Source of the DNA: Flavobacteriaceae bacterium UBA3611
GTDB taxonomy: Bacteria; Bacteroidota; Bacteroidia; Flavobacteriales; Flavobacteriaceae
DNA: 64,000 nucleotides
Direction of reading: 5' to 3'
Assembly (NCBI GenBank): GCA_002375495.1
Contig: DFLU01000005.1
Span: forward strand, 103,503 to 167,502
In this document: piece after piece, positions 1 to 64,000 of the stretch
How the letters are laid out: every line of letters begins with the position of its first letter
Position numbering within the stretch: position 1 is the stretch's first letter
The notes under the pieces: model-generated
Database searches by the model: none
Told to the model about the DNA's origin: nothing
The model's input: only the letters and a program-made list of their open reading frames with translations
Position numbers and translations under genes: made by a program

Positions 1-414
1 GCTATTTCTTCGGAAAGAGGAAATCAAGAAGTTATGATGGAGTTCCATTTGCTTCCCACAGAAATAGAAGGAAAATACACCTATACCTTGGTTTATGGTG
101 AAGGTGAATCAAAACAAGTACGAGAATACCATCTACTGGAAAAGAATAAAGAAAAAGGAACGTACGTGGTAGATGAAAATAATGGGATTGTTTTAGACGA
201 CAAAGTGATTGGCAATAGGATGTATGCGCTATTTGAAGTAAACGAAACGCTACTAACTACTTTTATCACTTTTGAAACCGACCACCTAGTCTTTGAAATT
301 GTGGCCACGCCAAAGGCGAAGAAGCGCGTTACACACGCTGATGATGAAGCTAAAACTGAAGTGATTTCATACCCCATCACCACCGTACAACGCGCCGTAT
401 TACAAAAGCAATAA
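1..414 (+). CDS. Hypothetical protein, 5' end outside window
   Basis: Frame 1 is open from base 1 (AISSERGNQEV-MMEF...) to TAA at 412-414; the ORF track starts at the first in-window Met (34). Confidence 0.65.
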   Translation, partial: AISSERGNQEVMMEFHLLPTEIEGKYTYTLVYGEGESKQVREYHLLEKNKEKGTYVVDENNGIVLDDKVIGNRMYALFEVNETLLTTFITFETDHLVFEIVATPKAKKRVTHADDEAKTEVISYPITTVQRAVLQKQ

Positions 415-441
415 GAAGTTTTTTAATTGTATTTCTTTCTG

Positions 442-449
442 TACATTTG
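442..449 (+). promoter_or_regulatory. Bacteroidetes sigma70 -7 element for the riboswitch-metK transcript
   Basis: TACATTTG matches TAnnTTTG and ends 9 nt before the riboswitch P1 stem. Confidence 0.55.
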
Positions 450-457
450 CACCCATT

Positions 458-556
458 AAGAGGAAAGATTTGACTGATTGCAACCTCTTCTGAATCGAAG
501 AAAATTCGAGGATGAGACTCCGAAACAAGATCGGGGTAAAAAATGCTAAAGGCAGT
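458..556 (+). ncRNA. SAM-II class riboswitch, long-loop type
   Basis: P1 AAGAGG(458-463)/CCTCTT(484-489) encloses GATTTGACTGATTGCAA (SAM-II GAUUU...UUGC core). The 3' pseudoknot strand TGCTAAAGGCAGT (544-556) pairs with GCA, TT and ACTG. Two hairpins lie in the long L3 loop; metK is directly downstream. Confidence 0.8.
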
Positions 557-617
557 GTAAACTACCTTCGACGCTCTCGTCAAATCTCCCGCACACTCAA
601 TAATTAAATGTATTTTC

Positions 618-1874
618 ATGGCATATCTATTTACTTCAGAAAGTGTTTCTGAAGGCCACCCAGACAAAGTTGCAGACCAGATTAGCGACGCACTTATCGA
701 CAACTTTTTAGCGTTCGACCCACAGAGCAAAGTAGCCTGTGAAACCCTAGTAACCACAGGACAGGTGGTATTGGCAGGTGAAGTTAAAAGTGCCGTATAT
801 CTAGATGTGCAAAAAATTGCACGTGATGTAATTAACAAAATCGGGTACACAAAAGGTGCCTACCAATTTGATGGAAATTCTTGTGGGGTACTTTCTGCCA
901 TTCACGAACAAAGTGAAGACATTAACCGTGGGGTAGACAGAGATAGCAAAGAAGAACAAGGCGCGGGTGACCAAGGAATGATGTTTGGCTACGCTACCAA
1001 AGAGACCGAAGACTATATGCCGCTGGCGCTCGACCTTTCACACCGTATCTTAAAAGAGCTCGCCCAATTGCGTCGCGAAGAAAAGGATATTCCGTATTTG
1101 AGACCCGACTCAAAAAGTCAGGTAACCATCGAATATAATGACGACAACTCACCTGTTCGAATCGACTCGATTGTGGTATCGACACAACACGACGAATTTG
1201 ACAGTAATGATGACGCCATGTTGGCAAAGATTAAATCTGATATCATCACGATTCTTATTCCACGGGTAAAGGCGCAACTCAAACCAGAGATTGCTGCGCT
1301 TTTTACAGACGACATTACCTACCATATTAATCCTACGGGAAAATTTGTAATTGGGGGCCCACACGGGGACACCGGCCTTACCGGACGAAAAATTATCGTA
1401 GACACCTATGGCGGAAAAGGTGCACACGGTGGTGGTGCATTTAGCGGAAAAGATCCAAGTAAAGTAGACCGATCTGCGGCCTATGCTACACGGCATATCG
1501 CTAAAAACTTAGTAGCTGCTGGCCTTTGTAATGAAGTATTGGTGCAAGTAAGTTATGCGATAGGCGTTGTAGAACCTATGGGGATTTTTGTAGATACCTA
1601 CGGAACAAGCACTGTAAACATGACCGACGGCGAAATTGCCAAAAAAGTAGCCAACATCTTCGACATGCGCCCTGCAGCCATCGAATCGCGGCTTAAATTA
1701 CGACAGCCGATGTATTCAGAAACTGCTGCGTACGGACATATGGGACGAAAAAATGAAGTGGTGACCAAGACATTCGATATTCCGAATGGCGACAGTAAAA
1801 CGATGGATGTTGAATTGTTTACGTGGGAAAAACTAGACTATGTAGACCAAGTAAAAGAAGCATTCAGTTTATAA
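618..1874 (+). CDS. metK: S-adenosylmethionine synthetase
   Basis: [19 protein letters not shown] and GGGAFSGKD signature motifs. Confidence 0.99.
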
Positions 1875-1900
1875 AAACTAAGTAAAGTTGAATACACAAG

Positions 1901-1928
1901 ATGCCCGTTAATTCGGGCATTTTTTTTT
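1901..1928 (+). terminator. Intrinsic terminator between convergent metK and regulator gene
   Basis: ATGCCCG-TTAATT-CGGGCAT hairpin followed by a T run. Confidence 0.85.
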
Positions 1929-2577
1929 AAATAATGTTATGGTTTTTGGCTTTTTGCACGGCTTCAATTTTACTGTGCACCTGTAATTTTTTGTAGATGT
2001 TCTCGATGTGTTTCCGCACCGTGCTGGGCGATAAAAATAAATTTTCAGCAATAGCGGTATAACTCAGTCCAGTGCTAAGCTGTTCTAGGACCTCCACCTC
2101 CCGCTTCGACAACGAAATTTCTTCATGGTCTCTCGGATTTTGGATATCGATTGGATTACGCAACAGTTTGAGCGTTTTTAGTGCTATGGAAGGGTTCATG
2201 GCTGCGCCACCGTTAAGCGTGTCCTTAATACCCTCATACAAGTCTTTTGGATTGATCTCTTTCAGCAGATAGCCATCGGCACCCGCTTTTATGGCATTGA
2301 AAATATTTTCATCATTATCGAAAGCTGTGAGCATGATAATTTTTAATTGCGGGTATTTTTGCTTCACCACTTGGGTTGTTTCTATACCGTTTAAAACAGG
2401 CATTTCAATATCCATTAAAATGATATCCAAATGTTGGCTCTGTTCTAATTTGGTTAACAATTCACTGCCATTGGTTGCAGTGTGTTTCACCGTGATTTCA
2501 TCAAAAAAAGAAAGCTTCTCTTTAATGGCATGAATCAAGAAGGTATTGTCGTCTACAATGGCTACACGTATGCTCAT
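1927..2577 (-). CDS. NarL/LuxR-family response regulator
   Basis: REC domain (VDD, phosphoacceptor D56 in LMDIEMP, GADGYLLK) plus LuxR HTH (LSKREVEVL...SPSTVRKHIENIYKKL). Confidence 0.95.
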   Translation of the reverse strand: MSIRVAIVDDNTFLIHAIKEKLSFFDEITVKHTATNGSELLTKLEQSQHLDIILMDIEMPVLNGIETTQVVKQKYPQLKIIMLTAFDNDENIFNAIKAGADGYLLKEINPKDLYEGIKDTLNGGAAMNPSIALKTLKLLRNPIDIQNPRDHEEISLSKREVEVLEQLSTGLSYTAIAENLFLSPSTVRKHIENIYKKLQVHSKIEAVQKAKNHNII

Positions 2578-2628
2578 ATCTTGGTTAGTTTACAGACTTA
2601 AAGGTAGTTAAATCTAAGCACATGCCAC

Positions 2629-2644
2629 TAGGGCATATGCCCTA
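2629..2644 (-). promoter_or_regulatory. Putative response-regulator box A
   Basis: Perfect palindrome TAGGGCATATGCCCTA, 22 nt from minus-strand TACCTTTA (2599-2606), upstream of the regulator gene. Confidence 0.7.
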
Positions 2645-2681
2645 TTTCAACAAACAAATGCCTCATAGTTTGGTCACTCTA

Positions 2682-2933
2682 CTACTGTGGCACATCTATT
2701 TCAGGCTGGGGTTGTAGCGCTTCATTTATATTGTACTGTAAAAAATCGTACCGCTGTAAACTGTTGTGCCTTTTGGTAATCTGTGATTGGTGTATGGCTA
2801 AGCTTTGGGCCAAGTTTTCCATCCGCTCGCTGTGCTTCCCCTTTAATTTTCTGCTACGCAAAAGGCTTAGCAACCACCCCCCAATACAAAGGGCCAACGT
2901 ACAAGATAGTATGGTGATTTGAATAGCGTCCAT
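2682..2933 (-). CDS. Small protein with N-terminal TM helix
   Basis: 83 aa with hydrophobic ITILSCTLALCIGGWLLSLL; lies between kinase and regulator and has its own box upstream. Confidence 0.6.
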   Translation of the reverse strand: MDAIQITILSCTLALCIGGWLLSLLRSRKLKGKHSERMENLAQSLAIHQSQITKRHNSLQRYDFLQYNINEALQPQPEIDVPQ

Positions 2934-2980
2934 TTCACGGTTTATAGTTTAAAATTACGGGATGCTAATGGCAAAATCTA

Positions 2981-2996
2981 TACGGCAGTTGCCCTA
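2981..2996 (-). promoter_or_regulatory. Putative response-regulator box B
   Basis: TACGGCAGTTGCCCTA, 23 nt from minus-strand TAATTTTA (2950-2957); overlaps the kinase TAG stop. Confidence 0.65.
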
Positions 2997-4982
2997 ATTT
3001 TTAAAAGATATCGTGACGGTAGTGCCTTTGCCTTCTTCAGAAATAATATTGGCCTTACCTCCTATATCGCGGGTGCGTTTTCTAATGTTTGAAAGCCCAT
3101 TGCCAGCTTCAATGGTTTCTTTGTTAAAACCAATGCCGTTGTCTACAATATTTATCACAATCGTATAATCGTTTGCTAAGGTTTTCATGTCTACGGAAAT
3201 TTTAGTAGCCTTGGCATACTTTAGTGCATTATTCACTGCTTCTTGTATTATTCGGTACACGTTCATACCTTGAACTGATGTGAAGACTTGATTTTTGATA
3301 TCTTCATCGGTGGTAAAACTGAATTCGACACTGTTATCTACCTTACTGGCCTTTTCAATAAAGTTAGCGATACGCACTTGAAGGTCTTCTGCCGTGATAT
3401 TACTTTTATTCATCGCCCAAATGGTATCGCGTAGCTCATAAATTGTTTGGGTAGTAAATTCACTAATATTGCCCAATTTCCCAGTAATTGTATCATTGGT
3501 TCCGTCTAAAGCATATTTTAAATTGTCGATAGAAGAAGTTACAAAAGTTAGTTGCGAACCAATATTATCGTGCAGGTCTCTAGAGATCCTAAGGCGTTGT
3601 TCCTGAAGTTTGTTCTGTGTTTCAATACGGGCCAGCGCTGTCTGTAGCTCAGATTCTTTTTTTAACTGTCTGTTTTTCAGTTTTTGCTGATTGTACAACA
3701 AGTAACCTACTAAACCTAAGGCTACCGCCAATGAAAATCCGCCATAGATTAGTGTATTTTTACGCCGTACCTGAAGGTCTTTTTCAGCTAGCTGTGCGCG
3801 TTGGGCAAGAATTTCGTTTTCCTTTTTTTCGGTTTCATATTTGGTTTCCAGCTCTTCAATTGCCTTAGTTTTCGTTTCATCTAAGATCGAGTCGTTAATG
3901 GCGATATATTTCCGAAGGTATTCCACTTCAGCAATAGCATTTTTTCGGTCTTTGGCTAATTCTGCCAAGGAAGAATATGTCTCACGGGCAGAACGTTTTA
4001 TATTGTTATCCAGAGCATAGGTCAAGCCTCTTTTAAGGTAGGTTTCGGCCAATTGATAGCGCTTCTGCAATCGTAGATTTTCACCAAAGCTTGAAAACGA
4101 ATGGGCCAAACCGTTTTTATCGTTTATTTCTTCACGCACCGCGATAGATTGTTCAAAAAAATCATCGGCACGCTTAAAATCTTCTAGTTTTGTGTAAGCT
4201 AACGCAATATTTGCAAGATTAGACGCTTCTAATTTCCTGTCGCCTAATTCTTGGCTAATAGCCAAAGCTTTTTTATAGGTAGCAATAGCTTCGTCATATT
4301 TTTTTTGATAATCGAATATAGCGCCTACATTATTGTACCCTTGTTGAAGCCCGGTAATATTGCCCAGTTTTTTTTGTTCCTCTAAAGCTTTGAGCAAGTA
4401 CGTAGTGGCTTTGTCATAATCCTGCATATAATAGTACACCACGCCAATATTGTTGTATCCATCTGCAATGCCTTCTCTATTGTTTGAAGTTTCTTCGGCC
4501 CGAAGTGCTATAAATAATCTATCGAGTGCCTGTTGATAATCGCCCTTGCGAATATCTACCATTGCCAGATTGTTATAGACTATAGCTCTTCCTATTTCAG
4601 AGTTTTCATTTTCTACGATTTTTAAAGCGGTATTGTAGACAACTACCGCACTATCATACAAGGTCTTTCGCTCGTAATAGTTCCCCAAAGTGCTCAGGTT
4701 CATCCACTCTCCTTTTTTATACTTCAGTTCTTTTGACAATTCAAGGCCTTGCAGTACAAAAGACTTTGCACTATCGACCGCCGTAACATTGTAATGGGCA
4801 GCGATTTTATGAAGCAACACTACTTTATTGGTATCTGAAGGCATTCGGTTGAGCACCTGTAATGTACTGTCGATATTTTTAATGGTCTTTTGGGAAAAAC
4901 CCAGTTGCGAGCTTCCCACTAAAAAAAGAAGTATCACGAATTGACGAAGCAAGTTCGTGCGAAGCTTTTGAGGAAAATCCAT
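2994..4982 (-). CDS. TPR-repeat sensor histidine kinase (HisKA_3 type)
   Basis: Signal-like N-terminus, multiple TPRs (YNNLA, YNNIG, YNNVG), TM helix, H-box RDLHDNIG, N-box EAVNNALKYA, DNGIGF and GNGLSNI. Confidence 0.95.
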   Translation of the reverse strand: MDFPQKLRTNLLRQFVILLFLVGSSQLGFSQKTIKNIDSTLQVLNRMPSDTNKVVLLHKIAAHYNVTAVDSAKSFVLQGLELSKELKYKKGEWMNLSTLGNYYERKTLYDSAVVVYNTALKIVENENSEIGRAIVYNNLAMVDIRKGDYQQALDRLFIALRAEETSNNREGIADGYNNIGVVYYYMQDYDKATTYLLKALEEQKKLGNITGLQQGYNNVGAIFDYQKKYDEAIATYKKALAISQELGDRKLEASNLANIALAYTKLEDFKRADDFFEQSIAVREEINDKNGLAHSFSSFGENLRLQKRYQLAETYLKRGLTYALDNNIKRSARETYSSLAELAKDRKNAIAEVEYLRKYIAINDSILDETKTKAIEELETKYETEKKENEILAQRAQLAEKDLQVRRKNTLIYGGFSLAVALGLVGYLLYNQQKLKNRQLKKESELQTALARIETQNKLQEQRLRISRDLHDNIGSQLTFVTSSIDNLKYALDGTNDTITGKLGNISEFTTQTIYELRDTIWAMNKSNITAEDLQVRIANFIEKASKVDNSVEFSFTTDEDIKNQVFTSVQGMNVYRIIQEAVNNALKYAKATKISVDMKTLANDYTIVINIVDNGIGFNKETIEAGNGLSNIRKRTRDIGGKANIISEEGKGTTVTISFKN

Positions 4983-5016
4983 ACAGGTTTGGTTAGTTAA
5001 TGAAAATTTCCAAAAG

Positions 5017-6423
5017 TTACTCTAAACTTTTCACTAACGAACCATCTTTCCAAATCCCCACCTGTTTTTTATAATCTTTATCGTGGTAATATCCTTTTCC
5101 TTCATACATTCCATTCACCCATTCGCCGCCATAATAGCCACCTCCTTCAAAAAAGTACCTGCCAAAACCATGAAATTGATTTTCAGCATTAAACGTACCG
5201 CTGTATTTATCACCATTTGAAAAATTATAGGTACCAAGATGCATTTTTCCACCTTTAAAAAAGCCGATAAAGGTATCGCCGTTTGTCCATACAAACTTTC
5301 CATATTTATCATCGCAATCGCCAGCTGTACATCCTGATTCTACATTATTAGAGCTATAGGTATAGGGAGTAGTAAGCGTTCCCTTATTAAAGAGCCCTTG
5401 TTCCCACTTGTTTCCTGTTACGGTATATCCTACTCCGTTTAGCTCTCCGTTTTGATACATACCCGCAATATTATCTTCGTTATCAGCTATATAAATTCCG
5501 TAGCCATTCATTTGGTCATTTCTCCAATTGCCAATGTACTTCCCAACGCCATTCCATTTATATAGACCGTATCCATTTTTCTTTCCGTTTTCCCAGAAAC
5601 CATCATAGTAGCCATTTTCATATTGCAGCTTGCCCCAGCCGTTTTCACAATTACCACGAACACAACCTGAAGCAGTATCAGTGTCGACCGTAGAGGTTTC
5701 AGAACCTTTATAAATTTCTACGGGTTTATACACATAAGACGCAGTAGTATAATATGCTGGTAATACGTAACGAACAGCACCATTTTCTTTTACCAACATA
5801 TCGTCACCACTTTGTTCTGTTGTTAGGTTGGTATAGTCTATAGATTTTCCATCTTTAATAATATGGTAGGTATTTTTATCTGCAACACGTGTCCAGTACG
5901 TATTTGAGGCCGAAAAAGGCAACTTTGTTGTGGTCTTTGCACCCCAATCGGCGAAGTTTCGGATTCCGTCCAGGTAGTACGTACTATTCGATCCATCATC
6001 ATAATATACATAGCTTCCGTTAACGTTGGTGAATTTTCCAGTGCTCACGTACTGATCGTTTACGTAATTCGCAAACGAGTTTGGATTGGTGATATAGAAA
6101 TTTGTTCCAATATTTTCAGCAAGAATTGTAGCAGTGCCCGAGCTCCCAATTTCAATATCTTTAAAGTCTTGAAGTAAATAAACAACTCTGTTCGAACGAT
6201 CTAAAACGCTGAGTGTATTTGTTTTCAAAAATTTAAGATCCATGGTATTGGTTAACAAGGTTCCTGACGCGGTCCGGATCTCATAATCCATTTCATTGGT
6301 TTTCTTAAAGGTAGCAACAGAAACTAATGTGTTGGTTTTGGATATGTTAGTAGCCTTGGCCTGTGATATTTTACAGGTGGGTAGCCAAATTAGCAATGAT
6401 AGAAATACAATTAAAAATCTCAT
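5017..6423 (-). CDS. Secreted MORN-repeat protein with extra N-terminal domain
   Basis: Start moved to MRFLIVFL (signal peptide). C-terminal YxGxWxNG-type MORN repeats in two blocks, each opened by CxxGxC. Confidence 0.85.
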   Translation of the reverse strand: MRFLIVFLSLLIWLPTCKISQAKATNISKTNTLVSVATFKKTNEMDYEIRTASGTLLTNTMDLKFLKTNTLSVLDRSNRVVYLLQDFKDIEIGSSGTATILAENIGTNFYITNPNSFANYVNDQYVSTGKFTNVNGSYVYYDDGSNSTYYLDGIRNFADWGAKTTTKLPFSASNTYWTRVADKNTYHIIKDGKSIDYTNLTTEQSGDDMLVKENGAVRYVLPAYYTTASYVYKPVEIYKGSETSTVDTDTASGCVRGNCENGWGKLQYENGYYDGFWENGKKNGYGLYKWNGVGKYIGNWRNDQMNGYGIYIADNEDNIAGMYQNGELNGVGYTVTGNKWEQGLFNKGTLTTPYTYSSNNVESGCTAGDCDDKYGKFVWTNGDTFIGFFKGGKMHLGTYNFSNGDKYSGTFNAENQFHGFGRYFFEGGGYYGGEWVNGMYEGKGYYHDKDYKKQVGIWKDGSLVKSLE

Positions 6424-6458
6424 GGTATGTGTTTTTGTGTTGAAGTGTTTTGTGTCGA

Positions 6459-7274
6459 TTATTTTACGAAGGTTCCATTGTTCCAAGTGCCGTGTTGTAC
6501 GTCACCATTTTTGAAATAGTAGATGCCTTTTCCGTGTCTTTTTCCGTTGCTCCATCCGCCGATATAGTAGTCGCCCGAGCTCCAAAGATAGCTTCCTTGC
6601 CCATGCCTACTCCCGTTCTCAAATTGTCCGTGGTACACACCACCGTCTGGATAGTAATATGAACCAAAATCTACGCGTTTACCATCTCTAAAAAACCCAT
6701 TGTACTTATCGCCGTTGTCCCATTTGTATAGGCCAAATCCGGTATTACAATTACCTGTGCAGTTTCCATTTTTAATGTTATTGATAAAATCAAGACCCTC
6801 GTTGATTGTTAACGTTGAGTTCACATAGTGTCCGGCTTGTTTTAGCTTGTTATCACCCGCCAGAAGATATCCCGGGCCTTCACGTTTATTTTGCTTCCAC
6901 ATACCTCTGTACAATTCTTTGGTGTCATTCCATCCGTAATTACCAAATCCCTCCAACTTTCCTTTGTTGTAAAAACCCAAATAATAGCCATTGGCATATG
7001 TTTCGTAGCCTGGGCCGTGTGGTAGCCCATTTTCAAAAAAGCCTTCATAATATCCTGTTCCAAACTTTTGCTTTCCGTAGCCATTTGTACAATCGCCACT
7101 TACACATTTATCTGCCGGTTTGGTTTCTGAAGACGACTTTTTTGGAGTTGGTGGCTGGGGCACATCAACCGTTGTTGGTTTGGTTTTCGGTGTTCCAGGG
7201 GGTTTAGGTGGTGAAATTTGTGCAAAAAGTACACTCCCTGCAAAGAATAATGCAATTTGGACGATGGTTTTCAT
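6459..7274 (-). CDS. Secreted MORN-repeat protein
   Basis: Signal peptide, Pro/Lys linker, two CxxGxC/CxGxC-led MORN blocks (CVSGDCTNGYG, CTGNCNTGFG). Confidence 0.85.
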   Translation of the reverse strand: MKTIVQIALFFAGSVLFAQISPPKPPGTPKTKPTTVDVPQPPTPKKSSSETKPADKCVSGDCTNGYGKQKFGTGYYEGFFENGLPHGPGYETYANGYYLGFYNKGKLEGFGNYGWNDTKELYRGMWKQNKREGPGYLLAGDNKLKQAGHYVNSTLTINEGLDFINNIKNGNCTGNCNTGFGLYKWDNGDKYNGFFRDGKRVDFGSYYYPDGGVYHGQFENGSRHGQGSYLWSSGDYYIGGWSNGKRHGKGIYYFKNGDVQHGTWNNGTFVK

Positions 7275-7332
7275 AATGGTCTCATTTCTAAATTAATACT
7301 ATAAATTTCTAAAAAAGTGACCAATTACACCA

Positions 7333-7348
7333 TACGGCAGTTGCCTTA
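7333..7348 (-). promoter_or_regulatory. Putative response-regulator box C
   Basis: TACGGCAGTTGCCTTA, 23 nt from minus-strand GAAATTTA (7302-7309), upstream of the MORN genes. Confidence 0.6.
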
Positions 7349-7413
7349 TTTTCTAAAATTGCCAAAAAATATATGAATTCTGAGAGTAGCACCCCTAAAA
7401 TTTTCCGTCTACG

Positions 7414-7665
7414 TTACCGTAAAAGCATCATGATGAGCATGGTAAAACTTACCACTAGGGCAATACCAAAAAGTACATAGTTAGTTTTACTAAACCTATT
7501 ATTAGGTAGTAATTTTTGGGCGCTTCTAGTAAGCCAAAGACCAAGAAGAAGTGCTGGAAGCGCCGTCACTAGGTTGATGTAGTAGACCCACATCCAGCCA
7601 GTGGCCAAACAGCATATTGCACAAATGAATCCGAGAATATTAAAAATTAATGGTTTTTGTTTCAT
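7414..7665 (-). CDS. Small membrane protein
   Basis: 83 aa, three hydrophobic segments, 8 nt downstream of the preceding same-strand gene. Confidence 0.65.
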   Translation of the reverse strand: MKQKPLIFNILGFICAICCLATGWMWVYYINLVTALPALLLGLWLTRSAQKLLPNNRFSKTNYVLFGIALVVSFTMLIMMLLR

Positions 7666-7673
7666 TTTACTAT

Positions 7674-8408
7674 CTATTCAGAAAGACGTTCTAGTTGTTG
7701 TTGTACTTCGGAAGGGTTTTGGTCTGGTTTTGCTATTTTTTCTGAAAGTTCCTTTGCAAATCCGCTGTGTTTGCGAATGGCTACCATACAAAGATCTACC
7801 CCCAAACGGAATAACAGCAATAAGGCTGCAGCCACTATTCCTGCGTCTAAGAATACCATAAAGAAACCGGCTAATATCACTACGAATTGCTGAATGAAGA
7901 TGCGCACGTACGGACTGAAGAATATTTCTGAAGGCGCGTATTCTTTGTACTTTTCAAATTGCCAAAAATTGGAATAGAAATAACCCAAATTGCTTACTAA
8001 TAATGACCCGATGATGAGTAACATTCCGTCCATTTGAAGCAGCACCGAAAAGTTATGAAAAAGTGCAAAACCGTGTGAAAGCCCTGGGATTGAATTTTCA
8101 AAAAAGAAGAATACAAATATCATCTGTATGCCTACAAACATTCCGTAATGGAACAAAAAGAAAACAATAGAACCATAGCCCTGCATACTATTATGGTCTT
8201 TCTTATCTTCTTTCCCGTGTTTAATTACCAAAAAAAGCTTTACAGCATGAAGCAGCCCAATGATGATGGTTTCAAAAAAGTATCCAAAAACAATACTTTC
8301 GGGAGCGGCAAGGCCCAAAACCAATAATATACACAAGAATAATGTTTGGGCGTATATAAGCACATTTGCTTGGTGTAATTGAAAGATATTTTTCAGTAGT
8401 GATGTCAT
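7674..8408 (-). CDS. Integral membrane protein (DUF6498-like)
   Basis: Multi-TM protein with YFFETIIIG, FFLFHYGMF and PYVRIFIQQF motifs. Start moved to MTSLLK because the ORF-track start lies inside a terminator hairpin. Confidence 0.7.
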   Translation of the reverse strand: MTSLLKNIFQLHQANVLIYAQTLFLCILLVLGLAAPESIVFGYFFETIIIGLLHAVKLFLVIKHGKEDKKDHNSMQGYGSIVFFLFHYGMFVGIQMIFVFFFFENSIPGLSHGFALFHNFSVLLQMDGMLLIIGSLLVSNLGYFYSNFWQFEKYKEYAPSEIFFSPYVRIFIQQFVVILAGFFMVFLDAGIVAAALLLLFRLGVDLCMVAIRKHSGFAKELSEKIAKPDQNPSEVQQQLERLSE

Positions 8409-8415
8409 AAATTCG

Positions 8416-8450
8416 ATAAAAAATGGAAACCCCATGTCATTGGGGTTTCC
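8416..8450 (-). terminator. Intrinsic terminator of the beta-propeller gene
   Basis: GGAAACCCCA-TGTCAT-TGGGGTTTCC 10-bp stem with ATTTTTTAT downstream on the minus strand. Confidence 0.75.
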
Positions 8451-8503
8451 GAAGAAAATAAGTCTCCTCTTACTTATTTCCGAAATATAACCTGGTTAGT
8501 TGG

Positions 8504-10363
8504 TTATTTTTTAAGGTCGTAGGCATAGATCGTATTATTATCAGCTTTATAGTACAAAATACCTCCGCGATCGTCTACCTGGTATTCTGGTTTTTTATCT
8601 TTAAGTAGAATTTCCTTTTCCATGGCACCCGAGTCTTTATTAATTTTCACTAGCCCTACTCCATCGTCTAATTTGGTTAGTATAAATTGTGCATTTGCAG
8701 TAGCAGCGGTAGCTTTAAATCGTTTCAGCATTTCAGCCACAGAAGCCCCACTGGCAGCTGCCAGACCTCCTGCAAGATCTGCATCACGATCTGCTTGCGC
8801 ATCGTATTTTGCAATGCGGTTTCGTATCGACGAATTGGCTGCAGCTACAGATCCCGCGGCAGATGCCACAGCTGTTACTCCAGCTATAATGGCGCCTAAA
8901 GCACTTTTCCCGGGAGCTCTGTAATACTCGTGCCATGTTTTGCCACCTTCCCAGTCTAACATCATTAAGTTTTGGTCGCTAGTCAAAAGAATTCCACCAT
9001 TTCTAACGTCTACACCTGTTGGCGCTTCTTTTCCTTCAAATTTATTGTTAGACAGTTCAGATACATCGCCACTCGCAGCGTCTACGGCAAATAACTTTTC
9101 GTCTGCGCTAATCAGATATCGGTTATTTTTGTTGTCAAAAGTTGAAGAAACGGCGTCGGCTCTTTTATACTTTAAGGGTTTCTTCCAAATTTGTTCTCCA
9201 GAATCCAAGTTTACTATGTTGGCATCTTCAGAAGTGATGTAGATAAGCCCTTGGTCTGTTTCGGCCATTGTTAAAATGTTCTCCCCTGTTTTTAATGGCT
9301 TTTTAAACAATGTTTTTCCGTCGTAAGAAACTTTATTAATTCCGCCGTCATAAATTCCGAAGAGAATACCATCATCCATAATATAGAAATGCTGCACATA
9401 ACCTTTCGTCTTGGGAGCCTTGTCCCACATATCTTCACCATTGCTAGCGCCTAACATAGCGATTTTAGATTCTGACCGCCCTGCAAACACACTTTTTCCT
9501 TCATTGTAGGTATTGCTCACTACGGCAAGGCCCTGTGGTAAGATTTCGAAATTGGTCACAACTCCTTTTACTTTTGCTTCGTCTTTCCAAAGTTCGGCAC
9601 CGTTGTTCGAACCAATTTTATAAATTTTTGTATTGCTCTTATTATCGTTGGTTATAAACGCATAGATATCAGATTCAGCTTCGTTAGCGACCATCCATTG
9701 TACATTTTTCAACTTATTGTCCCATTGTGTATCACCGCTATGGGTTTTTGAAAGCACACCTTGCGAAGTAGGAACCAACACTCTATCTTTTAACAACAAG
9801 GGTCTACCTGTCACAGCAAAATTTCGCATGGTCACCTTTCCAGGATCTACAAGGTTAAATCTAAAATCTTCAGCCCCTGTATTGAGATCGTACATAGCTA
9901 CTTGCGATGCAAATTTTTCTTTGGAAGTACGTTGTCCTGCTACTATCAATTTATTCTGAGGCATATACACTTCTACGATAGTGGCCATTTTCCAGCCGTT
10001 GTCTTCGGTGCTGAATAGTTTTTTTCCAGAAATATAATCGATTACAGCTTTTTTTGAAGATATGCCAGCGAAACCACCCTGGGCCACTACAACATACGGC
10101 GCAAATGGGATGTAGGACAACTCTTCTGGTTTCACCCTTCCGTAATCTGTAAAGTTGAACAAAAGCTCATTACTTCCCGGCTTTATACCCACGAGTCCGT
10201 CATTGGTAGCTACCACCATGGTTCCACCTTGGGTAAGGGTCATTTCATTAATTTTCGCTCCCGTGTCGTATCTAAAATCGGGTGTTTCGGCCCTTTGGGC
10301 CACAGCGGTCGCAGTTAACACAAAAGCACACAGCGCTGTTTTTATTAAAGTTGAAGTTTTCAT
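8504..10363 (-). CDS. Secreted PQQ-like beta-propeller repeat protein
   Basis: Signal peptide (MKTSTLIK...AVA-Q); repeated blade motifs (DLNTG..F, NNGAELW, SNGEDMW, LDSGEQIW). Confidence 0.8.
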   Translation of the reverse strand: MKTSTLIKTALCAFVLTATAVAQRAETPDFRYDTGAKINEMTLTQGGTMVVATNDGLVGIKPGSNELLFNFTDYGRVKPEELSYIPFAPYVVVAQGGFAGISSKKAVIDYISGKKLFSTEDNGWKMATIVEVYMPQNKLIVAGQRTSKEKFASQVAMYDLNTGAEDFRFNLVDPGKVTMRNFAVTGRPLLLKDRVLVPTSQGVLSKTHSGDTQWDNKLKNVQWMVANEAESDIYAFITNDNKSNTKIYKIGSNNGAELWKDEAKVKGVVTNFEILPQGLAVVSNTYNEGKSVFAGRSESKIAMLGASNGEDMWDKAPKTKGYVQHFYIMDDGILFGIYDGGINKVSYDGKTLFKKPLKTGENILTMAETDQGLIYITSEDANIVNLDSGEQIWKKPLKYKRADAVSSTFDNKNNRYLISADEKLFAVDAASGDVSELSNNKFEGKEAPTGVDVRNGGILLTSDQNLMMLDWEGGKTWHEYYRAPGKSALGAIIAGVTAVASAAGSVAAANSSIRNRIAKYDAQADRDADLAGGLAAASGASVAEMLKRFKATAATANAQFILTKLDDGVGLVKINKDSGAMEKEILLKDKKPEYQVDDRGGILYYKADNNTIYAYDLKK

Positions 10364-10408
10364 AATCGTGGTTTTAGTAATTTGATATTTCAAAGGTGCA
10401 ACTTGAAA

Positions 10409-10437
10409 TAGGGCAATTCAATAGGGCAATTGACGTA
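10409..10437 (-). promoter_or_regulatory. Putative response-regulator box D plus extra half site
   Basis: TAGGGCAATTGACGTA (10422-10437), 23 nt from minus-strand CACCTTTG (10391-10398); second TAGGGCAAT half site at 10409-10417. Confidence 0.7.
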
Positions 10438-10454
10438 TTTGTGGGAAATTGTTG

Positions 10455-10606
10455 GTTAGATGCTGGGCGTTAGATGCTGGAAGTTGGAAGTTGAGTGTTG
10501 GAAGCTGGAAGTTGGAAGTTGGAAGTTGGAAGTTGGTCTTAGGTCTTTGGTCTTTAGTCTTTAGTCTTTAGTCTTTAGTCTTTAGTCTTTAGTCTTTAGT
10601 CTTTAG
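10455..10606. repeat. Heptamer tandem arrays (GGAAGTT)n and (TCTTTAG)8
   Basis: About 8 GGAAGTT-type units at 10479-10534, two degenerate units, then 8 perfect TCTTTAG units at 10551-10606. Confidence 0.95.
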
Positions 10607-10640
10607 AATATGATAAATTACTGCTTACTGCATATCGAAC

Positions 10641-10676
10641 AAAAAACCGGAAGAAGAACTATTGTTCCGCTCCCGG
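10641..10676 (-). terminator. Probable intrinsic terminator of the lipoprotein gene
   Basis: Imperfect stem CCGG..GAAC-TATT-GTTC..CCGG with A6 on its left (U6 on the minus strand). Confidence 0.5.
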
Positions 10677-10722
10677 CTCCACGTAAAAACCTCAACACTT
10701 GAGATTTTCTTAGATGTGATAA

Positions 10723-11238
10723 TTAGTTGTTGGTTACCTCCAGATTAAATTCACCTGCTGTGACTGCCACAGTATCTGACATATCATTTGCATTGTACCC
10801 AGTAAAATTGAACGTACCTACAATGGTGTTTCCGTCAAAACTTGAAACCCGCAATTCGCCTTCAGATTGCGTCCCGTTAACTGTTGTGTAAATTACAACT
10901 GTTGATGGATCTGGGTTTGAAGGATCTGGAAGGTAGCTATACGTTCCAATATTCAGAAAATTTAATTCATAAGTACCCGCGCCATCAAAATTCTGAATAA
11001 TCATCTGTAAATTCTCAGATTGAGAAGTACCACCAGAGATTGCCAAAACATCACCTTGTGCACTCATAGTTATTTGGGCCTGTACAGCTATATCTGCTGT
11101 TAGACCAGCACCATCTATACTTGCTGTAAGTGTCCCAGTACCAGCTGCAGGATCTTCCCCGCCATCATCATCTTTTTTACAAGCAGTAACAGCTAAACCC
11201 ACCAAAAGGATAAGGCAAAATTGTTTAATACGTTTCAT
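10723..11238 (-). CDS. Lipoprotein (DUF6252-like)
   Basis: Start MKRIKQF; lipobox VTAC followed by acidic KKDDDGG; beta-rich body ending GTFNFTG...GEFN. Confidence 0.8.
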   Translation of the reverse strand: MKRIKQFCLILLVGLAVTACKKDDDGGEDPAAGTGTLTASIDGAGLTADIAVQAQITMSAQGDVLAISGGTSQSENLQMIIQNFDGAGTYELNFLNIGTYSYLPDPSNPDPSTVVIYTTVNGTQSEGELRVSSFDGNTIVGTFNFTGYNANDMSDTVAVTAGEFNLEVTNN

Positions 11239-11296
11239 AATTAAGGTTTTTTTTAGTTTATGGTACAAAGATGCACGCAATGGTATGGGTAATCAA

Positions 11297-11312
11297 TAGG
11301 GCAATTGACGTA
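11297..11312 (-). promoter_or_regulatory. Putative response-regulator box E
   Basis: TAGGGCAATTGACGTA, identical to box D, 23 nt from minus-strand CATCTTTG (11266-11273). Confidence 0.7.
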
Positions 11313-11480
11313 TTTGGAGTAGTTAGATGTGTGAAGCTGGAAGTTGGAGGTTGGGAGTTGATGGTGGTCAGTTGTCGGTTCTGAGTTATCTGTGTCCATA
11401 CTCCATCGGACTATTGCGTCTAGGTTGGATACTCTTTAGTCCATATTCCATTCTCTATATTCTTACGTTAGAAGTTTGAA

Positions 11481-11658
11481 GCTGCTCTCCGACAGATGCT
11501 GCTCTCCGACAGATGCTGCACTTCGACAGCACTTCGACAAGCTCAGTGTAACAGCTCAGTGTGACAGCTCAGTGTAACAGCTCAGTGTGACAGGTGTTGG
11601 GTGTTGGGTATTGCACTTCGACTGCGCTCAGTGTGACAGATGTTGGGTGTTGGGTGCT
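11481..11658. repeat. Compound REP-like repeat cluster
   Basis: 17-mer x2, GCACTTCGACA x2, GCTCAGTGTRACA x4, GGTGTTG-type heptamers and a monomer GCACTTCGACTGCGCTCAGTGTGACA (11613-11638). Confidence 0.9.
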
Positions 11659-11672
11659 AAAAGGAATGACTT

Positions 11673-12638
11673 TTAAAAAGAAATAGCATAGGGTAATTGT
11701 TGCTTTATCTTCTCTATTTTCTGCTGAAGGTCTTGCTGAAATTTTAGATGGGACACACTATCTGGCTGAAATGGCCGATGCTGCAATCCTTTTTGAATGA
11801 CATCAATATCTTTTTGAAGTGTTTCTGTTTCCGAAGACACCCAAACATGCTTGAATTTCTCCCAAATATATTGAACGGCCGTAGTACTGGGATGTACCAT
11901 ATCATCATTGTAAAACCGATAATCCCGTAGTTCGTCCATCATCAATTCGAAGGAAGGGAAATAGAAAAGACCTCTCGACTGCGCTCGAGGAGACACAATC
12001 AATCTCTCATGAATGGCGGCAATTAAATGTGCTTTACTCTGTGTGTTTTCAACAAAACAGTCCTTTGTATGCCGCACGGGAGACACCGTAAAGATTAACT
12101 GTACCTTCTGATTTATCTTGTTAATGAGCGCCACAGTTCGTTCTACGCTTGCTGAAATATCTGCGACTGAAAGGATTTCCTTTGAAAATGATTTCTGCGG
12201 AATTTTGTGGCAGTTTGCTACAATTGAATCTGAAGCAATATGCCTGTAGACCCAAGCCGTTCCGAAGGTTAAAATAATGTGCGACGCCTCTGAAAGAGAG
12301 GTTGAAAATTTATTCAATCGATTGTTCAATAAATGCAACAACGCTTCTTTCGAAGTAGCTGTAACCGAAGAGTGTGCCTCAAAACTGAACCATTGTCCGT
12401 CACGTTCAAATATGTCCTTTTCAGTAAAATCGGTGCGATTGACAGCCCGGGAGATCAAATTTTCTATCGCCAACGGGTGAAACACAATCCCAAACGGATT
12501 CTGGAGATTCTGAAACTTAAAATAGTCTAATTTCCCTCCTATATTCTCTGTAAAACAGGAACCCAACAGCAAAATTTTAGAGGAATATTCTATCTGGTCT
12601 TCCTGTGGTGAGAGTGGTAAGGTGGTTTGTAGCTTCAT
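11673..12638 (-). CDS. GSCFA domain protein (SGNH-like)
   Basis: LLGSCF, NPFGIVFHP, TVSPVRH, FPSFE and RDYRFY..DMVHP motifs. Confidence 0.9.
   Translation of the reverse strand: MKLQTTLPLSPQEDQIEYSSKILLLGSCFTENIGGKLDYFKFQNLQNPFGIVFHPLAIENLISRAVNRTDFTEKDIFERDGQWFSFEAHSSVTATSKEALLHLLNNRLNKFSTSLSEASHIILTFGTAWVYRHIASDSIVANCHKIPQKSFSKEILSVADISASVERTVALINKINQKVQLIFTVSPVRHTKDCFVENTQSKAHLIAAIHERLIVSPRAQSRGLFYFPSFELMMDELRDYRFYNDDMVHPSTTAVQYIWEKFKHVWVSSETETLQKDIDVIQKGLQHRPFQPDSVSHLKFQQDLQQKIEKIKQQLPYAISF
11968..11995. repeat. REP-like element in frame within the GSCFA gene
   Basis: AGACCTCTCGACTGCGCTCGAGGAGACA shares TCGACTGCGCTC with the intergenic monomer and encodes VSPRAQSRGL. Confidence 0.75.
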
Positions 12639-12706
12639 GTTTTAGTATTCAATAGCAGTCGAAGTAAGCAGTAAAGTATGTTTATTGGACCTTGTTAAAG
12701 GAACAA

Positions 12707-15334
12707 CTACTTTATAAAATCTTTCGCAACTTCCAAAGCCTTTTCAACCCCGTCCGGATTTTTACCTCCGGCAGTCGCAAAAAATGGTTGTCCGCCGCCA
12801 CCGCCTTGTATGTGCTTTCCTAACTCACGTACAATCTGGCCAGCATTCAGATTTTTTTCAGCGACCAGTTCTTTTGAAATATAACAGCTCAACAACGCCT
12901 TACCATTGCTTTTAGAGCCAAACAGCAAGAACAGATTGTCTACTTCACCGCCAATTTCAAATGCCAAATCTTTCATTCCGCCAGCATCCAAATCAATTTC
13001 TTTTGCCAAGAAGTTCACTCCGTTAACCAACTCCATTTCAGCTTTTAGGTCGCCTTTCATATTTTTGGCTTTATCCTTCAACAGGGTTTCTACCTGTTTC
13101 TGAAAAGCTGTATTTTCATCTTGTAACTTTTCGATAGCAGCCACCGGATCTTTGGTATTATTCAGCAATTTTTGAACCGCTTTAAACACCTTGCTCCGTT
13201 CTTCAAAATAAGCCTTTGCCTTGTCGCCTGTAATCGCTTCAATACGTCGAATACCGCTTGCTACAGCTCCTTCAGAAGTAATAATAAAATGCCACACATC
13301 GCTTGTATTGGGTACGTGCGTGCCTCCGCAAAGTTCCATGGATTTGCCAAATTTAATGGCCCGAACGGCGTCTCCATACTTTTCACCGAAAAGCGCTATG
13401 GCACCTTCGTCTATGGCTTGTTGGTAAGGAATGTTACGACGTTCTTCCAGTGCAATCCCTTCTCTGATTCGCGCATTTACAAAGTCTTCTACCTCGCGTA
13501 GTTGCTCATCGGTTACCTTGCTGAAATGTGAAAAATCAAACCGTAAATTTCCACTATGCACCATGCTTCCCTTTTGTTCTACATGCTCTCCCAAAATATT
13601 TCTAAGAGCTTGATGTAGTAAATGGGTAGCTGTGTGGTTCGCTGCTGTTCGGTTTCGCTGTTTTACATCTACAACGGCCTTAAAGGTTTCTTCTGGATTT
13701 CGTGGTAAATTCTTGGCAAAATGAACGATCAGGTTGTTTTCTTTTTTGGTATCTACAATATAGACCACTTCGCCATTGGCCGCTTCTAGATAGCCCTTAT
13801 CGCCTACTTGTCCGCCGCCTTCAGGATAGAAAGGCGTAAGGTTAAAAACCAATTGGTACAATTCTCCTTCTTTTTTGCTTTCAGTTTTACGGTAGCGCGT
13901 AATCTTCACTTGGCTTTCTAAGGTGTCATACCCAACAAATTCTTCTTCGGCATCATCTTTTAAGATAACCCAATCTCCCGTGGCTACCTTTGTGGCAGCA
14001 CGAGATCGCTCCTTTTGTTTTTTGAGTTCTGTATTAAATTCTTCTTCATTTAGCTGAAATCCCCTTTCACGCAAAATAAGACTGGTTAAATCGATGGGGA
14101 AACCAAAGGTGTCGTACAATTCGAATGCTTTAGCACCAGAAATCTCTTTTCCGTCTGCCTGCTGAATGATATTTTCTAAAAGCACCAATCCTTGATCTAA
14201 GGTTCTGAGAAACGATGCTTCTTCTTCTTTGATGACGTTAGTGATTAAATTTTTCTCTTTTTTGAGTTCAGGAAACGCATCTCCCATTTGTTTGGTCAGG
14301 GTTTCAACCAACTTAAATATAAACGGTTCTTTGATGTCCAGAAATGTAAATCCGTACCGAATAGCACGACGTAAAATACGGCGTATCACATATCCTGCGC
14401 CCGTATTGCTTGGCAGTTGTCCATCTGCAATGCTGAACGCCACCGCTCTCACATGATCTGAAATTACACGAATGGCAATGTCTACTTTTTCTCCCGATTC
14501 ACTGTCCGTTTTGCCGTATTTGCTATTTGTGATTGCTTCCACTTCTCGAATGAGTGGTGTAAACACATCAGTGTCGTAATTGCTTTGCTTGTTCTGCAAT
14601 ACCATGGCAAGACGTTCAAAGCCCATCCCGGTGTCGACATGTTGTGAAGGTAATTTTTCGAGGCTACCGTTGGCCTTTCGGTTATACTGCATAAAAACCA
14701 AGTTCCAAATCTCAACCACTTGCGGATGGTCTTGATTTACCAAACTGGCGCCAGGCACTTTCGCTTTCTCTTCGGCAGAACGAATATCTACGTGAATTTC
14801 AGAACAAGGCCCACAAGGTCCTTGCTCACCCATTTCCCAAAAATTGTCCTTTTTGTTTCCGTTTAAGATGCGGTCTTCGGCAACAAATTGCTTCCAAAAA
14901 TCGTACGCCTCTGTATCACGAGCTAAATTTTCCGAAGCATCACCTTCAAAAATAGTTACATATAAAATGTCTTTGTCAATTCCGTAGACTTTGGTTAGCA
15001 GTTCCCATGCCCATGAAATGGCTTCCTCTTTAAAATAGTCACCAAAACTCCAATTACCGAGCATTTCAAACATAGTATGATGGTACGTATCCATTCCTAC
15101 CTCTTCCAAGTCGTTGTGTTTTCCGCTTACGCGCAAACATTTTTGGGTATCGGCAATACGAGAATGCTTAATCTCTTTGTTACCCAGAAAATATTCTTTG
15201 AACGGAACCATCCCTGCGTTGGTGAACATGAGGGTGGGATCATCTTTTAGCACCATGGGTGCAGAAGCAACGATTTGGTGTTGTTTCGATTTAAAAAATT
15301 GTAAGAATTGTGAGCGTATTTCGCTAGATTTCAT
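12707..15334 (-). CDS. alaS: Alanine--tRNA ligase
   Basis: [41 protein letters not shown] and [14 protein letters not shown] motifs. Confidence 0.99.
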
Positions 15335-15455
15335 TGCTGCTATATTTCAGTAAAAACTGTAGGTTATTGGTAAGTGAAAACAATTTTTATCTTTGTAGGA
15401 CGTTAGCAAAAAGCTAACACTCACCATCACCGCAAAAATAGGATTTTTTTAGCGT

Positions 15456-16433
15456 ATGTCTAAGGTTAAATATTACTACGATAGCGAGACCCTCTCGTAT
15501 CGAAAAATTGAGAAGAAAAAAGGCCGTAAACTCGGTATTTTTCTGCTGAGTTTGTTGGGGATGTTGCTCAGTGGTTTTTTACTACTAGTTGTCTACTTAA
15601 ACCTTCCTGGTATTGAAACCCCTCGTGAAAAAACGATGAAACGGGAATTGGCCAACATGCAGTTGCAGTACGATTTACTGAACCGCAAAATGGACCAAGC
15701 CGAAAACGTTTTGAACGAACTAGCCGACAGAGACAATAATTTGTATCGGGTCTATTTTGAAGCGAACCCGATTCCGAATGAGCAACGAAAAGCAGGTTTT
15801 GGTGGGGTGAACCGCTATAAAGATTTAGAAGGTTTCGACAATTCAAAATTGGTGATTACAGCCAACAAACGGCTTGATATACTTACCAAACAAATCGTGG
15901 TTCAATCACGATCTCTAGACGAAATAGCACAATTAGCCGAAGAAAAAGAAAAATTACTGGCCGCAATTCCAGCCATTCAGCCTGTGAATAACGAAGACCT
16001 TACGAGAATGGCCTCGGGCTACGGTTATAGAACCGATCCATTTACTAAAGCACGTAAAATGCATTGGGGTATGGACTTTACCGCTCCTCGTGGAACCCCT
16101 GTCTACGCAAGTGGAGACGGTGTCGTGACCCGCGCAGACAATACGGCTTCTGGTTACGGGAACCACATTCGTATAGATCATGGCTACGGATATGAAAGCC
16201 TGTATGCCCATTTGTACAAATACAATGTGCGAAATGGCCAAAAAATTAAGCGAGGCGACCTGATTGGCTTTGTTGGCAGTACGGGCCGTAGCGAAGCACC
16301 ACACTTGCACTACGAAGTGTTTAAAGATGGTGAGCGCATTAACCCAATTAATTTTTACTACGGAAACTTGAGCCCCGAAGAATTTGCAGACCTGTTGAAG
16401 AAATCGCAGCAAGAAAACCAATCGTTAGATTAG
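15456..16433 (+). CDS. M23 family metallopeptidase
   Basis: N-terminal TM, coiled coil, HWGMDF (HxxxD) and PHLHYEV (HxH) zinc motifs. Confidence 0.95.
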   Translation: MSKVKYYYDSETLSYRKIEKKKGRKLGIFLLSLLGMLLSGFLLLVVYLNLPGIETPREKTMKRELANMQLQYDLLNRKMDQAENVLNELADRDNNLYRVYFEANPIPNEQRKAGFGGVNRYKDLEGFDNSKLVITANKRLDILTKQIVVQSRSLDEIAQLAEEKEKLLAAIPAIQPVNNEDLTRMASGYGYRTDPFTKARKMHWGMDFTAPRGTPVYASGDGVVTRADNTASGYGNHIRIDHGYGYESLYAHLYKYNVRNGQKIKRGDLIGFVGSTGRSEAPHLHYEVFKDGERINPINFYYGNLSPEEFADLLKKSQQENQSLD

Positions 16434-16442
16434 GCCAATTGC

Positions 16443-16595
16443 GGCGGCTTCGAGTGCCCGTCTAGCCGACGACGCTGACTTCAGCCGCCAAAAGTTGACA
16501 CTATTTCGTAATTAAGCCGTGGCTGAAGGTCATGTTGAGCTACTGCCTTGCCAGAAGCGATTCAAGACGTGAGTCGATGTGCTCTCGAAGCCACC
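16443..16595. repeat. Nested inverted repeats in the M23-MerR spacer
   Basis: GGCGGCTTCGAG (16443-16454) pairs with CTCGAAGCCACC (16584-16595); inner CTTCAGCC (16479-16486) pairs with GGCTGAAG (16521-16528). Confidence 0.65.
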
Positions 16596-16660
16596 ATAAT
16601 TTTTATTTTCATAAACTTTTTAGATATTTCTCACTAACTTCGTGAAGCAATAGCACATAT

Positions 16661-16990
16661 ATGCACGTAGATCTTCCAGAAAAATTATATTACAGTATCG
16701 GTGAAGTCGCCAAGGCGTTCGATGTAAACACATCGCTCATACGCTTTTGGGAAAAAGAATTTGATGTGCTACAACCCAAAAAGAACGCCAAGGGAAACCG
16801 TAAGTTCACTCCCAATGACATTAAAAACCTAGAGCTTATTTATCATTTGGTGAAGGATCGCGGATTTACACTCGAAGGCGCTAAAACGCACCTTAAGGAA
16901 CACAAACACAAGACACTTAGCAATTTTGAAATCATACGGAAATTGGAAACCGTGAAAGCCGAATTGCTAAAAATAAAAGACCAACTTTAA
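16661..16990 (+). CDS. MerR-family transcriptional regulator
   Basis: YSIGEVA...SLIRFWEKEF...GNRKFT MerR HTH. Confidence 0.92.
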   Translation: MHVDLPEKLYYSIGEVAKAFDVNTSLIRFWEKEFDVLQPKKNAKGNRKFTPNDIKNLELIYHLVKDRGFTLEGAKTHLKEHKHKTLSNFEIIRKLETVKAELLKIKDQL

Positions 16991-17002
16991 ACACAAACGA
17001 CC

Positions 17003-17614
17003 ATGAAAAAAATGATTATCGTGCTTTTAGCGATACTTGCCCTAATTGCGATTTATTTAGTAATAAAGGGACCTAGTTTTTACAATACTGGTATCGATTT
17101 GAAAGAAAACACTGCCGAACAATGGGGGAATGTAGAAAGTGCCTACCAACGTCGTGCCGATTTAATTCCGAACATCGTAAACACGGCCAAAGGGTATGCG
17201 GAGTTTGAACAAGAAACTTTAACCAAGGTCATTGAAGCACGTAGCAAGGCAACAGCCGTACAAATTGATCCTAGCAATATCACACCAGCTCAATTAGAGC
17301 AATTTCAACAAGTACAAAGTGGGCTTAGTTCTGCATTGGCTCGATTACTCGCTGTATTTGAACGATACCCAGATTTAAAAGCGAATGAGAACTTTAAGGA
17401 GCTTATCAACGAACTTGAAAGAACGGAAAACCGTATCAACGTCGAGCGAAATCGTTTTAACGAAACAGTAAATCCATACAACAAGCATTTGAAGAAATTT
17501 CCGAATAATATATTAAATAACTTTATCGGTAATTTTGAAACGATGGACTACTTTGAAGCTGCCGAAGGAAGTGAAAATGCACCGGAAGTTGAATTTGACT
17601 TCGGAACTAATTAA
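17003..17614 (+). CDS. lemA: LemA family protein
   Basis: N-terminal TM; YQRRADLIPN, YPDLKA and ENRI..RNRFN motifs. Confidence 0.93.
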   Translation: MKKMIIVLLAILALIAIYLVIKGPSFYNTGIDLKENTAEQWGNVESAYQRRADLIPNIVNTAKGYAEFEQETLTKVIEARSKATAVQIDPSNITPAQLEQFQQVQSGLSSALARLLAVFERYPDLKANENFKELINELERTENRINVERNRFNETVNPYNKHLKKFPNNILNNFIGNFETMDYFEAAEGSENAPEVEFDFGTN

Positions 17615-17622
17615 TACGTCTT

Positions 17623-18060
17623 ATGTCTAAAGTAGAAGATTTTTTGACTGCCGACGAAGAAATGGCTATTGTAGAAGCCATTCGAACTGCCGAAAAGAAC
17701 ACCTCTGGAGAGATTCGGGTACACTTAGAAGCCCATAGCAAGACAGATGCGTTTGACCGTGCTGCTGATGTATTCGATTTTTTACACATGAACAACACCA
17801 AGCTGAACAATGGCGTACTCATTTACATTGCTGTAGAAGACCGCACTTTAGTCATCATGGGTGATAAAGGAATTAACGATGTGGTACCCCCGCACTTTTG
17901 GGAAAGCACCAAAGATGCGATTATCGAAAAATTCAAAAAAGGTGATATGAAACAAGGGCTCGTAGATGGTATTCTGAAAGCCGGTGAGCAATTGAAAAAA
18001 CATTTTCCGCGAAAAAACAATGACACCAATGAATTACCAGATGATATTTCGGTTGGGTAG
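17623..18060 (+). CDS. TPM domain protein
   Basis: AEKNTSGEIRV, NGVLIY, GDKGIN and NELPD motifs; follows lemA. Confidence 0.9.
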   Translation: MSKVEDFLTADEEMAIVEAIRTAEKNTSGEIRVHLEAHSKTDAFDRAADVFDFLHMNNTKLNNGVLIYIAVEDRTLVIMGDKGINDVVPPHFWESTKDAIIEKFKKGDMKQGLVDGILKAGEQLKKHFPRKNNDTNELPDDISVG

Positions 18061-18095
18061 TTGTTAGTTGTTAGTTGTTAGTTGTTAGTTGTTAG
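18058..18095. repeat. (TAGTTGT)5 heptamer array
   Basis: Five perfect copies plus TAG, starting at the TAG stop of the upstream TPM gene. Confidence 0.95.
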
Positions 18096-18898
18096 AAATT
18101 AATAAGTTGAATATATACTATCCAAAACGCATATTAATTCTTTTTCCGATGGTGGCATTGCTACTATCGAATGCTGCAATAGCGCAGTTTACGATTCCGC
18201 CAAAACCCACAAAGCAATCTGAACAGACTTCGCTCTACGATTACATCAATCTTCTATCAGGTTCTGAAAAAAATGCCTTAGAGCAAAAATTGCTACGGTA
18301 TTCAGATTCTACCTCAACGCAAATTCTGGTAGCGATTATCGGAACTTCAAACGGCGACGACCTAGCGTTGGTTGGAGCTAAATGGGGACAACAATGGGGT
18401 ATTGGGCAAGCCGACGAAGACAACGGGATTCTTATTATTCTAGCGAAGGAAGATCGTAAAATAGATATCAATACTGGCTACGGTATTGAGTATCGTGTAA
18501 GCGACCGGACGGCAGAAAAAATAATTAACCAAATTATGATTCCCGAGTTTAAATCAGGGAATTTTTACAGCGGTTTAGACAAAGGAACCGATGCGCTCTT
18601 CTACGCATTGAATGGCGAATTTAAAGAAGATCGGGACTTTAGCAAGAAAAATGACAACAGCCGATTTGTATTCCTCATCATTATTTTTATCATCATCATT
18701 ATTTTGTTGCGTAACCGTGGCGGTAAAGGCGGAAAAGGGGGCGGCGGCAGTCTATTGGACGTGATCATACTTAGCAATATGGGGCGTACGGGAGGATTTG
18801 GCGGTGGCGGAAGCTTTGGCGGTGGCAGTAGTGGTGGTTTTGGTGGCGGCTTCGGCGGTGGCGGCTTTGGAGGTGGCGGTGCTTCTGGTGGATGGTAA
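18089..18898 (+). CDS. TPM domain protein with Gly-rich tail (start uncertain)
   Basis: DNGILI, IDINTGYGIE motif, TM helix, FGGGGFGGGGASGGW tail. The listed TTG start lies in the heptamer array, so the true start may be downstream. Confidence 0.88.
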   Translation: MLEINKLNIYYPKRILILFPMVALLLSNAAIAQFTIPPKPTKQSEQTSLYDYINLLSGSEKNALEQKLLRYSDSTSTQILVAIIGTSNGDDLALVGAKWGQQWGIGQADEDNGILIILAKEDRKIDINTGYGIEYRVSDRTAEKIINQIMIPEFKSGNFYSGLDKGTDALFYALNGEFKEDRDFSKKNDNSRFVFLIIIFIIIIILLRNRGGKGGKGGGGSLLDVIILSNMGRTGGFGGGGSFGGGSSGGFGGGFGGGGFGGGGASGGW

Positions 18899-18995
18899 GC
18901 ACCGACACCGTGATGTGTGGTGGTGGTTTGGATAATTTTGTAAGATGCGAAGAACAAAATTAGACAAACTTTTCGTTCAATTTATCAGAATCTAA

Positions 18996-19111
18996 TCTCA
19001 ACTCATAACTCATAACTCATAACTCTCAACTCATAACTTGTCACACTGAGCTGTTACACTGAGCTGTTACACTGAGCCTGTCGAAGTGCTGTCGATGTGC
19101 TGTCGATGTGC
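18996..19111. repeat. Compound REP-like repeat cluster, inverted relative to 11518-11592
   Basis: TCWYAAC heptamers x6, TGTYACACTGAGC x3, TGTCGAWGTGC x3. Confidence 0.9.
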
Positions 19112-19129
19112 ACACCTCCCAACTAATCT

Positions 19130-21907
19130 TTAAAACCTAAAGAATCCGCCGTCATTTACTTCTCCCTTTTTACCCAAACTATTAAATTTCCAACTAAAAC
19201 TGAGCATTACATACCGTTCTAGCACGGTACTTTGTGAATCTTGAATATAATTTGCTGTGGCTGTTCGGCGGGTGTTGTTGTTCTGCCCCAAAATATCGTA
19301 TACCTTGAGTGTGATAGTTCCTTTGTCTTTTAAGACCGAATACGCCAACGTGCTATTCCAAAATAAGACACTACGCTGAAATCCCGCAGCAACATCCGGA
19401 TTGTAACTGTAATCGATATCGTTGCGCCATTCTAATTTTTCTGGGAAGAAGGTGGCAGTTTCTAAACCTACATTATGCCTCACAAAACTACGGTCATCAA
19501 ACGCATCTAGATCGTATGTGGTATTGGTAAAGCTTAGCCGATAGCTAGGAATGAATTCAAACCATTTTTTCCAAGTAAAAGTAATACGTGTGTCGGGTGA
19601 ATACGTAACATTATTTGAAGCGTACTCTACCCCGTTATTGAAATTGATGCTCTGGTTGGTGTTTACAGACATCGCCACGCGAAACTTTACTTCCCGTATG
19701 GTATCTAGCTTTACATTTTTGCTGTAGTTTCCACTTCCGTAGAAATAGTAGTTACCATCTACGTTCGTATAGGTCGTGGTTCTTACAAAATTCTCGTCGA
19801 TAGTAGTTTGGGGTACGATTTGATTCTCTGTTAGATTTCCGTTAGCCCAAAAGCCGAAACCTGTTCCCTTCTGAAAATCGAATGCATTATACCCCATATA
19901 CACATTGTGCTGATTAGAAGGTTCAAGATTCGGGTTACCAGTTACCACATTCAACGGGTCACTCACATCTTGAAATGGCTGAAGTTGTTGTACGTCTGGC
20001 GGACTGTTATTAAGTCTGTAATTGGCGTATAAGGATGCTTTCGGACTAAAGCGATAATTACCGTATGCATTTACTTCAACTGCTTCAAAATCCTGCTCAA
20101 ATGAGGTTTGTGGCCGTAAAGCATCTACATTTTCTAAGGTTCTAAACACATAAGACGCACTTAAGTTTGCGCTTAATTTTTCGCCATTGTATTGGAGTCC
20201 TAATGAGGGCGTGCTACGCCTATTGGTGTATTCAAAATTGGTACTCAAGGCTTGGTTAAAATCTATAAAATCTTGCGCATCCTCGTTAAAATCGAATGTG
20301 CTTTCAACACTTGTACGCGTATCTTCACGGTGGCTGTACCTCGGATTCAGGAACAACTTCTTCGCGATAATCGGGTACCGATAGCTTATGGATGCAAAAT
20401 AACTGTCTAGCGTAAATTTTTCGTCTGTAAACTGGTTTCTATCTAGTACCGACGGATTGTCACCGAATACTTCGGTACTTGATTCTAGGAATTGTTCAGC
20501 ATCGTTATTTTCAAATTCGGTATTCAGGCTTACATTTAACGAAGCTCCCCTATCACCAAAACGTTTGGTTATGTCTAGGTCATTCCTAAAACTTCTATTG
20601 ATATTTTCAGAAAAAGTAAACGTTTCAGCTTGGTTGGTTGTTTCACCCACTTCATTTCTTGAAATTTCGTCGTTCGAAAAACGTCGATTTCCGGTTCCGT
20701 AGGTAATCGAAGGCCGTACATTAATCAAAAAAGTAGAATCTACTTTTATGTCTAACCGTACATTAGTGTTGTTAGTATTGTTTTCAGTAAAGCTTTCAGA
20801 ATTAGAATTGGTAAAAAAGCGGGAATCTGGTAAAATATTTTCTCGTTGGGTACTATTCCGATTTTCACTATTACTACCTGCATAAAAATGGTCTGCAGTA
20901 ATCTCAAATTTCTCTCCGTAAGTATCTGCGTAATTCGCGCCGGCATTTCGCGATCGTACAATACCCTCTCCACCTCCAAATCGGCGACCATCAATTCCAA
21001 ACGAACCATCGCTGCTGGTAAAGATGCTTCGGCCACCGCCAAACATTTTCCGAATCTCGCCAAAGCTAAATCCAGCAGAATTGATATTGTTACCTCCCGC
21101 GAGTACACTAATGCGTTGGTCATTATCAAATCGGTTAAAAAACCCTGCAAATTCATAGCGCTCGTCGGTGCCTGCTCCACCTGCCACTCTACCAAAAACA
21201 CCTTTATTGTTTTCTTCTTTTATGGTCAGGTTAATCGTTTTGTTTTGTCCGTCACTTGCTTCTCCAGCAAAAGCTTCTGCATCGGTTTTGGTATCTGTAA
21301 CCTGCACTTTTTCAATAATTTCTTTGGTCAGGTTTCGAGTAGTAATCGTGGGATCGTCTCCAAAAAACGGTTTTCCGTTTACAAGGATTTTATTTACTTC
21401 CTTTCCGTTTACGGTAATCTGCCCTTCTGCATCTACCTCCACCCCAGGTAGTTTTTTTAATAAATCTTCTACGGTAGCGTCTTTTTTCGTCTTAAACGAT
21501 TTTACATTAAATTCTAGGGTATCTTTCTTAATGGTAATGGGCGCTCTCGATTTCAGCACTACTTCATCTAGGGTATTGGCATTGGTTTTCATCACAATGG
21601 TTCCCAAATTGATTTCTTCGGAAGTAGCCTTGAACTCTTTTTCGTATGTTTCAAAACCCACATAGGAGATGTAGATTTTTAAATTGGGATCTGTGGTCTT
21701 TTCTTCGATACGAAACGCACCGTCCTGATCTGAAATGGTGTAGGTTACCAATGTACTGTCTTTGGCACGTTCAACATAAATAGTTGCAGATTCTAGTGGT
21801 TTTTGGGTGTCTTCGGCAGTGAGGGTACCCGAAATCGTGAACGGTTGAAATTGGGCAAATGTAGTAAGGCTGCAAAAAAACAGCAGCGCGCGTAGGCATT
21901 GCTTCAT
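19130..21907 (-). CDS. Outer-membrane beta-barrel protein with carboxypeptidase-regulatory-like N-domain
   Basis: Signal peptide from MKQCLRALL, ISYVGF domain, LLKKLPGVEV plug-like segment, C-terminal YVMLSFSWKFN. Confidence 0.85.
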   Translation of the reverse strand: MKQCLRALLFFCSLTTFAQFQPFTISGTLTAEDTQKPLESATIYVERAKDSTLVTYTISDQDGAFRIEEKTTDPNLKIYISYVGFETYEKEFKATSEEINLGTIVMKTNANTLDEVVLKSRAPITIKKDTLEFNVKSFKTKKDATVEDLLKKLPGVEVDAEGQITVNGKEVNKILVNGKPFFGDDPTITTRNLTKEIIEKVQVTDTKTDAEAFAGEASDGQNKTINLTIKEENNKGVFGRVAGGAGTDERYEFAGFFNRFDNDQRISVLAGGNNINSAGFSFGEIRKMFGGGRSIFTSSDGSFGIDGRRFGGGEGIVRSRNAGANYADTYGEKFEITADHFYAGSNSENRNSTQRENILPDSRFFTNSNSESFTENNTNNTNVRLDIKVDSTFLINVRPSITYGTGNRRFSNDEISRNEVGETTNQAETFTFSENINRSFRNDLDITKRFGDRGASLNVSLNTEFENNDAEQFLESSTEVFGDNPSVLDRNQFTDEKFTLDSYFASISYRYPIIAKKLFLNPRYSHREDTRTSVESTFDFNEDAQDFIDFNQALSTNFEYTNRRSTPSLGLQYNGEKLSANLSASYVFRTLENVDALRPQTSFEQDFEAVEVNAYGNYRFSPKASLYANYRLNNSPPDVQQLQPFQDVSDPLNVVTGNPNLEPSNQHNVYMGYNAFDFQKGTGFGFWANGNLTENQIVPQTTIDENFVRTTTYTNVDGNYYFYGSGNYSKNVKLDTIREVKFRVAMSVNTNQSINFNNGVEYASNNVTYSPDTRITFTWKKWFEFIPSYRLSFTNTTYDLDAFDDRSFVRHNVGLETATFFPEKLEWRNDIDYSYNPDVAAGFQRSVLFWNSTLAYSVLKDKGTITLKVYDILGQNNNTRRTATANYIQDSQSTVLERYVMLSFSWKFNSLGKKGEVNDGGFFRF

Positions 21908-22018
21908 AAGAGATGATTCGTTAGTTGATTGACGTTGGTGCTTCAATAACGATGTTTTTACAGAAATGTTTCAATCTCAAAAAAGAAGCACTACATATAA
22001 CATCGGAAAAGACATGAC

Positions 22019-23320
22019 CTACTTCTTCCTGATATAAATAGTTACCGGAACACCCGTAAAGTCGAATTCTTTTCGAAGTTTGTTTTCAATAAAGCGTTTG
22101 TAGGGTTCTTTTACGTACTGCGGAAGGTTTGCAAAAAATGCAAAAGCAGGATAGGGAGTTGGCAGTTGGGTACAGTATTTAATTTTTACGAATTTTCCTT
22201 TGTATTGCGGTGGCGGATACGCCTGGATAATAGGCAACATGGTGTCGTTAAGCGTCGAAGTTTTAATTTTTTTACTTCTATTTTTGAATACCTCAACCGC
22301 TGTTTCAATTGCTTTGAAGATTCGTTGCTTCGTTGTTGCAGACATGAACACAATCGGGATATCTGTGTAAGGCTCACATTCTTTACGAATATAAGCTTCC
22401 ATTTCTTTGGTGCTTTGGTTGTCTTTTTCAACCAAATCCCATTTGTTCACCAAAATCACAATCCCTTTGTTATTGCGCTGTGCCAGCCAGAAAATATTCT
22501 GTACTTGACCATCAAAGCCTCGAGTGGCATCAAAAACCAAGAGGCAAACGTCACTATGCTCTATGGCACGCACACTACGCATTACCGAATAAAACTCAAG
22601 GTCTTCTTTTACTTTCGACTTTTTTCGGATCCCTGCAGTATCTACCAAATTAAATTCAAATCCGAAACGATTGTATTTAGTATCAATACTGTCGCGCGTA
22701 GTACCTGCAATGTCGGTTACTACAAAACGTTCTTTCCCAATTAATGCATTGATAAATGACGATTTTCCCGCATTCGGTCTACCTACCACGGCGAATCGTG
22801 GCAGTTGTTCTTCCTCAACCTCTTCTTCGTCTGGCAATGCCTTTACTAAATCGTCTAACAAATCGCCGCTACCGCTACCATTGATGCTTGAAATAGTATA
22901 GTACTTTTCTACGCCCAAGGAGTAAAATTCTACTGCGTCATTCTCGCGTTTGGAGCTATCTACCTTGTTTACTGCCAGAAAATAGGGTTTCTGACTTTTC
23001 CGAAGTAATTCTGCTACTTCTTCATCCATTCCCGTCACGCCACTCTCCACATCTACCATAAAGATGATGGCATCTGCTTCGTCTATGGCGAGTTCGACCT
23101 GTTTATCGATTTCCGCTTCAAAAATATCGTCGCTACCCACTACATAACCGCCGGTATCTATCAACGAGAATTCCTTTCCGTTCCAATCACTTTTTCCGTA
23201 GTGGCGATCACGGGTCACCCCGCTCACAGCATCGGTAATAGCTTCACGCCGCTGAATTAAACGATTAAAAAACGTAGACTTTCCTACATTGGGTCTCCCT
23301 ACAATGGCAACAATACTCAT
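22019..23320 (-). CDS. der: Ribosome biogenesis GTPase Der
   Basis: Two G domains ([16 protein letters not shown]; DTGG, DTAG; NKVD, NKWD) and KH-like C-terminus. Confidence 0.98.
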
Positions 23321-23488
23321 GGTTTGATTCTTAAAGGGTGCAAAGTTAGAACATCCTTAGCAGTATTCAGTGGCAGTTAGCAGTTTTCTAACAATAATGT
23401 GCATGCTTGCTAAGTTTGGATGCATTATATGTAAAATTTTTATCAACTCTAAAAAAATCAGTACCTTCCTTCCCCAACCTATGTGAAG

Positions 23489-23986
23489 ATGCATCTTTCG
23501 GAAAATATAGTACTTCGTCCCAGATTTCAATTTCAAGTTTCAGCAACCAAAGATGAGCTTTTAGCTGCGTTTCAAAATGCCAAAAAGTCTCAAAAAGCCT
23601 ATATTCTCTCTATTGTAGACGACCATATTTTTATAAAAATACCAAAGCAAAAACAACATTTCTGGTCACCGCAACTTCATTTAGAATTACGCACCAATGA
23701 AGATTCAGGACTGATGTTACATGGTTTATTCGGTCCGAATCCGACCGTATGGACGCTTTTTATGTTTCTGCATTTTGTAGTAGCCACCCTATTTATAGGT
23801 TTGGGTGCATGGGCGTACAGTAATTATGCCTTGGACCAATCGTACAGGCTACAACTTGTCATGATGTTTGTTCTCATAGGAATCTGGTTTACGCTCTACT
23901 TTGCCGGGAGAATGGGCAAAAAAGCTGGGCGCAAAGAAACCAACGAACTCTATAGCTTTATGCAATCGATTGTTAGCATACCCTAG
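23489..23986 (+). CDS. Conserved membrane protein
   Basis: HFWSPQL and GLFGPNPTVWTLFMF segments followed by two TM helices. Confidence 0.75.
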   Translation: MHLSENIVLRPRFQFQVSATKDELLAAFQNAKKSQKAYILSIVDDHIFIKIPKQKQHFWSPQLHLELRTNEDSGLMLHGLFGPNPTVWTLFMFLHFVVATLFIGLGAWAYSNYALDQSYRLQLVMMFVLIGIWFTLYFAGRMGKKAGRKETNELYSFMQSIVSIP

Positions 23987-23991
23987 CACTG

Positions 23992-24885
23992 TTACTTTTG
24001 ATTATAGCCAAACCTGCGGAGTTGCTTTTCGTTACTGCGCCAATTCTTGTTCACCTTTACATAGGTTTCTAAGTGTACTTGTTTTCCGAAAAAGGCTTCC
24101 AAATCTTTGCGAGCTTCAATACCCACGCGTTTTAAAGGCGCTCCTTTATGGCCAATAATGATTCCTTTTTGCGTTTCTCGCTCTACCATAATCACAGACC
24201 TGATACGGATGATATTTTCTTCTTCAAAAAACTCTTCGGTATCGATTTCTACGGAATACGGGATTTCTTTTTTATAGTGCATCAGGATTTTCTCACGAAT
24301 GATTTCATTCACAAAAAAGCGTTCGGGCTTGTCGGTAAGTTGGTCTTTGGGATAGAATGGCGGACTCTCAGGAAGTAGCTCGATGATACGGTTGAAGACC
24401 TCGGCAACCCCGAAATTTTGCAGTGCTGAAATAGCGAATATTTCAGCATTGGGCACCTTTTGTTGCCAATGATCTAATGCTTCGGCCAACAATTGCTCAT
24501 TGCCTTTATCTATTTTATTGATAAGCAGTAGCACTGGAATTTTCGCATTGGTAATCTTGGCGAAAAACTGTTCATCTTTCAATTCTTTTTCGCCTAATTC
24601 TACCAAATACAGCAACACATCGGCATCTTCAAAAGCAGATTTCACAAAATCCATCATGCTTTCCTGCAACTGGTACGCTGGTTTAATAATGCCCGGTGTA
24701 TCGCTTAAAATAATTTGAAAATCGTCTCCATTTACAATCCCTAAGATACGGTGGCGAGTGGTCTGAGCCTTACTGGTAATAATAGACAAGCGCTCCCCGA
24801 CAAACGCATTCATAAGGGTACTTTTACCTACGTTTGGGTTTCCTATAATATTAACGAACCCAGCTTTGTGTTTAGAATCTTCCAT
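23992..24885 (-). CDS. era: GTPase Era
   Basis: Start MEDSKHKAGFV; GNPNVGKS, QTTRH, DTPG, NKID and the KH motif IIIGHKG. Confidence 0.98.
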   Translation of the reverse strand: MEDSKHKAGFVNIIGNPNVGKSTLMNAFVGERLSIITSKAQTTRHRILGIVNGDDFQIILSDTPGIIKPAYQLQESMMDFVKSAFEDADVLLYLVELGEKELKDEQFFAKITNAKIPVLLLINKIDKGNEQLLAEALDHWQQKVPNAEIFAISALQNFGVAEVFNRIIELLPESPPFYPKDQLTDKPERFFVNEIIREKILMHYKKEIPYSVEIDTEEFFEEENIIRIRSVIMVERETQKGIIIGHKGAPLKRVGIEARKDLEAFFGKQVHLETYVKVNKNWRSNEKQLRRFGYNQK

Positions 24886-24979
24886 AGTGTAAAGGTACGG
24901 TTCAAAATGATTAAAAATAAAAATTCCGCAGACAATAAAAGCCAACGGAATTTTCAAAAACTAGTATTTCAACAGTCAC

Positions 24980-26383
24980 TTAAAATAAATCATAATTTGG
25001 CCACGAGCTTCTATTTTCGATACTGGATTGCATGAGTTGTTGCATGTCGGTAATAATGGCGAAAATATCTGTGGAGGGTCTTGTATTTGTAAGTATAACA
25101 TAATTGTATTCTCCAGCTATTTTACCTACTACAGAAGATGTGCCGGGCAATGAGCCAGCAAACCACCAGTCTGATACGCCAATATAGTTAACAGCCGTAG
25201 TTTGTGAAGTAAGAATGTCTGGCACGGCATTGCCTCCGTCTACGCGAACCAATAATTTTGCCAGGTCTGTGGCACTGGCAACCCAACCGCCGTGTGAATC
25301 CATTCTAGGAACGTTCATATCGGTATACGGGTTAAAATTTTCTTGGCTATAGTATTCTACTTCGTTCGGCCAGGTTTCAGTTCCTGGTTTGGCATTTTGC
25401 ATGGTAGTAATGCCAGATGGAGATAATATTTGGTCTTTCACATAATCTACGTAAGACATGCCCGTTACTTTTTCGACTACTCTACCCAATACGCAATAAC
25501 CAAAATTTGAATAATAGTAGGTAGCACCAGGCACCGTTTCTAGAGGTCTGTTATTTACGATATCATCAATTACCTGTTCTTGAGACCAATTGATATTGGC
25601 AAACATAGGGTCGAACGGATTGTTAGTCCATCCCGAGACATGATCTATGAGATGTATTACCTGAATGTTTTCAATATTTGTACCGTATGGAGCCGTTCCG
25701 TAGTCGGTTCCTAGAATGCCGTTGGCTCCAAATACCGTATCGTTAAGTCCGATAATCCCATCTTGAACCAATTTTAGGATGGCAATCACTGTCACCGGTT
25801 TCGAAACACTTGCTATTCTGAAAAGCGACGCGTCTGTGACCGACTGGGTGCCCGCAATATCTGCGTTACCATAGTGGTTTGCATATACGAGTTTTTCGTT
25901 TTTTACGATTGCTAATTGAAAGCCAGGAGCGTTGTATTGTGTTCGCAGATTTTCTATGGCTGCATCGAGTGCTGTGAAGTTTCCTTCGCTTGTCACGGTA
26001 TAATTATTTTCATCGCCGTTTTCAGCAACAACAGTTAAGGTTACAGAACTCGTAAAATTAATAGGAGTTTCACCACTGACGATTTCATTGGCACCAATAA
26101 ATAATTGCGCTCCAGGAGAAAGCTCATAGTTTACAACAATAGCACTACGATTTACATTGGGCGGAAAAAACACCTTAAAAGTATTATTCCCGGCTTGTAC
26201 ATCTGCATCTATAGGCATATTATTAGCAGCAGCTGGAATGGCGAAGTTTGTTATTAAATTGGCTGCACTTCCTGGGTCTTGGCCCATATCGTCATCGTTC
26301 ATCATCGGGCTAGAGTCGTCATTACTACTACAAGCAAGGAGAAGTGCCAACACAAAAATAGAGAGGTATTTAAATAGTCGCAT
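24980..26383 (-). CDS. Lipoprotein: Ig-like (DUF5018-like) domain plus serine hydrolase of beta-lactamase fold
   Basis: Lipobox LLAC; FRIASVSK (SxxK), YYYSN (YxN), GGWVASATDLAK; N-terminal VTLTVVAENG..NYTVT domain. Confidence 0.85.
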   Translation of the reverse strand: MRLFKYLSIFVLALLLACSSNDDSSPMMNDDDMGQDPGSAANLITNFAIPAAANNMPIDADVQAGNNTFKVFFPPNVNRSAIVVNYELSPGAQLFIGANEIVSGETPINFTSSVTLTVVAENGDENNYTVTSEGNFTALDAAIENLRTQYNAPGFQLAIVKNEKLVYANHYGNADIAGTQSVTDASLFRIASVSKPVTVIAILKLVQDGIIGLNDTVFGANGILGTDYGTAPYGTNIENIQVIHLIDHVSGWTNNPFDPMFANINWSQEQVIDDIVNNRPLETVPGATYYYSNFGYCVLGRVVEKVTGMSYVDYVKDQILSPSGITTMQNAKPGTETWPNEVEYYSQENFNPYTDMNVPRMDSHGGWVASATDLAKLLVRVDGGNAVPDILTSQTTAVNYIGVSDWWFAGSLPGTSSVVGKIAGEYNYVILTNTRPSTDIFAIITDMQQLMQSSIENRSSWPNYDLF

Positions 26384-26494
26384 AGTTGAAATGTTTTTGG
26401 ATGTTTTCAATACATCGAGCATTTATATTAATGTCATCAATAAATCCCAAAAAAGAGTTTTTTAAATTTTGGTTGGGGTTAGCCATGCGGCCCA

Positions 26495-26956
26495 CTAAAT
26501 CTTCGGCTTATTGCGACTACGGTCGTACAGCACAATACTTCCTGCCACCGCAACATTTAGGCTAAACGTAGAGGGAAATTGTATTAAAAAATGTGATTTT
26601 GAAATGGCTTCGTTTGTGAGCCCATGATCTTCGGCACCTAACAAATAAACACAGCGTTTCGGATGTTGGAAATCTTCTAAATTTTCAGCCCCGTCTGTTT
26701 TTTCGACCCCTACAATTCGAACGCCCTTTGGCAGATGTGCGAAGAAATCGGCAAAGGTTTTATAGTGATAGTACGGCATCGATTTTACCGCGTTGTGGGT
26801 ATCGCTGGCTTGATTGGCATATCGCTTCCCGATGGTAAAGATAAAATGTGCGCCCATATTTTGGGCGGTACGCCAAAGCACCCCAAGATTTTCTGGGGTT
26901 TTTCCGTTCATGATGCCGATTCCGAAGAAATCTGTGGTAAAATTGTCAGGTTGCAT
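26495..26956 (-). CDS. TrmH/SpoU family RNA methyltransferase
   Basis: NLGVLWRTA, LGAEDHGL and SLNVAVAG SPOUT motifs. Confidence 0.92.
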   Translation of the reverse strand: MQPDNFTTDFFGIGIMNGKTPENLGVLWRTAQNMGAHFIFTIGKRYANQASDTHNAVKSMPYYHYKTFADFFAHLPKGVRIVGVEKTDGAENLEDFQHPKRCVYLLGAEDHGLTNEAISKSHFLIQFPSTFSLNVAVAGSIVLYDRSRNKPKI

Positions 26957-27427
26957 ACCTGCAAAGATAAGCTCTTATGTCTTAGTACTGAAGGAAGCTT
27001 GTGATGTGGTTGTTTATTTTTCCAGGGTATTGGAAAAATTATCTTCTGAATTTTGAGGAAAGAATAAGCGAAAGTCAAATTTAAACTTATCCATATCAAG
27101 ATTTGCAAATTTAGGTTTCGCGTCTTTTGTATTTGTAGGCTTTGGATTATTGTTCATTAAGTATGTATTATTTGGGGTCATTAATATTATGATGCAAATA
27201 TCGGGTATTGGTAAAAGTCCTACATCACAAAAAATATTATTTCTATGTTAATATTTCTATAATACAAAAACACAAACCATGCCTTAAACACTGGTGTTTA
27301 GCGCAGTTTAATAGAAAAAATTTGAATTTTGTTAGTTATTGTATTTATTATGCTAATGTTAAGTAAGTTTGACAAGTGTTACATCAGCAAAAACAAAACG
27401 TATTGTTAATGCGTTAATTCTATTACT

Positions 27428-28753
27428 ATGCGGTATTTTATAAAATTCTCTGTTTCGTTGATCATTCTCGTTTGTTTCATTTCTTGTGCTGAAAAAAAAA
27501 TACACCCATACCAAGCTATTGTTAGTTCAGACATCGATAATTTTTTCAATGCTTTTGATGCCATACATCAAACTACCGACAGTCTAGAACAGCTCATCAG
27601 TTTAAGAACTGAATTTTTGGACAAAGCTTCGGAAGGACAACTCGCAATGATTGCAGCCAGAAATTACTCGAAACAAGAATATCTGGACGTTATATTAGCG
27701 TATCCAAAGTTTTGGAATTCTATAAGGAAAAACACCAACGACATGACTCCTCATAATGAAGCTTTGAGGGAAGGAGTTCAACAATTAAGGAATATCTATC
27801 CCGATTTAGAAAGCGGCACTATCTATTATACCGTGGGTGCTTTTCGGTCGCCAGGAACAGGTTTAAACGATAAAATACTCATAGGCAGTGAGTTTGCGCT
27901 AGGAGAAACAACAACTGACGTTTCAGAATTTAAAGGGGTACGTGACCATACCGCCAATTATTATAAAATTGACCCGAAACAATATCTATCTTTTCTCACA
28001 GTACACGAATATGTGCATACGCAACAAAAGGATATTCCAGACAATTTATTGTCGCATACCCTACGGGAAGGAATTGCTGAGTTTGTAGCGATACAGGCAA
28101 CAGGAAAAGATTCGCCTTGGGGAGCCTTCAATTATGGCCCCGAAAATGAAACATTTGTCAGAAATACATTCGAATCGCAGATGTTTAATGGTCGATCCTA
28201 CGGAAATTGGCTGTGGAATGGAACAGACAATCTCTTTGGCCATCATGATATGGCGTATTATGTAGGCTATAAAATAGCACAACTTCATTACGACGCGGCA
28301 ACCGACAAACAGAAAGCAATTAAAGAGTTGATTGAATTAGATTTTATGGATGAGCAGGCCGTAGAACGTTTGGTAGACGGCAGCGGTTATTTTTCTGCCA
28401 ATTTAGACGTACTCTACGAAAATTACCAAAAAAACAGACCCAAAGTGTTGGCTATTGAACCTTTTGAAAATGGAAGCCAGCAAGTAGACCCATCGATTGA
28501 TGAAGTTACTGTACGATTTACCAAGCCATTAGACACCTTATACCGAGGCTTCGATTTTGGGCCTTTGGGAGAGCAAAACGCAATGAAGCTGACTAAATAC
28601 CTAGGTTTTTCTGAAGATGGAAAGTCAGTTAGGTTTCAAGTAGATTTAAAGCCCAACACCCAGTATCAGTTACAATTGCCAAGCAAGTTTGTAGATAGTG
28701 ATGGCAATGCTATACCCCCTTACCTCATCGATTTTAAAACAAGTGGAAATTAG
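27428..28753 (+). CDS. Lipoprotein, putative zinc peptidase (DUF2268-like) with C-terminal Ig-like domain
   Basis: Lipobox FISC; HEYVH plus EGIAE; GYKI segment; C-terminal PFENGS..VDP...LKPNTQYQL Big_5-like domain. Confidence 0.75.
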   Translation: MRYFIKFSVSLIILVCFISCAEKKIHPYQAIVSSDIDNFFNAFDAIHQTTDSLEQLISLRTEFLDKASEGQLAMIAARNYSKQEYLDVILAYPKFWNSIRKNTNDMTPHNEALREGVQQLRNIYPDLESGTIYYTVGAFRSPGTGLNDKILIGSEFALGETTTDVSEFKGVRDHTANYYKIDPKQYLSFLTVHEYVHTQQKDIPDNLLSHTLREGIAEFVAIQATGKDSPWGAFNYGPENETFVRNTFESQMFNGRSYGNWLWNGTDNLFGHHDMAYYVGYKIAQLHYDAATDKQKAIKELIELDFMDEQAVERLVDGSGYFSANLDVLYENYQKNRPKVLAIEPFENGSQQVDPSIDEVTVRFTKPLDTLYRGFDFGPLGEQNAMKLTKYLGFSEDGKSVRFQVDLKPNTQYQLQLPSKFVDSDGNAIPPYLIDFKTSGN

Positions 28754-28817
28754 CATACTTGCAATGTCTTTAGTTGGATTGACATTGCTCACAAAGGGGA
28801 AAATGTTAAGAAAAGAA

Positions 28818-29477
28818 TTAGCCCCCTCCCATTTTCGACATGTCTTCCAAGTCCTGAATTTCTGTGCCAACAGGAACGTTTACGTTGTATTCTGACATAT
28901 CCACTTTCTTTTTTACTTCTATTGCGGTATAGGTTAAGGTTACGCCACCTTGAGGAGAAGATTCAAATTGTAAGCTAAGCCCAGGCAGGTCGTCGGGCAT
29001 TTGCGATATGCCTTCTGGGCGCTTTATTTTTTCCGTATACCAAAAAATAGCGGTATTTCCTTCCATATCAGTCATGATCGCTTTTTTACATGTGTACCCA
29101 AGTATTTCCTTCGTTGCGTCAACATATTCGATGTTGTTGTTTTTTGCTGCTTCCTCAGCATCATCTTTTAGGTCGTCAGGATTTCCTTGAAACGCCATGG
29201 TCCCCATCATTCCTTCCATGAGCATGGTCATTTCGTTAGTTTCTCCTATGTTTAACTCTAGTGTTAGCGTCATCATGGTTCCCATAACCGTTCTAACCCA
29301 GTTCTTCTCCGGACTGATGGCCAACTCCATCGTACTGCCGCTCATCATCATCGCCATCATCTCTCCGTCTTCAGAAGTAGTTTCGACATCTGCTTCATAT
29401 TTTAAGTATATCCCTTCTTGGGACATTCCCGTAACGGTAAGGGCAAGTATAAATAGTAAACTAATAATGTGTTTCAT
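28818..29477 (-). CDS. Secreted Met-rich protein (DUF4412/GLPGLI-like)
   Basis: Start MKHIISLL with signal peptide; ILGYTCKKA..WYT..LPGL motif. Confidence 0.75.
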   Translation of the reverse strand: MKHIISLLFILALTVTGMSQEGIYLKYEADVETTSEDGEMMAMMMSGSTMELAISPEKNWVRTVMGTMMTLTLELNIGETNEMTMLMEGMMGTMAFQGNPDDLKDDAEEAAKNNNIEYVDATKEILGYTCKKAIMTDMEGNTAIFWYTEKIKRPEGISQMPDDLPGLSLQFESSPQGGVTLTYTAIEVKKKVDMSEYNVNVPVGTEIQDLEDMSKMGGG

Positions 29478-29560
29478 GATATTAAATTTCAAATAGTATA
29501 AGTCTAAGGTACAATTTTTATAACATATACTGACTGCTATTTTATACGACCTTTGAGATA

Positions 29561-29572
29561 TGACATTTCTCA
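29561..29572 (+). promoter_or_regulatory. FNR-like box 1
   Basis: TGACATTTCTCA, 23 nt before TACATTGG (29596-29603), upstream of a USP gene. Confidence 0.6.
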
Positions 29573-29622
29573 TTCTTTAAAACTCTTTTCAGCATTACAT
29601 TGGCTGTCTAACCTTTAGCACG

Positions 29623-30462
29623 ATGAAAAACATATTATTGCCTACAGATTTTTCAGCAAATTCGATGAATGCAATCGATTATGCCATGCACTTTTTTGAA
29701 AATTGGGAATGCAACTTCTATATACTCAACGTGCAGAAAATTTCCGAATACATAAGTGACGATCTTGTGGCAGGTTCTAAAACCGATTCGATATACGATA
29801 GCATCGCCAGCGACAACAAAAAATTGATTCAGCAGTTGGTAAAAAAATTAAGCAAAAAGCATAAGTCACAAGGATATACTTTTCACGGATTATTCGATTA
29901 TGACGATTTCGTTTCTGCAGTAGACCAAGCCGTTACTTTCCATGCAATAGACCTTATTATCATGGGAACCAATGGCGCTACAGGAGCCAGAGAAGTACTT
30001 TTTGGTAGCAACACACTGAAAATAGTGCGCCATATAGATTGCCCAACGCTTACGATACCCGAGCACTATCGTTATACCAAGATTAACAGTGCACTTCTTA
30101 CTACGCAGCAATGTAAAGACCTTTCATTGAGAGAACTCGAAATTTTTAAAGAAATACTAAATATGCATCAATGCGAGCTCAATATCGTTGAGCTTGACGA
30201 CGATGCTATTGTGATGTCGCAAAAGAAAGACAACCCGCAATTACAGAAGCTATTTAAAGATTACGCATACAACTATTTCAGCCTGAATGCTGTTCCCGGA
30301 CTTATAGCTGTTAATACCGCAACCCAAATCTTGAAGGTTGACTTACACGCTGCATTTATTGAAAAAGAAACCTTTTTAGAGCGCCTACTATTTGGTTCGG
30401 ATGATGCGAAGGTGTTGTACCGAACACTCGTACCCCTCTTATTTTTACATCAAAACGATTAA
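29623..30462 (+). CDS. Universal stress protein (tandem USP domains)
   Basis: ILLPTDFS, DLIIMGTNGATG and GSNT...CPTLTIP motifs. Confidence 0.93.
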   Translation: MKNILLPTDFSANSMNAIDYAMHFFENWECNFYILNVQKISEYISDDLVAGSKTDSIYDSIASDNKKLIQQLVKKLSKKHKSQGYTFHGLFDYDDFVSAVDQAVTFHAIDLIIMGTNGATGAREVLFGSNTLKIVRHIDCPTLTIPEHYRYTKINSALLTTQQCKDLSLRELEIFKEILNMHQCELNIVELDDDAIVMSQKKDNPQLQKLFKDYAYNYFSLNAVPGLIAVNTATQILKVDLHAAFIEKETFLERLLFGSDDAKVLYRTLVPLLFLHQND

Positions 30463-31448
30463 GACAGCTCATTAACGGCATGTTTGCCATCAGCCCAGGC
30501 ATTTAAATTCTCAAGGGTAGCCGATGCAATATTATGCAATGCCTCACGCGTAGCAAAAGCTTGGTGGGGAGTCACTAATGTTTTGGGATGACAAAGAAGT
30601 TGGTGCAATTCCGTATCATTTGGAGCATTGTGTGATCTGTCATAAAAAAACACGCCATGTTCCCGTTCGTACACGTCTGTGGCATATCCTGAAACAAGGC
30701 CTTTGTTAAGGGCTTTTAAAATTTCAGTAGTATGTACAATACCTCCTCTTGCCACATTTACAATAATTGGTTTTTTTGAAAGTTTGGCTATATACGTTTT
30801 GTCAAAAAGATAATGAGTTAGTTGGTTTAGTGGAAGACTAATAAATATAATCTCCGCTTCGTTGGCGAGCGCATCTTTAGAAATATAGCTAACATCATAG
30901 TTGGTTATCAGCTCTTCGTTGCTACTGGTATCATTCGCCACGATGTTACATCCAAATCCGTGTAAGATTTTAACCAGCACACTTCCTATTCTACCAGTTC
31001 CCATTACGCCCACCGTTTTTCCGGTTAAATCGAATCCGATTAGATTATCTAAGAGGAAATTATCTTGAAGTGTCTGTTGCTGGGCGAGCGTTATTTTCCT
31101 GTTGAATGCCAAAAGTAATGCTATAGCATGCTCTGCAATGGCATTTGGAGAATAGCTGGGGGTGTTTGCCACCTTAAAACCGAGATGCCTGGCCGTTTTT
31201 AAATTTATGTTGTCGTGGCCTGCTGACCTCAGGGTAATATATCGCACCCCGAAATCCCTCAATTTAGTGAGTACTATGTCTGATGCGTCATCTGCCGAAA
31301 AAATAGAAATAGCATCGTAGTTTAATGCTTTCATTGCTGTTTCTGAAGTAAGCCGCTTTTCAGTATAGCTTATTTTGTGAATGGCGGCATTTGCTTTTTC
31401 AAGCAATGGTTTTTCAAAAGGTTTGGCACTATAAACGAGTACTTTCAT
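30459..31448 (-). CDS. ldhA: D-lactate dehydrogenase / D-2-hydroxyacid dehydrogenase
   Basis: LRSAGHDN, PSYSPNAIAEH, GTGRIG, VNVARG, DVYE and TPHQAF motifs. Confidence 0.8.
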   Translation of the reverse strand: MKVLVYSAKPFEKPLLEKANAAIHKISYTEKRLTSETAMKALNYDAISIFSADDASDIVLTKLRDFGVRYITLRSAGHDNINLKTARHLGFKVANTPSYSPNAIAEHAIALLLAFNRKITLAQQQTLQDNFLLDNLIGFDLTGKTVGVMGTGRIGSVLVKILHGFGCNIVANDTSSNEELITNYDVSYISKDALANEAEIIFISLPLNQLTHYLFDKTYIAKLSKKPIIVNVARGGIVHTTEILKALNKGLVSGYATDVYEREHGVFFYDRSHNAPNDTELHQLLCHPKTLVTPHQAFATREALHNIASATLENLNAWADGKHAVNELS

Positions 31449-31450
31449 GA

Positions 31451-32086
31451 TTAAAGTAGTAGTAGTTTGTTCTCTCGAAGCGAATTAAAAAGGATCTTTG
31501 TATAGGCATTTATGTTTCTGTTCACTTTGTCAGCATCTACCACTTCAATTTCACCGCGCCACAGCAATTCACGTTCTTTTCCTGGACAAATACAGTACAG
31601 TGAGGTTTCTGTGGTATAGACTTGGTATCGTTCTTTTTCCTGTTTCTGATATTCGTGTATATTGCCGTAGAAGTAATCCTCGTAGGTTGGATAATTTCTT
31701 GAAAAATTTCGATAGGCATCTACTACGGTCACTCTACTTTCAGAGCCCGTGACCTTTGTAAATAATATAGCATCAAAACCCGCATTTAGTAGTCGTTGCT
31801 CTATATTATCGAGTTGTGCGAGCGACTTTTTATTATCGGTAAACGAAGTTTCAAAGAAATCGATACTTTTTACAGCGATGACCCCTTGTTTATCTAGGTC
31901 TTCTGTCATCTTTTTTTCGTAGGTACGCCGCAATTCTGCATCTGCTGAAATACCAACCACCAACACTTTATTGGCCTCGAAGTTTACTGTATCGGGGTTT
32001 TTGTATTGCTGTACCAGCTTTGTTGAGCTGCAACCGCTTACCACCCAAAGGATAAGCACGATGCCGAGGTATATGAGTCTTTTCAT
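31451..32086 (-). CDS. Lipoprotein of unknown function
   Basis: Lipobox VSGC followed by SSTKLV. Confidence 0.75.
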   Translation of the reverse strand: MKRLIYLGIVLILWVVSGCSSTKLVQQYKNPDTVNFEANKVLVVGISADAELRRTYEKKMTEDLDKQGVIAVKSIDFFETSFTDNKKSLAQLDNIEQRLLNAGFDAILFTKVTGSESRVTVVDAYRNFSRNYPTYEDYFYGNIHEYQKQEKERYQVYTTETSLYCICPGKERELLWRGEIEVVDADKVNRNINAYTKILFNSLRENKLLLL

Positions 32087-32271
32087 GAAAATTGATTTTG
32101 TTAGATTAATTTAAAAGGTTTGTTTGCTTCTTGAACTTTATCAATTCATTAATAAAACCGTATTCGTATTTGATAAAAGTTAATTGTAGCATCCATTCTA
32201 GCATTAGGCAAATATTTTTTCTGGAGTACCTTATCGTACTATTCAGCAAGTGATGCTACATTCTCTAGGGC

Positions 32272-32709
32272 TTAATGAAGATTTTTCTGTTTGCTCTTCT
32301 TCATAATTTCTGCCAGCATCTTAAATATGGTCCGCTTGGTTTTTTTCACATCCGCATGCAAATCCATAGTACTAATCATCAACTCGTAATGGGTGTTTTT
32401 ATATTCTTTCACTTCGTTTGGAACATCAATATCATCTATCAACACTTGTAGATTGTTAGCATGCGCTTGCATTTCTTTTAATAAACGCTTAACCCTTTTG
32501 TCATATCCTCTTAACGCAATTGCTATTTGAGCAGCTTTCTCATGGGTTATATTATAAATTAGTTCTAGTGTGTCTTCAGCAACTAAGTCTCTTAAAAAAT
32601 GGAGTTCATCCTGCAAAAATTTTAATTCAGAAATACTCATCCCTATATCGTCGTGCAACCCACTAGGGTTTCTCCATTCAATGTACTTGTAATGTGTGCT
32701 TGTTTTCAT
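32272..32709 (-). CDS. Hypothetical helical protein
   Basis: 145-aa ORF with its own FNR-like box and -7-like element. Confidence 0.75.
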   Translation of the reverse strand: MKTSTHYKYIEWRNPSGLHDDIGMSISELKFLQDELHFLRDLVAEDTLELIYNITHEKAAQIAIALRGYDKRVKRLLKEMQAHANNLQVLIDDIDVPNEVKEYKNTHYELMISTMDLHADVKKTKRTIFKMLAEIMKKSKQKNLH

Positions 32710-32814
32710 GATAAATAAATTAGAAATCAGAAGAGTTCCGAAAATCTATTTACTGCCTAGCAGGTAATGCTTTAGATATACCGTAAAAATAACTGAACAG
32801 CTACCTCTTAGAAA

Positions 32815-32826
32815 TGATAATTATCA
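32815..32826 (-). promoter_or_regulatory. FNR-like box 2
   Basis: Perfect palindrome TGATAATTATCA, 23 nt from minus-strand TATTTTTA (32784-32791). Confidence 0.7.
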
Positions 32827-32899
32827 GTTTTGAAACGGCTGCTTTATTAAATTCACAGATGGATTTAACTATTTCCTCTAGAAAGAGCGTTTCGTACGG

Positions 32900-34270
32900 C
32901 TACACGAAAACAGTAACCACATCATTCAGCTTTGGTACCGTTACACGCCAAGAAAACGTAGCTTCCAGTTTTACGCTGAGTGCTTGTAATGAAGTAGGTT
33001 CACCATGAATTAGAAACGTATTTTCAGGTATATTTTTTATTTCACTCAACCAATGTAAGATCCCGTTCTGATCTGCATGGGCAGAGAGGCTTTCAATGTG
33101 TTCAACCGTAGCGTTCACTGGATAATACTTCCCGAAAAATTTCAGTTCATGTGCGCCTTCCAACAATTGTCGTCCCCTAGTGCCTTCCGCTTGATAACCC
33201 ACTAGTAGAATTGTAGTAGTTGGCACGTCGATGAGTTGTTGCATGTATGTTAGTACACGACCTCCTGTTACCATACCACTACCGGCGATTACAATTTTTG
33301 GTCTGGGGTCGTCAACTGTTTCCCATGTTTCTTTATACGATGAAACAATATGCATCCGTTTTTTCATAGCTTTAAATTCTGTGGGAGGGATTTTATGCCA
33401 TTGCGAAAACCGCTCAAAAACCCCCAGGACATTGCTACCCATAGGGCTATCTATAAATATTGGAATATTAGGGATACGCCGTTCATTATATAATTTCCAA
33501 AGAAGAAACATTAACGTTTGCAAACGTTCTACGGCAAAGGAAGGTATAATCAAAGTGCCGCGATTGTGAATTGTTTTGTTAATGAGTGCAATTAATTTTT
33601 CTGAAACACTCTCTTCTGGATGTAACTTTCCACCGTAGGTACTTTCCAAAAAAAGATAATCTGCCCATTGGGGCTTCTCTGGCGGGAACAATAACAGGTC
33701 ATTTTTCCTGCCTACATCTCCAGAAAATACAAACGTTTTACCAAAAAGCGCTAATTCGATAAAGGTAGCACCAATAATGTGACCGTTATATCGAAATCGA
33801 TATTTACAATTTTCCGAAAGCGAATGCCAGACATCTTTTTCTGCTGGCACCAACATCTTGATGGTGCGAGCGGCATCTTCAATCGTATAAAATGGCAAGG
33901 CTGGTTGGTGTTTAGAATACTTTTCTTTATTGGCACGTTCTGCATCTTCTTCATGTATTTTTGCGCTGTCCAACAATATAATTTTTGTGATTTCCAAGGT
34001 GGGTGAAGTTCCCATTATCTTACCCTGAAATCCCTGTTTCAGAAGCCTAGGTAGATAGCCTGTGTGATCTAAGTGACCATGGGTTAATAACACAGTGTCA
34101 ATGGCTGAAACCTCAAAAGATAGATCCTGCCAATTTTGCTCCCGCAATTCTTTTAGTCCCTGAAACATCCCACAATCTACAAGTATATTTTGTTCGGGTG
34201 TTTCTAATAAAAATTTAGATCCTGTGACGGTTCCCGAAGCTCCTAAAAAATGTATGTTAACAGTATTCAT
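32900..34270 (-). CDS. Metallo-beta-lactamase fold beta-CASP nuclease (YSH1/TTHA0252-like)
   Basis: Start MNTVNIHFLGA; THGHLDH, GHIIG, SGDVG, ESTYG and SAHAD motifs. Confidence 0.92.
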   Translation of the reverse strand: MNTVNIHFLGASGTVTGSKFLLETPEQNILVDCGMFQGLKELREQNWQDLSFEVSAIDTVLLTHGHLDHTGYLPRLLKQGFQGKIMGTSPTLEITKIILLDSAKIHEEDAERANKEKYSKHQPALPFYTIEDAARTIKMLVPAEKDVWHSLSENCKYRFRYNGHIIGATFIELALFGKTFVFSGDVGRKNDLLLFPPEKPQWADYLFLESTYGGKLHPEESVSEKLIALINKTIHNRGTLIIPSFAVERLQTLMFLLWKLYNERRIPNIPIFIDSPMGSNVLGVFERFSQWHKIPPTEFKAMKKRMHIVSSYKETWETVDDPRPKIVIAGSGMVTGGRVLTYMQQLIDVPTTTILLVGYQAEGTRGRQLLEGAHELKFFGKYYPVNATVEHIESLSAHADQNGILHWLSEIKNIPENTFLIHGEPTSLQALSVKLEATFSWRVTVPKLNDVVTVFV

Positions 34271-34271
34271 T

Positions 34272-35108
34272 TCAATTTGAGTTACATAGCATTGAGATTT
34301 CAGAAAGTATTTTTGCTTTGCGGGTTTCAGAAACACCCAAATGATCTAGGTAAAATACGTCGTTGGCCAATTGGCGGCACAGCACAATATCCCGACTTAG
34401 GAGAAATTGTTTTTCTCTATTAGTGAGCAAAGTTGAAACAGTTATTGGATAGAGCCCCAATCGGTCAATGCGATCCTTTAGCCCATTATCTTCAGGGTGG
34501 TCCCAACTAAGCAAATACAAACCTGCACATTTTCCGTAGGCAAGTGCATCTTTCGTAAACCGGGTGTTTGTGACCACCCAGCCTTCATTGGGGCAATTGG
34601 GTGTGTCTTTATATTGCGCAAGAATGTCTTGGTATCTAGAGTGAATGTACAAAGGCACTTTGACGTTACAGGTAGTTGATTTTTCACTATGAAATTTACA
34701 TTCGGCAACAATATGCTGCCCATTTTTAGATGCAATTACATCTACTTCATGCGACACACATTTGCCTTGCATTATTTTGCCCACCTCAACCTCATAACCA
34801 GCATATTTTAATACTGCGCCTATAAAATTTTCGAACGGAAACCCAGTGGGTCCCAACTCATAAATCGCCTTTTTGAGTTTGTATTTAGAAGCATAGATCG
34901 ACTTGCGCCTTTTCAACAGTGAGAACGCACGGTTGTAAATTTCTTTGGTAGAAATACCTTGGTACAATTCATCACGTACCACGTTGATGATATTGTCGAC
35001 AGTGAGTTCATCGGCCCCACTTCGATACAAGCTGGTCCTCAATTTGTCTATTGAAAAATCTACTTTTTCACCAGAAGACTTTATAACTTTAAAGGGTTCT
35101 TTTTTCAT
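34272..35108 (-). CDS. ATP-cone domain fused to Mrr-like PD-(D/E)xK nuclease domain
   Basis: N-terminal VIKSSGEKVDFSIDKL..SL ATP-cone pattern; then FE...EVDV...ECK nuclease motif. Confidence 0.8.
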   Translation of the reverse strand: MKKEPFKVIKSSGEKVDFSIDKLRTSLYRSGADELTVDNIINVVRDELYQGISTKEIYNRAFSLLKRRKSIYASKYKLKKAIYELGPTGFPFENFIGAVLKYAGYEVEVGKIMQGKCVSHEVDVIASKNGQHIVAECKFHSEKSTTCNVKVPLYIHSRYQDILAQYKDTPNCPNEGWVVTNTRFTKDALAYGKCAGLYLLSWDHPEDNGLKDRIDRLGLYPITVSTLLTNREKQFLLSRDIVLCRQLANDVFYLDHLGVSETRKAKILSEISMLCNSN

Positions 35109-35110
35109 AT

Positions 35111-35962
35111 TCAATTGCGGAAATCGTGCAAAGCTAATACGGGTACCTTTGCATTGAGACCCAAATCTTTTACCAAGGGTCTTGAGAAAATAGAACCAAA
35201 AAAGCTGTGTTTTTTATTAATAAAGGCAATCATTTCACTATTGCGGCTTTGCGCGAAGATGTTGAGCCCTGTTTGGACATCGGTATTTTCAAGTGTGTGG
35301 AAACTATATTTCAATCCTTCAAAACACGATTCGAGCAATGCTTTTTTCTCATTCTGTTCTTTTGAAAGTTCTTTTTCTTTTGAAATGTGCAAAATTCTAA
35401 TGGGCGCATTTGTAATGTTCGCAATTTCGTACAGATAGTTGAGCTCTCTTCGTTTATAATGCGTTTTGAAACTGGTGGGAAATACAATTTCGTTGGGTTT
35501 TTTAAAAGAGACATTTGCAGGAACCATAAATACAGGACAGTTGCGCACTTTTTCCATTATTTCGGCAGAACTCCTGCCAAAATTATAATTTTCATCATCT
35601 GTTTCTCCCCTAGAACCTATTGCTATTAGCTCGATATCGTATTTTTCAACCGTATTCTTAATTACTTCTACCAACGGACCAAATTCGCACATGAAATGAT
35701 ATGTATGGTTTGGATACTCATCTTCAAATTTCAGCTGTACCTTCAACCCCTCCATCTTTTTTTCAGAAGTATGCTTTAGTGATTGCAACACATCGCTTGA
35801 AGGTTCTGGAATCGATAAATTGTCTGTCGAGTAACCCAACGAAAAATACGTATTCAAAACATAGAATTCTACTTGTTGGTCTTTAAACAACTCAACTACA
35901 TACGCTATAGCATTTGTTGCATTTTTTGAAAAATCTGTCGGTACTAATATCCTTTTTTTCAT
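35111..35962 (-). CDS. Universal stress protein
   Basis: ILVPTDFS, IAIGSRG, CPVFMVP. Confidence 0.93.
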   Translation of the reverse strand: MKKRILVPTDFSKNATNAIAYVVELFKDQQVEFYVLNTYFSLGYSTDNLSIPEPSSDVLQSLKHTSEKKMEGLKVQLKFEDEYPNHTYHFMCEFGPLVEVIKNTVEKYDIELIAIGSRGETDDENYNFGRSSAEIMEKVRNCPVFMVPANVSFKKPNEIVFPTSFKTHYKRRELNYLYEIANITNAPIRILHISKEKELSKEQNEKKALLESCFEGLKYSFHTLENTDVQTGLNIFAQSRNSEMIAFINKKHSFFGSIFSRPLVKDLGLNAKVPVLALHDFRN

Positions 35963-36019
35963 CTTGATGAGCTTTATGGTTCTTCGTATAAAAATAAGCC
36001 CGAAACAGCCGTTTTACTA

Positions 36020-36031
36020 TGATATTTATCA
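36020..36031 (-). promoter_or_regulatory. FNR-like box 3
   Basis: TGATATTTATCA, 23 nt from minus-strand TATTTTTA (35989-35996); overlaps the upstream USP stop codon. Confidence 0.7.
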
Positions 36032-36877
36032 GTCTTGGGCAGGTACTATCAAAAATGGAATAAGCGAGAATTTTGCAATGTCTTTTACCGTAGCCTCCCT
36101 AAATAACCGCACAAAAACATTGTGCTTGTAATAGATCATTGCCAACAGATCTATATTTTCTTTTTGTATGTATGATGTAATTGCATTGTATGTGTCTGAA
36201 GTGCCCGGCAACCAATTGTTTTCTGGGTTCGTTTCTTCTAAGATTTCATGAAGTTGATGTGCGTTGGCACGTTGCTCGTCTGACTTTTTTTCCTTTTTTT
36301 GAACGTACACCACCTTCACGGTCGCATTTGTTTTTCCTACTAGTTCTAACAAGGGTTCAAGTTCAACTTTTGAGTATGGTCTCTTAAATCCTGTGGCAAA
36401 GGCAATTTTCTCTACCGATTTGAATTCGAAACCCTGGGGAATGATCAATAAGGATGCTTTCTTTATTTTGCGTATCATCGCAAGGGTATTGCTTCCAACT
36501 AAAATATCTGCAGCTCCGGTACTGCCTTTGTTACCCATAACGACAAGATCTGCCTGTTCTTTAACTATTAATTTATTTATTGCTCTTGCTAACGTGAGCG
36601 AGGTAGCTATAGTTTTATAGCTGTGATTGGCATTTGGAACGTCCTTCGCAATGGCATGTTTTACTTCATCACATTGTTCTTCGTAAGTCGAATAGAATTC
36701 TGCAACAACAGCTTCGGTTTTTGCAATATCTACCCGGCTGGTCATATGGCTTACTTGGTTTTCAAAAGAGTGCACAATAATAAATGTACATTCTGTTTCA
36801 GCATACAACTGTGCTGCATATTGTAATGCGGCGTATGCATTCGCTGAAAAATCTGTGGGAACAAGAATTGTTTTCAT
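36029..36877 (-). CDS. Universal stress protein
   Basis: ILVPTDFS, DLVVMGNKGSTG, GSNT. Confidence 0.93.
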   Translation of the reverse strand: MKTILVPTDFSANAYAALQYAAQLYAETECTFIIVHSFENQVSHMTSRVDIAKTEAVVAEFYSTYEEQCDEVKHAIAKDVPNANHSYKTIATSLTLARAINKLIVKEQADLVVMGNKGSTGAADILVGSNTLAMIRKIKKASLLIIPQGFEFKSVEKIAFATGFKRPYSKVELEPLLELVGKTNATVKVVYVQKKEKKSDEQRANAHQLHEILEETNPENNWLPGTSDTYNAITSYIQKENIDLLAMIYYKHNVFVRLFREATVKDIAKFSLIPFLIVPAQD

Positions 36878-36889
36878 AAAGGGAATGTT

Positions 36890-37738
36890 TTATTGTCTCT
36901 CTACGGAAGGGATCACCAAAAACGGGACATTGGTATGATACACCACCTGATTTATGACGGGTTTAAATAATAAGTTTTCTAAAAAATTGTGCTTGTTATG
37001 GATCATCACAATCAAATTGATTTTCGACTTCATTTGAAACTGTTCCACAGCACCCAATACGTCGGTTCCTTCTGCCTCATGAAAAAGGTGTGCATTACGG
37101 ATAAAATAGTTGTCCAAAAACGTTTTAGCTTCCTGTTGTTTTTCGGTTAATGCAGTACCGTAATACACATTCAACATATTTAATTCAGATACGTGCTGTT
37201 CGCACAGTTCCCGGAGCATTGGTAGATACTTATTGTCTTTGTCGAAGTTATAATCTGTAGGAAATAGAATTTCCTTCGGCTCTTCAAAACTGAAATTTTC
37301 AGGAACTGCCAATACGGGAACCTTTATTTTTTTAATGGCATACATGGTGTGTGTTCCCAAAAATATTTCTTTAGCTCCAGTAGCACCTTGCGTACCCATA
37401 ATTACAAGATCTATTCCTTTTTCTTCTATTATTAGTTCCATTTCTGAAATAAGCATATTAAAGCTTGTAGCATATTTCAAACTATGTTTGGGGTTTTTAA
37501 AACTTGCCTCGAGCTTTTCTTTAAGGGCATCCATCTTTTTATCTGCATTTTCTTTGGCTGCTTCTTGCAGTGTTATGGCAGAATAACTGTCCATCATACT
37601 TCCTGCGCTTATCATAGCTGGGGTATAGGTGTGCAACAAATAGAATGTGCATGTTTCCTGTTTATACAATTGAAGCGCATACGCTATGGCATTATAAGCG
37701 TTTTCTGAAAAATCTGTGGGCAACAATATTCGTTTCAT
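36890..37738 (-). CDS. Universal stress protein
   Basis: ILLPTDFS, DLVIMGTQGATG, VPVLAVP. Confidence 0.93.
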   Translation of the reverse strand: MKRILLPTDFSENAYNAIAYALQLYKQETCTFYLLHTYTPAMISAGSMMDSYSAITLQEAAKENADKKMDALKEKLEASFKNPKHSLKYATSFNMLISEMELIIEEKGIDLVIMGTQGATGAKEIFLGTHTMYAIKKIKVPVLAVPENFSFEEPKEILFPTDYNFDKDNKYLPMLRELCEQHVSELNMLNVYYGTALTEKQQEAKTFLDNYFIRNAHLFHEAEGTDVLGAVEQFQMKSKINLIVMIHNKHNFLENLLFKPVINQVVYHTNVPFLVIPSVERQ

Positions 37739-37766
37739 AGTATTCTTAATTTAAGTGAAGTTATTG

Positions 37767-38612
37767 TTATCTCGGTAGGTTTTGAAGGACCAAAAAGGGG
37801 ATTTCTATTTCTAAACCTATTTTTTCGATGGCAGAGCGATACAGCAGGTTTTCTAAATAAGAATGTCTGTGGTTTACCATCACAAGCATATCTATAACAC
37901 TGTCTTTCAAAGTTTTGTTTACTGCTGCGGTAATGTCTTTTCCAGGTGTTTTTATGTAAGAAATTTTCACGTCTTCAAAGCAGCACCCGGCAAGTGCTTT
38001 GTTATCTTGCTGTCTATGTGAAAGTTGCTCAGCTTCGGAAATATGCAGAAAATGAACTCTGGTAACAAATCGTTTCGCGATGGTATTTATAAGTTTTAGT
38101 TCCCTGCGATTAAATGGGAGCATATAATTGGTGGGGAATAGAATATTTTCTGGAGGATACCCGTGAAACCCAACGGGAACCGCTAGCACCGGACAACTAA
38201 CATATTTAATTACTTGAAGTGTCTGGCTACCAAAAGTAATATCGTCTTTATTCGTTTTTCCTTTGGTGCCCATTACAATAATATCTGCATTGCTTGTATT
38301 GGCCAGATCATTTACCTCATCTACCAGACTACCAAATTTGGCCACATATTCATAGGTGTGTTTTGGGTTGGGCGATAGCTCCAACATTTGGGCGATAACT
38401 TTTTGTAATGCCCTTTCTATTGCCGCTTCACTTTTTTGCTTGTATTCTTCAAAGAATTCACGGTCCATTTCCATGGTGTTTTCATATACATCATCGGCAA
38501 AAGCATTCATAATGACAAACCTGCTTTTTTCATATTTGAAGAGTTCTACCGCATAGCGAATAGCATTATCTGCAGTTTCAGAAAAATCGGTAGGAATGAT
38601 GACGGTTCTCAT
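37767..38612 (-). CDS. Universal stress protein
   Basis: VIIPTDFS, DIIVMGTKG, GSQT, CPVLAVP. Confidence 0.93.
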   Translation of the reverse strand: MRTVIIPTDFSETADNAIRYAVELFKYEKSRFVIMNAFADDVYENTMEMDREFFEEYKQKSEAAIERALQKVIAQMLELSPNPKHTYEYVAKFGSLVDEVNDLANTSNADIIVMGTKGKTNKDDITFGSQTLQVIKYVSCPVLAVPVGFHGYPPENILFPTNYMLPFNRRELKLINTIAKRFVTRVHFLHISEAEQLSHRQQDNKALAGCCFEDVKISYIKTPGKDITAAVNKTLKDSVIDMLVMVNHRHSYLENLLYRSAIEKIGLEIEIPFLVLQNLPR

Positions 38613-38668
38613 AGTAGCTGTTTTAGGTTTCCTATCCCAAAGCTACAGTGCGAAACATTCTTATAAAA

Positions 38669-38680
38669 TGATATTTATCA
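38669..38680 (-). promoter_or_regulatory. FNR-like box 4
   Basis: TGATATTTATCA, 23 nt from a perfect -7 element TAGCTTTG (38638-38645, minus strand). Confidence 0.75.
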
Positions 38681-38723
38681 GCCTAATAATAGATTGTACA
38701 TCTATTTGGCAGATAGAAGAAAA

Positions 38724-39560
38724 TTATTCGTGTAGCACCAAGAAAGGGATTCGGGTGTGGTAGCTAATTTTCTGGACCCGGGGTTTAAATAAAATTCGCT
38801 GGAAGAGATTGAGACTTTTCGCGATCATCACCACCATGTCTATTTTAAAAGAGCTGACAAACGACTGCAGCGCGTCTTCCAGATTAGGGTCTTCTACTAC
38901 GTGAAAGCTATGGGGTACCTCGGCCAAAGAATCATTTAGATAAATCCTGTTGGTATTTTGAAAAGCGTTTAAAGGTTGTTCATTTTGGGCTACCCTCAGA
39001 ACTTTGACCATCGATTGATGGATTTTTGCCATACCCTGCAACAGTTGCAGGACCTTGTTGGTATAAGGAATGTTGAAATCTGTAGGAAATCCGATATTTA
39101 CGGGCGGTTTAAAAGTAGCTTCTTCTGGGATGACCAAGATGGCACATTTAACTTTTGTAATAACAGCCCCCGTGCTGCTACCTACGGTTATTTCTTTTAT
39201 GCCTGAAGCACCTTTTGTGCCCATTGCTATTAGATCGATATTATTCGTTTTTACATAGCTCCGTATACTCTCAATAAAACGCCCTTTTACTACAGTTGCG
39301 ATGATGGCATGGTTGTTAATGCGGTTTTTAGCATTTACCCTAGCTACTAGCGAATCCATATTGTCCTGCAGTTCACTTTCAATTTCGCCCAATGCAAGGA
39401 AGCCTGCTGTGTGTAAATTTTCATCTCTAGGGAGAGTGTAAGCAGTATCGACGTGCAAGAAATGAAATGTGACACGTTCCTCACGAAAGAACTCAAAAGC
39501 ATATTGGATAGCGTTCCAAGCATTAAGAGAAAAATCTGTAGGAATTAATATATGCCGCAT
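38724..39560 (-). CDS. Universal stress protein
   Basis: ILIPTDFS, DLIAMGTKGASG, GSST, CAILVIP. Confidence 0.93.
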   Translation of the reverse strand: MRHILIPTDFSLNAWNAIQYAFEFFREERVTFHFLHVDTAYTLPRDENLHTAGFLALGEIESELQDNMDSLVARVNAKNRINNHAIIATVVKGRFIESIRSYVKTNNIDLIAMGTKGASGIKEITVGSSTGAVITKVKCAILVIPEEATFKPPVNIGFPTDFNIPYTNKVLQLLQGMAKIHQSMVKVLRVAQNEQPLNAFQNTNRIYLNDSLAEVPHSFHVVEDPNLEDALQSFVSSFKIDMVVMIAKSLNLFQRILFKPRVQKISYHTRIPFLVLHE

Positions 39561-39608
39561 TACTTTTGATTATCGTACAAAAGTATTAGGGTGCTAAGCA
39601 GTAAAGAA

Positions 39609-39620
39609 TGACAATTATCA
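39609..39620 (-). promoter_or_regulatory. FNR-like box 5
   Basis: TGACAATTATCA, 23 nt from a perfect -7 element TACTTTTG (39578-39585, minus strand). Confidence 0.75.
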
Positions 39621-39634
39621 GTTACTCAAAATTA

Positions 39635-40681
39635 TTACTCCATCATCTCAAGGGCCTTCAGATCACGAATGGTAATATTTCTACCCTCGATTTCTATAAG
39701 ATTCTTCTTTTTGAATTCAGACAAGGTACGTATCAAACTTTCTGTGGCGATTCCGGCCACGCTAGCCAAGTCTGCACGTGAAATCTTGATGGCTTCGTCA
39801 GGTTTCTTGTTGAGAATCTTTGAAAACTGTAAAATAGTCTGGGCCGTTTTTTTACGTACTGAGCTGTATGCCATTTGTAGCAGTTGTTCTTTTATTTCTG
39901 AAACGGTATCACTCAACACATTCACAAGTGCCAAGGATACTTTTTGATTTTTGCCAAGAATATCTTTTAATGAACTTTTAGAGATGCCAGCCAATTCTGA
40001 TTCTTCAACAGCAGTAGCTGTTTCCTCATAGGGTACATTATCTTCAAAAGAAGTAAATCCCACAAATTCATCTTCCTTATAAAGTGCCGTGATGAGTTCT
40101 TTACCACTTTCATCCAATTTATGACTTTTTACGACTCCTTTTAATATAAGGAAAATAGTATTGGAGCGACTCCGCTCTTCGTAAATAACCTCCCCTTTTT
40201 TGTAGGTGCTAATTACACCATTATCGTCAAAAAAATTTTTTAGTTCGTTTAAGTCCCGAAGATCATCTTCCTTTTCTGTGAAAGTTGGCGCTATGGCTTT
40301 CGCTAAAATTTCAGCTTTTGCCAATCTACTTTCAATGGCGCTTATTAATTCATCCTCTTCAAAAGGCTTGGTAAGGTAATCGTCTGCCCCGAGGTCCATC
40401 CCTTTTCGTATTTCTTTGTGCTCTGTTTTGGCAGATAAGAATATAAAGGGAATGTGTGCCGTTTTTTCATCTAAAGATAAGGCTTCCAGTACTCCATAAC
40501 CATCTACTTCGGGCATCATTATATCGCAAACAATGAGGTTTGGCAGGTATTCCTTAGCCATATCGATACCAATCTTACCGTTAGGAGCCGTAAAAACATG
40601 GTAATTGGCAAGTTCTAACAGTTCTGCAGTGTTTTCTCGAAGGGCAGTATCGTCTTCTATTAAAAGTATGTTTTTCATCAT
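39635..40681 (-). CDS. Response regulator: REC domain fused to CRP/FNR-family cNMP-binding-like and HTH domains
   Basis: IEDD, D53 in VCDIMMP, GADDYLTKP; CRP-like beta-roll (YKKGEVIY...ILKGVV); HTH ISRADLASVAGIATESLIRTLSEF. Confidence 0.93.
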   Translation of the reverse strand: MMKNILLIEDDTALRENTAELLELANYHVFTAPNGKIGIDMAKEYLPNLIVCDIMMPEVDGYGVLEALSLDEKTAHIPFIFLSAKTEHKEIRKGMDLGADDYLTKPFEEDELISAIESRLAKAEILAKAIAPTFTEKEDDLRDLNELKNFFDDNGVISTYKKGEVIYEERSRSNTIFLILKGVVKSHKLDESGKELITALYKEDEFVGFTSFEDNVPYEETATAVEESELAGISKSSLKDILGKNQKVSLALVNVLSDTVSEIKEQLLQMAYSSVRKKTAQTILQFSKILNKKPDEAIKISRADLASVAGIATESLIRTLSEFKKKNLIEIEGRNITIRDLKALEMME

Positions 40682-42198
40682 TGGTCTTTATCAGTGATTG
40701 GAATGGTTACCACAAAAGTGGAGCCCTTATTTTCAATACTTGTAAATGTAATGCTGCCTCCCAAGTTTTCCAAATGCGTCTTTACAATATTGAGCCCAAT
40801 ACCGGTTCCTTGGTTCAGCAAAGCATTTTCGGCTCTAAAGTATCGGTTAAAAATGTGCTTTTGTTCTTCTTTTGGAATTCCAATCCCTTCATCTGAAATG
40901 GAAATCTTAAGGCTATCTTCGTTCTGTTCAATAATTATATTTACGGTGGTATTTTCTGAAGAATACTTAACCGCATTGTTAATCAAATTGGTTAAAACGA
41001 GTGCCAAGATTTTTTCATCAAAGTGTACCACAATAGTATCTATGCCTTCGGGATAGGCAATCGTTTGTCCTTCCTTCAACATCATATTGGCATCATAAAT
41101 AACTTCGTTCACCACTTTACTCAACGGAAAACTCGCAAAATTGTAGTTTACACTTCCACTTTCAAGCCGTTCTATGGATAAAAAATCATTGATGATATTA
41201 TTGAGGTATTTTACCTTACTGGTTATAGTGTTAAGGTGTTTCTCCCGTTTTTCCTGTTGGTCTTCTTTTGTATATTTTCCGGCCAACGTGGCAGAAGTTA
41301 AAATACCGCTCAATGGCGTTTTAAATTCATGAGAAACCAATGACAAAAATTTTGTTTTCAGTTCGCCCAATTCTTTTTCTTTTTTGAGGGCATCTTGCAA
41401 CTGTCGGGTACGAATGGCAACTTCCTTTTCCAATTTATTCGTGTACTCAACTCGTTCGGTAATGTCTAAAATTATGGCTACCAGAGTATCTTTATTCTCT
41501 TTCACCGTTTTCTGCAAATGAACTTCAACAGGATATGTACTTGCGTCTTTACGTTGATGCGTGGTATAGAATATTAGCTTTTCTTTTTCACCAATTAATA
41601 AAGGTGTGATTTCATTCCGAAAAGCAGCTTCGTCAAAATCGGGTTTAATATCTACTGGGGTCATACTTCTCAATTCGTCCAGTGTATATCCTATGTTTTG
41701 TTGTGCCCCCTTATTCACATCCATGAATTTTAATGTGGCTGCATCAAATATGAAAATTTCGTTGAGTGATTCGTTAAAAATCTCAGCCCAGTGCTTCAAT
41801 TCCTGTTCAGCTTTTTTTCTAACGGTAATGTCAATTACCAAAGCCATTACATACTCTTGGTCATAGATGGAAAAGGGGTTCAATCCGGCCTCGACTGGGA
41901 AATGTGATCCATCTTTTCGGCGTCCGTATAAATTGCGACCATGCCCCATAGAACGCTTCTCGCTCTTATCCATAAATTCATCTACATGCGAATGGTGGCT
42001 ATGATGGTATTTTTTGGGGATCAAAATATCGAGGTGCTGCCCTAGCAATTCGTCCTCGGCATATCCAAAAACTTCGTTTGCCGCCGAGTTGGTCGCCACA
42101 ATGTGTTGCTCTTTGTTTACGATAACGATTCCCTCAGAAACGGCTTCTGATAAAATCTTAAAAACATTGCTCCCCTTTTTAAATACTTCCATAGGCAT
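40678..42198 (-). CDS. Double-PAS cytoplasmic sensor histidine kinase, FixL-like
   Basis: PAS-A LIPKKYHHSH...GRRKDGSHFPVE, PAS-B, H-box SHEFKTPL, NLINNAVKYS, DEGIGIP, GTGIGL; no TM segment. Start may be 42192. Confidence 0.92.
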   Translation of the reverse strand: MPMEVFKKGSNVFKILSEAVSEGIVIVNKEQHIVATNSAANEVFGYAEDELLGQHLDILIPKKYHHSHHSHVDEFMDKSEKRSMGHGRNLYGRRKDGSHFPVEAGLNPFSIYDQEYVMALVIDITVRKKAEQELKHWAEIFNESLNEIFIFDAATLKFMDVNKGAQQNIGYTLDELRSMTPVDIKPDFDEAAFRNEITPLLIGEKEKLIFYTTHQRKDASTYPVEVHLQKTVKENKDTLVAIILDITERVEYTNKLEKEVAIRTRQLQDALKKEKELGELKTKFLSLVSHEFKTPLSGILTSATLAGKYTKEDQQEKREKHLNTITSKVKYLNNIINDFLSIERLESGSVNYNFASFPLSKVVNEVIYDANMMLKEGQTIAYPEGIDTIVVHFDEKILALVLTNLINNAVKYSSENTTVNIIIEQNEDSLKISISDEGIGIPKEEQKHIFNRYFRAENALLNQGTGIGLNIVKTHLENLGGSITFTSIENKGSTFVVTIPITDKDQ

Positions 42199-42219
42199 AA
42201 AGGTACATAAATATTGAAC

Positions 42220-42231
42220 TGATAAATGTCA
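42220..42231 (+). promoter_or_regulatory. FNR-like box 6
   Basis: TGATAAATGTCA, 23 nt before TATTTTTA (42255-42262); also directly upstream of the divergent kinase gene. Confidence 0.7.
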
Positions 42232-42282
42232 TAGCACAGCTCAATTCGCCTTATTATTTTTACACTATTAAAAGATTAAAAG

Positions 42283-42690
42283 ATGGAAAAAATTAGTGCT
42301 ACCGAATTAGTATTCTATCAAAAATTAGGAGAACTTTTTTACGCCATTGCTGCCTCAGACAAGGTAGTGCGCGAAGCCGAGTATAAAACCCTCACACAAA
42401 TCGTAGAAGAAAGGTGGAAGCAAATAGACGACTACGAAGACCAATTTGGCAGTGATGCCGCGTACCAAATTTCAATCGTTTTTGAATGGTTTGATTATGA
42501 GCAAATGGATGCAGACGATTGTTTTACAAGCTTTTCCGATTATTACATGGAACATAAAAGTTTGTTTAGCGAACTACGCAAAAATCTTATACTGAACACG
42601 GCGCACAGTATTGCAGAAGCGTTTGCAGGCACCAATAAAAGTGAGTTAATCATGATCGCTAAACTTGAATTACTTTTTAACAAACACTAA
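42283..42690 (+). CDS. Hypothetical protein, TerB-like fold possible
   Basis: LFYAIAASDKVVREAE and IAEAFAGTNKSEL resemble TerB helices. Confidence 0.6.
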   Translation: MEKISATELVFYQKLGELFYAIAASDKVVREAEYKTLTQIVEERWKQIDDYEDQFGSDAAYQISIVFEWFDYEQMDADDCFTSFSDYYMEHKSLFSELRKNLILNTAHSIAEAFAGTNKSELIMIAKLELLFNKH

Positions 42691-42701
42691 ACCCCTTTTT
42701 T

Positions 42702-43601
42702 ATGAAATACTTAGTGCTATCACTATCGCTGCTATTGTTTTTATCTTGTAAAAACGATACATCGCGGCCCACAGACACCCCAAATACCGAGGTGAATACT
42801 TCAATAGAAAGTGATGATACTTTTGAGCAAGTACTTCCGTTCGATTCTATCTACACCAACAATGATACGGAATTGAAAAAAACCAAATCGGTAGTCATAA
42901 AAAGACAAAATTTAATCGACAAAGAAGACGACAAAAAAGAATTAGAGGAATTGGTCATTCAAAAAACCTTTAAAAAAGATGAAGATTTATACCTAATAGA
43001 CTTTACCTATCCGTACCTGAATGAAGAGTTAAAAGCTTCGTACCACAACTTTAATGAATATCTGGAAGAAACATATATGGATATTGCTGGGGTGGAAGCT
43101 AGTATTTTAGAAGACAAAGAATTGATATGTGACACCTTACGCATCAACCGATTTAAGGAAAAACGCTTTGTAGATTATAAAATCTACAACTTAAACGCGT
43201 CCCTTATAAGTGTGCTTTTCTACAAGGAAAACTATTATTCTGGCACTTTGCACCCTTCATACACCTTCGATTGTTTAAACTTCGATTTGGAACGCTCGGT
43301 ATTTATGGATTATGAAGATTTTTTTAATGAAGGGACCGAAGAGGAAATGACACAAATTTTAAACGAAGTACTTCGAGAAAAAATAAATAGTGGTGACATC
43401 TATTTTGATTGTTGGGAAATTACCTTCGATGATTTTTTTGAGTACAAAGACAATTTCGTAGTAGACGATGCTAAGGTAGAATACTACTTTGACGACTGCG
43501 TTATCTGCCCGTCTTACACAGGCACATTCTCTGTAGAGATTCCGCTAGAGCGATTATTGCCTGTACTTAGAAAATATAAATTTAACCCCTTTATGATGTA
43601 A
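42702..43601 (+). CDS. Lipoprotein with DUF4163/DUF3298 (RsiV/PdaC-like) domains
   Basis: Lipobox FLSC; ISVLF..YYSGTLHP...NFDL..FF..NF.V..YF pattern. Confidence 0.7.
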   Translation: MKYLVLSLSLLLFLSCKNDTSRPTDTPNTEVNTSIESDDTFEQVLPFDSIYTNNDTELKKTKSVVIKRQNLIDKEDDKKELEELVIQKTFKKDEDLYLIDFTYPYLNEELKASYHNFNEYLEETYMDIAGVEASILEDKELICDTLRINRFKEKRFVDYKIYNLNASLISVLFYKENYYSGTLHPSYTFDCLNFDLERSVFMDYEDFFNEGTEEEMTQILNEVLREKINSGDIYFDCWEITFDDFFEYKDNFVVDDAKVEYYFDDCVICPSYTGTFSVEIPLERLLPVLRKYKFNPFMM

Positions 43602-43602
43602 T

Positions 43603-44247
43603 ATGAGATTCTACGCAATTTTGTATGTAGTGGCCTATCTATTATTTGTAGGTACACTTTTCATATTGCCACTATTCTCTTTTGAAGGTGCTTCGATTCT
43701 AGAAACTACAATCGGAGCACTGGGAGCGCAGAAAGTACCTGGAAATTGGTTCGCAAACGCAACGGTCATCTTATTGAGTTTTGCAGTGGTACCGCTCGCC
43801 ACAAAACAGTTAGGGAGTTATTGGAAACAGCTCGCAGTGCTCTATACCTTTTGTATCGTCTTTTTCTTTACGGGAATGTACCAATTGGCGGGTCTAGATG
43901 CACAGCAATATATTTTTAATTATACCAATGACGCGCTGCATTCCTTATTTTCAGTTATTACTGGGTTTGCTTTTTGTCTTTTTTGCGTTTTCTTTATCGT
44001 TATTTTAAAAGAAAAAGCACATAGATGGCAAACAGTTATAGTTTTCTCATTGGCATTGATACTACCGTTGCTTATGTGGTACTTTCCGGCATATAAAGGC
44101 ATTTTACAACGTGTTCTTTTTCTGGTAACTTTTGGTTGGTTATTTTATGCATTAACTTCATACCCGTTGAAGAGAAGCAACAGTAAAGCTTCACAAATTA
44201 GACGTTATAACGAGCTGAAAAAACACATTCAAAAAGATGAAAAGTAA
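43603..44247 (+). CDS. Membrane protein (DUF998-like)
   Basis: Multi-TM; TIGALGA, LHSLFS and GILQR motifs. Confidence 0.7.
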
Positions 44248-44533
44248 TTTTAATTCTATTATCAACTCTGAAATACCTGTATTGGTCGATTTTTTTGCTG
44301 AATGGTGCGGGCCGTGCAAAGCACTTGCGCCTATTCTTAAAGACGTCAAGGCAGAAATGGGTGATGCTGTAAAAATTGTAAAGATTGATGTTGATAAAAA
44401 CCAGCCACTTGCAGCACAATATCAAGTGCGTGGTGTACCAACAATGCTCTTGTTTAAAAATGGAAAGCAAGTATGGAGACAAAGCGGGGTGTTGCAAAAA
44501 CAAGAAATCATAAATAGAATTCGCGCTAAGTGA
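44237..44533 (+). CDS. trxA: Thioredoxin
   Basis: WCGPC active site and GVPT. Confidence 0.93.
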
Positions 44534-44534
44534 A

Positions 44535-45197
44535 ATGACAAATCTTCACAACTTTATAGAACACACCTTGCTTAAAGCCACAGCAACAACCGCTGACATC
44601 ATTACACTTTGTGACGAAGCGAAACAATATGATTTCTTCGGTGTTTGTGTGAATAGCTGCTATGTATATTTAGCGGTTAATGAATTGAAAGATCATCGCA
44701 CCAAAGTGATAGCCACCGTAGGGTTTCCTTTGGGAGCATCTTCTACAAAAACGAAGATTGAGGAAGCAAAACAAGCGGTAAAAGACGGAGCAGACGAAAT
44801 TGATATGGTGATGAATCTTGGTTTTTTTAAATCTGGAATCACCAAATCAGTCACTGAAGAAATTCGAGCGATTAAAAAAGCTATTGGAAGGCGCATTTTA
44901 AAAGTGATTATTGAAACCTGTTATTTGAATGCTGCTGAAATGAAACTCGCTTGCAAAATGGTACGTTTGGCTGGAGCAGATTTTGTAAAAACCTCAACCG
45001 GATTTGGCAATAAGGGAGCGTTGCTAAAAGATGTACAATTATTAAAAAGCATCGCAAACGAAGATGTGGGAATCAAAGCTTCTGGCGGAATCAAAACAGC
45101 GAAACAGGCCATTGCATTTATAGATGCTGGCGCAACCAGAATAGGATCCTCGAATGGTGTCGCCATGGTGTATGAGCCAGAAAATCATAAAGAATGA
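44535..45197 (+). CDS. deoC: Deoxyribose-phosphate aldolase
   Basis: HTLLK, VGFPLG, EIDMV, KVIIET, FVKTSTGF, KASGGI, RIGSS. Confidence 0.96.
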   Translation: MTNLHNFIEHTLLKATATTADIITLCDEAKQYDFFGVCVNSCYVYLAVNELKDHRTKVIATVGFPLGASSTKTKIEEAKQAVKDGADEIDMVMNLGFFKSGITKSVTEEIRAIKKAIGRRILKVIIETCYLNAAEMKLACKMVRLAGADFVKTSTGFGNKGALLKDVQLLKSIANEDVGIKASGGIKTAKQAIAFIDAGATRIGSSNGVAMVYEPENHKE

Positions 45198-45245
45198 GAG
45201 TACAGAATTATTTAATGATTAAAAACACTTAGAACAAAGCAATTT

Positions 45246-45650
45246 ATGTCGTATTCCATTTGTGCCACAGCAACTCCTGAAAAAGAAGGCGAAATCATTT
45301 TCAATGAAACTTCCGCTTCGTTTGGTATCACAACCAGCAGTGACCAAGAACTCCCTAGTCCTGCAGATGTATTCTTGGGCGCACTCGCCGCTTGCATTCT
45401 TAAGAACGTACAGCGCTTCTCAGGAATGATGAAATTTGAATATCAAGAAGCCAACGTCACGGTTTCTGCAACCTATGCCCAAAAACCGTCTAGGTTAGAA
45501 AACATTACCTATGAGCTTGTGATTTTAAGTAGTGAAGAAAAGATTAATACGCCGTTGTTAAAACGGAATCTTTCAAAATTTGGGACTATTTACAACATGA
45601 TAGCAAAAGCCACCGAAGTTTCTGGAACGGTAACCCATAACAGAATCTAA
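45246..45650 (+). CDS. OsmC family protein
   Basis: SPADVFLGALAAC and GTIYN motifs; only one of the two canonical Cys residues is evident. Confidence 0.8.
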   Translation: MSYSICATATPEKEGEIIFNETSASFGITTSSDQELPSPADVFLGALAACILKNVQRFSGMMKFEYQEANVTVSATYAQKPSRLENITYELVILSSEEKINTPLLKRNLSKFGTIYNMIAKATEVSGTVTHNRI

Positions 45651-45723
45651 AAGTGTAGTCATTATTAGTATAATTACCTTTCGTATTGCAGCGTATTTTT
45701 TTAAAAATTTAATATCCGATATT

Positions 45724-46179
45724 ATGATCAAGACCTTAGACGATAAAGAAAAATTGTTACTGCTCAGTTCTAATTATATTGGCAGTATGGGCTATATATT
45801 TCAAGACAAATGTTTTGTAGTACCCATCACCTATTTCTATAACCAAGAACAACATAACATTATCGGTTATTCAGCCAACGGACATAAAATTAATGCACTA
45901 CGAAAGAATAATTCCGTATCCCTATCTGTGACCGATATCGACTCGGTAAACGACTGGAAATCGGTATTAGTCCATGGCAGGTATGAGGAACACGAAGGAA
46001 CTATCGCTACCGCATTGCTGCATCAATTTTCATTAGGGGTAAAAGATCTTATTCTACGGAAAGAGTTACGGGATCTAGATTTTATAAGTCAGTTTTCCAG
46101 CAAGATTCACATCGACGATATGCCCATAATTTTTACTATCAATATCGAAGAAATTACTGGAAGAATGCGGAAGTTTTAA
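45724..46179 (+). CDS. Pyridoxamine 5'-phosphate oxidase-like FMN-binding protein
   Basis: VVPITY, GHKINALRKN..V, WKSVLVHGRYEE, ITGR motifs. Confidence 0.88.
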   Translation: MIKTLDDKEKLLLLSSNYIGSMGYIFQDKCFVVPITYFYNQEQHNIIGYSANGHKINALRKNNSVSLSVTDIDSVNDWKSVLVHGRYEEHEGTIATALLHQFSLGVKDLILRKELRDLDFISQFSSKIHIDDMPIIFTINIEEITGRMRKF

Positions 46180-46180
46180 T

Positions 46181-46214
46181 AAAAAAAGGAACCCTTTCAC
46201 AAGAATTCCTTTTT
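46181..46214. terminator. Bidirectional terminator between convergent genes
   Basis: AAAAAAGGAA...TTCCTTTTT stem with A/T tails on both sides. Confidence 0.55.
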
Positions 46215-46234
46215 CCATCCTACTGAAACACCCA

Positions 46235-47068
46235 CTACACCTTAAAGGTCATTATGGGTAAATCACTATGATTCACGATAGCTTCGCCAATATTTTCAGA
46301 AAAGAAATGAGCCAACCCCCTTCTTCCGTGGGTAGGTATTACCACCATATCTGCATCAACTTCATCACTAAAGCTATAGATACCATGTTCTAATCTATAG
46401 TCACAGTAATATGCGGTATTATCATACACATCTGTATTTTCTACACCGCTGTGTAACATAAACTTAAAGGCCCGTTCTTGCATTTCTTGATTGCTCAAGA
46501 ATTTCTCTGGGGTATTGATAAAAACCACTTGAAACTCGGCACCAATTGATTCGAAGAATTCCCAAGCTTTTTTGAATGCCCCTGCAAAATCTATATTGAA
46601 ATCGCAAGCAAACACCACCTTGTCCATTTTAAAATCTTTGTTACGGTTTTTTACCACCAAAACAGGAATTTCTGAAGTGCGCACCACCTTTTCTGTATTA
46701 GATCCTACAAAAACTTCTTTTAAGCCACTGGCACCGTGTGATCCCATCACGATTAGATCTGCTTTAAAATCGTTGGCAACCGTATTTATTTCGTGAAACT
46801 CCTTATAATTTTGTACTGTAGTTTCAACAGTGATGCCTTTTAAATAATCTTTGTCCAGGAAATCGCTAAAACGCTTTTCAGCTAGTTTCATATAGTAGAT
46901 AGCTTCCAACATTTCTCTAGACTCATCTTTAGTGAGAATTGCTTCCGAGAGCCCCATCATGTGCAAAACAACCAGTGAAGCATTGTTTTTTTTGGCTAAT
47001 GTAGCAGCCACTTCAAGGGCGTATTCTGAGTGATCAGAAAAATCTATAGGTATCAGTATTTTTTTCAT
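46235..47068 (-). CDS. Universal stress protein
   Basis: ILIPIDFS, DLIVMGSHGASG, GSNTEKVVR, PTHGRRG. Confidence 0.95.
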   Translation of the reverse strand: MKKILIPIDFSDHSEYALEVAATLAKKNNASLVVLHMMGLSEAILTKDESREMLEAIYYMKLAEKRFSDFLDKDYLKGITVETTVQNYKEFHEINTVANDFKADLIVMGSHGASGLKEVFVGSNTEKVVRTSEIPVLVVKNRNKDFKMDKVVFACDFNIDFAGAFKKAWEFFESIGAEFQVVFINTPEKFLSNQEMQERAFKFMLHSGVENTDVYDNTAYYCDYRLEHGIYSFSDEVDADMVVIPTHGRRGLAHFFSENIGEAIVNHSDLPIMTFKV

Positions 47069-47380
47069 CTAAGAGGATATGTTTTGGTTCGTAAATTTTG
47101 CTTTTCGCTTTTTTAATTGCTTTTCGAGGTCTGAAATGGTTTCTTTTACAGCCATCTCATAATTTTTTTCGTTGGAAGCTGCAAAAATTTTAGGTCCCGG
47201 TAAGCTCAGTTCCATTTCGCAGATTTGTCCTTTTTCGGTAGGATCATTCTCTTGTTTAAAGAAAACATCGGCTCTAATTACCCATTCATATTTTTTTGCG
47301 AGTCGTTGTAACTTCTTAGAAGTATAATCAACCATGCTTTCGCTGGTTTTCATTTTTACAAATTGAATATCTATAGTCAT
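47069..47380 (-). CDS. hpf: Ribosome hibernation factor (short HPF/RaiA)
   Basis: Start MTIDIQF (alternative 47395); YTSKKLQRL, ICEMELSLPG..IFA, AVKETISDLEKQLKKRK S30AE pattern. Confidence 0.85.
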   Translation of the reverse strand: MTIDIQFVKMKTSESMVDYTSKKLQRLAKKYEWVIRADVFFKQENDPTEKGQICEMELSLPGPKIFAASNEKNYEMAVKETISDLEKQLKKRKAKFTNQNISS

Positions 47381-47434
47381 AGCGTTTCGTTTCATTGTTT
47401 CTTCAAAAATAAAAAGCAACCCTACTTTAAACTA

Positions 47435-47446
47435 TGATAAATATCA
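47435..47446 (-). promoter_or_regulatory. FNR-like box 7
   Basis: TGATAAATATCA, 23 nt from a perfect -7 element TATTTTTG (47404-47411, minus strand). Confidence 0.75.
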
Positions 47447-47477
47447 GTTACAACAATTGAGACTGAGCACTCATTAT

Positions 47478-47987
47478 TTAGTTTATCATACTTTCCATTT
47501 TCAAAAGTATCGCATCAGACACATCACTTGCATTTTCAAGAATCGATTCACCGGCCATGGCATCAATACCTTCAATTTTATTATTGCCAGCGCCAGAAGT
47601 AGCATACACTATCATTTTGTGCTTCCTTTCGCTATTATTTTCGATAAATTCCAACACCGCCGCTGGAGGTTTCCCATATTCCCAAGTATGCAAGATCACA
47701 ATCACATTGTATTTAGAAGAATCCACCTGTGGTAACTGCGATACGTCGATTGCTTTTATATAGACCGAATCCTTTTTATAAAAATTGAAAATATTGGTCA
47801 CCACAGCATCTTTAAAACCACTTCCCTGTGTGGCCACGAGGACCTTAGTGGTTAGGTTCGGACTATGGATTGCTTTGCTTTGCACCACCTCCATTTCATA
47901 GGTTATTTTATACCAAACTGCGAATGCTACTAAGAAGGCAGCAAGGATACCTAAGAATAAGACCCGATTTTTAAGTTTTGATTTCAT
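47478..47987 (-). CDS. Membrane-anchored flavodoxin-like protein
   Basis: N-terminal TM; KVLVATQGSGFK, YNVIVILHTWE, ATSGAG alpha/beta pattern. Confidence 0.65.
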   Translation of the reverse strand: MKSKLKNRVLFLGILAAFLVAFAVWYKITYEMEVVQSKAIHSPNLTTKVLVATQGSGFKDAVVTNIFNFYKKDSVYIKAIDVSQLPQVDSSKYNVIVILHTWEYGKPPAAVLEFIENNSERKHKMIVYATSGAGNNKIEGIDAMAGESILENASDVSDAILLKMESMIN

Positions 47988-48037
47988 TTTCAGTAAATTA
48001 AAAGTCTAAAGTTAGTTTCTGAAACAACTTTTTACTA

Positions 48038-48049
48038 TGATATTTATCA
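48038..48049 (-). promoter_or_regulatory. FNR-like box 8
   Basis: TGATATTTATCA, 23 nt from minus-strand TAACTTTA (48007-48014). Confidence 0.7.
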
Positions 48050-48124
48050 CCTCCAAAAAAGTCGCAATGGTTCTAGCGATGTAAGTTCAAAAAGTGGGAG
48101 ATTTGATGACTTCAATTCCGTTTA

Positions 48125-48136
48125 TGACCAAAATCA
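48125..48136 (+). promoter_or_regulatory. FNR-like box 9
   Basis: TGACCAAAATCA, 23 nt before AATCTTTA (48160-48167), upstream of the patatin gene. Confidence 0.55.
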
Positions 48137-48237
48137 TTGCTATAGCGTCCATTTTTTTTAATCTTTATATAAATTAGTTACAGATTTGTATTTGCTACTA
48201 TTTCAGAAATAAACATTCAGAAAGTAAAGGACTGCGT

Positions 48238-49005
48238 ATGAAAACAGGATTGGTTCTATCGGGTGGTGGCGCGAGAGGTGTTGCGCACATAGGGGTGCTA
48301 AAAGCGCTCGAAGAACGGCAAATAGAAATTACACATCTATCAGGCACCAGTGCTGGCGCCATTGTTGGTGCGCTTTATGCTGCGGGGCATTCTTGGGAAA
48401 CCATACTCACCTTTTTTAAGAAGGTACCTATTTTTCATTACAAGCGCTATGCGTATAACAAGCCTGGATTTATAGACACCATAAAGTTTTACAGTGATTT
48501 TTTCGGTTTCTTTGAAGAAGACGATTTTGACTCTCTACAACGGAAACTTTACATTCCTGCTACAAATCTTATTGAAGGAACCGAACGCGTATTTGACGAA
48601 GGACAACTCATTAAACCCGTACTCGCTTCAGCAGCATTTCCAGGTTTGTTTACGCCAGTTCTTATAGATGAAATTCCCTATGTTGATGGAGGAGTACTGA
48701 ACAATTTCCCAGTAGAGCCCCTTAAAAAACAGTGTGACACACTCATCGGCGTATATGTAAATCCGTTGGAAAAAATAGATGTTTCCGAACTGAAACATTC
48801 GTACCAAGTAGCCAATCGGGCTTATCACATTAGTTTTGGCAGCCATTGTGTCGCGAAATTCAACGAATTAGATCTGTTGATCGCTCCCAAAAATATCAAT
48901 CGGTATGGCATGTTCAACTTAAAGAATATTGATGCTATTTTTGAAATCGGCTACAATGCTGCCGTGGCCTCTTTAAAAGAATTTGTACTGCCCAAGCAAC
49001 GTTAG
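48238..49005 (+). CDS. Patatin-like phospholipase
   Basis: GGGARG, GTSAG and DGG motifs. Confidence 0.95.
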   Translation: MKTGLVLSGGGARGVAHIGVLKALEERQIEITHLSGTSAGAIVGALYAAGHSWETILTFFKKVPIFHYKRYAYNKPGFIDTIKFYSDFFGFFEEDDFDSLQRKLYIPATNLIEGTERVFDEGQLIKPVLASAAFPGLFTPVLIDEIPYVDGGVLNNFPVEPLKKQCDTLIGVYVNPLEKIDVSELKHSYQVANRAYHISFGSHCVAKFNELDLLIAPKNINRYGMFNLKNIDAIFEIGYNAAVASLKEFVLPKQR

Positions 49006-49030
49006 AGATTTGTAATTGCACACTTGCTAA

Positions 49031-50020
49031 TCATTGGTTAGCTGCTTTTTCTTGGCGTTTGGCCTGGCGTTCCAATTTTCTAAAATAACCGCGAAATAAA
49101 AAGTTATGTTTTAATGCTTCCATGTTCTCGTTCAACTTTTGGGAAGCTTCTTTTATTTGCTGCATGGTCGAGTCTATCGTCTTCGGAAGGGCTTCATCTT
49201 GGGTAAGATAATTAAAGGTGCTTTTTTTAGTATTTATTTCAGCAACCATTCCCTCTAGCTGCCCCATTGTTTCTGAAACCGTACGGCTAGACTTTTCTAG
49301 GTTCGATACCATACGTTGCATTTTGTTCCCGGTCACGGTATCGTTTAGCAGGACACCCGCAGCACTTTTTTCCATGTTTATTTTTGAAAGTTTCTCGTGC
49401 AAAGAATTTATGAGTGTATTGGCGCCTTGGGTCGTATTTTTTAAGTTTTCTAAGCTGGCATGAATGTTTTGCGTGAGCGTGGTATCTGCTATTAATGCAC
49501 CCAATGTGCCCTCCCCTTCTAAAATTTTATTTGTTATTTTTAGTAAGTCGGCGGTAAGTAATGCCGCATTTTCATTGGTGACATTAAGGGTTGAGAGCAT
49601 GTCGTCTGCACCAATTTTACTATAGGTTGGTATGGTATCTCCAGAAGTGATGGCGAATCGGTTTTCGTTACCCGGCAAAATGTTTACCACCATGCTCCCT
49701 ACCAAGCCATCAGACCCAATGGTAGCAATCGCATCTTTTTTGATAAAGGCACCTGTTTTTTCTTCAACCATCATTTGTACTACAATGGTGGCCTCACCTA
49801 CCATTTCAATAGCAGCCACGGTGCCTACATTAATACCAGAATAGCGCACGTTGTTTCCCAACTGTAGGCCATTTACATTTTGAAATACTGCAAATACCTG
49901 CATATTCTTGCTAAAGATATGTTGTCTGTTTCCTATAAAGTAGAGCGCGGCCACTAAAATTAGGGTGCCTAGTACTACAAAAAATCCGACGCGGGTTTTG
50001 TGGGAAGCTGATTTTTTCAT
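49031..50020 (-). CDS. mlaD: MCE/MlaD family protein
   Basis: N-terminal TM; GLQLGNNVRYSGINVGTV and GLVG motifs, followed by a helical tail. Confidence 0.88.
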   Translation of the reverse strand: MKKSASHKTRVGFFVVLGTLILVAALYFIGNRQHIFSKNMQVFAVFQNVNGLQLGNNVRYSGINVGTVAAIEMVGEATIVVQMMVEEKTGAFIKKDAIATIGSDGLVGSMVVNILPGNENRFAITSGDTIPTYSKIGADDMLSTLNVTNENAALLTADLLKITNKILEGEGTLGALIADTTLTQNIHASLENLKNTTQGANTLINSLHEKLSKINMEKSAAGVLLNDTVTGNKMQRMVSNLEKSSRTVSETMGQLEGMVAEINTKKSTFNYLTQDEALPKTIDSTMQQIKEASQKLNENMEALKHNFLFRGYFRKLERQAKRQEKAANQ

Positions 50021-50025
50021 GATTT

Positions 50026-50763
50026 CTATGTTTTAAAAAAGGCCTTTACTTTTGGATCTTGCGACTGTGAAAGCTCCTCGAAGGTACCTTCGGCATAATT
50101 AATTCCGTCTACCAATAAAATCATACGGTTACTAATTACTCGTGCACAATCTACATCGTGGGTAATGATGAGTGACGATGTTTGGTAGGTCTGTTGTATG
50201 TGGCGCATTAACTGAATGATTTCTTTTGAAGTGATGGGGTCGAGGCCCGTAGTGGGCTCGTCGTACAAAATGATTTTGGGTTTTAAAATGAGTGCCCGTG
50301 CCAGGGCAACTCTGCGTTGCATTCCGCCAGATAATTCTGCCGGCATTAGGTCGATGGCATGTGCCAAGCCAACATTTTCAAGGGCTTCTACCACCAATGC
50401 TTCGGTAGTTTGGGATGTTTTTATTTTATCCCTATTTCTCCGTAACGGAAACTCTAAATTTTCACGCACCGTCATAGAATCGTACAGCGCACTTCCTTGG
50501 AAAAGAAAACCGATTTCAGTACGCAAGACATCCAACTCGTTTTGGCCTAGGGAAACGATGTCAAAATCTTTAATTTTAATCGTCCCGCTATCGGCTGCCA
50601 TCAATCCGACGAGGCATTTAATCATTACCGATTTCCCCGAGCCTGACTTTCCCATGATCACGAGGTTTTCCCCTTCAAACAATTGGAGACTAAAGCCATT
50701 CAACACATGGTTTTCGCCAAAGCTTTTGCGCAATTCGTTTATTTCTAATACAGGCTTTTTCAT
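50026..50763 (-). CDS. mlaF: ABC transporter ATPase, MlaF/Mkl family
   Basis: GKSGSGKS, FQGSALYDSMTV, LSGGM, YDEPTTGLDP. Confidence 0.9.
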   Translation of the reverse strand: MKKPVLEINELRKSFGENHVLNGFSLQLFEGENLVIMGKSGSGKSVMIKCLVGLMAADSGTIKIKDFDIVSLGQNELDVLRTEIGFLFQGSALYDSMTVRENLEFPLRRNRDKIKTSQTTEALVVEALENVGLAHAIDLMPAELSGGMQRRVALARALILKPKIILYDEPTTGLDPITSKEIIQLMRHIQQTYQTSSLIITHDVDCARVISNRMILLVDGINYAEGTFEELSQSQDPKVKAFFKT

Positions 50764-51542
50764 ATCTCGAAGAAAATATCAGTAAGAAATACAGCAATAA
50801 AATCGATCACGAAGATGAGCATGGAGGTATACACGACGGCAGCATTTGAGGCCTCACCTACGCCAACGGTTCCTTTTGAACTGTGGTACCCCTTATAGCA
50901 TCCTACCAGACCAATGGCGAAACCGAAAAAAAATGATTTGACGGTGGCCGGAATAATATCACTGAACTTCAGTGCATCGAATACTTTATTAAAATACAGC
51001 AGGTATGAAACTTCGCCTTTTAAATTTTCAACAATAGCAGAGCCAAAAAGCGCCACTGCATCACCCATAATGATGAGCAGCGGGAGCATTAAGGTAGTGG
51101 CTAAAATTCGGGTGACCACCAAATATTTGAAGGGGTTGGTTCCCGAAACTTCCATCGCATCAATTTGCTCAGTTACTTTCATACTGCCCAGCTCGGCACC
51201 AATACCTGAACCGATGCGTCCTGCACAAATAAGCGCAATGATTACGGGACCGATTTCGCGCACTATCGAAATACTGACCATAGAAGGCATCCAAGAGACG
51301 GCGCCAAATTCTAGTAAGGTAGGTCTGGATTGCAGCGTAAACACCAACCCAAGAATAAAACCTGTTACACCCACCAGGAGAAATGAACGGTTTCCCATTT
51401 GATAACATTGGCGGAGCAGTTCTTTCCATTCAAAGGGCGTTGTAAAGACTTCTTTAAAGAACCGTATGGCGAAATAGGTCATATCGCCAATTTCTTCAAA
51501 AAAGCGTTTTGTCTTTACCGTGATGGTGTTTGTTTGATGCAA
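50760..51542 (-). CDS. mlaE: ABC transporter permease, MlaE family
   Basis: REIGPV, GRIGSGIGAELGSMKVTEQIDAMEV motif. Confidence 0.92.
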   Translation of the reverse strand: MHQTNTITVKTKRFFEEIGDMTYFAIRFFKEVFTTPFEWKELLRQCYQMGNRSFLLVGVTGFILGLVFTLQSRPTLLEFGAVSWMPSMVSISIVREIGPVIIALICAGRIGSGIGAELGSMKVTEQIDAMEVSGTNPFKYLVVTRILATTLMLPLLIIMGDAVALFGSAIVENLKGEVSYLLYFNKVFDALKFSDIIPATVKSFFFGFAIGLVGCYKGYHSSKGTVGVGEASNAAVVYTSMLIFVIDFIAVFLTDIFFEI

Positions 51543-51592
51543 TGAATGCGTATTAAAAAACTAAATATAGCTGTCACGTTTCGAGCAAGAAA

Positions 51593-51604
51593 TGATATCT
51601 ATCA
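51593..51604 (-). promoter_or_regulatory. FNR-like box 10
   Basis: TGATATCTATCA, 23 nt from minus-strand TATATTTA (51562-51569). Confidence 0.7.
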
Positions 51605-51637
51605 GTTGTCCCTTCTTTCCATTCCGGTTAGGCATTC

Positions 51638-52366
51638 TTACAGATTACTGATAATGCTAGCCAGACCTATTCCCAAGATCAGGAATAGCACGATGTATCG
51701 AAACTGTTCTTGCGACATTTTGTTGAGAATTAGTTTCCCGATCCAAGTGCCTAAAATTCCGACCACGATCAGAATGGGAATAAGGTATAAGAGTTCTATT
51801 TTTATATAGCCATTAAAGTAGTAGACAACAGTCCGGCTCACATCTACCCCTAAATCGATGATCGCAGAAGTAGCGATAAACTTGTCTTTATTCATCTTAA
51901 AGGCCGCCAAGGTAATACCGCGAATCGCACCACCTGTACCTAAAACCCCTGCGCTTAGGCCAGAAAGCACGCCACCAGCAACAGCATTCTTAGTCGTTGG
52001 TTTTACCGCCAGTTTTTTAAAAATCAGAAACAACAGACTTAAAACAACGAGAAAGATTCCAAGGCTATATGTTAAGATAGTCGGATCTATATATTTACTT
52101 ATAAATCCGCCGATAATCACAAAAAGTACCGCTGGCACCCCTAGGGTTAAGATGACTTTCTTATCGATTCCTTTTCTGAAAAATGCAATTTTGGTAAGAT
52201 TACTAGAAACATGGTAGAGCGCAGTAATCCCTAACACCGATTGGAATTCTAGAAAAAAGTTGGCTACGGGCACAAAAAACACCGATGATCCGAATCCGCC
52301 CACCGTACCAAAAATTTCAGCCAGCAATGACAGAATGATAAAAACGGGAAGGTAGCGTGATAGCAT
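51638..52366 (-). CDS. TauE/SafE (TSUP) family membrane transporter
   Basis: Start MLSRYLP (the ORF-track start overlaps the -7 element); GGFGSS and GTGGAIR repeats; multi-TM. Confidence 0.88.
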   Translation of the reverse strand: MLSRYLPVFIILSLLAEIFGTVGGFGSSVFFVPVANFFLEFQSVLGITALYHVSSNLTKIAFFRKGIDKKVILTLGVPAVLFVIIGGFISKYIDPTILTYSLGIFLVVLSLLFLIFKKLAVKPTTKNAVAGGVLSGLSAGVLGTGGAIRGITLAAFKMNKDKFIATSAIIDLGVDVSRTVVYYFNGYIKIELLYLIPILIVVGILGTWIGKLILNKMSQEQFRYIVLFLILGIGLASIISNL

Positions 52367-52414
52367 GTTTGTTACATATTGAACAAACATAGCACAATGG
52401 ATACATTAAGGTTA

Positions 52415-52426
52415 TGACATTTATCA
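52415..52426 (-). promoter_or_regulatory. FNR-like box 11
   Basis: TGACATTTATCA, 23 nt from a perfect -7 element TATGTTTG (52384-52391, minus strand). Confidence 0.75.
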
Positions 52427-52709
52427 CTCTAAGATTATCACGGCCCACTACGGTAGCTTTCGAACAAAAAACAGGGTTTTTTCTGTTGATTTTGGTTGCG
52501 GAAAACCGTAAAATGGTCTGCTGTTTTATTTTGATATTGGCGGTTAAACGGGGGTGGATAACTGAAACAAAAATTACGTGTTTTTGGATATTTTGGGGAA
52601 AGTGGGGAATGGGTATATTTACACGAAATGACTTTGTTTGGCCTTATTGGACCGAAAAAAAAAGTTAAAAGTAGTTTTAAAACAAATTTGCAATAATTAA
52701 AACAGAATT

Positions 52710-53294
52710 ATGGCACATAAATGTTTCATAACATTCAAAACGGAAGACATCTCATATAAGGAATATATCAGAGATGAAATGGACGTTGATATGATTGACA
52801 AATCATTAAATGATCCAATAAATTCAGACGATGAAGACTTTATAATGAGAAAAATCAGAGAGGACTATCTTTCTGATTCTACAGTCACAATTTGTCTAAT
52901 TGGCAGTAGGAGTAGCGAAAATTTAGGTTGGGATGAACAGAGGTTTATAAAACGTGAACTTCAAGCTTCACTTTATAATGGGCAAAATAATTCTAAAAGC
53001 GGGATTTTAGGTATTGTCTTGCCATCAATGTATGATTCTATCTATACAGGCTCTGGGATTTGTGATACTTGTGGAAACTCACATACTTATGTTAATATTA
53101 ATGATTCGACAATAATTAAGGAATTTAGTTATAATTATTATATACCTAATAACAAATGCGCTTGGAGTGAAGATGATAGATACTGTGTTTTAGTCAAGTG
53201 GTCAGATTTTAAGATAAATCCAAATTATTACATAGACAAAGCTTTTGACAAAAGGTCGAGTAACATATCAAGTAAAACTAAAGTAAGACCATAA
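52710..53294 (+). CDS. TIR-like protein (ThsB/DUF1863-like)
   Basis: KCFITF first strand, STVTICLIG, FIKRE (candidate catalytic E83), YYIDKAF end; CDTCGNSH insert. Confidence 0.85.
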   Translation: MAHKCFITFKTEDISYKEYIRDEMDVDMIDKSLNDPINSDDEDFIMRKIREDYLSDSTVTICLIGSRSSENLGWDEQRFIKRELQASLYNGQNNSKSGILGIVLPSMYDSIYTGSGICDTCGNSHTYVNINDSTIIKEFSYNYYIPNNKCAWSEDDRYCVLVKWSDFKINPNYYIDKAFDKRSSNISSKTKVRP

Positions 53295-54178
53295 TGGAGT
53301 TTAAAGATTTCCCAGGTTTATACCAAGCTTCTGATGAAGCTTCTCTATCTGCTCAAAAAAATTATAAAAATATTATAGCATACGATTTGATTACTATGAT
53401 TATCGCATCTGCTCTTGCGATTTATAATTACCAGAAAGTGGAACCTAAATTAATTGTTTATGTAATTTCCGGTATTTTCTTACTGATAAGTTTTGCTTTA
53501 ACATTAATTATAAGAACGAAAAAATTTGAAGATGTTTGGTATCAAGGAAGAGCATTAGCTGAATCTTGTAAAACTTTAACTTGGAGATTTGTAACTTGTT
53601 CCGAAAGCTTCGAAAATGACTTAACTAAACAAGATGTAGAAGACTATTTTATATCTAGAGTAAGGGAATTAAGCAAAGAATTTAAAGAATTAAATGATTC
53701 TTTAAATGCAAAAATTGTTGTACTACCCGTAATAACAGATAAAATGTGGGAAATAAGAACCTTAAATACTTTAGAAAGAAAGCAGTACTATATTGAGAAT
53801 AGAATTAATGACCAAAAAGATTGGTACGCTTCAAAAGCAGAATTTAATAAAAAAAAGTATGACAATTGGTTTTTATTAATAATAATATCTCAATTTATAG
53901 CCATAATAAGCGTAGCTTTTCTTATTAAGTATCCTGAATCTAATTGGAATTTAGTAGGTTTATTTACAACCATTTCTGCTTCAGCAATTAGTTGGCTTCA
54001 ATTAAAGCAGCATCAAGAACTCAAACAAGCATACACAACCGCAGCTCAAGAATTGAATTTTATACAAGCATCATTTGGTAATATTAATTCAGATTTAGAA
54101 TTAGCAGAATTTGTTTTGGATTCAGAAAATGCAATTTCTCGTGAACATACTTTATGGCTTGCTCAAAGAAGAAAATAA
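53294..54178 (+). CDS. Double SLATT (DUF4231-like) 4-TM effector
   Basis: Two pairs of TM helices; WYQGRALAESCKTLTWRF, DQKDWY..KA..N, HQEL..AY and E.AISREHTLW motifs. Confidence 0.85.
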   Translation: MEFKDFPGLYQASDEASLSAQKNYKNIIAYDLITMIIASALAIYNYQKVEPKLIVYVISGIFLLISFALTLIIRTKKFEDVWYQGRALAESCKTLTWRFVTCSESFENDLTKQDVEDYFISRVRELSKEFKELNDSLNAKIVVLPVITDKMWEIRTLNTLERKQYYIENRINDQKDWYASKAEFNKKKYDNWFLLIIISQFIAIISVAFLIKYPESNWNLVGLFTTISASAISWLQLKQHQELKQAYTTAAQELNFIQASFGNINSDLELAEFVLDSENAISREHTLWLAQRRK

Positions 54179-54715
54179 ATGACAAATAATAATTCATATA
54201 ATTCCTCTTGGTTAGAACTAATAATTTCTATTGGAGGTGTTTTGCTTTTTGCTCATCTGATATCAAAATTAATAGACTATTTAATTGGTAATTATTATAG
54301 TGAAGAGGATTACTATTTAGAAAAAAGAAAGAAAAGAAAACCTCGGATTTTCGTAAGTCATTCTTGGAAACATAACAAAGATTATAACAATCTTATAAAA
54401 GGATTTGAAAAGCAAGGTTTTGTTTATTATAATCACAGTATATCATTAGAAAAAGCAGAGGATTTAACAAACGGAAAGGAAATTGAAAATAAAATAAAAA
54501 ACCAATTGCTTTATAGCAGATGTCTGCTTGTTCTTGGTGGTAGTTATTCGAATAAGTACTGGATAAAAAAAGAGGTCGAAATAGCAAAATCACTAGGAAA
54601 GAAAGTAATTGCAGTTAGACCTTGGAATACTGACAATATTCCGAAATATTTAGAGAAATCAGCTGATGAAATTATTGGATTTAATTCTAAAGCGATTATT
54701 GAAAAAATAAAATAA
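54179..54715 (+). CDS. TIR-like protein (MTH538/ThsB-like) with N-terminal TM helix
   Basis: TM WLELIISIGGVLLFAHLISKLI, basic KRKKRK, RIFVSHSW, YWIKKE (candidate catalytic E132), KVIAVRPW. Confidence 0.85.
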   Translation: MTNNNSYNSSWLELIISIGGVLLFAHLISKLIDYLIGNYYSEEDYYLEKRKKRKPRIFVSHSWKHNKDYNNLIKGFEKQGFVYYNHSISLEKAEDLTNGKEIENKIKNQLLYSRCLLVLGGSYSNKYWIKKEVEIAKSLGKKVIAVRPWNTDNIPKYLEKSADEIIGFNSKAIIEKIK

Positions 54716-54781
54716 CTATTGCTAACAGCGCATAATAAAAATATTGCATTTAAAGAAATTAAACTATTTGTGCTCATTTAA

Positions 54782-54816
54782 TAAACAAAAACCGCCACAG
54801 TTGTACCGTGGCGGTC
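54782..54816 (-). terminator. Intrinsic terminator downstream of the rtcB remnant
   Basis: ACCGCCAC (54791-54798) pairs with GTGGCGGT (54808-54815); TTTTGTTTA follows on the minus strand. Confidence 0.65.
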
Positions 54817-54850
54817 TTATACAGTGAGAAAATGCAATTAAATTACGTTA

Positions 54851-55066
<216 letters not shown>

Positions 55067-55081
55067 TCAAAGCCTGTTTAA

Positions 55082-55714
55082 TCAATCACACTCCTCCCCA
55101 TACTTCTCCACCATATACCGGGTAGCTTGTTTTAGTGTTTTTCCATTGACCGGATGCAATCCATGATACGTGAAAAATGTGACCACATCGTCGGATTTAT
55201 CATACCATAAAACAGGTTGGCCGTTTTTTTTGACCGCTGCATCTTTGCAAACTTCAACCCTTTTCATTTTTCTGAGTGTTTTGGTATCACATGCTCGTTC
55301 AAGACGCTTACCGCTACATGCGGTTTCCTCCCAATGATCTTCCATCCAAATCATACAACACGTTTCGTCTGTAACAAAGAAATTCCAAGACAACGAAACT
55401 CCCAAGGCCATAATTAAAAACCAAAGCAAATAACTAGAAACTTTGTTACCATTCCTTGTGTTTTTCTGTACGAAGTCACGGTAACTTTCATAACCAATAT
55501 ATCTCGCCAATTGATCCTTCGAATTATTTGCAACATTAAAAGGAATATGATTATTATACTTTCGATAATACCCCCGGATGGCATCGGCTGTGATGGGCTG
55601 TTTTTCTGTTTTCTCTAATGTTTGGTGAATTTCGGAAGCTATAGCACTGCCACTACGCGCAGTTGCTTTTTTGCTTGCTTTCTCAAATACCTTCTTTAAA
55701 AAATTTCGTAACAC
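55082..55714 (-). CDS. Membrane-anchored hypothetical protein (helical N-domain, TM, Cys-rich C-domain)
   Basis: Probable GTG start at 55714 (ORF track extends to 55783); TM YLLWFLIMALGVSLSWNFF; CCMIW..HWEETAC and LWYDK..TFFTYHGLHP. Confidence 0.75.
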   Translation of the reverse strand: MLRNFLKKVFEKASKKATARSGSAIASEIHQTLEKTEKQPITADAIRGYYRKYNNHIPFNVANNSKDQLARYIGYESYRDFVQKNTRNGNKVSSYLLWFLIMALGVSLSWNFFVTDETCCMIWMEDHWEETACSGKRLERACDTKTLRKMKRVEVCKDAAVKKNGQPVLWYDKSDDVVTFFTYHGLHPVNGKTLKQATRYMVEKYGEECD

Positions 55715-56081
55715 ATTCCCGTTTTTAAATCGATAGAAAATTACAATTCTTTTTTGGAAAGTTCTTGGAATATAAGTTTCCAAAAGCTTTCCAGCTACTT
55801 TCTAGGCCCATCTTCTGCAACTTTCTCATATTTGTCCTGTACTGCTGATCGCCCGAGCGTAATAGGGTTTTTACGAATATTTCAACAGTACTTACTGGAG
55901 TCGCATTGTACTGTGCCAAGACCATTTTGAGAAGTAATCTGACACACGGTACTTCTGCGCTCCACACTTCTCAACCGAAGAGCTTACTCTTCCCTTAATT
56001 GTATGGCTTACGGCCTAAACTCACAATCTGAGCCAAGACTCGGACAGCCATACGCATGTCAAATCTTTAAATACAAATACA

Positions 56082-56249
56082 ATGAAAAAGTTGTCATATA
56101 TCATGCTTTCATGTTTGCTAGGCGGACTTATTTTCTCCTGCACTCCCGAGAGCCAAATAACCACAGATGAAGTCGCGTGTTGCGGTGAAGATGGTCATTT
56201 ACCCCCACCGCCTCCACCACCCCCACCACCACCAAATGGCGGGGACTAA
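56082..56249 (+). CDS. 55-aa lipopeptide with (Pro)11 tail, absent from ORF track
   Basis: MKKLSYIMLSCLLGGLIFSC-TPESQITTDEVACCGEDGHLPPPPPPPPPPPNGGD*: basic N-terminus, hydrophobic core, lipobox IFSC, mixed Pro codons; ends 30 nt before the kinase ATG. Confidence 0.8.
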   Translation: MKKLSYIMLSCLLGGLIFSCTPESQITTDEVACCGEDGHLPPPPPPPPPPPNGGD

Positions 56250-56279
56250 TAACTAATATTTAGTTATTACATTTGAGGA

Positions 56280-57950
56280 ATGGAAAAATCAAACTTTTCA
56301 TTCCTCTTTTTTTTGAAGGTAGTATTCATGCTGAGCAGTTTACTATCATCATCATCATATTGTTTCGCGCAACAAACAGTGGATAGCACTGCCTATTTCT
56401 ACAACAAGATTTTAAACCCTGATTCTGCAGACGATCTAGTCGTTAGTTACGTGTACTTCAAAAAATATAAAGAAGAGAAAGGTATAGACCAAGACACTCT
56501 TGGACTTGTTTTCACATACCAAATGTTAGCAATGGCGGAATATAAATTGGGCCAAATCTACGCTAGTGAACAATCAGCCATTGAGGCTCTTAAATTGAAA
56601 GAGATTGCTTCAGATGTATTACAGTTTCCCGACGGGACCGAAAGTCGCATCAATAATCATTTAGGCATGGTCTACAGAACTACCGCCCAACCTGAAAAAG
56701 CTATACAAATCTATTCTAAAGCCTTATCGAAAAACAAAAGCTTAAAGGATAGCCTTATACTCTTAAACAACTTAGCGAATGCCCATCGGGATAGCGGAAA
56801 CTATGATGAGGCAGTTGACTTATTGACGTCAGTTGTTAGAAGAAATAAAAAATTGAACAATCCGGTTGAAACAGCCAGGGCGTTGGATAATTTGGGATAT
56901 ACACAAGCATTGGCTAATGACCCGAAAGGACTAGAAAACATGTTGGAAGCACTAGAACTTCGGAAAGAATTAGGCAATCCTGGCCAACTTTTTACAAGTT
57001 ATAATCATCTTACCGAATACTACGCATCCATAGGCGATACCACCACTGCTAGAATGTATGCCGTTTTGGGAAAGAATCTCGCGAAAAAGGTGAGCACAAA
57101 ATATCGTCAAGAGGCCCTTGAGTCTTACTTTGCGTTAAGTGATGATCCCGAAATTGTGGAATACATTCGTAATAACGACAGTATCACAAAAGCGTCCCTT
57201 CAAAATGATATCAAATTCGCGAGTATCAAATATGACTTTTCAAAAGAACAAGAACGAACCCAGGTTGCGCAACTAGAACGTCAGAAAGAAAGTCAAAGGA
57301 AAAATCTCTTTAAGGTCATTGGGCTATTTATATTATTGCTGGGTATAGCGTTATATTTCGTATTGAAGTATCGCCATCGAAAGGAGAAAGTTGAAGAAAT
57401 CTATCGAACCGAATCCCGAATTTCTAAAAAAGTACATGATGAAGTAGCTAATGATCTTTATCAAATTATGAGCAAAATACAGACCTCTATCCAATCAAAT
57501 GATACAATACTCGATGATTTAGATTCGGTATACCACAAAACCCGGGATATTTCAAAAGATTATGGACTAATTGAACCGGAAGAAGAATTCGGCGAACTCT
57601 TAAACGACCTGCTCCTAAACTATCAAAACGACCAAGTGAATGTGATCTCCAAAAACTTGCTTCGTATCGATTGGAATGGCTTGGCAACCGAAAAAAAGAT
57701 TGCCCTCTATCGAGTGTTACAGGAGTTAATGACCAATATGCGCAAGCATAGCGAAGCCTCATTAGTAGTGGTTTCAGCAGAAAAGCTGGGAAGTAAATAT
57801 GTTGTTGAATATACCGATAACGGTACGGGTGGCCCTATAAAAATAGGCAACGGACTCCGAAATGCGGAAAACCGTATTCACTCGGTAAAGGGAACGATTA
57901 TATTTGAACCAACCGAAAGAAATGGCTTCAAGGCAAAAATAAAGTTGTAG
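56280..57950 (+). CDS. TPR-repeat sensor histidine kinase (HisKA_3 type)
   Basis: Signal-like N-terminus, TPRs (NNHLG, LNNLA, LDNLG), TM helix, KKVHDEVAN H-box, ELMTNMRKHS, DNGTG, GNGLRN. Confidence 0.93.
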   Translation: MEKSNFSFLFFLKVVFMLSSLLSSSSYCFAQQTVDSTAYFYNKILNPDSADDLVVSYVYFKKYKEEKGIDQDTLGLVFTYQMLAMAEYKLGQIYASEQSAIEALKLKEIASDVLQFPDGTESRINNHLGMVYRTTAQPEKAIQIYSKALSKNKSLKDSLILLNNLANAHRDSGNYDEAVDLLTSVVRRNKKLNNPVETARALDNLGYTQALANDPKGLENMLEALELRKELGNPGQLFTSYNHLTEYYASIGDTTTARMYAVLGKNLAKKVSTKYRQEALESYFALSDDPEIVEYIRNNDSITKASLQNDIKFASIKYDFSKEQERTQVAQLERQKESQRKNLFKVIGLFILLLGIALYFVLKYRHRKEKVEEIYRTESRISKKVHDEVANDLYQIMSKIQTSIQSNDTILDDLDSVYHKTRDISKDYGLIEPEEEFGELLNDLLLNYQNDQVNVISKNLLRIDWNGLATEKKIALYRVLQELMTNMRKHSEASLVVVSAEKLGSKYVVEYTDNGTGGPIKIGNGLRNAENRIHSVKGTIIFEPTERNGFKAKIKL

Positions 57951-57951
57951 T

Positions 57952-58617
57952 ATGTTTTCAAAAGTATTGGTCTCTGACGATCTGGACTGTATCAATTCGG
58001 GTGTAGCCAACACCTTAACTTTATTGGGCGTGAACGATATCGTCAAGGTACAATACTGTGATGACGCCTATCTAAAAATAAAGAGTGCGGCCTTAAAAGA
58101 ACATCCCTTCGAACTCTTGATTACCGATCTCTCTTATGTGCCCGACCATCGGGAACAGAATTTTAATTCGGGCGAGGAGCTTATTGCCATCATCAAGAAA
58201 GAGCATCCAGAGGTAAAAATCATTGTGTATTCTGTGGAAGACCGCAAACAGCGGGTTGCCAACATTATGAACGAACTCAAGGCAGATGCTTATGTGTGCA
58301 AAGGCAGAAACGGATTAAAGGAATTGGAACAGGCCATTACAAGCGTGTATAACGGCCAAACCTATCTCTCTACCCAACTTCAACACCTACTGCATAAAAG
58401 TTCGCATTCAGAAATAGACGATTTTGACATAGAGTTGGTGCGTCTCTTATCGCTTGGCCATTCCCAAGAGGAAATCAGTACGCTATTTAAAGATCGAGAT
58501 GTGAGTCCGAGTAGTCTAAGCTCCATCGAAAAGCGGCTGAATCGTTTAAAAATTCAGTTTAAGGCAAACAATGCCATTCATTTGGTGAGTATTGTAAAGG
58601 ATTTGGGCTTAATTTAG
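57952..58617 (+). CDS. Response regulator (REC plus C-terminal HTH)
   Basis: VSDD, LITDLS phosphoacceptor, AYVCKG; C-terminal LGHSQEEIS...SSIEKRLNRLK. Confidence 0.92.
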   Translation: MFSKVLVSDDLDCINSGVANTLTLLGVNDIVKVQYCDDAYLKIKSAALKEHPFELLITDLSYVPDHREQNFNSGEELIAIIKKEHPEVKIIVYSVEDRKQRVANIMNELKADAYVCKGRNGLKELEQAITSVYNGQTYLSTQLQHLLHKSSHSEIDDFDIELVRLLSLGHSQEEISTLFKDRDVSPSSLSSIEKRLNRLKIQFKANNAIHLVSIVKDLGLI

Positions 58618-58658
58618 ATTTTGGTAGTTTGTAAAAATGCAACATCAAAAATTACAGT

Positions 58659-59264
58659 ATGAAAATTAAGTATATTATTACAATTATCCTTTTAGTTTTG
58701 ATGCAATTTAATTGCTCTAATGGTCCTGAAATCAAAACAGAAACTAAAAAACTGATTGAAAATAGAAGTATCTATTTAAATGGAGGTCTAAACGCTAATT
58801 TTGGAGGAAAGTCAAGAACGGTATTGAAAATAGATTTGCCGCCAAACACGGTTGAATGGTATTATAGTTTTTCAACCACAAAAGGTGAGAGCGGAACACA
58901 AAATTTGAACTTAGCAATTCAGTTAGCCGCCTTGATGGCTGACTCAAGTGGTTTAACGTCAGGTATTCTATCTTCCATAAAAGTACCGGAGGGCGTTGCA
59001 TCTGCAGACATTTATTTATTGGACAAAACTAACATGGCTAAGTTCATCGCAAAGGAGGACTTTGATGGTGAGCAAATTTCATATGCTATGGAAGGCACTG
59101 TGGAAAGTACTAAACAAGCTGTTGTAAGAATAAATGATATTACTTCGGGAACTGTTTATTTAGGCTTAAAAAATCCGAGCACCATGAATAGTGTCACAAT
59201 AAATATAGAAGTAGTAGCAATTACGGAATCAACAATCGAGCCCATATTGGTTAAAACGCCATAA
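58659..59264 (+). CDS. Secreted/lipoprotein of unknown function
   Basis: Signal peptide with possible lipobox QFNC; GGKSR..LPPNTVEWYYSF segment. Confidence 0.7.
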   Translation: MKIKYIITIILLVLMQFNCSNGPEIKTETKKLIENRSIYLNGGLNANFGGKSRTVLKIDLPPNTVEWYYSFSTTKGESGTQNLNLAIQLAALMADSSGLTSGILSSIKVPEGVASADIYLLDKTNMAKFIAKEDFDGEQISYAMEGTVESTKQAVVRINDITSGTVYLGLKNPSTMNSVTINIEVVAITESTIEPILVKTP

Positions 59265-59314
59265 ACAGGTGAATTTGTAAAATTTGCTGCTTTATTTAGC
59301 GTAAGTACCACACC

Positions 59315-59328
59315 TACGGATTTCCGTA
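59315..59328 (+). promoter_or_regulatory. Putative response-regulator box (second family)
   Basis: TACGGATTTCCGTA palindrome; TATCATTG 22 nt downstream. Confidence 0.6.
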
Positions 59329-59399
59329 AAGTAATTACATTCATTATTCATATCATTGGGTGTTTGATAGCCAAAAGGCTTTCACATTGGGGAGCATAG

Positions 59400-59430
59400 A
59401 AAAGACACTGTAAAAGGTGTCTTTTTTTTT
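59400..59430 (+). terminator. Intrinsic terminator
   Basis: AAAAGACAC-TGTAAAAG-GTGTCTTTT followed by further Ts. Confidence 0.8.
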
Positions 59431-59434
59431 GTGG

Positions 59435-59479
59435 TTACGGATTACCGTAAGGAAAATGTGGTTTTGAATTGTAGGTTTG
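59435..59479 (+). promoter_or_regulatory. Response-regulator box plus -7 element
   Basis: TTACGGATTACCGTAA (59435-59450) and a perfect TAGGTTTG (59472-59479). Confidence 0.7.
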
Positions 59480-59502
59480 GACAAACTAACAACCAACTCC
59501 CG

Positions 59503-60219
59503 ATGAAAATTACTACGCTTACTTTACTTCTACTCCTTTTAATTGTTCCTAAATCGAATGCCCAAGACGACGGTCTTCTCGGAGCTGTAGCAGGTGTTGC
59601 TGCTATAGGCGCCGTCATTGTAGCAGTAGACCAAATGAAGGAACAAGCTGAGCTGAATGCCACCGAATGGTTACTCAACAACCATCCTGAAATGAATAGT
59701 TTTTCTCTCAAAACGCTTTCGTTTGATGGAAAAAAAGCCAAGGATATGTCATCGGTTTCGGTAATTACTTATAAAATCCAAGAGTTTGAACTGCAGGATA
59801 AACCAGAATTGGATGGTAAAAAATATGTTTTATTTGGTTTCACAAGTTACGGCTGGGCCAATGAAATGGGTGTTGATTTAAACCGAATTATCTGGCATAT
59901 GATTGATAAAGAAGAGTGGATAAACATGATGGTAGCATACGTAAAAACAGCTTCTCAGGAACAAAATGAAGAAAAAATTAGAGATTTATTAAAAAGCGGC
60001 AAAATTGTAAATAAAGGCGTGCGTGAAGGATTTGATCTTACTATACCATTTTATCGGATGAATGGTGACATGTATTCCGTACAGGACTATAATGAGATGA
60101 TGAAGTTAATCTATAATGAACGGTCATTAGGCATCTACCTAAAAGCAACTGAAAATCTGGTACAAATTGGAAGAGGCGACATAATTGATATTCATGAGTT
60201 TTTTACGGAAAACGATTAG
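59503..60219 (+). CDS. Secreted hypothetical protein
   Basis: Start moved to MKITTLTLLLL (signal peptide); the ORF-track N-terminus overlaps the promoter. Confidence 0.75.
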   Translation: MKITTLTLLLLLLIVPKSNAQDDGLLGAVAGVAAIGAVIVAVDQMKEQAELNATEWLLNNHPEMNSFSLKTLSFDGKKAKDMSSVSVITYKIQEFELQDKPELDGKKYVLFGFTSYGWANEMGVDLNRIIWHMIDKEEWINMMVAYVKTASQEQNEEKIRDLLKSGKIVNKGVREGFDLTIPFYRMNGDMYSVQDYNEMMKLIYNERSLGIYLKATENLVQIGRGDIIDIHEFFTEND

Positions 60220-60279
60220 TTGTCAAAAGAAAACTTTAGCACTTATTTTAATACGAAACTAATTTTAAAAAAACATATT

Positions 60280-60411
60280 ATGGCAAAATCAAGCGGACTT
60301 AAAAACGCGCCTAGCACCACAGGGCGTCCATCAGGAAAAGGCAGGAGCAACAACCCTTCGAAAATTTCTGGTGGCAATACTTCAACAAATAAAGGTACTA
60401 GCAAAAAATAA
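60280..60411 (+). CDS. 43-aa basic Gly/Ser/Lys-rich peptide
   Basis: ATG after an A-rich leader; MAKSSGLKNAPSTTGRPSGKGRSNNPSK... Confidence 0.55.
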   Translation: MAKSSGLKNAPSTTGRPSGKGRSNNPSKISGGNTSTNKGTSKK

Positions 60412-60458
60412 TTAGTTGGCCTTCAAGCGTCAAGTTCAAATATAAAATCGATTGATCT

Positions 60459-60692
60459 ATGAAATCATCCTCACAAACTCCAAACTATAAAGAAAAATTC
60501 CTTGAACGTTATAAAGACAAAGATCAAAATGAGCTTTTAATAGAGCTTATTTGGGTTCTTCGAAAAAATTTCGATAAAAATGAAAAGATTCGCGAGAATA
60601 CGTCGAAATTAGTTTGGTGGTTGATTGCTATTCCAATAATTATCGGACTTATAATTGGGTTTATTTCATTAGCAGGTATTGCTTCCTTGTAG
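60459..60692 (+). CDS. Small protein with C-terminal TM helix
   Basis: 77 aa ending LVWWLIAIPIIIGLIIGFISLAGIASL. Confidence 0.65.
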   Translation: MKSSSQTPNYKEKFLERYKDKDQNELLIELIWVLRKNFDKNEKIRENTSKLVWWLIAIPIIIGLIIGFISLAGIASL

Positions 60693-60785
60693 ACTCAAAA
60701 AATTAAACTAATTCAACTTTTGTAAAACCTATAAGTTTCCTAGTAAAGTATGAATATTGATTAACAAGTTGAAATAAATCAAATA

Positions 60786-61148
60786 ATGAAAAAAGCACTT
60801 CTTTTATTCCTATTCCTAAATGCGTCCGTATCAATTATAACTGTCCATGCTCAATCTATGAGCTGCCAAGAAGTTTTTGAAATTGTCACCGAGAATTATG
60901 ACTCTAAAAACCAAGTGTCTTGCTATGGTTCTAGTATGTTAACCAAAGCTATTTATTATAAACTAGACGGGATGGGATTTGTAGTCGCATACCTGAAATC
61001 AAACGAATTCGATTTCAAAGGCAGACCTTACATCTTTTGTGGTATTTCTGATGCCCGTTGGAGATCATTTAAATCGGGTGGAATGTATGGTTCGTGGGGT
61101 GAATCGTTTCATGAGTATATTAGGGATTATACGTGTGATTGTGATTAA
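60786..61148 (+). CDS. Secreted protein with KTSC-like domain
   Basis: Signal peptide; SSMLTKAIY...Y.FCGI...W..F....S.G..FHEYIRDY resembles the KTSC consensus. Confidence 0.6.
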   Translation: MKKALLLFLFLNASVSIITVHAQSMSCQEVFEIVTENYDSKNQVSCYGSSMLTKAIYYKLDGMGFVVAYLKSNEFDFKGRPYIFCGISDARWRSFKSGGMYGSWGESFHEYIRDYTCDCD

Positions 61149-61270
61149 GCACGCCCACGACATGATATCGACTAAAACGTACGAAACCATCACTGGAAAC
61201 TAAGTGAATCTACGTATACCAGAAATTGAATGATTCTGCTATATTTGAAAATCAACTAACGCAACTCCCA

Positions 61271-64000
61271 TTGGAACCCAACCAAAACCCAGAACAACTT
61301 GCACGCGACCGGATTGACGAAATGCTTCGTGAGGCAGGATGGGTTGTGCAATCTAAAAATCAAGTTGATCTATCAGCAAATATTGGTGTTGCCCTACGAG
61401 AGACGAATACAGCTTCTGGCTCTGCAGACTATATGCTGTTTGTTAATAGAAATCCCGTGGGTGTTATAGAAGCCAAGCGTGAAGACGAGGGGCATAGACT
61501 AACGATGGTTGAAGAACAATCTGAACGATATGCCACTGAGGCCATTAAAATAGGTTCGTTTACACTTGAAGGAATTAAGCCATTTGTGTACGAGAGTACT
61601 GGGACGATTACTCGCTTTACCAACTATCGAGATCCGAAACCAAGAGGCAGAAATGTTTTTAGCTTTCATAAGCCCGAGACTTTAGCCGATTGGCTAAAAA
61701 AAGATAAAAGTCTTCGTGAGCGATTGTTATCAATACCAGACCTTGATGAATCCGGACTCCGTCCCGCTCAAATCGTAGCCATCAATAACTTGGAAAATTC
61801 TTTTAAAAAGAATAGACCCAAGGCGTTAATCCAAATGGCCACGGGTGCTGGAAAAACCTTCACAGCCGCAACTTTTGTGTATCGTTTGCTCAAACACGCC
61901 GATGCAAAACGAATATTATTTTTGGTAGACACCAAAAACCTTGGAGAACAGGCAGAACAGGAGTTTATGACCTTCCAACCAAATGATGACAACCGAAAAT
62001 TCACTGAATTGTATAACGTGCAGCGATTATCTTCAAGCTACATTGCTTCAGATAGTCAAGTGTGCATTTCAACCATACAACGCCTCTACTCTATTCTAAA
62101 AGGTGAAGAATTAGACGAGAGTGCAGAAGAAGCCAATCCAAATGAATCCCGATATTTATCGGGATGGCTGCAACAGAAAATGGCGAAGAACAAAGCCGTG
62201 CCAGTGGAGTACACCCCAAAAGTACCTATCGAACAATTCGATTTTATTGTTATTGATGAGGCGCACCGTTCTATTTATAACCTATGGAAACAGGTATTGG
62301 ATTATTTTGATGCGTTTCTAATTGGACTAACCGCTACACCAGATAAGAGAACCTTTGGTTTTTTTAATGAAAATGTGGTGAGTCAGTATACGTATGAAGA
62401 ATCGGTAACCGATGGTGTAAATGTGCCTTATGATGTGTACACGATTGAAACTGAAATTTCACAGAAAGGCGAAGTAGTAAAGGCTGGTTGGTTTGTTGAC
62501 AGGCGCGACAAACTCACGCGTAAAAAACGTTGGCAACAAGAAGATGAAGATACCGACTACAATCGCAATGATCTAGATAAAAAAGTAGTCAACCCTAGCC
62601 AAATCAGAAATATCATTCGTGAATTTAAAAGGGCTTTGAAAACTACGATTTATCCAAATCGTATTGATTCAAATGGAGAATACGAAGTACCTAAAACATT
62701 AGTCTTTGCCAAAACTGATAGCCACGCAGACGATATCATAAAGATCATCAGGGAAGAATTTGACGAAGGCAACGACTTTTGTAAAAAAGTAACGTACAAA
62801 ATTGAAGAAGACCCGAAATCGGTGTTGAATCGCTTTCGTAATTCATATTATCCAAGAATTGCCGTAACTGTTGATATGATTGCCACAGGTACAGACGTAA
62901 AACCTTTGGAGGTATTGTTATTTATGCGGGATGTTAAAAGCATCAACTATTTTGAACAAATGAAAGGTCGTGGCACACGAACTATTAATAGCGATTCTTT
63001 ACAACTTGTATCCAGAACAGCTAAAACAAAGACACATTTTGTCATAGTAGACGCGGTTGGTGCCACCAAGTCTAAAAAAACAGACAGCAGACCATTGGAA
63101 CGCAAACCAACTGTACCCATGAAAGATTTATTGGGGGCCGTAACCATGGGAGTTGCCGACGAAGATTTGTTCTTGTCTCTGGCCAATCGATTGATACGTT
63201 TGGAAAAACAAATCACGGAAAAAGAAAAAGATAAATTATTGGAATTTTCTGGTGGCAAAAACTTAAAGCAGATCACCAAAGAACTCATTACAGCATACGA
63301 TCAAGATGCCATTGAAACCAGAGCGCAACTAGAAATTGACAAAATTCCTGTACAAGACCAAACCCCAGCGTTAATCGAAGAGGCAAAAAAGCACGCTCAA
63401 AATGCCCTTATTTTAGAAGCAACCAAAACATTTAATGGTGAGCTCAACGAATATTTAGACAACGTTCGCAAGCAACATGAACAAATTATTGATAGCATAA
63501 ACATAGATACCGTTACAAAGAGCGAATGGGAAACCACTTCTGTGGATAAAGCAACCCAAATCATCAAAGATTTTAGCGAATATCTCGAAGCAAACAAAGA
63601 CGAAATTACCGCGCTAAGTATATTCTACGACCAACCTTATAATCGCAGAAACATCACCTTTAACATGATAAAGGAGGTATTTGAAAAACTAAAGCTTGAA
63701 AAGCCTACGTTGGCACCAGATTACGTTTGGGAAGCCTATGTCACCTTGAGCGCTGTCGAAAGGTCGCAACAACCAAAAGAGGAACTAACAGCCTTAGTTT
63801 CCCTAATTAGAAAAGTGTGCGGCATCGATAGCGAGTTAAAGCCTTTTGATAAAACCATAGATGAAAATTTCAAAAACTGGATGTTTAAGCAAAATGCGGG
63901 GCAACACAACCGTTTTACACCAGAGCAAGTAGAATGGTTACGAATGATTAAAGACCACGTCGTGAGCAGTTACCATATCGAATTGGACGATTTAGACTAT
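61271..64000 (+). CDS. hsdR: Type I restriction enzyme R subunit (EcoAI/EcoEI-like), 3' end outside window
   Basis: Absent from the ORF track (no stop in window). Probable TTG start (MEPNQNPEQLARDRID; alternative ATG 61322); ADYML..VIEAK nuclease motif, MATGAGKT Walker A, DEAH, GLTATP, QMKGRGTR. Confidence 0.93.
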   Translation, partial: MEPNQNPEQLARDRIDEMLREAGWVVQSKNQVDLSANIGVALRETNTASGSADYMLFVNRNPVGVIEAKREDEGHRLTMVEEQSERYATEAIKIGSFTLEGIKPFVYESTGTITRFTNYRDPKPRGRNVFSFHKPETLADWLKKDKSLRERLLSIPDLDESGLRPAQIVAINNLENSFKKNRPKALIQMATGAGKTFTAATFVYRLLKHADAKRILFLVDTKNLGEQAEQEFMTFQPNDDNRKFTELYNVQRLSSSYIASDSQVCISTIQRLYSILKGEELDESAEEANPNESRYLSGWLQQKMAKNKAVPVEYTPKVPIEQFDFIVIDEAHRSIYNLWKQVLDYFDAFLIGLTATPDKRTFGFFNENVVSQYTYEESVTDGVNVPYDVYTIETEISQKGEVVKAGWFVDRRDKLTRKKRWQQEDEDTDYNRNDLDKKVVNPSQIRNIIREFKRALKTTIYPNRIDSNGEYEVPKTLVFAKTDSHADDIIKIIREEFDEGNDFCKKVTYKIEEDPKSVLNRFRNSYYPRIAVTVDMIATGTDVKPLEVLLFMRDVKSINYFEQMKGRGTRTINSDSLQLVSRTAKTKTHFVIVDAVGATKSKKTDSRPLERKPTVPMKDLLGAVTMGVADEDLFLSLANRLIRLEKQITEKEKDKLLEFSGGKNLKQITKELITAYDQDAIETRAQLEIDKIPVQDQTPALIEEAKKHAQNALILEATKTFNGELNEYLDNVRKQHEQIIDSINIDTVTKSEWETTSVDKATQIIKDFSEYLEANKDEITALSIFYDQPYNRRNITFNMIKEVFEKLKLEKPTLAPDYVWEAYVTLSAVERSQQPKEELTALVSLIRKVCGIDSELKPFDKTIDENFKNWMFKQNAGQHNRFTPEQVEWLRMIKDHVVSSYHIELDDLDY
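63739..63765. repeat. REP-like element in frame within hsdR
   Basis: TGTCACCTTGAGCGCTGTCGAA matches the reverse complement of the intergenic monomer (11617-11638) at 19 of 22 positions; encodes VTLSAVE. Confidence 0.75.

Follow-up and report, generated by a model that had tools for sequence, protein, structure and literature searches.

The kinase and the response regulator encoded by two overlapping genes of this marine flavobacterium probably form a dedicated two-component low-O2 switch, which would turn on stress and dormancy genes in its own neighbourhood. We found no experimental work in the literature on any member of the family, and the pair is not described in the Galperin census, the CRP/FNR meta-regulon paper, the F. 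columnare genome paper or the RgzAB preprint. The window referred to below is the whole 64-kb stretch of DNA that was analysed, and the coordinates of its relevant features are collected in Table 1.

The gene pair and its conserved neighbourhood

The preliminary description had reported that the kinase and regulator genes overlap by ATGA, and this is the case on the minus strand, where the junction reads CCAATGATGAAA and the TGA of the kinase overlaps the ATG of the regulator. Since the orthologues start with MEVFKK (kinase) and MKNILL (regulator), the true start of the kinase is probably Met3 and that of the regulator perhaps Met2. With these starts, the residues numbered here as His68 and D53 would therefore become His66 and D52, and the overlap would become TGATG.

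The order kinase, regulator and one to eight tandem Usp genes is kept in about 75 of 80 Flavobacteriaceae loci from many genera, and the pair itself is conserved in the genomes of at least 564 species. In 75 of 76 loci, the ATG of the first Usp gene is preceded by a TGAY-N4-RTCA box at -60 to -68, and a box lies upstream of the kinase in 74 of 80. Two distant relatives extend this picture: the locus L081 encodes a one-PAS kinase with a His at P+7, followed by the regulator and then by a Usp gene, and at the locus L083 a very FixL-like kinase (ILMPSPDREQHDRYL...IIGKGRE) and its regulator are divergent from ccoNO-Q-P-G with a box between them, this being the one distant relative in which a cbb3 oxidase operon adjoins the pair. 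An oxygen switch would be consistent with the synteny, with the conservation of the box and with the cbb3 operon beside the pair of this relative. Metatranscriptome contigs were found for Usp1, Usp2 and the divergent operon, which indicates that these genes are transcribed; kinase or regulator RNA was not seen in the contigs of one metatranscriptome, a weak negative.

Table 1. Coordinates in the window of the genes, domains, residues and promoter elements of the kinase/regulator locus (residue numbers as called)
Feature	Position	Strand	Remarks
Sensor histidine kinase gene	40678..42198	-	506 aa as called; probable true start Met3, 42192
Response regulator gene, REC::cNMP-like::HTH_Crp	39635..40681	-	348 aa
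Kinase stop/regulator start overlap	40678..40681	-	ATGA (in ATGATG); second ATG possibly the start
Four tandem double-domain Usp genes	36029..39560	-	directly downstream of regulator; conserved first target
PAS-A, FixL/DosP-type haem-PAS	41815..42147	-	residues 18-128; sequence and model matches
Codon of His68	41995..41997	-	predicted proximal haem ligand; invariant in 33 orthologues
Codon of Arg88	41935..41937	-	position of distal O2-contacting Arg of FixL/DosP; present in 22/33 orthologues
PAS-B	41449..41781	-	no cofactor signature; sole, weak PDB relative 3bwl
HisKA dimerisation/phospho-acceptor domain	41155..41358	-	H-box SHEFKTP; His290 at 41329-41331
HATPase_c catalytic domain	40693..41019	-	N, G1 and G2 boxes intact
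Receiver domain, OmpR/PhoB-like lineage	40331..40669	-	D10, D11, D53 (codon 40523-40525), S83, K105
cNMP-binding-like beta-roll	39950..40207	-	CRP E72, R82, S83 not kept; no Fe-S cysteines
Crp/FNR-type HTH	39647..39799	-	recognition helix ATESLIR (312-318); E314, R318
Box 6, TGATAAATGTCA	42220..42231	.	common to both divergent promoters
-7-like element TATTTTTA	42255..42262	+	23 nt from box 6; serves divergent 135-aa gene
-7-like element TACCTTTA	42198..42205	-	kinase promoter; 14 nt from box 6; 5 nt before Met3
Box 5, TGATAATTGTCA on minus strand	39609..39620	.	14 nt past regulator stop

PAS-A and its candidate haem pocket

The kinase is a soluble PAS-PAS-HisKA-HATPase protein without a transmembrane segment and without Cys. 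When PAS-A was compared with solved structures, the 13 best distinct PDB sequences were all haem-PAS domains (FixL, DosP and EcDOS, 3e-18 to 2e-11), with E-values of 3e-18 for RmFixL, 4e-16 for DosP and 3e-13 for BjFixL, and LOV, the next class, first appeared at 5e-5. His68 had been placed by the preliminary description at the P+7 position of the FixL haem ligand; it is indeed located seven residues past Pro61 and aligns without gap on the proximal haem His of RmFixL (1d06), which we take to be the residue named His194 (ILMPEPYRHE(H)DGY in RmFixL versus ILIPKKYHHS(H)HSH in the kinase, ligand position in brackets). The alignment with RmFixL is gap-free from the F-helix to the G-strand, both proteins having IL-P--Y-H-H...M...EKR--G--R---G-RKDGS-FP in common. 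The model of PAS-A (pLDDT 80) gave RmFixL, BjFixL and EcDOS/DosP among its best Foldseek matches, and His68, Pro61, Arg82 and Met84 are invariant among 33 orthologues of 47-81% identity. By its sequence PAS-A is a FixL/DosP-type haem-PAS domain, which would be expected to bind haem.

The same description had set His68 within a His-rich patch (PKKYHHSHHSH, residues 61-71). The patch is present, with five His in seven residues (65, 66, 68, 69 and 71), and it could be imagined that it binds a metal ion, or that PAS-A carries a flavin or no cofactor at all, the kinase then reporting metal or energy status; the low confidence of the full-length AlphaFold model at residues 67-71 and 78-86 would be compatible with such a PAS-A lacking haem. 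We consider this very unlikely. The patch is otherwise unconserved, its sole invariant His being His68 (at 65, 66, 69 and 71 the orthologues also have Arg, Gln, Asn, Asp, Leu or Tyr), and for this reason it was rejected as a metal site. Moreover, the sequence matches to haem-PAS domains surpass those to LOV and other PAS classes by 8-13 orders of magnitude, a LOV domain is impossible because the kinase has no Cys, and poor model confidence in the F-helix and the FG loop is expected of an apo haem pocket. The full-length kinase model (pLDDT 72, pTM 0.35) is too weak for inter-domain inference.

In haem-PAS domains, the distal Arg of the G strand that touches bound O2 (R220 of BjFixL, R97 of EcDOS) confers O2 selectivity, and Arg88 of the kinase occupies this position. 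As 11 of the 33 orthologues have Leu, Gln, Lys, Ser or Gly in its place, O2 discrimination may differ among them, or the signal may be a different one (NO, CO, redox state). Among the other pocket positions, Arg206 of BjFixL, a propionate contact, corresponds to Glu74 in the kinase, and His86, the counterpart of the distal Met95 in EcDOS, was rejected as the distal ligand of the family, this position varying between His, Asn, Arg, Lys, Ile, Met, Leu and Ser. The same architecture, haem included, could accordingly serve a signal other than O2, namely NO, CO or the haem redox state, with the regulon then answering nitrosative or redox stress. All three gases are ligands of haem-PAS domains, and the missing Arg in a third of the orthologues, the variable position 86 and the presence of thioredoxin, OsmC and pyridoxamine-oxidase-fold proteins in the regulon would agree with such a signal. 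We nevertheless regard it as unlikely, since Arg88 is kept in this genome and in most orthologues, the Usp arrays, the hibernation factor, the lactate-dehydrogenase-like enzyme and the cbb3 oxidase of the relative are classic low-O2 targets, and no NO reductase or flavohaemoglobin was found behind a box in the window.

The regulator, its boxes and the kinase promoter

As the preliminary description had proposed, the partner of the kinase fuses a receiver carrying D53 to a CRP/FNR body: Response_reg (residues 5-117, E=4.5e-27 with Pfam), cNMP_binding (159-244, 61 bits) and HTH_Crp_2 (295-345, 50 bits) were all detected, the last two over their cut-offs, and the acidic pair, the phospho-Asp and the conserved Ser and Lys of the receiver are all present. 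The receiver is nearest to RpaA, PleD, CtrA and PhoP, and the body to FNR (1.6e-15), then to CRP and then to FixK2 (1e-9), with DNR and NtcA also matching. The E..R (ESLIR) announced in the recognition helix was recovered, ETISR of FNR being aligned on ESLIR with Ser212 of FNR corresponding to an Ile. The N-terminal [4Fe-4S] Cys cluster was sought in the regulator and none was found, its only Cys being C52 inside the receiver, which bears out the earlier statement that the FNR Fe-S cysteines are missing.

The cAMP contacts of CRP, Glu72, Arg82 and Ser83, align to a gap, Tyr218 and Glu219 in the regulator (the CRP sequence used being supported by a BLAST E-value of 7e-18), and cAMP binding was rejected on this ground. 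The cNMP-like pocket, GFTSF...PY[QE]E[ST]ATA, is nearly invariant among orthologues of 72-89% identity and could bind a second ligand or be a docking face for the receiver. In many Crp/FNR members this pocket accommodates ligands other than cNMP, and the complete beta-roll and the conserved pocket motif would suit a two-input regulator, i.e. an AND gate in which phosphorylation of the receiver is combined with a small molecule bound to the beta-roll, in the manner of NtcA, CooA or DNR. Such a gate appears quite unlikely: beyond the missing cAMP contacts, the conservation may equally mean a dimer interface, a docking site for the receiver or an RNA polymerase contact (the FNR region aligned at the pocket is presumably AR3, which makes this contact), and the conserved neighbourhood holds no ligand-making enzyme.

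Concerning the DNA sites, TGATAAWTGTCA with at most one mismatch is matched 10 times in the window versus 1.2 expected, and the composite of a box, 23 nt and a Bacteroidota -7 element is found at nine promoters of the window, all with exactly 23 nt, versus 0.06 expected by chance. Over 80 loci, the commonest spacing between box and -7 element is 23 nt (174 cases). We also tried the canonical FNR/FixK box TTGAT-N4-ATCAA as the motif and found it not to be enriched (8 versus 5.75 expected), the actual motif being without the outer T/A. Box 5 is followed by 23 nt, TACTTTTG (39578-39585) and 17 nt before the first Usp gene. Box 6 had been described as sitting just upstream of the kinase and correctly spaced for the divergent operon, and both points hold: 27 nt separate it from the probable start of the kinase and 23 nt from TATTTTTA, the ATG of the divergent 135-aa gene being located 20 nt past this element (42283).

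The pair appears to be the obvious master of the TGAY-N4-RTCA promoters, whose boxes the regulator would bind. Flavobacteria usually encode several Crp/FNR proteins, and a further paralogue encoded beyond the 64-kb window could be the one that binds the boxes, the target of the pair then being unrelated. This is highly improbable, as the frequencies given above place a box beside the pair across genera on both the kinase and the regulator sides, a box also accompanies the pair in a 34%-identical relative, and the window, which holds all the box promoters, encodes no further Crp-like protein.

With the regulator as the binder, box 6 would have a second role. As TACCTTTA lies so close to Met3, the kinase mRNA is probably leaderless, and the distance of 14 nt between box 6 and this -7 element puts the box over the -33 region of the kinase promoter. 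The negative autoregulation at box 6 suggested earlier therefore fits the geometry and is plausible; the same spacing, which is not 23 nt, led us to reject box 6 as a class-II site activating the kinase in this genome. Between genera, the spacing of the kinase-side box to the -7 element is 10-14, 19-20 or 24-25 nt, the last being an activating spacing, and the sign of autoregulation would thus depend on the lineage.

Relation to known systems and proposed mechanism

In rhizobia, the signal passes from FixL to FixJ and then to FixK. This system, also present in Caulobacter, resembles the pair in its haem-PAS sensor, whose proximal His position and FG-loop signature recur in PAS-A, in its two-component phosphotransfer (predicted for the pair), in its FNR/FixK-type effector acting on a palindrome with a TGA-N6-TCA core at a class-II-like distance, and in its low-O2 targets, with cbb3 oxidase beside the pair of a relative. 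It differs in that three proteins are involved instead of two, the receiver of the pair being fused directly to the FNR-type body, in that the partner of the kinase is no FixJ (NarL/LuxR-type), and in that the box of the pair lacks the outer T/A and is associated with the Bacteroidota -33/-7 promoter of the host. The kinase core is nearest to WalK, VicK and HK853 (1e-30 to 1e-27), the core of BjFixL reaching no better than E=2e-6, and the FixL equivalog model NF041777 gave 104.8 bits with the whole kinase for a cut-off of 850, its best stretch being PAS-A only. Orthology to FixL/FixJ was rejected on the strength of this score, of the WalK/HK853-like core and of the OmpR/PhoB-like receiver. The preliminary description had seen in the pair a FixLJ-K system collapsed to two proteins, which stands as a functional analogy but not as descent: because only PAS-A is of the FixL lineage, the pair is, as judged from sequence, a convergence by domain shuffling.

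FNR (E. coli/Aliivibrio fischeri, PDB 5cvr) is the best structural relative of the 210 C-terminal residues of the regulator (the E-value given above for the body). Both share the beta-roll, the dimer helix, the HTH and the E..R, and FNR is an O2-responsive activator acting from about -41.5. Unlike FNR with its N-terminal Cys cluster, the regulator has its sole Cys in the receiver, and O2 sensing in the pair would be performed by a separate haem kinase and relayed by phosphorylation. DosS/DosT-DosR (DevSR) of Mycobacterium tuberculosis is likewise a haem-based kinase system of an aerobe (the haem of our kinase being predicted), with a dormancy-type regulon, rich in Usp and including a ribosome-hibernation-type factor, clustered round the regulator genes. 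In contrast to the pair, its haem is held in a GAF and not a PAS domain and DosR is of the NarL/LuxR type; a domain search found neither a GAF domain nor a GerE/LuxR HTH in the pair. Sequence relation to this system is limited to the generic kinase and receiver domains, and the likeness lies in the regulon content. E. coli DosP (EcDOS), the second-best relative of PAS-A, has the same His and Arg positions but a c-di-GMP phosphodiesterase output, and its distal Met95 corresponds to the non-conserved His86 of the kinase.

We propose the following mechanism, for which we infer O2 as the signal, the phosphotransfer, the DNA binding and the sign of regulation, and whose presumed polarity is deduced solely from FixL and from the kinds of gene in the regulon. 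The soluble kinase would hold a b-type haem in PAS-A through His68; it would be inhibited when O2 is bound and, by analogy with FixL, the deoxy haem would lead to autophosphorylation on His290. The phosphoryl group would then pass from His290 to Asp53 of the translationally coupled regulator, and the phosphorylated OmpR-like receiver would drive or re-orient the dimerisation of the attached FNR-type body, standing in for the Fe-S dimerisation switch of FNR or for the separate FixJ-to-FixK step, so that one phosphotransfer step would do the work of both FixJ and FixK. Through its E314/R318 recognition helix, the dimer would occupy TGAY-N4-RTCA boxes and activate transcription where the box is exactly 23 nt upstream of a Bacteroidota -7 element (box centre at about -41, class-II-like). 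In the window, the targets would comprise at least nine promoters, serving seven Usp genes, the ribosome hibernation factor, the D-2-hydroxyacid dehydrogenase operon, the divergent 135-aa/DUF3298/DUF998/thioredoxin operon, an Mla-type transporter and TauE, among other genes. At the probably leaderless promoter of the pair, where 14 nt separate the box from the -7 element, the phosphorylated regulator would be more likely to lower the synthesis of kinase and regulator than to raise it.

A wider reading, which we advance tentatively and hold at somewhat less than an even chance, is that Bacteroidota possess an O2 system unlike that of any studied phylum, in which a FixL-type haem kinase acts on a receiver-FNR hybrid, phosphorylation replaces the Fe-S dimerisation switch, and the hybrid directly activates Usp arrays and a hibernation factor as a dormancy regulon similar to that of DosR, as well as cbb3 oxidase in relatives, with feedback on the leaderless promoter of the pair through a second conserved geometry one helical turn closer (11-14 versus 23 nt to the -7 element).

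Aerobic marine Flavobacteriaceae are major degraders of algal polysaccharides on oxygen-poor particles and apparently lack the studied systems FNR, ArcAB and FixLJ. Owing to its wide conservation and to a cis-element that can be read from the sequence, the pair offers them a candidate master switch with a ready-made regulon that is directly testable. A receiver-gated Crp/FNR protein would be a new mode of control for this large family of transcription factors, and the pair would be a clean case of convergent assembly, in which the FixL-to-FixK logic is built from unrelated parts.

Gene pair and predicted haem sensor

As the preliminary description had stated, the kinase and regulator ORFs overlap, the minus strand reading CCAATGATGAAA at the junction. 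Four tandem Usp genes, each double-domain, lie downstream of the regulator on the same strand. The kinase has neither a hydrophobic segment (Kyte-Doolittle maximum 1.42) nor any cysteine. With one genome scanned per species, relatives of the kinase turned up in at least 564 species, and our locus comparisons were performed on the best 80 loci, which include Patiriisocius, Rasiella, Aquimarina, Dokdonia, Lacinutrix, Maribacter, Arenibacter, Winogradskyella, Flagellimonas and others. In about 75 of the 80, the regulator gene is immediately downstream of the kinase and has one to eight Usp genes after it; we regard the two proteins as almost certainly a cognate pair. Since the orthologues begin with MEVFKK (kinase) and MK(N/T)ILL (regulator), the true starts are probably Met3 (42192) and possibly Met2, respectively; residues are nevertheless numbered from the called starts, as in the preliminary description.

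Features of the kinase-regulator region and of three box-preceded gene groups
Feature	Position	Strand	Content
Kinase ORF	40678-42198	minus	506 aa; two PAS, HisKA and HATPase_c (Pfam)
Regulator ORF	39635-40681	minus	348 aa; Response_reg, cNMP_binding and HTH_Crp_2 (Pfam)
135-aa gene	42283-42690	plus	unannotated; divergent from kinase
Box 6	42220-42231		TGAY-N4-RTCA copy between kinase and 135-aa gene
Kinase start with its -7-like element	42190-42205	minus	element TACCTTTA
Ribosomal_S30AE hibernation factor	47069-47419	minus	box 47435-47446, 23-nt promoter
Usp gene paired with hibernation factor	46235-47068	minus	
Dehydrogenase gene run	30459-32709	minus	145-aa ORF, 211-aa ORF, D-2-hydroxyacid dehydrogenase; three same-strand genes behind box 32815-32826
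Usp/nuclease unit	32900-35962	minus	Usp gene, ATP-cone::Mrr-like nuclease, beta-CASP metallo-beta-lactamase nuclease in one unit; box 36020-36031

In a sequence search against all PDB sequences, the best 13 distinct matches of PAS-A, the first PAS domain of the kinase, were all haem-PAS domains: RmFixL (3e-18), four DosP entries (about 1e-16 to 1e-15), BjFixL (3e-13 to 2e-12) and EcDOS (2e-12 to 2e-11). LOV domains, the first class without haem, came only at 5e-5. The AlphaFold model (pLDDT 80) gave top Foldseek matches to RmFixL, BjFixL and EcDOS/DosP but also to LOV domains, this fold search discriminating less well for PAS-A than the sequence search. The gapless alignment with RmFixL places His68 on the proximal ligand (ILMPEPYRHEH*DGY in RmFixL, ILIPKKYHHSH*HSH in PAS-A), in agreement with the P+7 position proposed earlier, and both domains share the FG-loop to G-strand signature EKRxxGxxRxxxGxRKDGSxFP. 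His68, Pro61, Arg82 and Met84 do not vary in a set of 33 orthologues drawn from many genera, with identities of 47-81%. In the His-rich patch noted in the preliminary description, the remaining histidines are variable. Arg88, which we take to be the equivalent of the Arg that contacts O2 in FixL and DosP, is present in only 22 of the 33, and Glu74 occupies the position of BjFixL Arg206. PAS-A is quite likely to bind haem, with O2 somewhat favored as the signal sensed. No cofactor signature was found in PAS-B.

Some longer orthologues (624-629 aa; P0079 of Gillisia lutea and P0107 of a Maribacter MAG) have an additional domain inserted between PAS-A and PAS-B. It is a genuine LOV domain, matching short LOV proteins at E=5.6e-38 and possessing the cysteine of NCRFLQ, so that these kinases would join the predicted haem input with blue light. 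In the 623-aa Polaribacter orthologues P0055 and P0056, the PAS-B module is duplicated and the motif HWANIFNESLNEIYI occurs twice.

Regulator, box and candidate regulon

The proposed fusion of a receiver to a CRP/FNR body is borne out by the Pfam domains, by the receiver residues D10, D11, D53, S83 and K105, and by the C-terminal 210 residues, which match FNR best (5cvr, 1.6e-15), then CRP, FixK2 (1e-9), DNR and NtcA. FNR ETISR aligns with ESLIR, so that the E..R noted before is retained, and the Fe-S cysteine cluster is indeed absent, C52 being the sole cysteine. The cAMP contacts of CRP, E72, R82 and S83, are lacking in the alignment with CRP (match E=7e-18). In CRP/FNR proteins, the recognition-helix Glu and Arg read the TGA of each half-site; the TGA-to-TCA gap of the window box is 6 bp, as in CRP and FNR sites, and by analogy we infer that the same residues would read it here. 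The 64-kb window encodes no further Crp-like protein, and the boxes are very probably bound by this regulator.

The motif TGATAAWTGTCA with at most one mismatch gave 10 matches in the window against 1.2 expected, all within 29.5-52.5 kb, and TGAY-N4-RTCA followed after 22-24 nt by TAnnTTT(G/A/T) gave 9 against 0.06. In all nine composite promoters the spacing is exactly 23 nt, with a start codon 8-79 nt downstream. Three belong to the Usp array; the others precede (i) the hibernation factor and its Usp gene, (ii) the divergent 135-aa/DUF3298/DUF998/thioredoxin operon, (iii) the 145-aa gene heading the same-strand run to the D-2-hydroxyacid dehydrogenase, (iv) an MlaE/ABC/MlaD transporter, (v) TauE and (vi) a 169-aa protein. 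This spacing puts the box center near -41, the class-II position, replacing the -33 element, and these promoters are likely activated. Box-preceded hibernation factor and Usp genes parallel the mycobacterial DosR regulon, and the dehydrogenase may serve, under this same control, to regenerate NAD in fermentation.

When all 80 loci are pooled, the distances between box and -7 element cluster sharply at 23 nt (174 cases), with a second peak at 11-12 nt (27 cases). In 75 of 76 loci a box is found at -60 to -68 relative to the first Usp ATG, and 74 of 80 have one no more than 200 nt upstream of the kinase. The 135-aa protein, without a Pfam match even at E≤1, is a conserved first member of the candidate regulon; its gene is always preceded by the box (about -57 to -64) and is kinase-divergent in most of the 80 loci.

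In a single marine metatranscriptome (run X1), contigs map to Usp1, Usp2 and the divergent operon but none to kinase or regulator, which shows target-gene transcription only. Within 35900-43700, contigs end or begin a few bases from start codons, at 39560 (Usp1) and 42285 (135-aa gene), which is compatible with very short leaders, although such contigs tell neither strand nor true transcript ends.

Box 6 and possible autoregulation

Box 6 stands 23 nt from TATTTTTA, itself 20 nt from the ATG of the 135-aa gene; this confirms the spacing claimed earlier and argues for a regular activating-type site for the divergent operon. On the kinase side, when the intergenic regions are aligned on the box, TAnnTTTG is conserved 4-6 nt before the kinase ATG, suggesting a probably leaderless mRNA, which would explain Met3 as start. 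The called Met1 (42198) overlaps the kinase's -7-like element, and orthologues start at the Met3 equivalent, an arrangement shared across genera. The kinase-side -7 element lies 10-12 nt from the box in most genera and 14 nt in the window, a proximity that accounts for the second spacing peak; the box would then cover the -33 region, a predicted repressing or neutral position. Eight loci have 24-25 nt, an activating geometry, and Aquimarina has 19-20 nt with a long leader. The negative autoregulation suggested earlier is thus a fair but tentative reading for this genome and, with the spacing differing among genera, not a family-wide rule.

Lineage and distribution

The FixL equivalog model scored 105 bits on the kinase, against a cut-off of 850, and matched PAS-A only. 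The transmitter core has its nearest relatives among WalK/VicK/HK853-type kinases (1e-30 to 1e-27) and matches the BjFixL core, found in YF1, at only 2e-6; the receiver is nearest to RpaA, PleD, CtrA, PhoP and PhoB. The sensor module alone is thus of FixL lineage, the whole having been assembled by domain shuffling. The preliminary observations are thus confirmed, whereas their interpretation as FixLJ-K in two proteins is only partly supported: the pair is a functional analogue of FixLJ-FixK, as of DosST-DosR, but a member of neither.

The regulator family comprises 1,524 clusters (50% identity) at E≤1e-30, the best 150 nearly all full length. A 38%-identical regulator lies between a one-PAS kinase, with P+7 His and RxMG kept, and a Usp gene. 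Another (34%), on a distant relative's contig (L083), follows a kinase with the PAS ILMPSPDREQHDRYL...IIGKGRE, and this pair diverges from ccoNO-ccoQ-ccoP-ccoG, a TGATTCTCATCA box lying in between. This second case ties the family to cbb3 oxidase, the classical FixK/FNR target. In L083, fused ccoNO, a small ORF, ccoP and a FixG-like gene occupy 198-3746, and the box lies at 3834-3845 in the shared intergenic region.

The databases already hold this domain architecture under generic names, and our full-text literature search found no published study of this pair or of any receiver-Crp regulator. As far as that search reached, the pair is unstudied; it is widespread, and is probably a two-component switch that senses low oxygen through haem and has an unusual FNR-type output.

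Follow-up and report, generated by a model that had tools for sequence, protein, structure and literature searches.

A probable type VII Thoeris cassette with two ThsB genes, one of them encoding a membrane-anchored TIR protein, in a marine flavobacterium

A three-gene operon on contig DFLU01000005.1 of Flavobacteriaceae bacterium UBA3611 is most likely a type VII Thoeris anti-phage system, a horizontally acquired cassette in which two ThsB sensor-enzymes would feed a cADPR-like signal to one ThsH effector. The operon was studied within a stretch of 64,000 nucleotides (the window). A sequence-only reading of this DNA had proposed a Thoeris-type system with a SLATT membrane effector in place of ThsA. 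This proposal held, as the operon is homologous to systems that defend against phage. The novelty that the reading had claimed did not hold. Operons that combine TIR and SLATT genes have been validated as type VII Thoeris (ThsB and ThsH), with canonical cADPR as the signal (Yirmiya et al., bioRxiv 10.64898/2025.12.03.692087, December 2025), and a match to a characterized system was the outcome on which the reading itself had agreed to give up novelty. Thus, a TIR plus SLATT system is no longer new, and the operon stands out only by the membrane anchor on one of its two TIR sensors.

As the sequence-only reading had described, the operon comprises three translationally coupled genes, which encode a TIR protein, a double-SLATT protein and a TIR protein with a transmembrane segment (Table 1). 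The TAA stop codon of thsB1 (53292-53294) overlaps the ATG of thsH (53294-53296) in the sequence TAATG, and the TAA of thsH (54176-54178) abuts the ATG of thsB2 (54179-54181). The sharp AT-richness that had been noted was also recovered: intervals of 2,031 bp have an average GC content of 0.389 (sd 0.024), and the cassette, at 0.288, has the lowest value in the 64 kb. Comparison by blastn revealed that the 2,031-bp cassette shares 92.9% nucleotide identity, over exactly 52687-54717, with a locus in Psychroserpens sp. BH13MA-6. There the genomic neighborhood is unlike that in the window, and a TPR-S gene comes directly after the cassette, along with a type VIII-like ThsB gene. In other genomes the cassette was found at unrelated sites. 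With its tight coupling, AT-richness and mobility, the cassette is a compact unit of three genes that was acquired horizontally.

Table 1. Positions in the window of the cassette, its genes and the features predicted within them
Feature	Position	Strand	Evidence
thsB1-thsH-thsB2 cassette with 23-nt conserved leader, horizontally transferred	52687..54717	+	blastn, GC
Leader TTTGCAATAATTAAAACAGAATT directly 5′ of thsB1	52687..52709	+	conserved upstream motif
thsB1, cytosolic ThsB-type TIR, 194 aa, with Cys/His-rich C-terminal subdomain	52710..53294	+	Pfam, PADLOC
E83 codon, predicted catalytic Glu of ThsB1	52956..52958	+	invariant Glu column
Cys/His cluster of ThsB1 (C118, C121, H125, C150, C159)	53061..53186	+	alignment of homologs
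thsH, SLATT_3 + SLATT_1 membrane effector, 294 aa	53294..54178	+	Pfam, NCBIfam
ThsH transmembrane helical hairpin 1, aa 26-74	53369..53515	+	hydrophobicity, AF2
ThsH transmembrane helical hairpin 2, aa 190-238	53861..54007	+	hydrophobicity, AF2
thsB2, membrane-anchored ThsB-type TIR, 178 aa	54179..54715	+	Pfam, PADLOC
N-terminal transmembrane anchor of ThsB2, aa 11-36, with Lys/Arg-rich linker	54209..54286	+	Kyte-Doolittle
E132 codon, predicted catalytic Glu of ThsB2	54572..54574	+	invariant Glu column

The motif TTGGCAATAATTAAAAA also lies 5′ of the ATG of thsB genes of the ThsB1 type at five other loci, including the one in Psychroserpens. An 84-aa ORF at 52414-52668, which public contigs annotate as a gene, was considered as a component of the system and rejected because it is outside the transferred cassette. 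We did not find an empty site in genomes of the same organism, as all contigs that have the identical TauE neighbor and reach far enough into the cassette carry it, and contigs from four runs contained no joints.

The operon is bordered by TauE and a protein without a Pfam domain. None of the adjacent genes encodes SIR2, Macro, SLOG or caspase, in agreement with the sequence-only reading, which had also cited an hsdR gene as support for a defense island. An hsdR fragment (61208-64000+) is indeed located 6.5 kb downstream of the operon, but we rejected the defense-island argument. The genes in between encode a TPR histidine kinase, a response regulator and unknown proteins, with no PADLOC hits, and the cassette occurs elsewhere without a common site. 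The TPRs of the kinase (56280-57950) are generic, and it is not a TPR-S protein.

No promoter could be defined for the operon. A sigma-70 promoter scan gave background level, no Bacteroidetes TAnnTTTG box was detected upstream, and the transferred DNA has just 23 nt 5′ of thsB1. A search of Rfam returned nothing above threshold in 52300-55200, and the search for RNA evidence yielded only one freshwater metatranscriptome, whose 8% of the words was too little to use. The missing promoter and RNA evidence, along with a related operon in which the SLATT gene is split, would fit a cassette that is an inactive or decaying passenger, intact in sequence but unexpressed or unprotective against phages of its marine flavobacterial host. 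We give this explanation hardly any credence, given that all three ORFs are intact, that identical proteins occur on >20 independent metagenomic contigs and that functional residues are invariant in all three protein families. The cassette is real, and it probably functions.

Both TIR proteins are of the ThsB type. ThsB1 scores 31.7 bits against the Pfam ThsB_TIR model (PF08937, cut-off 21.2) and matches ThsB of PADLOC at 2e-13; its family includes 2,841 matches, with a length mostly fixed at that of ThsB1. ThsB1 had no sequence match in the PDB, and a ThsB was found by fold search only: the best match of the AF2 model (pLDDT 71) is the crystal structure of BdThsB1 with NAD (9vyl_A, E 3.6e-7). 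ThsB2 matches ThsB_TIR (8e-13) and TIR_2 (3e-7) in Pfam, and ThsB in PADLOC (2e-12). The two glutamates that had been put forward as catalytic candidates, E83 and E132, occupy the one invariant Glu column of an alignment that also contains the TIR domains of nine tested ThsBs, among them ThsB from B. cereus MSX-D12. E83 is invariant in 28 ThsB1 homologs, and E132 in 18 members of the ThsB2 family as well as in the cross-family alignment. The CDTCGNSH insert of ThsB1, suggested earlier as possibly metal-binding, is real. All five residues of the Cys/His cluster are invariant in the 28 homologs, and the type VI ThsB of E. coli has counterparts of C118, C121 and C159. The cluster is a candidate structural metal site, and may bind metal.

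The protein encoded between the two TIRs had been described as a double-SLATT protein with four transmembrane segments, and this is what we found. Pfam assigned SLATT_3 to aa 7-163 (2e-31) and SLATT_1 to aa 166-288 (4e-37), both confirmed by NCBIfam. In the first helical hairpin, the hydrophobic segments 26-44 and 54-72 agree with AF2 helices 8-47 and 53-75. In the second, the segment 193-211 agrees with helices 190-212 and 221-263, the fourth helix being of lower hydrophobicity. The AF2 model of ThsH is all-helical (pLDDT 82). We found no solved structure for ThsH, as a sequence profile search of the PDB gave only noise and Foldseek of the AF2 model gave no match below E 0.05 (TM-scores ≤0.22). 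Homology to validated ThsH was judged via a proxy rather than the cloned protein. This proxy is the SLATT protein adjoining a close relative (95% identity) of the validated Alteromonadales type VII ThsB, and ThsH shares 35% identity with it from end to end (E 1e-66). The proxy is 288-290 aa long and has the same SLATT_3 and SLATT_1 architecture.

Phage defense has been documented for TIR plus SLATT operons of B. licheniformis, Pseudohongiella nitratireducens and an Alteromonadales scaffold, and the TIRs of type VII systems make cADPR upon infection only (Yirmiya et al., 2025). Cells that bear type VII systems are arrested by added cADPR, but not by 2′cADPR or 3′cADPR. When six type VII systems were assayed in B. 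subtilis, three did not defend, the PvP124 type among them (Yirmiya et al., 2025). ThsB relatives of the PvP124 type pair with the SLATT family reported here. In common with type VII systems, the operon couples ThsB-type TIRs (two, both above the Pfam ThsB_TIR cut-off) to a ~290-aa SLATT_3 and SLATT_1 protein with full-length homology to the effector, has the catalytic Glu conserved in both TIRs (E83 and E132), and has no SIR2, SLOG or Macro effector. It differs in that two ThsB genes, rather than one, flank the effector, that one ThsB is anchored in the membrane at its N-terminus, and that the effector is just 35% identical. The host also differs, as it belongs to Bacteroidota, a phylum absent from the type VII phyla in the text of the preprint (Yirmiya et al., 2025). 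PADLOC, a check suggested by the sequence-only reading, delivered in part: both TIRs were called as ThsB, but PADLOC-DB 2023 matched neither the SLATT protein of the window nor the validated-type proxy and made no system-level call, because the database predates type VII. Apart from ThsB, the PADLOC matches of the window TIRs were a candidate PDC and one weak Argonaute-TIR model.

We compared the operon with other known systems. Type VIII Thoeris comprises ThsB and ThsI, a CMP-hydrolase/TPR effector. It is similar in that ThsB2 is 33% identical (6e-21) to the TIR domain of the Yersinia type VIII ThsB, and in that ThsB1-type genes also partner TPR-S effectors. These ThsB1-type TIRs are 75% identical to ThsB1, their TPR-S partners resemble the TPR-S beside a ThsB that is 59% identical to a validated type VIII ThsB, and some of the operons have both a TPR-S and a SLATT effector. 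However, the effector in the window is a membrane protein, and the window has no ThsI-like TPR-S gene, with Pfam detecting none in the operon. Types VII and VIII use a common cADPR signal and at times share one operon (Yirmiya et al., 2025). In type VI Thoeris, ThsB acts with ThsG, a DUF6650 effector, via 2′cADPR. ThsB1 has the same long architecture, including the Cys-rich C-terminal part, as the type VI ThsBs of E. coli S1/ACN001, which are also its closest tested relatives (33% identity, 1e-24), but Pfam detected no DUF6650 in the operon, where the partner is the SLATT protein.

Type I Thoeris (SIR2-SLOG ThsA with ThsB) likewise relies on TIR signal generators and has several divergent ThsBs for one effector; such systems are reportedly often found with several divergent thsB genes per thsA. 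In contrast, the window is without ThsA (a SIR2 or TM N-terminal domain plus SLOG), with neither SIR2 nor SLOG in the operon or its immediate neighbors, and its effector would act on the membrane rather than by NAD+ depletion. In type II Thoeris (TIR and TM-Macro, His-ADPR), a TIR signal also leads to cell killing by a membrane-spanning effector, but the sensor domain is Macro rather than SLATT, and the type II TIR is absent from the blastp matches of both window TIRs at E values up to 10. CBASS systems with SLATT/2TM effectors are alike in having a SLATT membrane effector that is thought to oligomerize upon binding of a nucleotide signal. Their signal generator is a CD-NTase, whereas in the window the SLATT protein partners two TIRs and no SMODS was found among the genes scanned. 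None of the PADLOC (2023) effector models matched the window SLATT. The P2-phage AC1 system, which we take to be Rst_2TM_1TM_TIR in DefenseFinder naming, was compared by its description, and similarly has three genes that encode a TIR and transmembrane proteins. Its TIR was proposed to signal to the transmembrane proteins (Rousset et al., 2022, PMC9122126).

A survey of TIR-SLATT synteny, which the sequence-only reading had recommended, gave a consistent picture. The SLATT protein has 677 homologs. In 30 Bacteroidota species genomes that carry the same SLATT, its gene nearly always has between one and three interchangeable ThsB genes beside it. A ThsB is adjacent at 28 of the 30 species-representative loci, and two or more are present at about 14 of the 27 that could be evaluated. 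Thus, the two TIRs reflect ordinary Thoeris modularity, in which multiple divergent ThsB genes around one effector are the normal layout. The ThsB partners come from at least four TIR clades, and some are near tested type VII ThsBs (PvP124-type, 1e-55; Alteromonadales-type, 3e-47; B. nitratireducens-type, 2e-42). Actinobacterial relatives of the SLATT protein (~30% identity) have no detectable TIR neighbor, and therefore not every SLATT_3 and SLATT_1 protein is a ThsH.

The synteny also bears on the possibility that the TIRs are NAD+-depleting effectors and that the SLATT protein serves as a sensor or scaffold, or is a toxin in its own right, in a form of abortive infection that does not involve signaling. 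The conserved catalytic Glu fits NADase activity equally, and it has been conceded that the TIR could be a toxic effector in unverified configurations (Yirmiya et al., 2025). We nevertheless regard this as very improbable. The SLATT is constant and the TIRs are swappable, which is the pattern expected of a fixed effector with variable sensors. Moreover, the homologous type VII systems signal, with added cADPR killing effector-bearing cells, and in all Thoeris types tested to date, small stand-alone TIRs of the ThsB type generate a signal.

For the favored type VII system, we infer the following sequence of events, including the cue of each ThsB, the identity of the signal, the oligomerization of ThsH and defense in this host. 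ThsB1 would be cytosolic and the single N-terminal helix of ThsB2 would anchor it on the cytoplasmic side of the membrane, with each ThsB inactive until a phage cue is detected. The activated TIR would then use E83 or E132 to turn NAD+ into a cyclic form of ADP-ribose, with canonical cADPR as the likeliest signal. This signal would bind the cytoplasmic helical part of the four-helix ThsH, which may oligomerize and breach the membrane so that growth stops before the phage cycle is complete (abortive infection). Two ThsB genes would broaden the range of phage sensed while feeding a single effector.

The same architecture and logic could operate with a signal other than canonical cADPR (2′cADPR, 3′cADPR, N7-cADPR or another), or ThsH could respond to two different molecules, one from each ThsB. 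The proximity of ThsB1 to type VI ThsBs, which are of the 2′cADPR type, is in line with this, as is the low identity of ThsH to the validated-type protein, and some types with unknown signals have been noted (Yirmiya et al., 2025). In addition, the TIR domain of ThsB2 is nearest a cluster of type VIII, IV and VII (Pseudohongiella) ThsBs. This cluster mixes type IV ThsBs, of the N7-cADPR type, with cADPR makers, and TIR clade is thus no predictor of the signal. We consider a different signal unlikely, however, because ThsB1-type genes partner both SLATT and TPR-S proteins, effector classes reported to share cADPR. Furthermore, one effector gene is paired with interchangeable ThsBs from several clades, and a single common ligand is therefore the simplest explanation.

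The N-terminal transmembrane anchor that had been noticed on the second TIR was confirmed as a hydrophobic helix (aa ~11-36) that scores 2.15 on the Kyte-Doolittle scale across 19 aa and precedes a KRKKRK stretch. Homologs of ThsB2 keep the helix and the basic linker even where the sequence diverges, and by the positive-inside rule the TIR domain would be in the cytoplasm. The family of such TM-ThsB proteins is small (22 proteins), and a SLATT gene is present in eight of the nine distinct genomic contexts examined, including operons with a single-hairpin SLATT_1 protein. An exclusive association of TM-ThsB with SLATT was rejected as an absolute, as at one locus a TM-ThsB accompanies a TPR-S effector and no SLATT is visible. 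Hydrophobic N-terminal segments occur in about one-tenth of the 150 best-matching cluster representatives, and were acquired independently. Our search of the searchable literature found no description of a membrane-anchored ThsB.

It is plausible that the two TIRs sense different cues, one of them at the membrane, as the sequence-only reading had suggested. Its further idea that direct contact opens a SLATT pore has nothing in its favor except the anchor of ThsB2, although ThsB2 might assemble with ThsH via its transmembrane helix. More speculatively, ThsB2 could represent a distinct class of Thoeris sensor, one that detects a membrane-proximal infection event and releases its signal beside ThsH; we hold this only as a tentative possibility. 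Examples of the cue would be DNA injection, a phage membrane protein or perturbation of the envelope. If this were true, the cassette would combine cytosolic and membrane surveillance arms on one effector.

The locus would extend cADPR-signaling type VII Thoeris into marine Bacteroidota, with a ThsH subfamily as the fixed effector around which ThsB sensors of at least four TIR clades have been shuffled. This shuffling is useful for asking what sets the signal chemistry and phage specificity of ThsB. Otherwise the matter is one of annotation, with type VII Thoeris (thsB-thsH-thsB) as the label, rather than a new system. The membrane-tethered ThsB is a testable lead. We know of no earlier Thoeris sensor positioned at the membrane, and if the anchoring matters, this would be the first known case.

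The three genes of the operon lie where the sequence-only reading had placed them, on the same strand, with the first two joined by a TAATG overlap (53292-53296) and the last two by an abutting TAA-ATG (54176-54181). That reading had also called the DNA AT-rich, and the GC content of the cassette, 0.288 against 0.389 +/- 0.024 in windows of the same size, is the minimum across the 64 kb. PADLOC assigned both TIR proteins to ThsB and gave no match for the SLATT protein. As previously claimed, no SIR2, Macro or SLOG gene was detected in the operon or adjoining it, nor was any DUF6650, TPR-S or CD-NTase gene.

Table. Features of the cassette and its surroundings
Feature	Coordinates	Strand	Description
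patatin-like phospholipase	48238-49005		weak match (1e-14) to PADLOC CBASS phospholipase-effector models
84-aa ORF	52414-52668		gene call on public contigs; outside the transferred cassette
cassette	52687-54717	+	block matching Psychroserpens sp. BH13MA-6
leader	52687-52709		conserved, ~20 nt, TTGGCAATAATTAAAAA...ATG
thsB1, gene 1	52710-53294	+	194 aa; ThsB_TIR (Pfam)
thsH, gene 2	53294-54178	+	294 aa; SLATT_3 aa 7-163, SLATT_1 aa 166-288 (Pfam; NCBIfam concurs on SLATT domains)
thsB2, gene 3	54179-54715	+	178 aa; ThsB_TIR + TIR_2 (Pfam)
hairpin	54788-54818		strong, 14-bp stem, then T-run on minus strand; ~70 nt outside cassette
55-aa ORF	54851-55018	-	match confined to the final ~45 residues of the PHROG tRNA-splicing-ligase (RtcB-like) family, 3e-6
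small ORF	56082-56249		signal-peptide-like start, C-terminal run of eleven prolines (PPPPPPPPPPP)
hsdR fragment	61208-64000		

Judged by its genes, the operon is a member of type VII Thoeris and not a new system. Seven new Thoeris types were validated in a December 2025 preprint, after a search of defence islands for operons with TIR genes; type VII combines a ThsB TIR with a SLATT effector termed ThsH (Yirmiya et al., 10.64898/2025.12.03.692087). In that study, protection against phage was obtained with type VII systems from B. licheniformis SCCB 37, Pseudohongiella nitratireducens SCS-111 and a metagenomic scaffold of Alteromonadales, and their TIRs produced canonical cADPR only upon infection. 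Growth of type VII-bearing cells was arrested by cADPR in the medium and not by 2'cADPR or 3'cADPR, and ThsH was modelled as an oligomer that spans the membrane and has positively charged pockets where protomers meet (10.64898/2025.12.03.692087). An April 2026 preprint uses a type VII system as a specific cADPR reporter.

The tables of the 2025 preprint list TIR-domain sequences and not effectors, and ThsH was compared via a proxy encoded beside a near-identical ThsB. Scanning metagenome contigs with the TIR domain of the validated Alteromonadales ThsB yielded two loci (L042, L043) in which a ThsB 95% identical to it is directly followed by a 288-290-aa protein. This protein has the SLATT_3+SLATT_1 architecture of the window SLATT, whose residues 1-294 align with proxy residues 1-290 at 35% identity (E 1e-66). 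The candidate catalytic glutamates proposed from the sequence, E83 of ThsB1 and E132 of ThsB2, both fall in the sole invariant Glu column of the alignment with tested ThsBs. The same column holds the catalytic glutamate of B. cereus MSX-D12 ThsB, E85. Everything in the definition of type VII that can be read from sequence is thus present. The Thoeris-like function proposed by the sequence-only reading matches the later experimental work; its claim of novelty is lost at the level of system type, by that reading's own terms, since TIR+SLATT had already been validated as type VII.

The ThsH family is chiefly from Bacteroidota (677 matches, nearly all ~294 aa) and has many invariant residues. The AF2 model (pLDDT 82) is all-helical with long cytoplasmic helices, and its hydrophobic hairpins (aa 26-74 and 190-238) bear out the predicted four-TM, double-SLATT protein. 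Neither sequence searches nor fold searches with this model returned a solved relative. A synteny survey, also proposed earlier, scanned species-representative genomes with the SLATT protein and compared the neighbours at the resulting 37 loci with the preprint TIR domains. ThsB adjoins SLATT in 28 of 30 Bacteroidota loci, one of the other two being truncated. The gene upstream of SLATT is a ThsB1-type TIR in 20 loci and a 170-aa TIR very close to the type VII ThsB of Bacillus sp. PvP124 (1e-55) in seven. At least one additional ThsB occurs in about 14 of the ~27 loci with sufficient downstream sequence, usually a ~200-aa TIR that lacks a TM helix (11 loci) and in two loci a ThsB2-type protein; one SLATT locus has three consecutive TIRs. 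Because the ThsB partners vary around the same SLATT, ThsH is the constant part and the ThsBs are interchangeable, and two divergent TIRs per effector are standard Thoeris modularity and no new architecture.

Loci L035-L040 (Actinomycetota, Acidobacteriota) encode SLATT_3+SLATT_1-like proteins ~30% identical to the window ThsH with no detectable TIR neighbour, in L035 as two divergent SLATT genes arranged tail to tail; they may be parts of other conflict systems. One related operon has its SLATT gene in two pieces, a 62-aa SLATT_3 and a 194-aa SLATT_1 part (L096:3148-3994, L097:2144-2990), owing to either gene decay or misassembly.

Blastn aligned Psychroserpens sp. BH13MA-6 (L001) at 92.9% identity over exactly the cassette, starting 23 nt ahead of the first ATG and ending 2 nt past the last stop, in a neighbourhood unrelated to that of the window. 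A homologous TIR-SLATT-TM-TIR operon lies at yet another site in Seonamhaeicola sp. ML3. The leader, which accompanies ThsB1-type genes, also occurs upstream of thsB in L001 and four other loci (L015, L019, L020, L029); its sequence is not that of the Bacteroidetes promoter box TAnnTTTG, and it is a candidate translation start region or promoter part. The window organism occurs in marine metagenomes. Among the metagenome contigs encoding an identical TauE or SLATT, the cassette is present on every one that extends far enough into it, and none joins the flanks without it. That the cassette is a silent passenger we regard as the least probable explanation.

The hsdR gene cited earlier for a defence island is real, as a fragment. 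Between it and the operon lie genes for a TPR histidine kinase and a response regulator, together with unknown genes without PADLOC matches, so the island argument adds little. The small proline-run ORF is directly upstream of the kinase gene. Just downstream of the cassette, the 55-aa ORF may be a gene remnant, and the hairpin looks like a terminator of convergent minus-strand genes; its weak Rfam match to ncS54 (E 0.06) is probably due to chance. The 84-aa ORF is unusual in composition and matches no family, and is therefore probably non-coding intergenic DNA. The patatin-like gene, whose neighbours are housekeeping genes for the Mla transporter and Usp, is probably not defensive.

As for mechanism, phage infection would activate ThsB1 and/or ThsB2, whose TIR domains would cyclise NAD+ to cADPR; ThsH would bind cADPR, oligomerise and damage the membrane, and growth of the infected cell would halt ahead of phage release. 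We consider this chain, taken as a whole, likely. That the TIRs act as NAD-depleting effectors is very improbable. The main competing explanation keeps the same logic with another signal or a second one, and we give it a modest chance. Of the tested TIRs, the nearest to ThsB1 are E. coli type VI ThsBs (33% identity), a type that signals through 2'cADPR. Types VII and VIII share the cADPR signal and occasionally one operon (10.64898/2025.12.03.692087), and ThsB1-type genes 71-75% identical to ThsB1 also adjoin TPR-S effectors, as in Sinanaerobacter; a Chryseobacterium operon has such a gene with both TPR-S and SLATT effectors. These pairings favour, without proving, cADPR as the ThsB1 signal. 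The TPR-S proteins are 46% identical to that of L001, where a 410-aa TPR-S protein and a 133-aa ThsB directly follow the cassette (L001:9579-11218, GCA_052983595.1). This ThsB shares 59% identity with the validated type VIII ThsB from a Pseudomonas scaffold; L001 probably has type VIII stacked on type VII, consistent with a common cADPR signal.

The ThsB1 family is large (2,841 matches), with length mostly fixed at 194 aa. E83, C118, C121, H125, C150 and C159 are invariant; the Cys/His cluster, which takes in the CDTCGNSH insert noticed earlier, is plausibly a structural metal site. The AF2 model is of modest confidence (pLDDT 71); its single clear structural relative is a ThsB-NAD crystal structure (9vyl_A, E 3.6e-7). 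A full-length match to PHROG phrog_13658, of unknown function (1.5e-84), indicates that ThsB1-type ThsBs are also carried by phages or prophages.

The ThsB2 family is very small (22 proteins), and its TIR domain falls in a preprint cluster that brings together type IV and type VIII ThsBs and the type VII ThsB of Pseudohongiella. Of nine distinct genomic contexts of ThsB2-type proteins, eight have a SLATT gene, including four-gene and single-hairpin SLATT_1 operons, and one has a TPR-S effector instead. Loci L077-L079 (a 241-aa TIR, a 145-aa single-hairpin SLATT_1 protein, a 131-aa ThsB and a TM-anchored ThsB) are a minimal-SLATT variant with three TIRs; the L077 operon adjoins ion-channel and AAA_13 ATPase genes. 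The N-terminal anchor recognised in the sequence is conserved in homologues, which keep the hydrophobic helix and a Lys/Arg-rich linker even where their sequence diverges. In a full HMMER search, 21 of the best 150 cluster representatives have a hydrophobic segment, ~15 of them ahead of the TIR domain, so membrane tethering recurs in the ThsB2 clade. The membrane-anchored ThsB, of which we found no description in the literature searched, is the one feature of this operon worth an experiment.

Follow-up and report, generated by a model that had tools for sequence, protein, structure and literature searches.

A Poly-Proline Lipopeptide Gene Appears to Mark an Envelope Signalling Module with a TPR-Sensor Kinase in Marine Flavobacteria

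The gene for a 55-aa poly-proline lipopeptide, found directly upstream of a TPR-sensor histidine kinase gene, appears from comparative sequence evidence to mark a dedicated part of an envelope signalling module in many marine flavobacteria. The lipopeptide would be the dedicated accessory of a four-gene module, the other members being a divergently encoded membrane protein (p233), the TPR kinase and a LuxR-type regulator. The reading developed here, to which we give about even credence, is that it is exported and tethered, and serves as an accessory ligand or co-sensor for the periplasmic TPR domain and/or p233. To our knowledge, hardly any work has been done on the two-component systems of marine Flavobacteriaceae, in which TPR-sensor kinases are one of the commonest types. 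The locus was analysed in a stretch of 64,000 nucleotides from Flavobacteriaceae bacterium UBA3611, referred to below as the window.

The Lipopeptide Gene and Its Family

The lipopeptide gene, as delimited by sequence and comparative analysis, occupies 56082..56249 on the + strand and translates to MKKLSYIMLSCLLGGLIFSCTPESQITTDEVACCGEDGHLPPPPPPPPPPPNGGD. It begins with a signal peptide (56082-56138, +) that has the n-region and h-region of a prelipoprotein, MKK followed by the hydrophobic stretch LSYIMLSCLLGGLIF. The lipobox is likewise of the prelipoprotein type, I-F-S-C, with Cys20 at 56139-56141 (+). The mature part contains the pair Cys33-Cys34 (56178-56183, +) and the run Pro41-Pro51 (56202-56234, +), and it closes with the tail NGGD. 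Export, lipidation and cleavage at Cys20 are therefore predicted from the protein itself. The 11 consecutive proline codons are CCA seven times, CCC twice, and CCG and CCT once each; this CCN run is the sole one in the window, where none is expected (100 shuffles). Between the last base of the stop codon, 56249, and the kinase ATG at 56280 there is a gap of 30 nt. The preliminary description had reported an unannotated 55-aa frame with a lipoprotein signal, a CC pair and 11 prolines, 30 nt ahead of a TPR kinase, and both the sequence and the coordinates bear this out. The codon count agrees with its statement that all four proline codons are used, which it had counted against a slippage tract. 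Its word "unannotated" is roughly right. Gene callers passed over the ORF in near-identical contigs, and neither Pfam nor NCBIfam has a match to it, but the protein database does hold an entry, only as a 48-aa form beginning at Met8, and homologues in RefSeq and UniProt (ten checked by exact sequence) are named, if only "hypothetical protein" or "Lipoprotein". Since the family consensus opens with M-K-K, each residue at 80% or more of 64 aligned homologues, Met1 rather than Met8 is taken as the true start.

We gathered 65 distinct homologues across Flavobacteriaceae genera. In a phmmer search against 1.84 billion representatives, 62 proteins passed E<=0.001, mostly of 42-85 aa and aligned nearly end to end, and none of the short matches is annotated in that library. 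We found no family model in Pfam or NCBIfam, and no paper, for this protein. The consensus is MKKI.LIL.TVFLN..LFSC(T/S)P-[acidic linker]-ACCG(D/E)(D/E)G.(I/L)P4-12-G/N/D tail. Its lipobox reads L-F-S-C, with the S shared by 80% or more of the 64 aligned homologues, and likewise the C. A proline stands at +3 after the lipid cysteine in 52/65, and the CC pair is present in 63/65. The spacing from CC to the proline run is constant at 6-7 residues, with I or L preceding the run. The run itself varies from 4 to 12, with 5-12 consecutive prolines in nearly all members. Indels in the family are in-frame without exception, and genera whose kinases are 40% identical retain the same frame, start, lipobox, CC pair and motif spacing. 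In degenerate lineages, the proline run or the CC pair has been lost, but the signal peptide, the lipobox and a G-D-D-G-E-I-L-P core are kept, which argues for a function of the protein. By this comparative evidence the ORF is a genuine, conserved protein-coding gene.

The association with the kinase holds in both directions. A search upstream of TPR-kinase genes found an ORF with a lipobox and a proline-rich end directly upstream in about 50 of 80 loci. Conversely, a motif-only scan of metagenomes gave 29 matches, all of them lipopeptide ORFs; in 26 the kinase follows directly downstream, two lie at contig ends, and one (L090) has p233 and no kinase, so that 26 of the 27 informative cases show the lipopeptide and kinase genes side by side. 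The distance from its stop to the kinase ATG is narrow, mostly 27-34 nt. One genome has paralogous kinases, one with and one without a lipopeptide gene (L024 and L056), which fits the lipopeptide being a dedicated partner of the adjacent kinase.

The TPR Kinase, Its Regulator and a Candidate Output

The sensor histidine kinase (56280..57950, +) consists of a signal peptide, a periplasmic TPR superhelix, one TM segment, an H-box and an ATPase domain. Pfam finds TPR at residues ~120-215 and, weakly, HATPase_c. In the AlphaFold model, an N-terminal signal helix is followed by TPR helices at 36-285 (pLDDT >90), and then one long helix runs via the membrane segment into the H-box, with the catalytic domain behind it. 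The H-box, KKVHDEVAN with His386, has the form H-D-x-x-x-(Q/N), and K-V-H386-D-E-V-A-N is invariant in 25 homologues. Pfam HisKA_3 gives no match at E<=0.01, and the NCBIfam matches (UhpB, LiaS, NarX) are only partial. Foldseek matches the kinase core to DesK (5iuj, 3gig) and VraS (4gt8) at a probability of 1.0, that is, to a HisKA_3-like fold. The TPR part matches the LGN/Pins superhelix, also at a probability of 1.0, with a TM-score of 0.5-0.6 (target-chain normalised) and 16-20% identity. The top-ranked of these matches are crystal complexes of the LGN/Pins TPR with Inscuteable, NuMA and Frmpd4, which occupy it as long extended peptides. The extracytoplasmic TPR part reported earlier is thus upheld by the model as a periplasmic superhelix of the LGN/Pins type joined to a DesK/VraS-like core. 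The mean net charge is -6 for the mature lipopeptide and +6 for the sensor domain. Kinases without a lipopeptide have unchanged TPR architecture and net charge, so the TPR domain does not require the lipopeptide. TPR-sensor kinases are numerous, with more than 1000 relatives in one search.

The response regulator gene (57952..58617, +) adjoins the kinase gene in 84/84 loci. It is predicted to encode a receiver and a LuxR/NarL-like C-terminal HTH from a sub-threshold receiver match (Response_reg, 24.6 bits against a cut-off of 30.2) and partial NCBIfam matches to RcsB, NarL and UvrY; there is no GerE match. Beyond this gene lie two copies of a palindrome, TTACGG-N4-CCGTAA. The first, ACGGATTTCCGT at 59316-59327 (+), stands 23 nt upstream of a -7 box, TATCATTG, at 59351-59358; the second, TTACGGATTACCGTAA, with its core at 59437-59448 (+), stands 23 nt upstream of another, TAGGTTTG, at 59472-59479. 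A terminator-like hairpin (59398-59427, +) separates them. The palindrome has four matches in the window against 0.34 expected. In roughly 50 of the 80 genome loci it recurs within ~250 nt past the regulator gene, where two copies 100-125 nt apart are frequent, and the 23-nt spacing to TAnnTTTG is found in about 37 of the 54 loci having a downstream ORF. It is likely that the palindrome is the operator of the regulator, and that the output is a short RNA and then p238. The p238 gene (59503..60219, +) encodes an exported or membrane protein with no Pfam match. No other gene is found as often behind the second palindrome promoter; p238 has homologues in 19 loci and forms the largest target cluster, of 16 loci.

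The Divergent Membrane Protein p233

The gene for p233 (55082..55714, -) diverges from the lipopeptide gene. The likely start is GTG 55714 (210 aa), although the open frame reaches back to TTG 55783. It was overlooked in the earlier reading of the locus. The AF2 model (pLDDT 73) shows a helical N-domain on the cytoplasmic side, a single TM helix and a small periplasmic beta domain containing three invariant cysteines, an odd number. Database homologues are of 205-233 aa and all "hypothetical", and Pfam and PDB sequence searches gave no match. Homologues are found divergently upstream in 43/80 genome loci, and they track the lipopeptide: both genes are present in 40 loci, neither in 29, only the lipopeptide in eight and only p233 in three (Fisher p = 2e-11).

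The p233 protein is more tightly tied to the lipopeptide than the kinase is. This raises the possibility that the true partner of the lipopeptide is p233, acting as a membrane regulator similar to ToxR/ToxS or TcpP/TcpH, maybe via mixed disulfides, and that the kinase is affected only indirectly, e.g., through transcription of the divergent region. The three invariant periplasmic cysteines would suit this role, and the L090 locus, which retains p233 and the lipopeptide in the absence of the kinase, is in keeping with it, as are the loci where the kinase-regulator pair occurs without both p233 and the lipopeptide. The N-domain is helical and resembles XRE/SinR/EspR-like folds, but these matches are weak and not significant (probability <=0.33), and no DNA-binding family, winged-helix included, was detected. 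Moreover, it is the kinase gene that the lipopeptide gene abuts in all but one of the informative cases, and a hairpin, described below, physically joins those two genes. We therefore consider p233 unlikely to be the sole direct partner. The same facts qualify the earlier proposal that the lipopeptide is the ligand of the TPR sensor. The two-way gene link and the peptide-binding type of TPR fold speak for it; the closer tracking by p233 and the existence of TPR kinases without the lipopeptide speak against it.

Leader RNA and Transcript Boundaries

A structured leader RNA of ~170 nt with covariation precedes the lipopeptide gene. Helix H1 is a long imperfect hairpin, GGAGTCGCATTGTACTGTG ... 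CACACGGTACTTCTGCGCTCC (55897..55963, +), whose sequence changes between genera while the pairing stays (covariation counted on alignment A8); its mean duplex dG is -24.3 as compared to -10.9 in shuffles (57 loci). Helix H2 (55929..55972, +) pairs GAGAAGT (55929-55935), in the loop of H1, with ACTTCTC (55966-55972). It is paired in 95.7% of cells, with one pair being A-U in 34 sequences and G-C in 18, with one exception. H2 either forms a pseudoknot or takes the place of H1. Next is a terminator-like hairpin, T1, GAAGAGCTTACTCTTC (55977..55992, +), with a T-rich tract after it in many relatives. Its pairing is also preserved while the sequence varies, and the many G-U pairs point to the + strand. 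The alignments then give a second domain (56001..56053, +), in which the stem GTATGGCT/AGCCATAC encloses a hairpin, CTGAG/CTCGG, with up to five pair types (A7 columns 192-196/209-213). Beyond it come a conserved GGACAGC..TGTC..AATTTT and a start region rich in A. The leader was not recognised in the preliminary description, nor were the hairpin and -7 box that lie at the kinase start.

That hairpin, GAGGAATGGAAAA/TTTTCATTCCTC plus T8 (56275..56314, +; stem 56275-56306), has by sequence the stem and U-run of an intrinsic terminator, with 12 pairs, an 8-nt loop and a dG of about -15 kcal/mol, and it ranks top among the terminator-like sites scanned. The kinase ATG lies inside its 5' arm, and its 3' arm and T-run encode S-F-L-F-F of the kinase. 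Over 52 loci, 92.6% of cells are paired, as compared to 65% or less for slid partners. The pair between base -1 and the second base of a Phe codon is A-U in 42 sequences and G-C in eight, and the G-C version changes the kinase F to S. Hairpin and T-run are present in 48/52 loci with a peptide gene, intact or degenerate, as opposed to 5/21 without (p = 1e-8). Overlapping the hairpin is a match to the sigma-A -7 box, TACATTTG (56268..56275, +), that ends 4 nt ahead of the kinase ATG. The arrangement TAnnTT[AT]G + 4 nt + ATG occurs in 73/81 loci, among them 21/26 without a lipopeptide, and in alignment A5 the positions T19, A20, T23 and T24 are invariant and lie outside the hairpin. In Flavobacterium, the -7 box spans -12..-5 (PMC9723704). 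Because the box ends 4 nt upstream of the ATG, the predicted TSS is A56280, and the kinase would have its own, leaderless mRNA. Since the hairpin and T8 enclose the ATG, and the box is so widespread, the lipopeptide transcript would end at the hairpin and the kinase would be transcribed separately. The lipopeptide gene therefore probably does not head the kinase operon, contrary to what was first proposed. Contigs assembled from RNA runs span the lipopeptide-kinase junction of a related strain without a break, reflecting either read-through or DNA carry-over.

The same region bears on a further proposal of the preliminary description, an EF-P-sensitive leader. Here the ORF would be a regulatory upstream ORF, in which slow, EF-P-dependent translation of the proline run sets the kinase level via the start-codon hairpin, and the peptide product is secondary. 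The C-terminal run of 5-12 prolines in nearly all members is a stalling motif, the T-run hairpin over the ATG is almost confined to ORF-bearing loci, and the stop-to-ATG distance is narrow. However, the stop is ~25 nt before the hairpin, so that about 10 nt still separate the hairpin from the edge of a ribosome at the stop, and the proline run is 41-73 nt upstream of the hairpin. No conserved anti-terminator or alternative pairing was found in 60 loci. Five lineages (L031, L053, L057, L077 and L081) keep the ORF and hairpin with no run of at least four prolines. The signal peptide, lipobox, CC pair and acidic motif are conserved though a leader needs none of them, and the kinase seems to have its own promoter. 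We regard a leader function as quite improbable.

Proposed Mechanism

In the mechanism we propose, export and cleavage at Cys20 would leave a lipid-anchored peptide of ~36 residues, C-TPESQITTDEV-ACC-GEDGH-L-P11-NGGD, which may serve as a tethered ligand or co-sensor on the periplasmic side. Its extended C-terminal CC/acidic/poly-Pro segment could enter the groove of the TPR superhelix and/or contact the cysteine-containing periplasmic domain of p233, and the vicinal cysteine pair could act as a redox or soft-metal switch. The dose of lipopeptide would be independent of the kinase, being set by its own structured leader RNA and by a transcript end at the hairpin over the kinase start, while the kinase and regulator would be transcribed from the overlapping promoter as a leaderless mRNA. 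The analysis shows the sequence features, the conservation of the family, the synteny in both directions, the co-occurrence with p233 and with the hairpin, the RNA covariation and the TPR and DesK-like folds, and we infer the export and lipidation, the separate transcripts, the binding partners and any cysteine chemistry. A bolder version, which we think distinctly unlikely in its entirety, has the lipopeptide, with a rigid poly-Pro rod and a vicinal-Cys switch, threading the kinase TPR together with p233, and so reading envelope geometry or the periplasmic redox or metal state, with its supply governed by a riboswitch-like leader RNA and an overlapping terminator/leaderless-promoter device. 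If true, Bacteroidota would have a new principle of envelope surveillance.

A cell-to-cell signal had also been suggested, a Bacteroidota counterpart of peptide quorum sensing in which the lipopeptide is exposed at the surface or released and the TPR kinase of neighbouring cells detects it. This reading draws on the small exported peptide gene beside a TPR receptor gene, and on the combination of a variable acidic linker with a conserved recognition motif. In the Bacteroidota LES, a polar or basic residue is followed by at least two acidic ones at ~+2..+6 (C-X-K-(D/E)2, SDDFE, SDDDD; PMC5080379). LES-like acidic motifs (e.g., CSESDDFD and CTDDDE) follow the lipid cysteine in 8/65 members, and by this resemblance to a surface-export signal, such members would sit outside the periplasm; the Polaribacter and Tenacibaculum members are LES-like. 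The window protein has no clear LES, since CTPESQ has one acidic residue at +2..+6; at least two are found in 15/65 members and at most one in 50/65. The outer membrane would stand between a surface peptide and the periplasmic sensor. No processing or export genes, opp included, are conserved in the loci, although they could be elsewhere. The palindrome is missing from the p233/lipopeptide intergenic region; since the likely operator is thus absent upstream of the lipopeptide gene, no autoinduction loop is visible. With the TPR periplasmic and the peptide predicted to be lipid-anchored, the RRNPP-like scheme of the preliminary description fares poorly, and we find intercellular signalling highly improbable. 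That the ORF is non-functional, a frame open by chance in a C-rich tract that is regulatory or prone to slippage, is scarcely credible: gene callers passed over it in close relatives and the run length differs even in near-identical peptides (L088 and L110), but the conserved frame, start, lipobox, CC pair and spacing, the in-frame indels and the use of four proline codons already contradict it.

For one branch of the TPR-sensor kinases, the comparative analysis sets out a conserved accessory module. The locus adds a small-lipoprotein family, a membrane-protein family (p233), a structured leader RNA and a compact overlap of terminator and leaderless promoter, all new. The palindrome 23 nt ahead of a -7 box is a likely output promoter directly usable as a reporter, and with it the kinase input becomes experimentally approachable in cultured carriers such as Ulvibacter, Tenacibaculum, Maribacter, Polaribacter and Flavobacterium suaedae. 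The lipopeptide gene is often missed or mis-started by gene callers.

Comparison with Known Systems

MgrB-PhoQ, SafA-PhoQ and MzrA-EnvZ involve small membrane "connector" proteins of enterobacterial sensor kinases. Like the lipopeptide, these are membrane-anchored, roughly 50-130 aa, and have a periplasmic part proposed to modulate the kinase. MgrB depends on periplasmic cysteines, which couple its kinase to redox state. The lipopeptide differs in that its predicted anchor is a lipid rather than a TM helix, its sensor is a TPR superhelix rather than PDC/PAS, its gene is fixed beside the kinase gene, and a third membrane protein, p233, co-occurs. NlpE-CpxA, RcsF-IgaA and QseG-QseE offer an analogy, a lipoprotein reporting envelope state to an inner-membrane signalling protein. 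NlpE, RcsF and QseG are folded domains of 100-230 aa. In RcsF, a proline-rich linker spans the periplasm (PMC4942254; Rcs review PMC5651002). The lipopeptide, in another phylum, has only ~36 residues, is acidic and apparently unstructured, and is conserved in its C-terminal CC/poly-Pro part. Pfam, NCBIfam, phmmer and the ten exact look-ups gave no sequence homology to any of these six proteins.

The RRNPP systems (Rap/Phr, PlcR/PapR, NprR/NprX, PrgX) share with this locus a TPR receptor gene next to an exported pro-peptide gene. There the TPR groove holds an extended peptide, the receptors are cytoplasmic, and the peptides are released and re-imported by Opp, in Firmicutes. Here a histidine kinase carries the TPR between its signal peptide and its TM segment, a lipobox is present in the peptide, and autoinduction is not seen, the identity of the operator being itself a prediction. 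The best structural match to the kinase TPR is the eight-repeat superhelix of LGN/Pins with NuMA, Inscuteable and Frmpd peptides, whose inner channel accommodates extended peptides tens of residues long. LGN/Pins is a eukaryotic cytoplasmic scaffold, and the likeness is of fold only, giving no information on the kinase ligand.

SecM-secA, MifM-yidC2 and VemP-secDF2 are arrest-peptide monitors, and CadC is under EF-P-dependent poly-Pro control. Together they resemble this locus in having a short upstream ORF that carries an export signal and, at its C-terminus, a stalling sequence, and in the downstream RNA structure hiding the next gene's start, as the hairpin does here with the ATG. They differ in that a stalled or terminating ribosome falls short of this hairpin, some lineages do without the stalling motif, conservation of the mature part is at the protein level, and the downstream kinase has its own predicted promoter. 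ToxR/ToxS, TcpP/TcpH and CadC are possible analogues of p233, a bitopic protein with a helical, possibly HTH, cytoplasmic domain, a cysteine-containing periplasmic domain and a small periplasmic partner alongside, except that neither a winged-helix nor any other DNA-binding family was detected in p233. Among all of these, we rate the lipopeptide with the small-protein and lipoprotein modulators of sensor kinases.

The lipopeptide gene and its family

The 55-aa poly-proline lipopeptide gene (56082–56249, plus strand; sequence MKKLSYIMLSCLLGGLIFSCTPESQITTDEVACCGEDGHLPPPPPPPPPPPNGGD) reads exactly as the preliminary description had it, with a lipobox, a vicinal cysteine pair and 11 prolines, and its stop does lie 30 nt ahead of the start ATG of a 556-aa protein. 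A basic n-region and a hydrophobic core precede the lipobox I-F-S-C20 of the window sequence, the cysteines are Cys33 and Cys34, and the 11 proline codons (56202–56234, plus strand) comprise two CCC, seven CCA, one CCG and one CCT. A CCN run this long occurs only once in the window and was not attained in any shuffle. The consensus of 65 distinct peptides is MKKI.LIL.TVFLN..LFSC(T/S)P, followed by a variable acidic linker, ACCG(D/E)(D/E)G.(I/L), a run of 4–12 prolines (mode 7) and a G/N/D tail. The CC pair is kept in 63 of the 65 and the proline at +3 in 52, and the spacing from CC to the proline run is exactly 6 or 7 residues across the family. The use of all four proline codons, already described for the window, extends to the family as a whole, and its indels are exclusively in frame. 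The length of the proline run is unequal between otherwise identical peptides (L088 versus L110).

The homologues come from loci anchored on the kinase, from exact look-ups and from a full phmmer scan; a word-indexed homology search with the peptide returned only itself, as a 48-aa copy mis-started at Met8. The exhaustive phmmer scan of 1.84 billion representatives gave 62 proteins at E ≤ 0.001, mostly short (42–85 aa) and aligned near full length. Members in RefSeq and UniProt are titled "hypothetical protein" or "Lipoprotein", and a literature search found no publication on the family. Pfam and NCBIfam gave no match for the peptide, nor for the membrane protein p233, the exported or membrane protein p238 and the 201-aa lipoprotein encoded around it. 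Since the linker is variable, whole-ORF pN/pS (about 0.56, with pS saturated) is uninformative, and position-specific conservation was used in its place. Between the window peptide and relatives with a 93%-identity kinase, D55N is the sole difference, and the ORF and its leader are conserved more strongly than the kinase (L001 versus the window).

Linkage to the TPR kinase

The downstream gene (56280–57950, plus strand) is, as had been proposed, a kinase with a TPR sensor. It has Pfam TPR repeats and a weak HATPase_c match, and the segment K-V-H386-D-E-V-A-N is invariant in 25 homologues. The AlphaFold model (pLDDT 81) has a signal helix, TPR helices at residues 36–285 and then the catalytic domain, with a single long helix running from the membrane segment into the H-box. 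By Foldseek, the sensor resembles the LGN/Pins TPR superhelix, and the core resembles DesK and VraS. Ranked first for the sensor are crystal structures of the LGN/Pins TPR domain bound to the partner proteins Inscuteable, NuMA and Frmpd4, which that domain binds as long extended peptides. The next gene (57952–58617, plus strand) encodes the regulator, probably a receiver plus a LuxR-like domain.

Relatives of the kinase number more than 1000 in Flavobacteriaceae. We read the upstream DNA at 80 genome loci around relatives of 38–54% identity, and a homologous small ORF, of the lipobox and proline-rich kind whose search had been suggested, ends 20–110 nt before the kinase match in about 50 of them; in six further loci the ORF is degenerate, and in one it is reduced to a remnant. 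The peptide-bearing genera include Rasiella, Ulvibacter, Patiriisocius, Aequorivita, Flavivirga, Jejuia, Polaribacter, Algibacter, Tenacibaculum, Maribacter, Muriicola, Flagellimonas, Aureibaculum and Flavobacterium. In the reverse direction, metagenome contigs were scanned with a DNA pattern for CCG[DE][DE]G-x-[ILVFM]-PPPPP, which contains no kinase information. All 29 matches are in lipobox ORFs of the peptide family, and 26 have the kinase directly downstream, which upholds the proposed conservation beside TPR kinases; the contig ends in two cases, and one (L090) has no kinase. From this synteny in both directions, together with the conservation of the family, we conclude that the ORF is a genuine, conserved coding gene linked to this family of kinases. 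At L024 and L056, peptide-bearing and peptide-less kinase paralogues occur in one genome. Two long kinase homologues, P0017 and P0081, were considered as peptide–kinase fusions and rejected, their N-terminal extensions being out-of-frame readings of the peptide gene.

A hairpin and a putative promoter box at the kinase start

The best terminator-like site of the region is a hairpin at 56275–56314 (plus strand), with the stem GAGGAATGGAAAA/TTTTCATTCCTC followed by T8. The kinase ATG falls in its 5' arm, and the kinase codons S-F-L-F-F make up the 3' arm and the U-run. Across 52 loci, 92.6% of cells are paired; sliding the partners lowers this to 65% or less. Base −1 pairs with the second base of the Phe codon as A-U in 42 sequences and as G-C in 8, where the stem is kept at the cost of a Phe to Ser change in the kinase. 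The hairpin with its T-run is present at 48 of the 52 loci that have a peptide gene, whether intact or degenerate, versus 5 of 21 without one (p = 1e-8). Overlapping it, exactly 4 nt before the kinase ATG, is a −7 box of the sigma-A form TAnnTT[AT]G (56268–56275, plus strand). The box with this spacing is found at 73 of 81 loci, and at 21 of 26 among the peptide-less ones; alignment positions T19, A20, T23 and T24 are invariant though outside the stem.

In Flavobacterium, the sigma-A box TAnnTTTG spans −12 to −5, and leaderless mRNAs make up 5.5% of the total (PMC9723704). By that spacing, the predicted transcript start is A56280, the A of the AUG. An mRNA begun there would lack the GAGGA at the foot of the stem; it would not terminate, and its start would be left exposed. 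We infer two separate transcripts, one for the peptide that stops at the hairpin and a leaderless mRNA for the kinase and regulator, so the peptide gene probably does not head the kinase operon as first described. A conserved anti-terminator of classical attenuation was rejected, as the partners of the 5' arm vary locus by locus. The intergenic palindrome TAATAACTAA-tat-TTAGTTATTA (56247–56269) was also set aside; it is not kept as a structure in relatives.

The sequencing runs containing the window are of DNA or of unknown kind. For a related Aequorivita strain, contigs from RNA runs span the leader, peptide, kinase and regulator, including the peptide–kinase junction. These are unstranded assemblies from RNA-seq of another organism's cultures, in which DNA is possible; they record presence in RNA libraries and are silent on transcript ends.

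The leader RNA

The peptide start is preceded by a structured leader of about 170 nt with conserved elements (55897–56081, plus strand). On this strand it consists of hairpin H1 (55897–55963), helix H2 (GAGAAGT/ACTTCTC, 55929–35 with 55966–72), which is mutually exclusive or pseudoknotted with H1, a terminator-like hairpin T1 (55977–55992) and a second stem domain (56001–56053). On 53 sequences, 84.3% of cells are paired, versus 45–54% when slid, and there are 144 double-change cells versus 70 in shuffles, a number attained by 0 of 500 shuffles. The mean duplex energy of H1 is −24.3 kcal/mol versus −10.9 kcal/mol in shuffles; the H2 pair 67–112 is A-U in 34 sequences and G-C in 18, and the many G-U pairs are consistent with the plus strand. 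A search of Rfam with the window region and seven related loci assigned no family to the leader, to the hairpin or to the RNA between the palindromes described below. The leader is a candidate new cis-regulatory RNA. An apparent promoter within it, TTTG-N20-TACTTCTG, was discarded; the segment forms the 3' side of the covarying H1 and is unrelated sequence in Maribacter.

Palindromes downstream of the regulator gene

Roughly 50 of the 80 genome loci have the palindrome TTACGG-N4-CCGTAA no more than about 250 nt downstream of the regulator gene, often as two copies 100–125 nt apart. At about 37 of the 54 loci with a downstream ORF, the last copy is followed at exactly 23 nt by a TAnnTTTG box, and in the window this spacing is found after both copies (59316 and 59437; palindromes and boxes together 59316–59479, plus strand). 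The palindrome is likely the operator of the regulator, placed near −40 in each of two tandem promoters. The first promoter would give a short RNA ending at the hairpin 59398–59427, and the second would serve p238 or other small envelope proteins. The conserved short transcript between the copies (..TTGGGGAGCATAG..), running to that hairpin, is a candidate small RNA. No such palindrome is found upstream of the peptide gene. At most loci, the palindromes come directly after the regulator gene; in the window, they lie behind an inserted 201-aa lipoprotein gene (58659–59264, plus strand), which only the closest relatives share; L006 and L042 have it elsewhere.

The divergent membrane protein p233

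The divergent gene p233 (55082–55714, minus strand) has a probable GTG start; its frame is open to 55783, and the annotated TTG start there is probably 23 codons too far upstream. It is at the same position in 43 of the 80 loci and goes together with the peptide: 40 loci have both, 29 have neither, 8 have the peptide alone and 3 have p233 alone (Fisher p = 2e-11). The eight peptide-only loci are mostly contig ends. L090 keeps p233 and the peptide while the kinase is absent. The model has a helical cytoplasmic domain, a transmembrane helix and a small periplasmic beta domain with three invariant cysteines. Fold matches to XRE/SinR/EspR-like proteins are weak and not significant, no family was found, and a PDB profile search gave no match; p233 represents an uncharacterised family of bitopic membrane proteins that is tightly linked to the lipopeptide gene. 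In Xanthomarina (L075:8421-8700), a second p233–leader–peptide module lies about 4 kb downstream of a peptide-less kinase, and several such modules are therefore possible per genome.

On the far side of p233 is a defence-type pair in a low-GC stretch (0.29–0.31), a SLATT-domain protein (53294–54178, plus strand) and then a TIR/ThsB-like protein (54179–54715, plus strand). The near-identical contig L001 has a guanylate-cyclase-domain gene in its place, which marks 53294–54715 as a variable islet. A few kb downstream of the module, the closest relatives encode a type I restriction-modification methylase (HsdM/N6_Mtase; L001:11712-13289 and L002:7060-9016), and in L002 a KAP NTPase gene comes next; this too suggests a variable neighbourhood rich in defence genes.

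Possible mechanisms

Conservation of the signal peptide, the lipobox and the mature motif speaks for an exported product with a lipid anchor, as does retention of the ORF and hairpin despite loss of the proline run (L053, L057, L077, L081, L031) or of CC (L037). The fixed place beside the kinase, and the paralogues with and without a peptide in one genome, argue that the peptide is a partner dedicated to the adjacent system. In its mature form it is short and acidic with a stiff poly-proline end. Given the LGN-like TPR sensor, we therefore prefer a tethered ligand or co-sensor whose target is the TPR domain, the cysteine domain of p233, or both; as a class of mechanism this is an evenly balanced proposition, and direct TPR binding alone is somewhat doubtful. 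The vicinal cysteines could be a redox or metal switch, and the peptide's own leader and terminator would control how much of it is made. The preferred reading is weakened because peptide-less kinases share the TPR architecture and charge, and because some members carry a surface-export-like motif, of which the window peptide has no clear form. The mean charge is +6 for the sensor domain and −6 for the peptide, but sensor charge is equal in peptide-less kinases (p = 0.95), so electrostatic complementarity does not discriminate.

The tethered ligand is also weakened because the peptide is tracked more tightly by p233 than by the kinase, the same observation that gives room to a pair in which the peptide works with p233, which we consider unlikely. 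The preliminary description had also offered an EF-P-sensitive leader, in which translation of the proline run controls the kinase. There is a proline run, and a hairpin hides the kinase start; however, the peptide stop is 25 nt before the stem, no alternative pairing is conserved, five lineages have lost the proline run, and it is protein features that are conserved, all of which make this control improbable. A quorum-sensing signal peptide is highly improbable, as the peptide is probably lipid-anchored, the sensor is predicted to be periplasmic, the likely operator that autoinduction would need is missing and the loci share no processing genes. That the ORF is no gene is effectively excluded by the comparative data.

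The closest known kind of system is the small membrane proteins and lipoproteins that modulate sensor kinases, such as MgrB, SafA, MzrA, NlpE, RcsF and QseG. The lipopeptide differs from these in its peptide family, in the TPR sensor beside it and in phylum. It also differs in having a third component, p233, and a leader RNA, and in the overlap of a putative terminator with a probable leaderless promoter at the kinase start.
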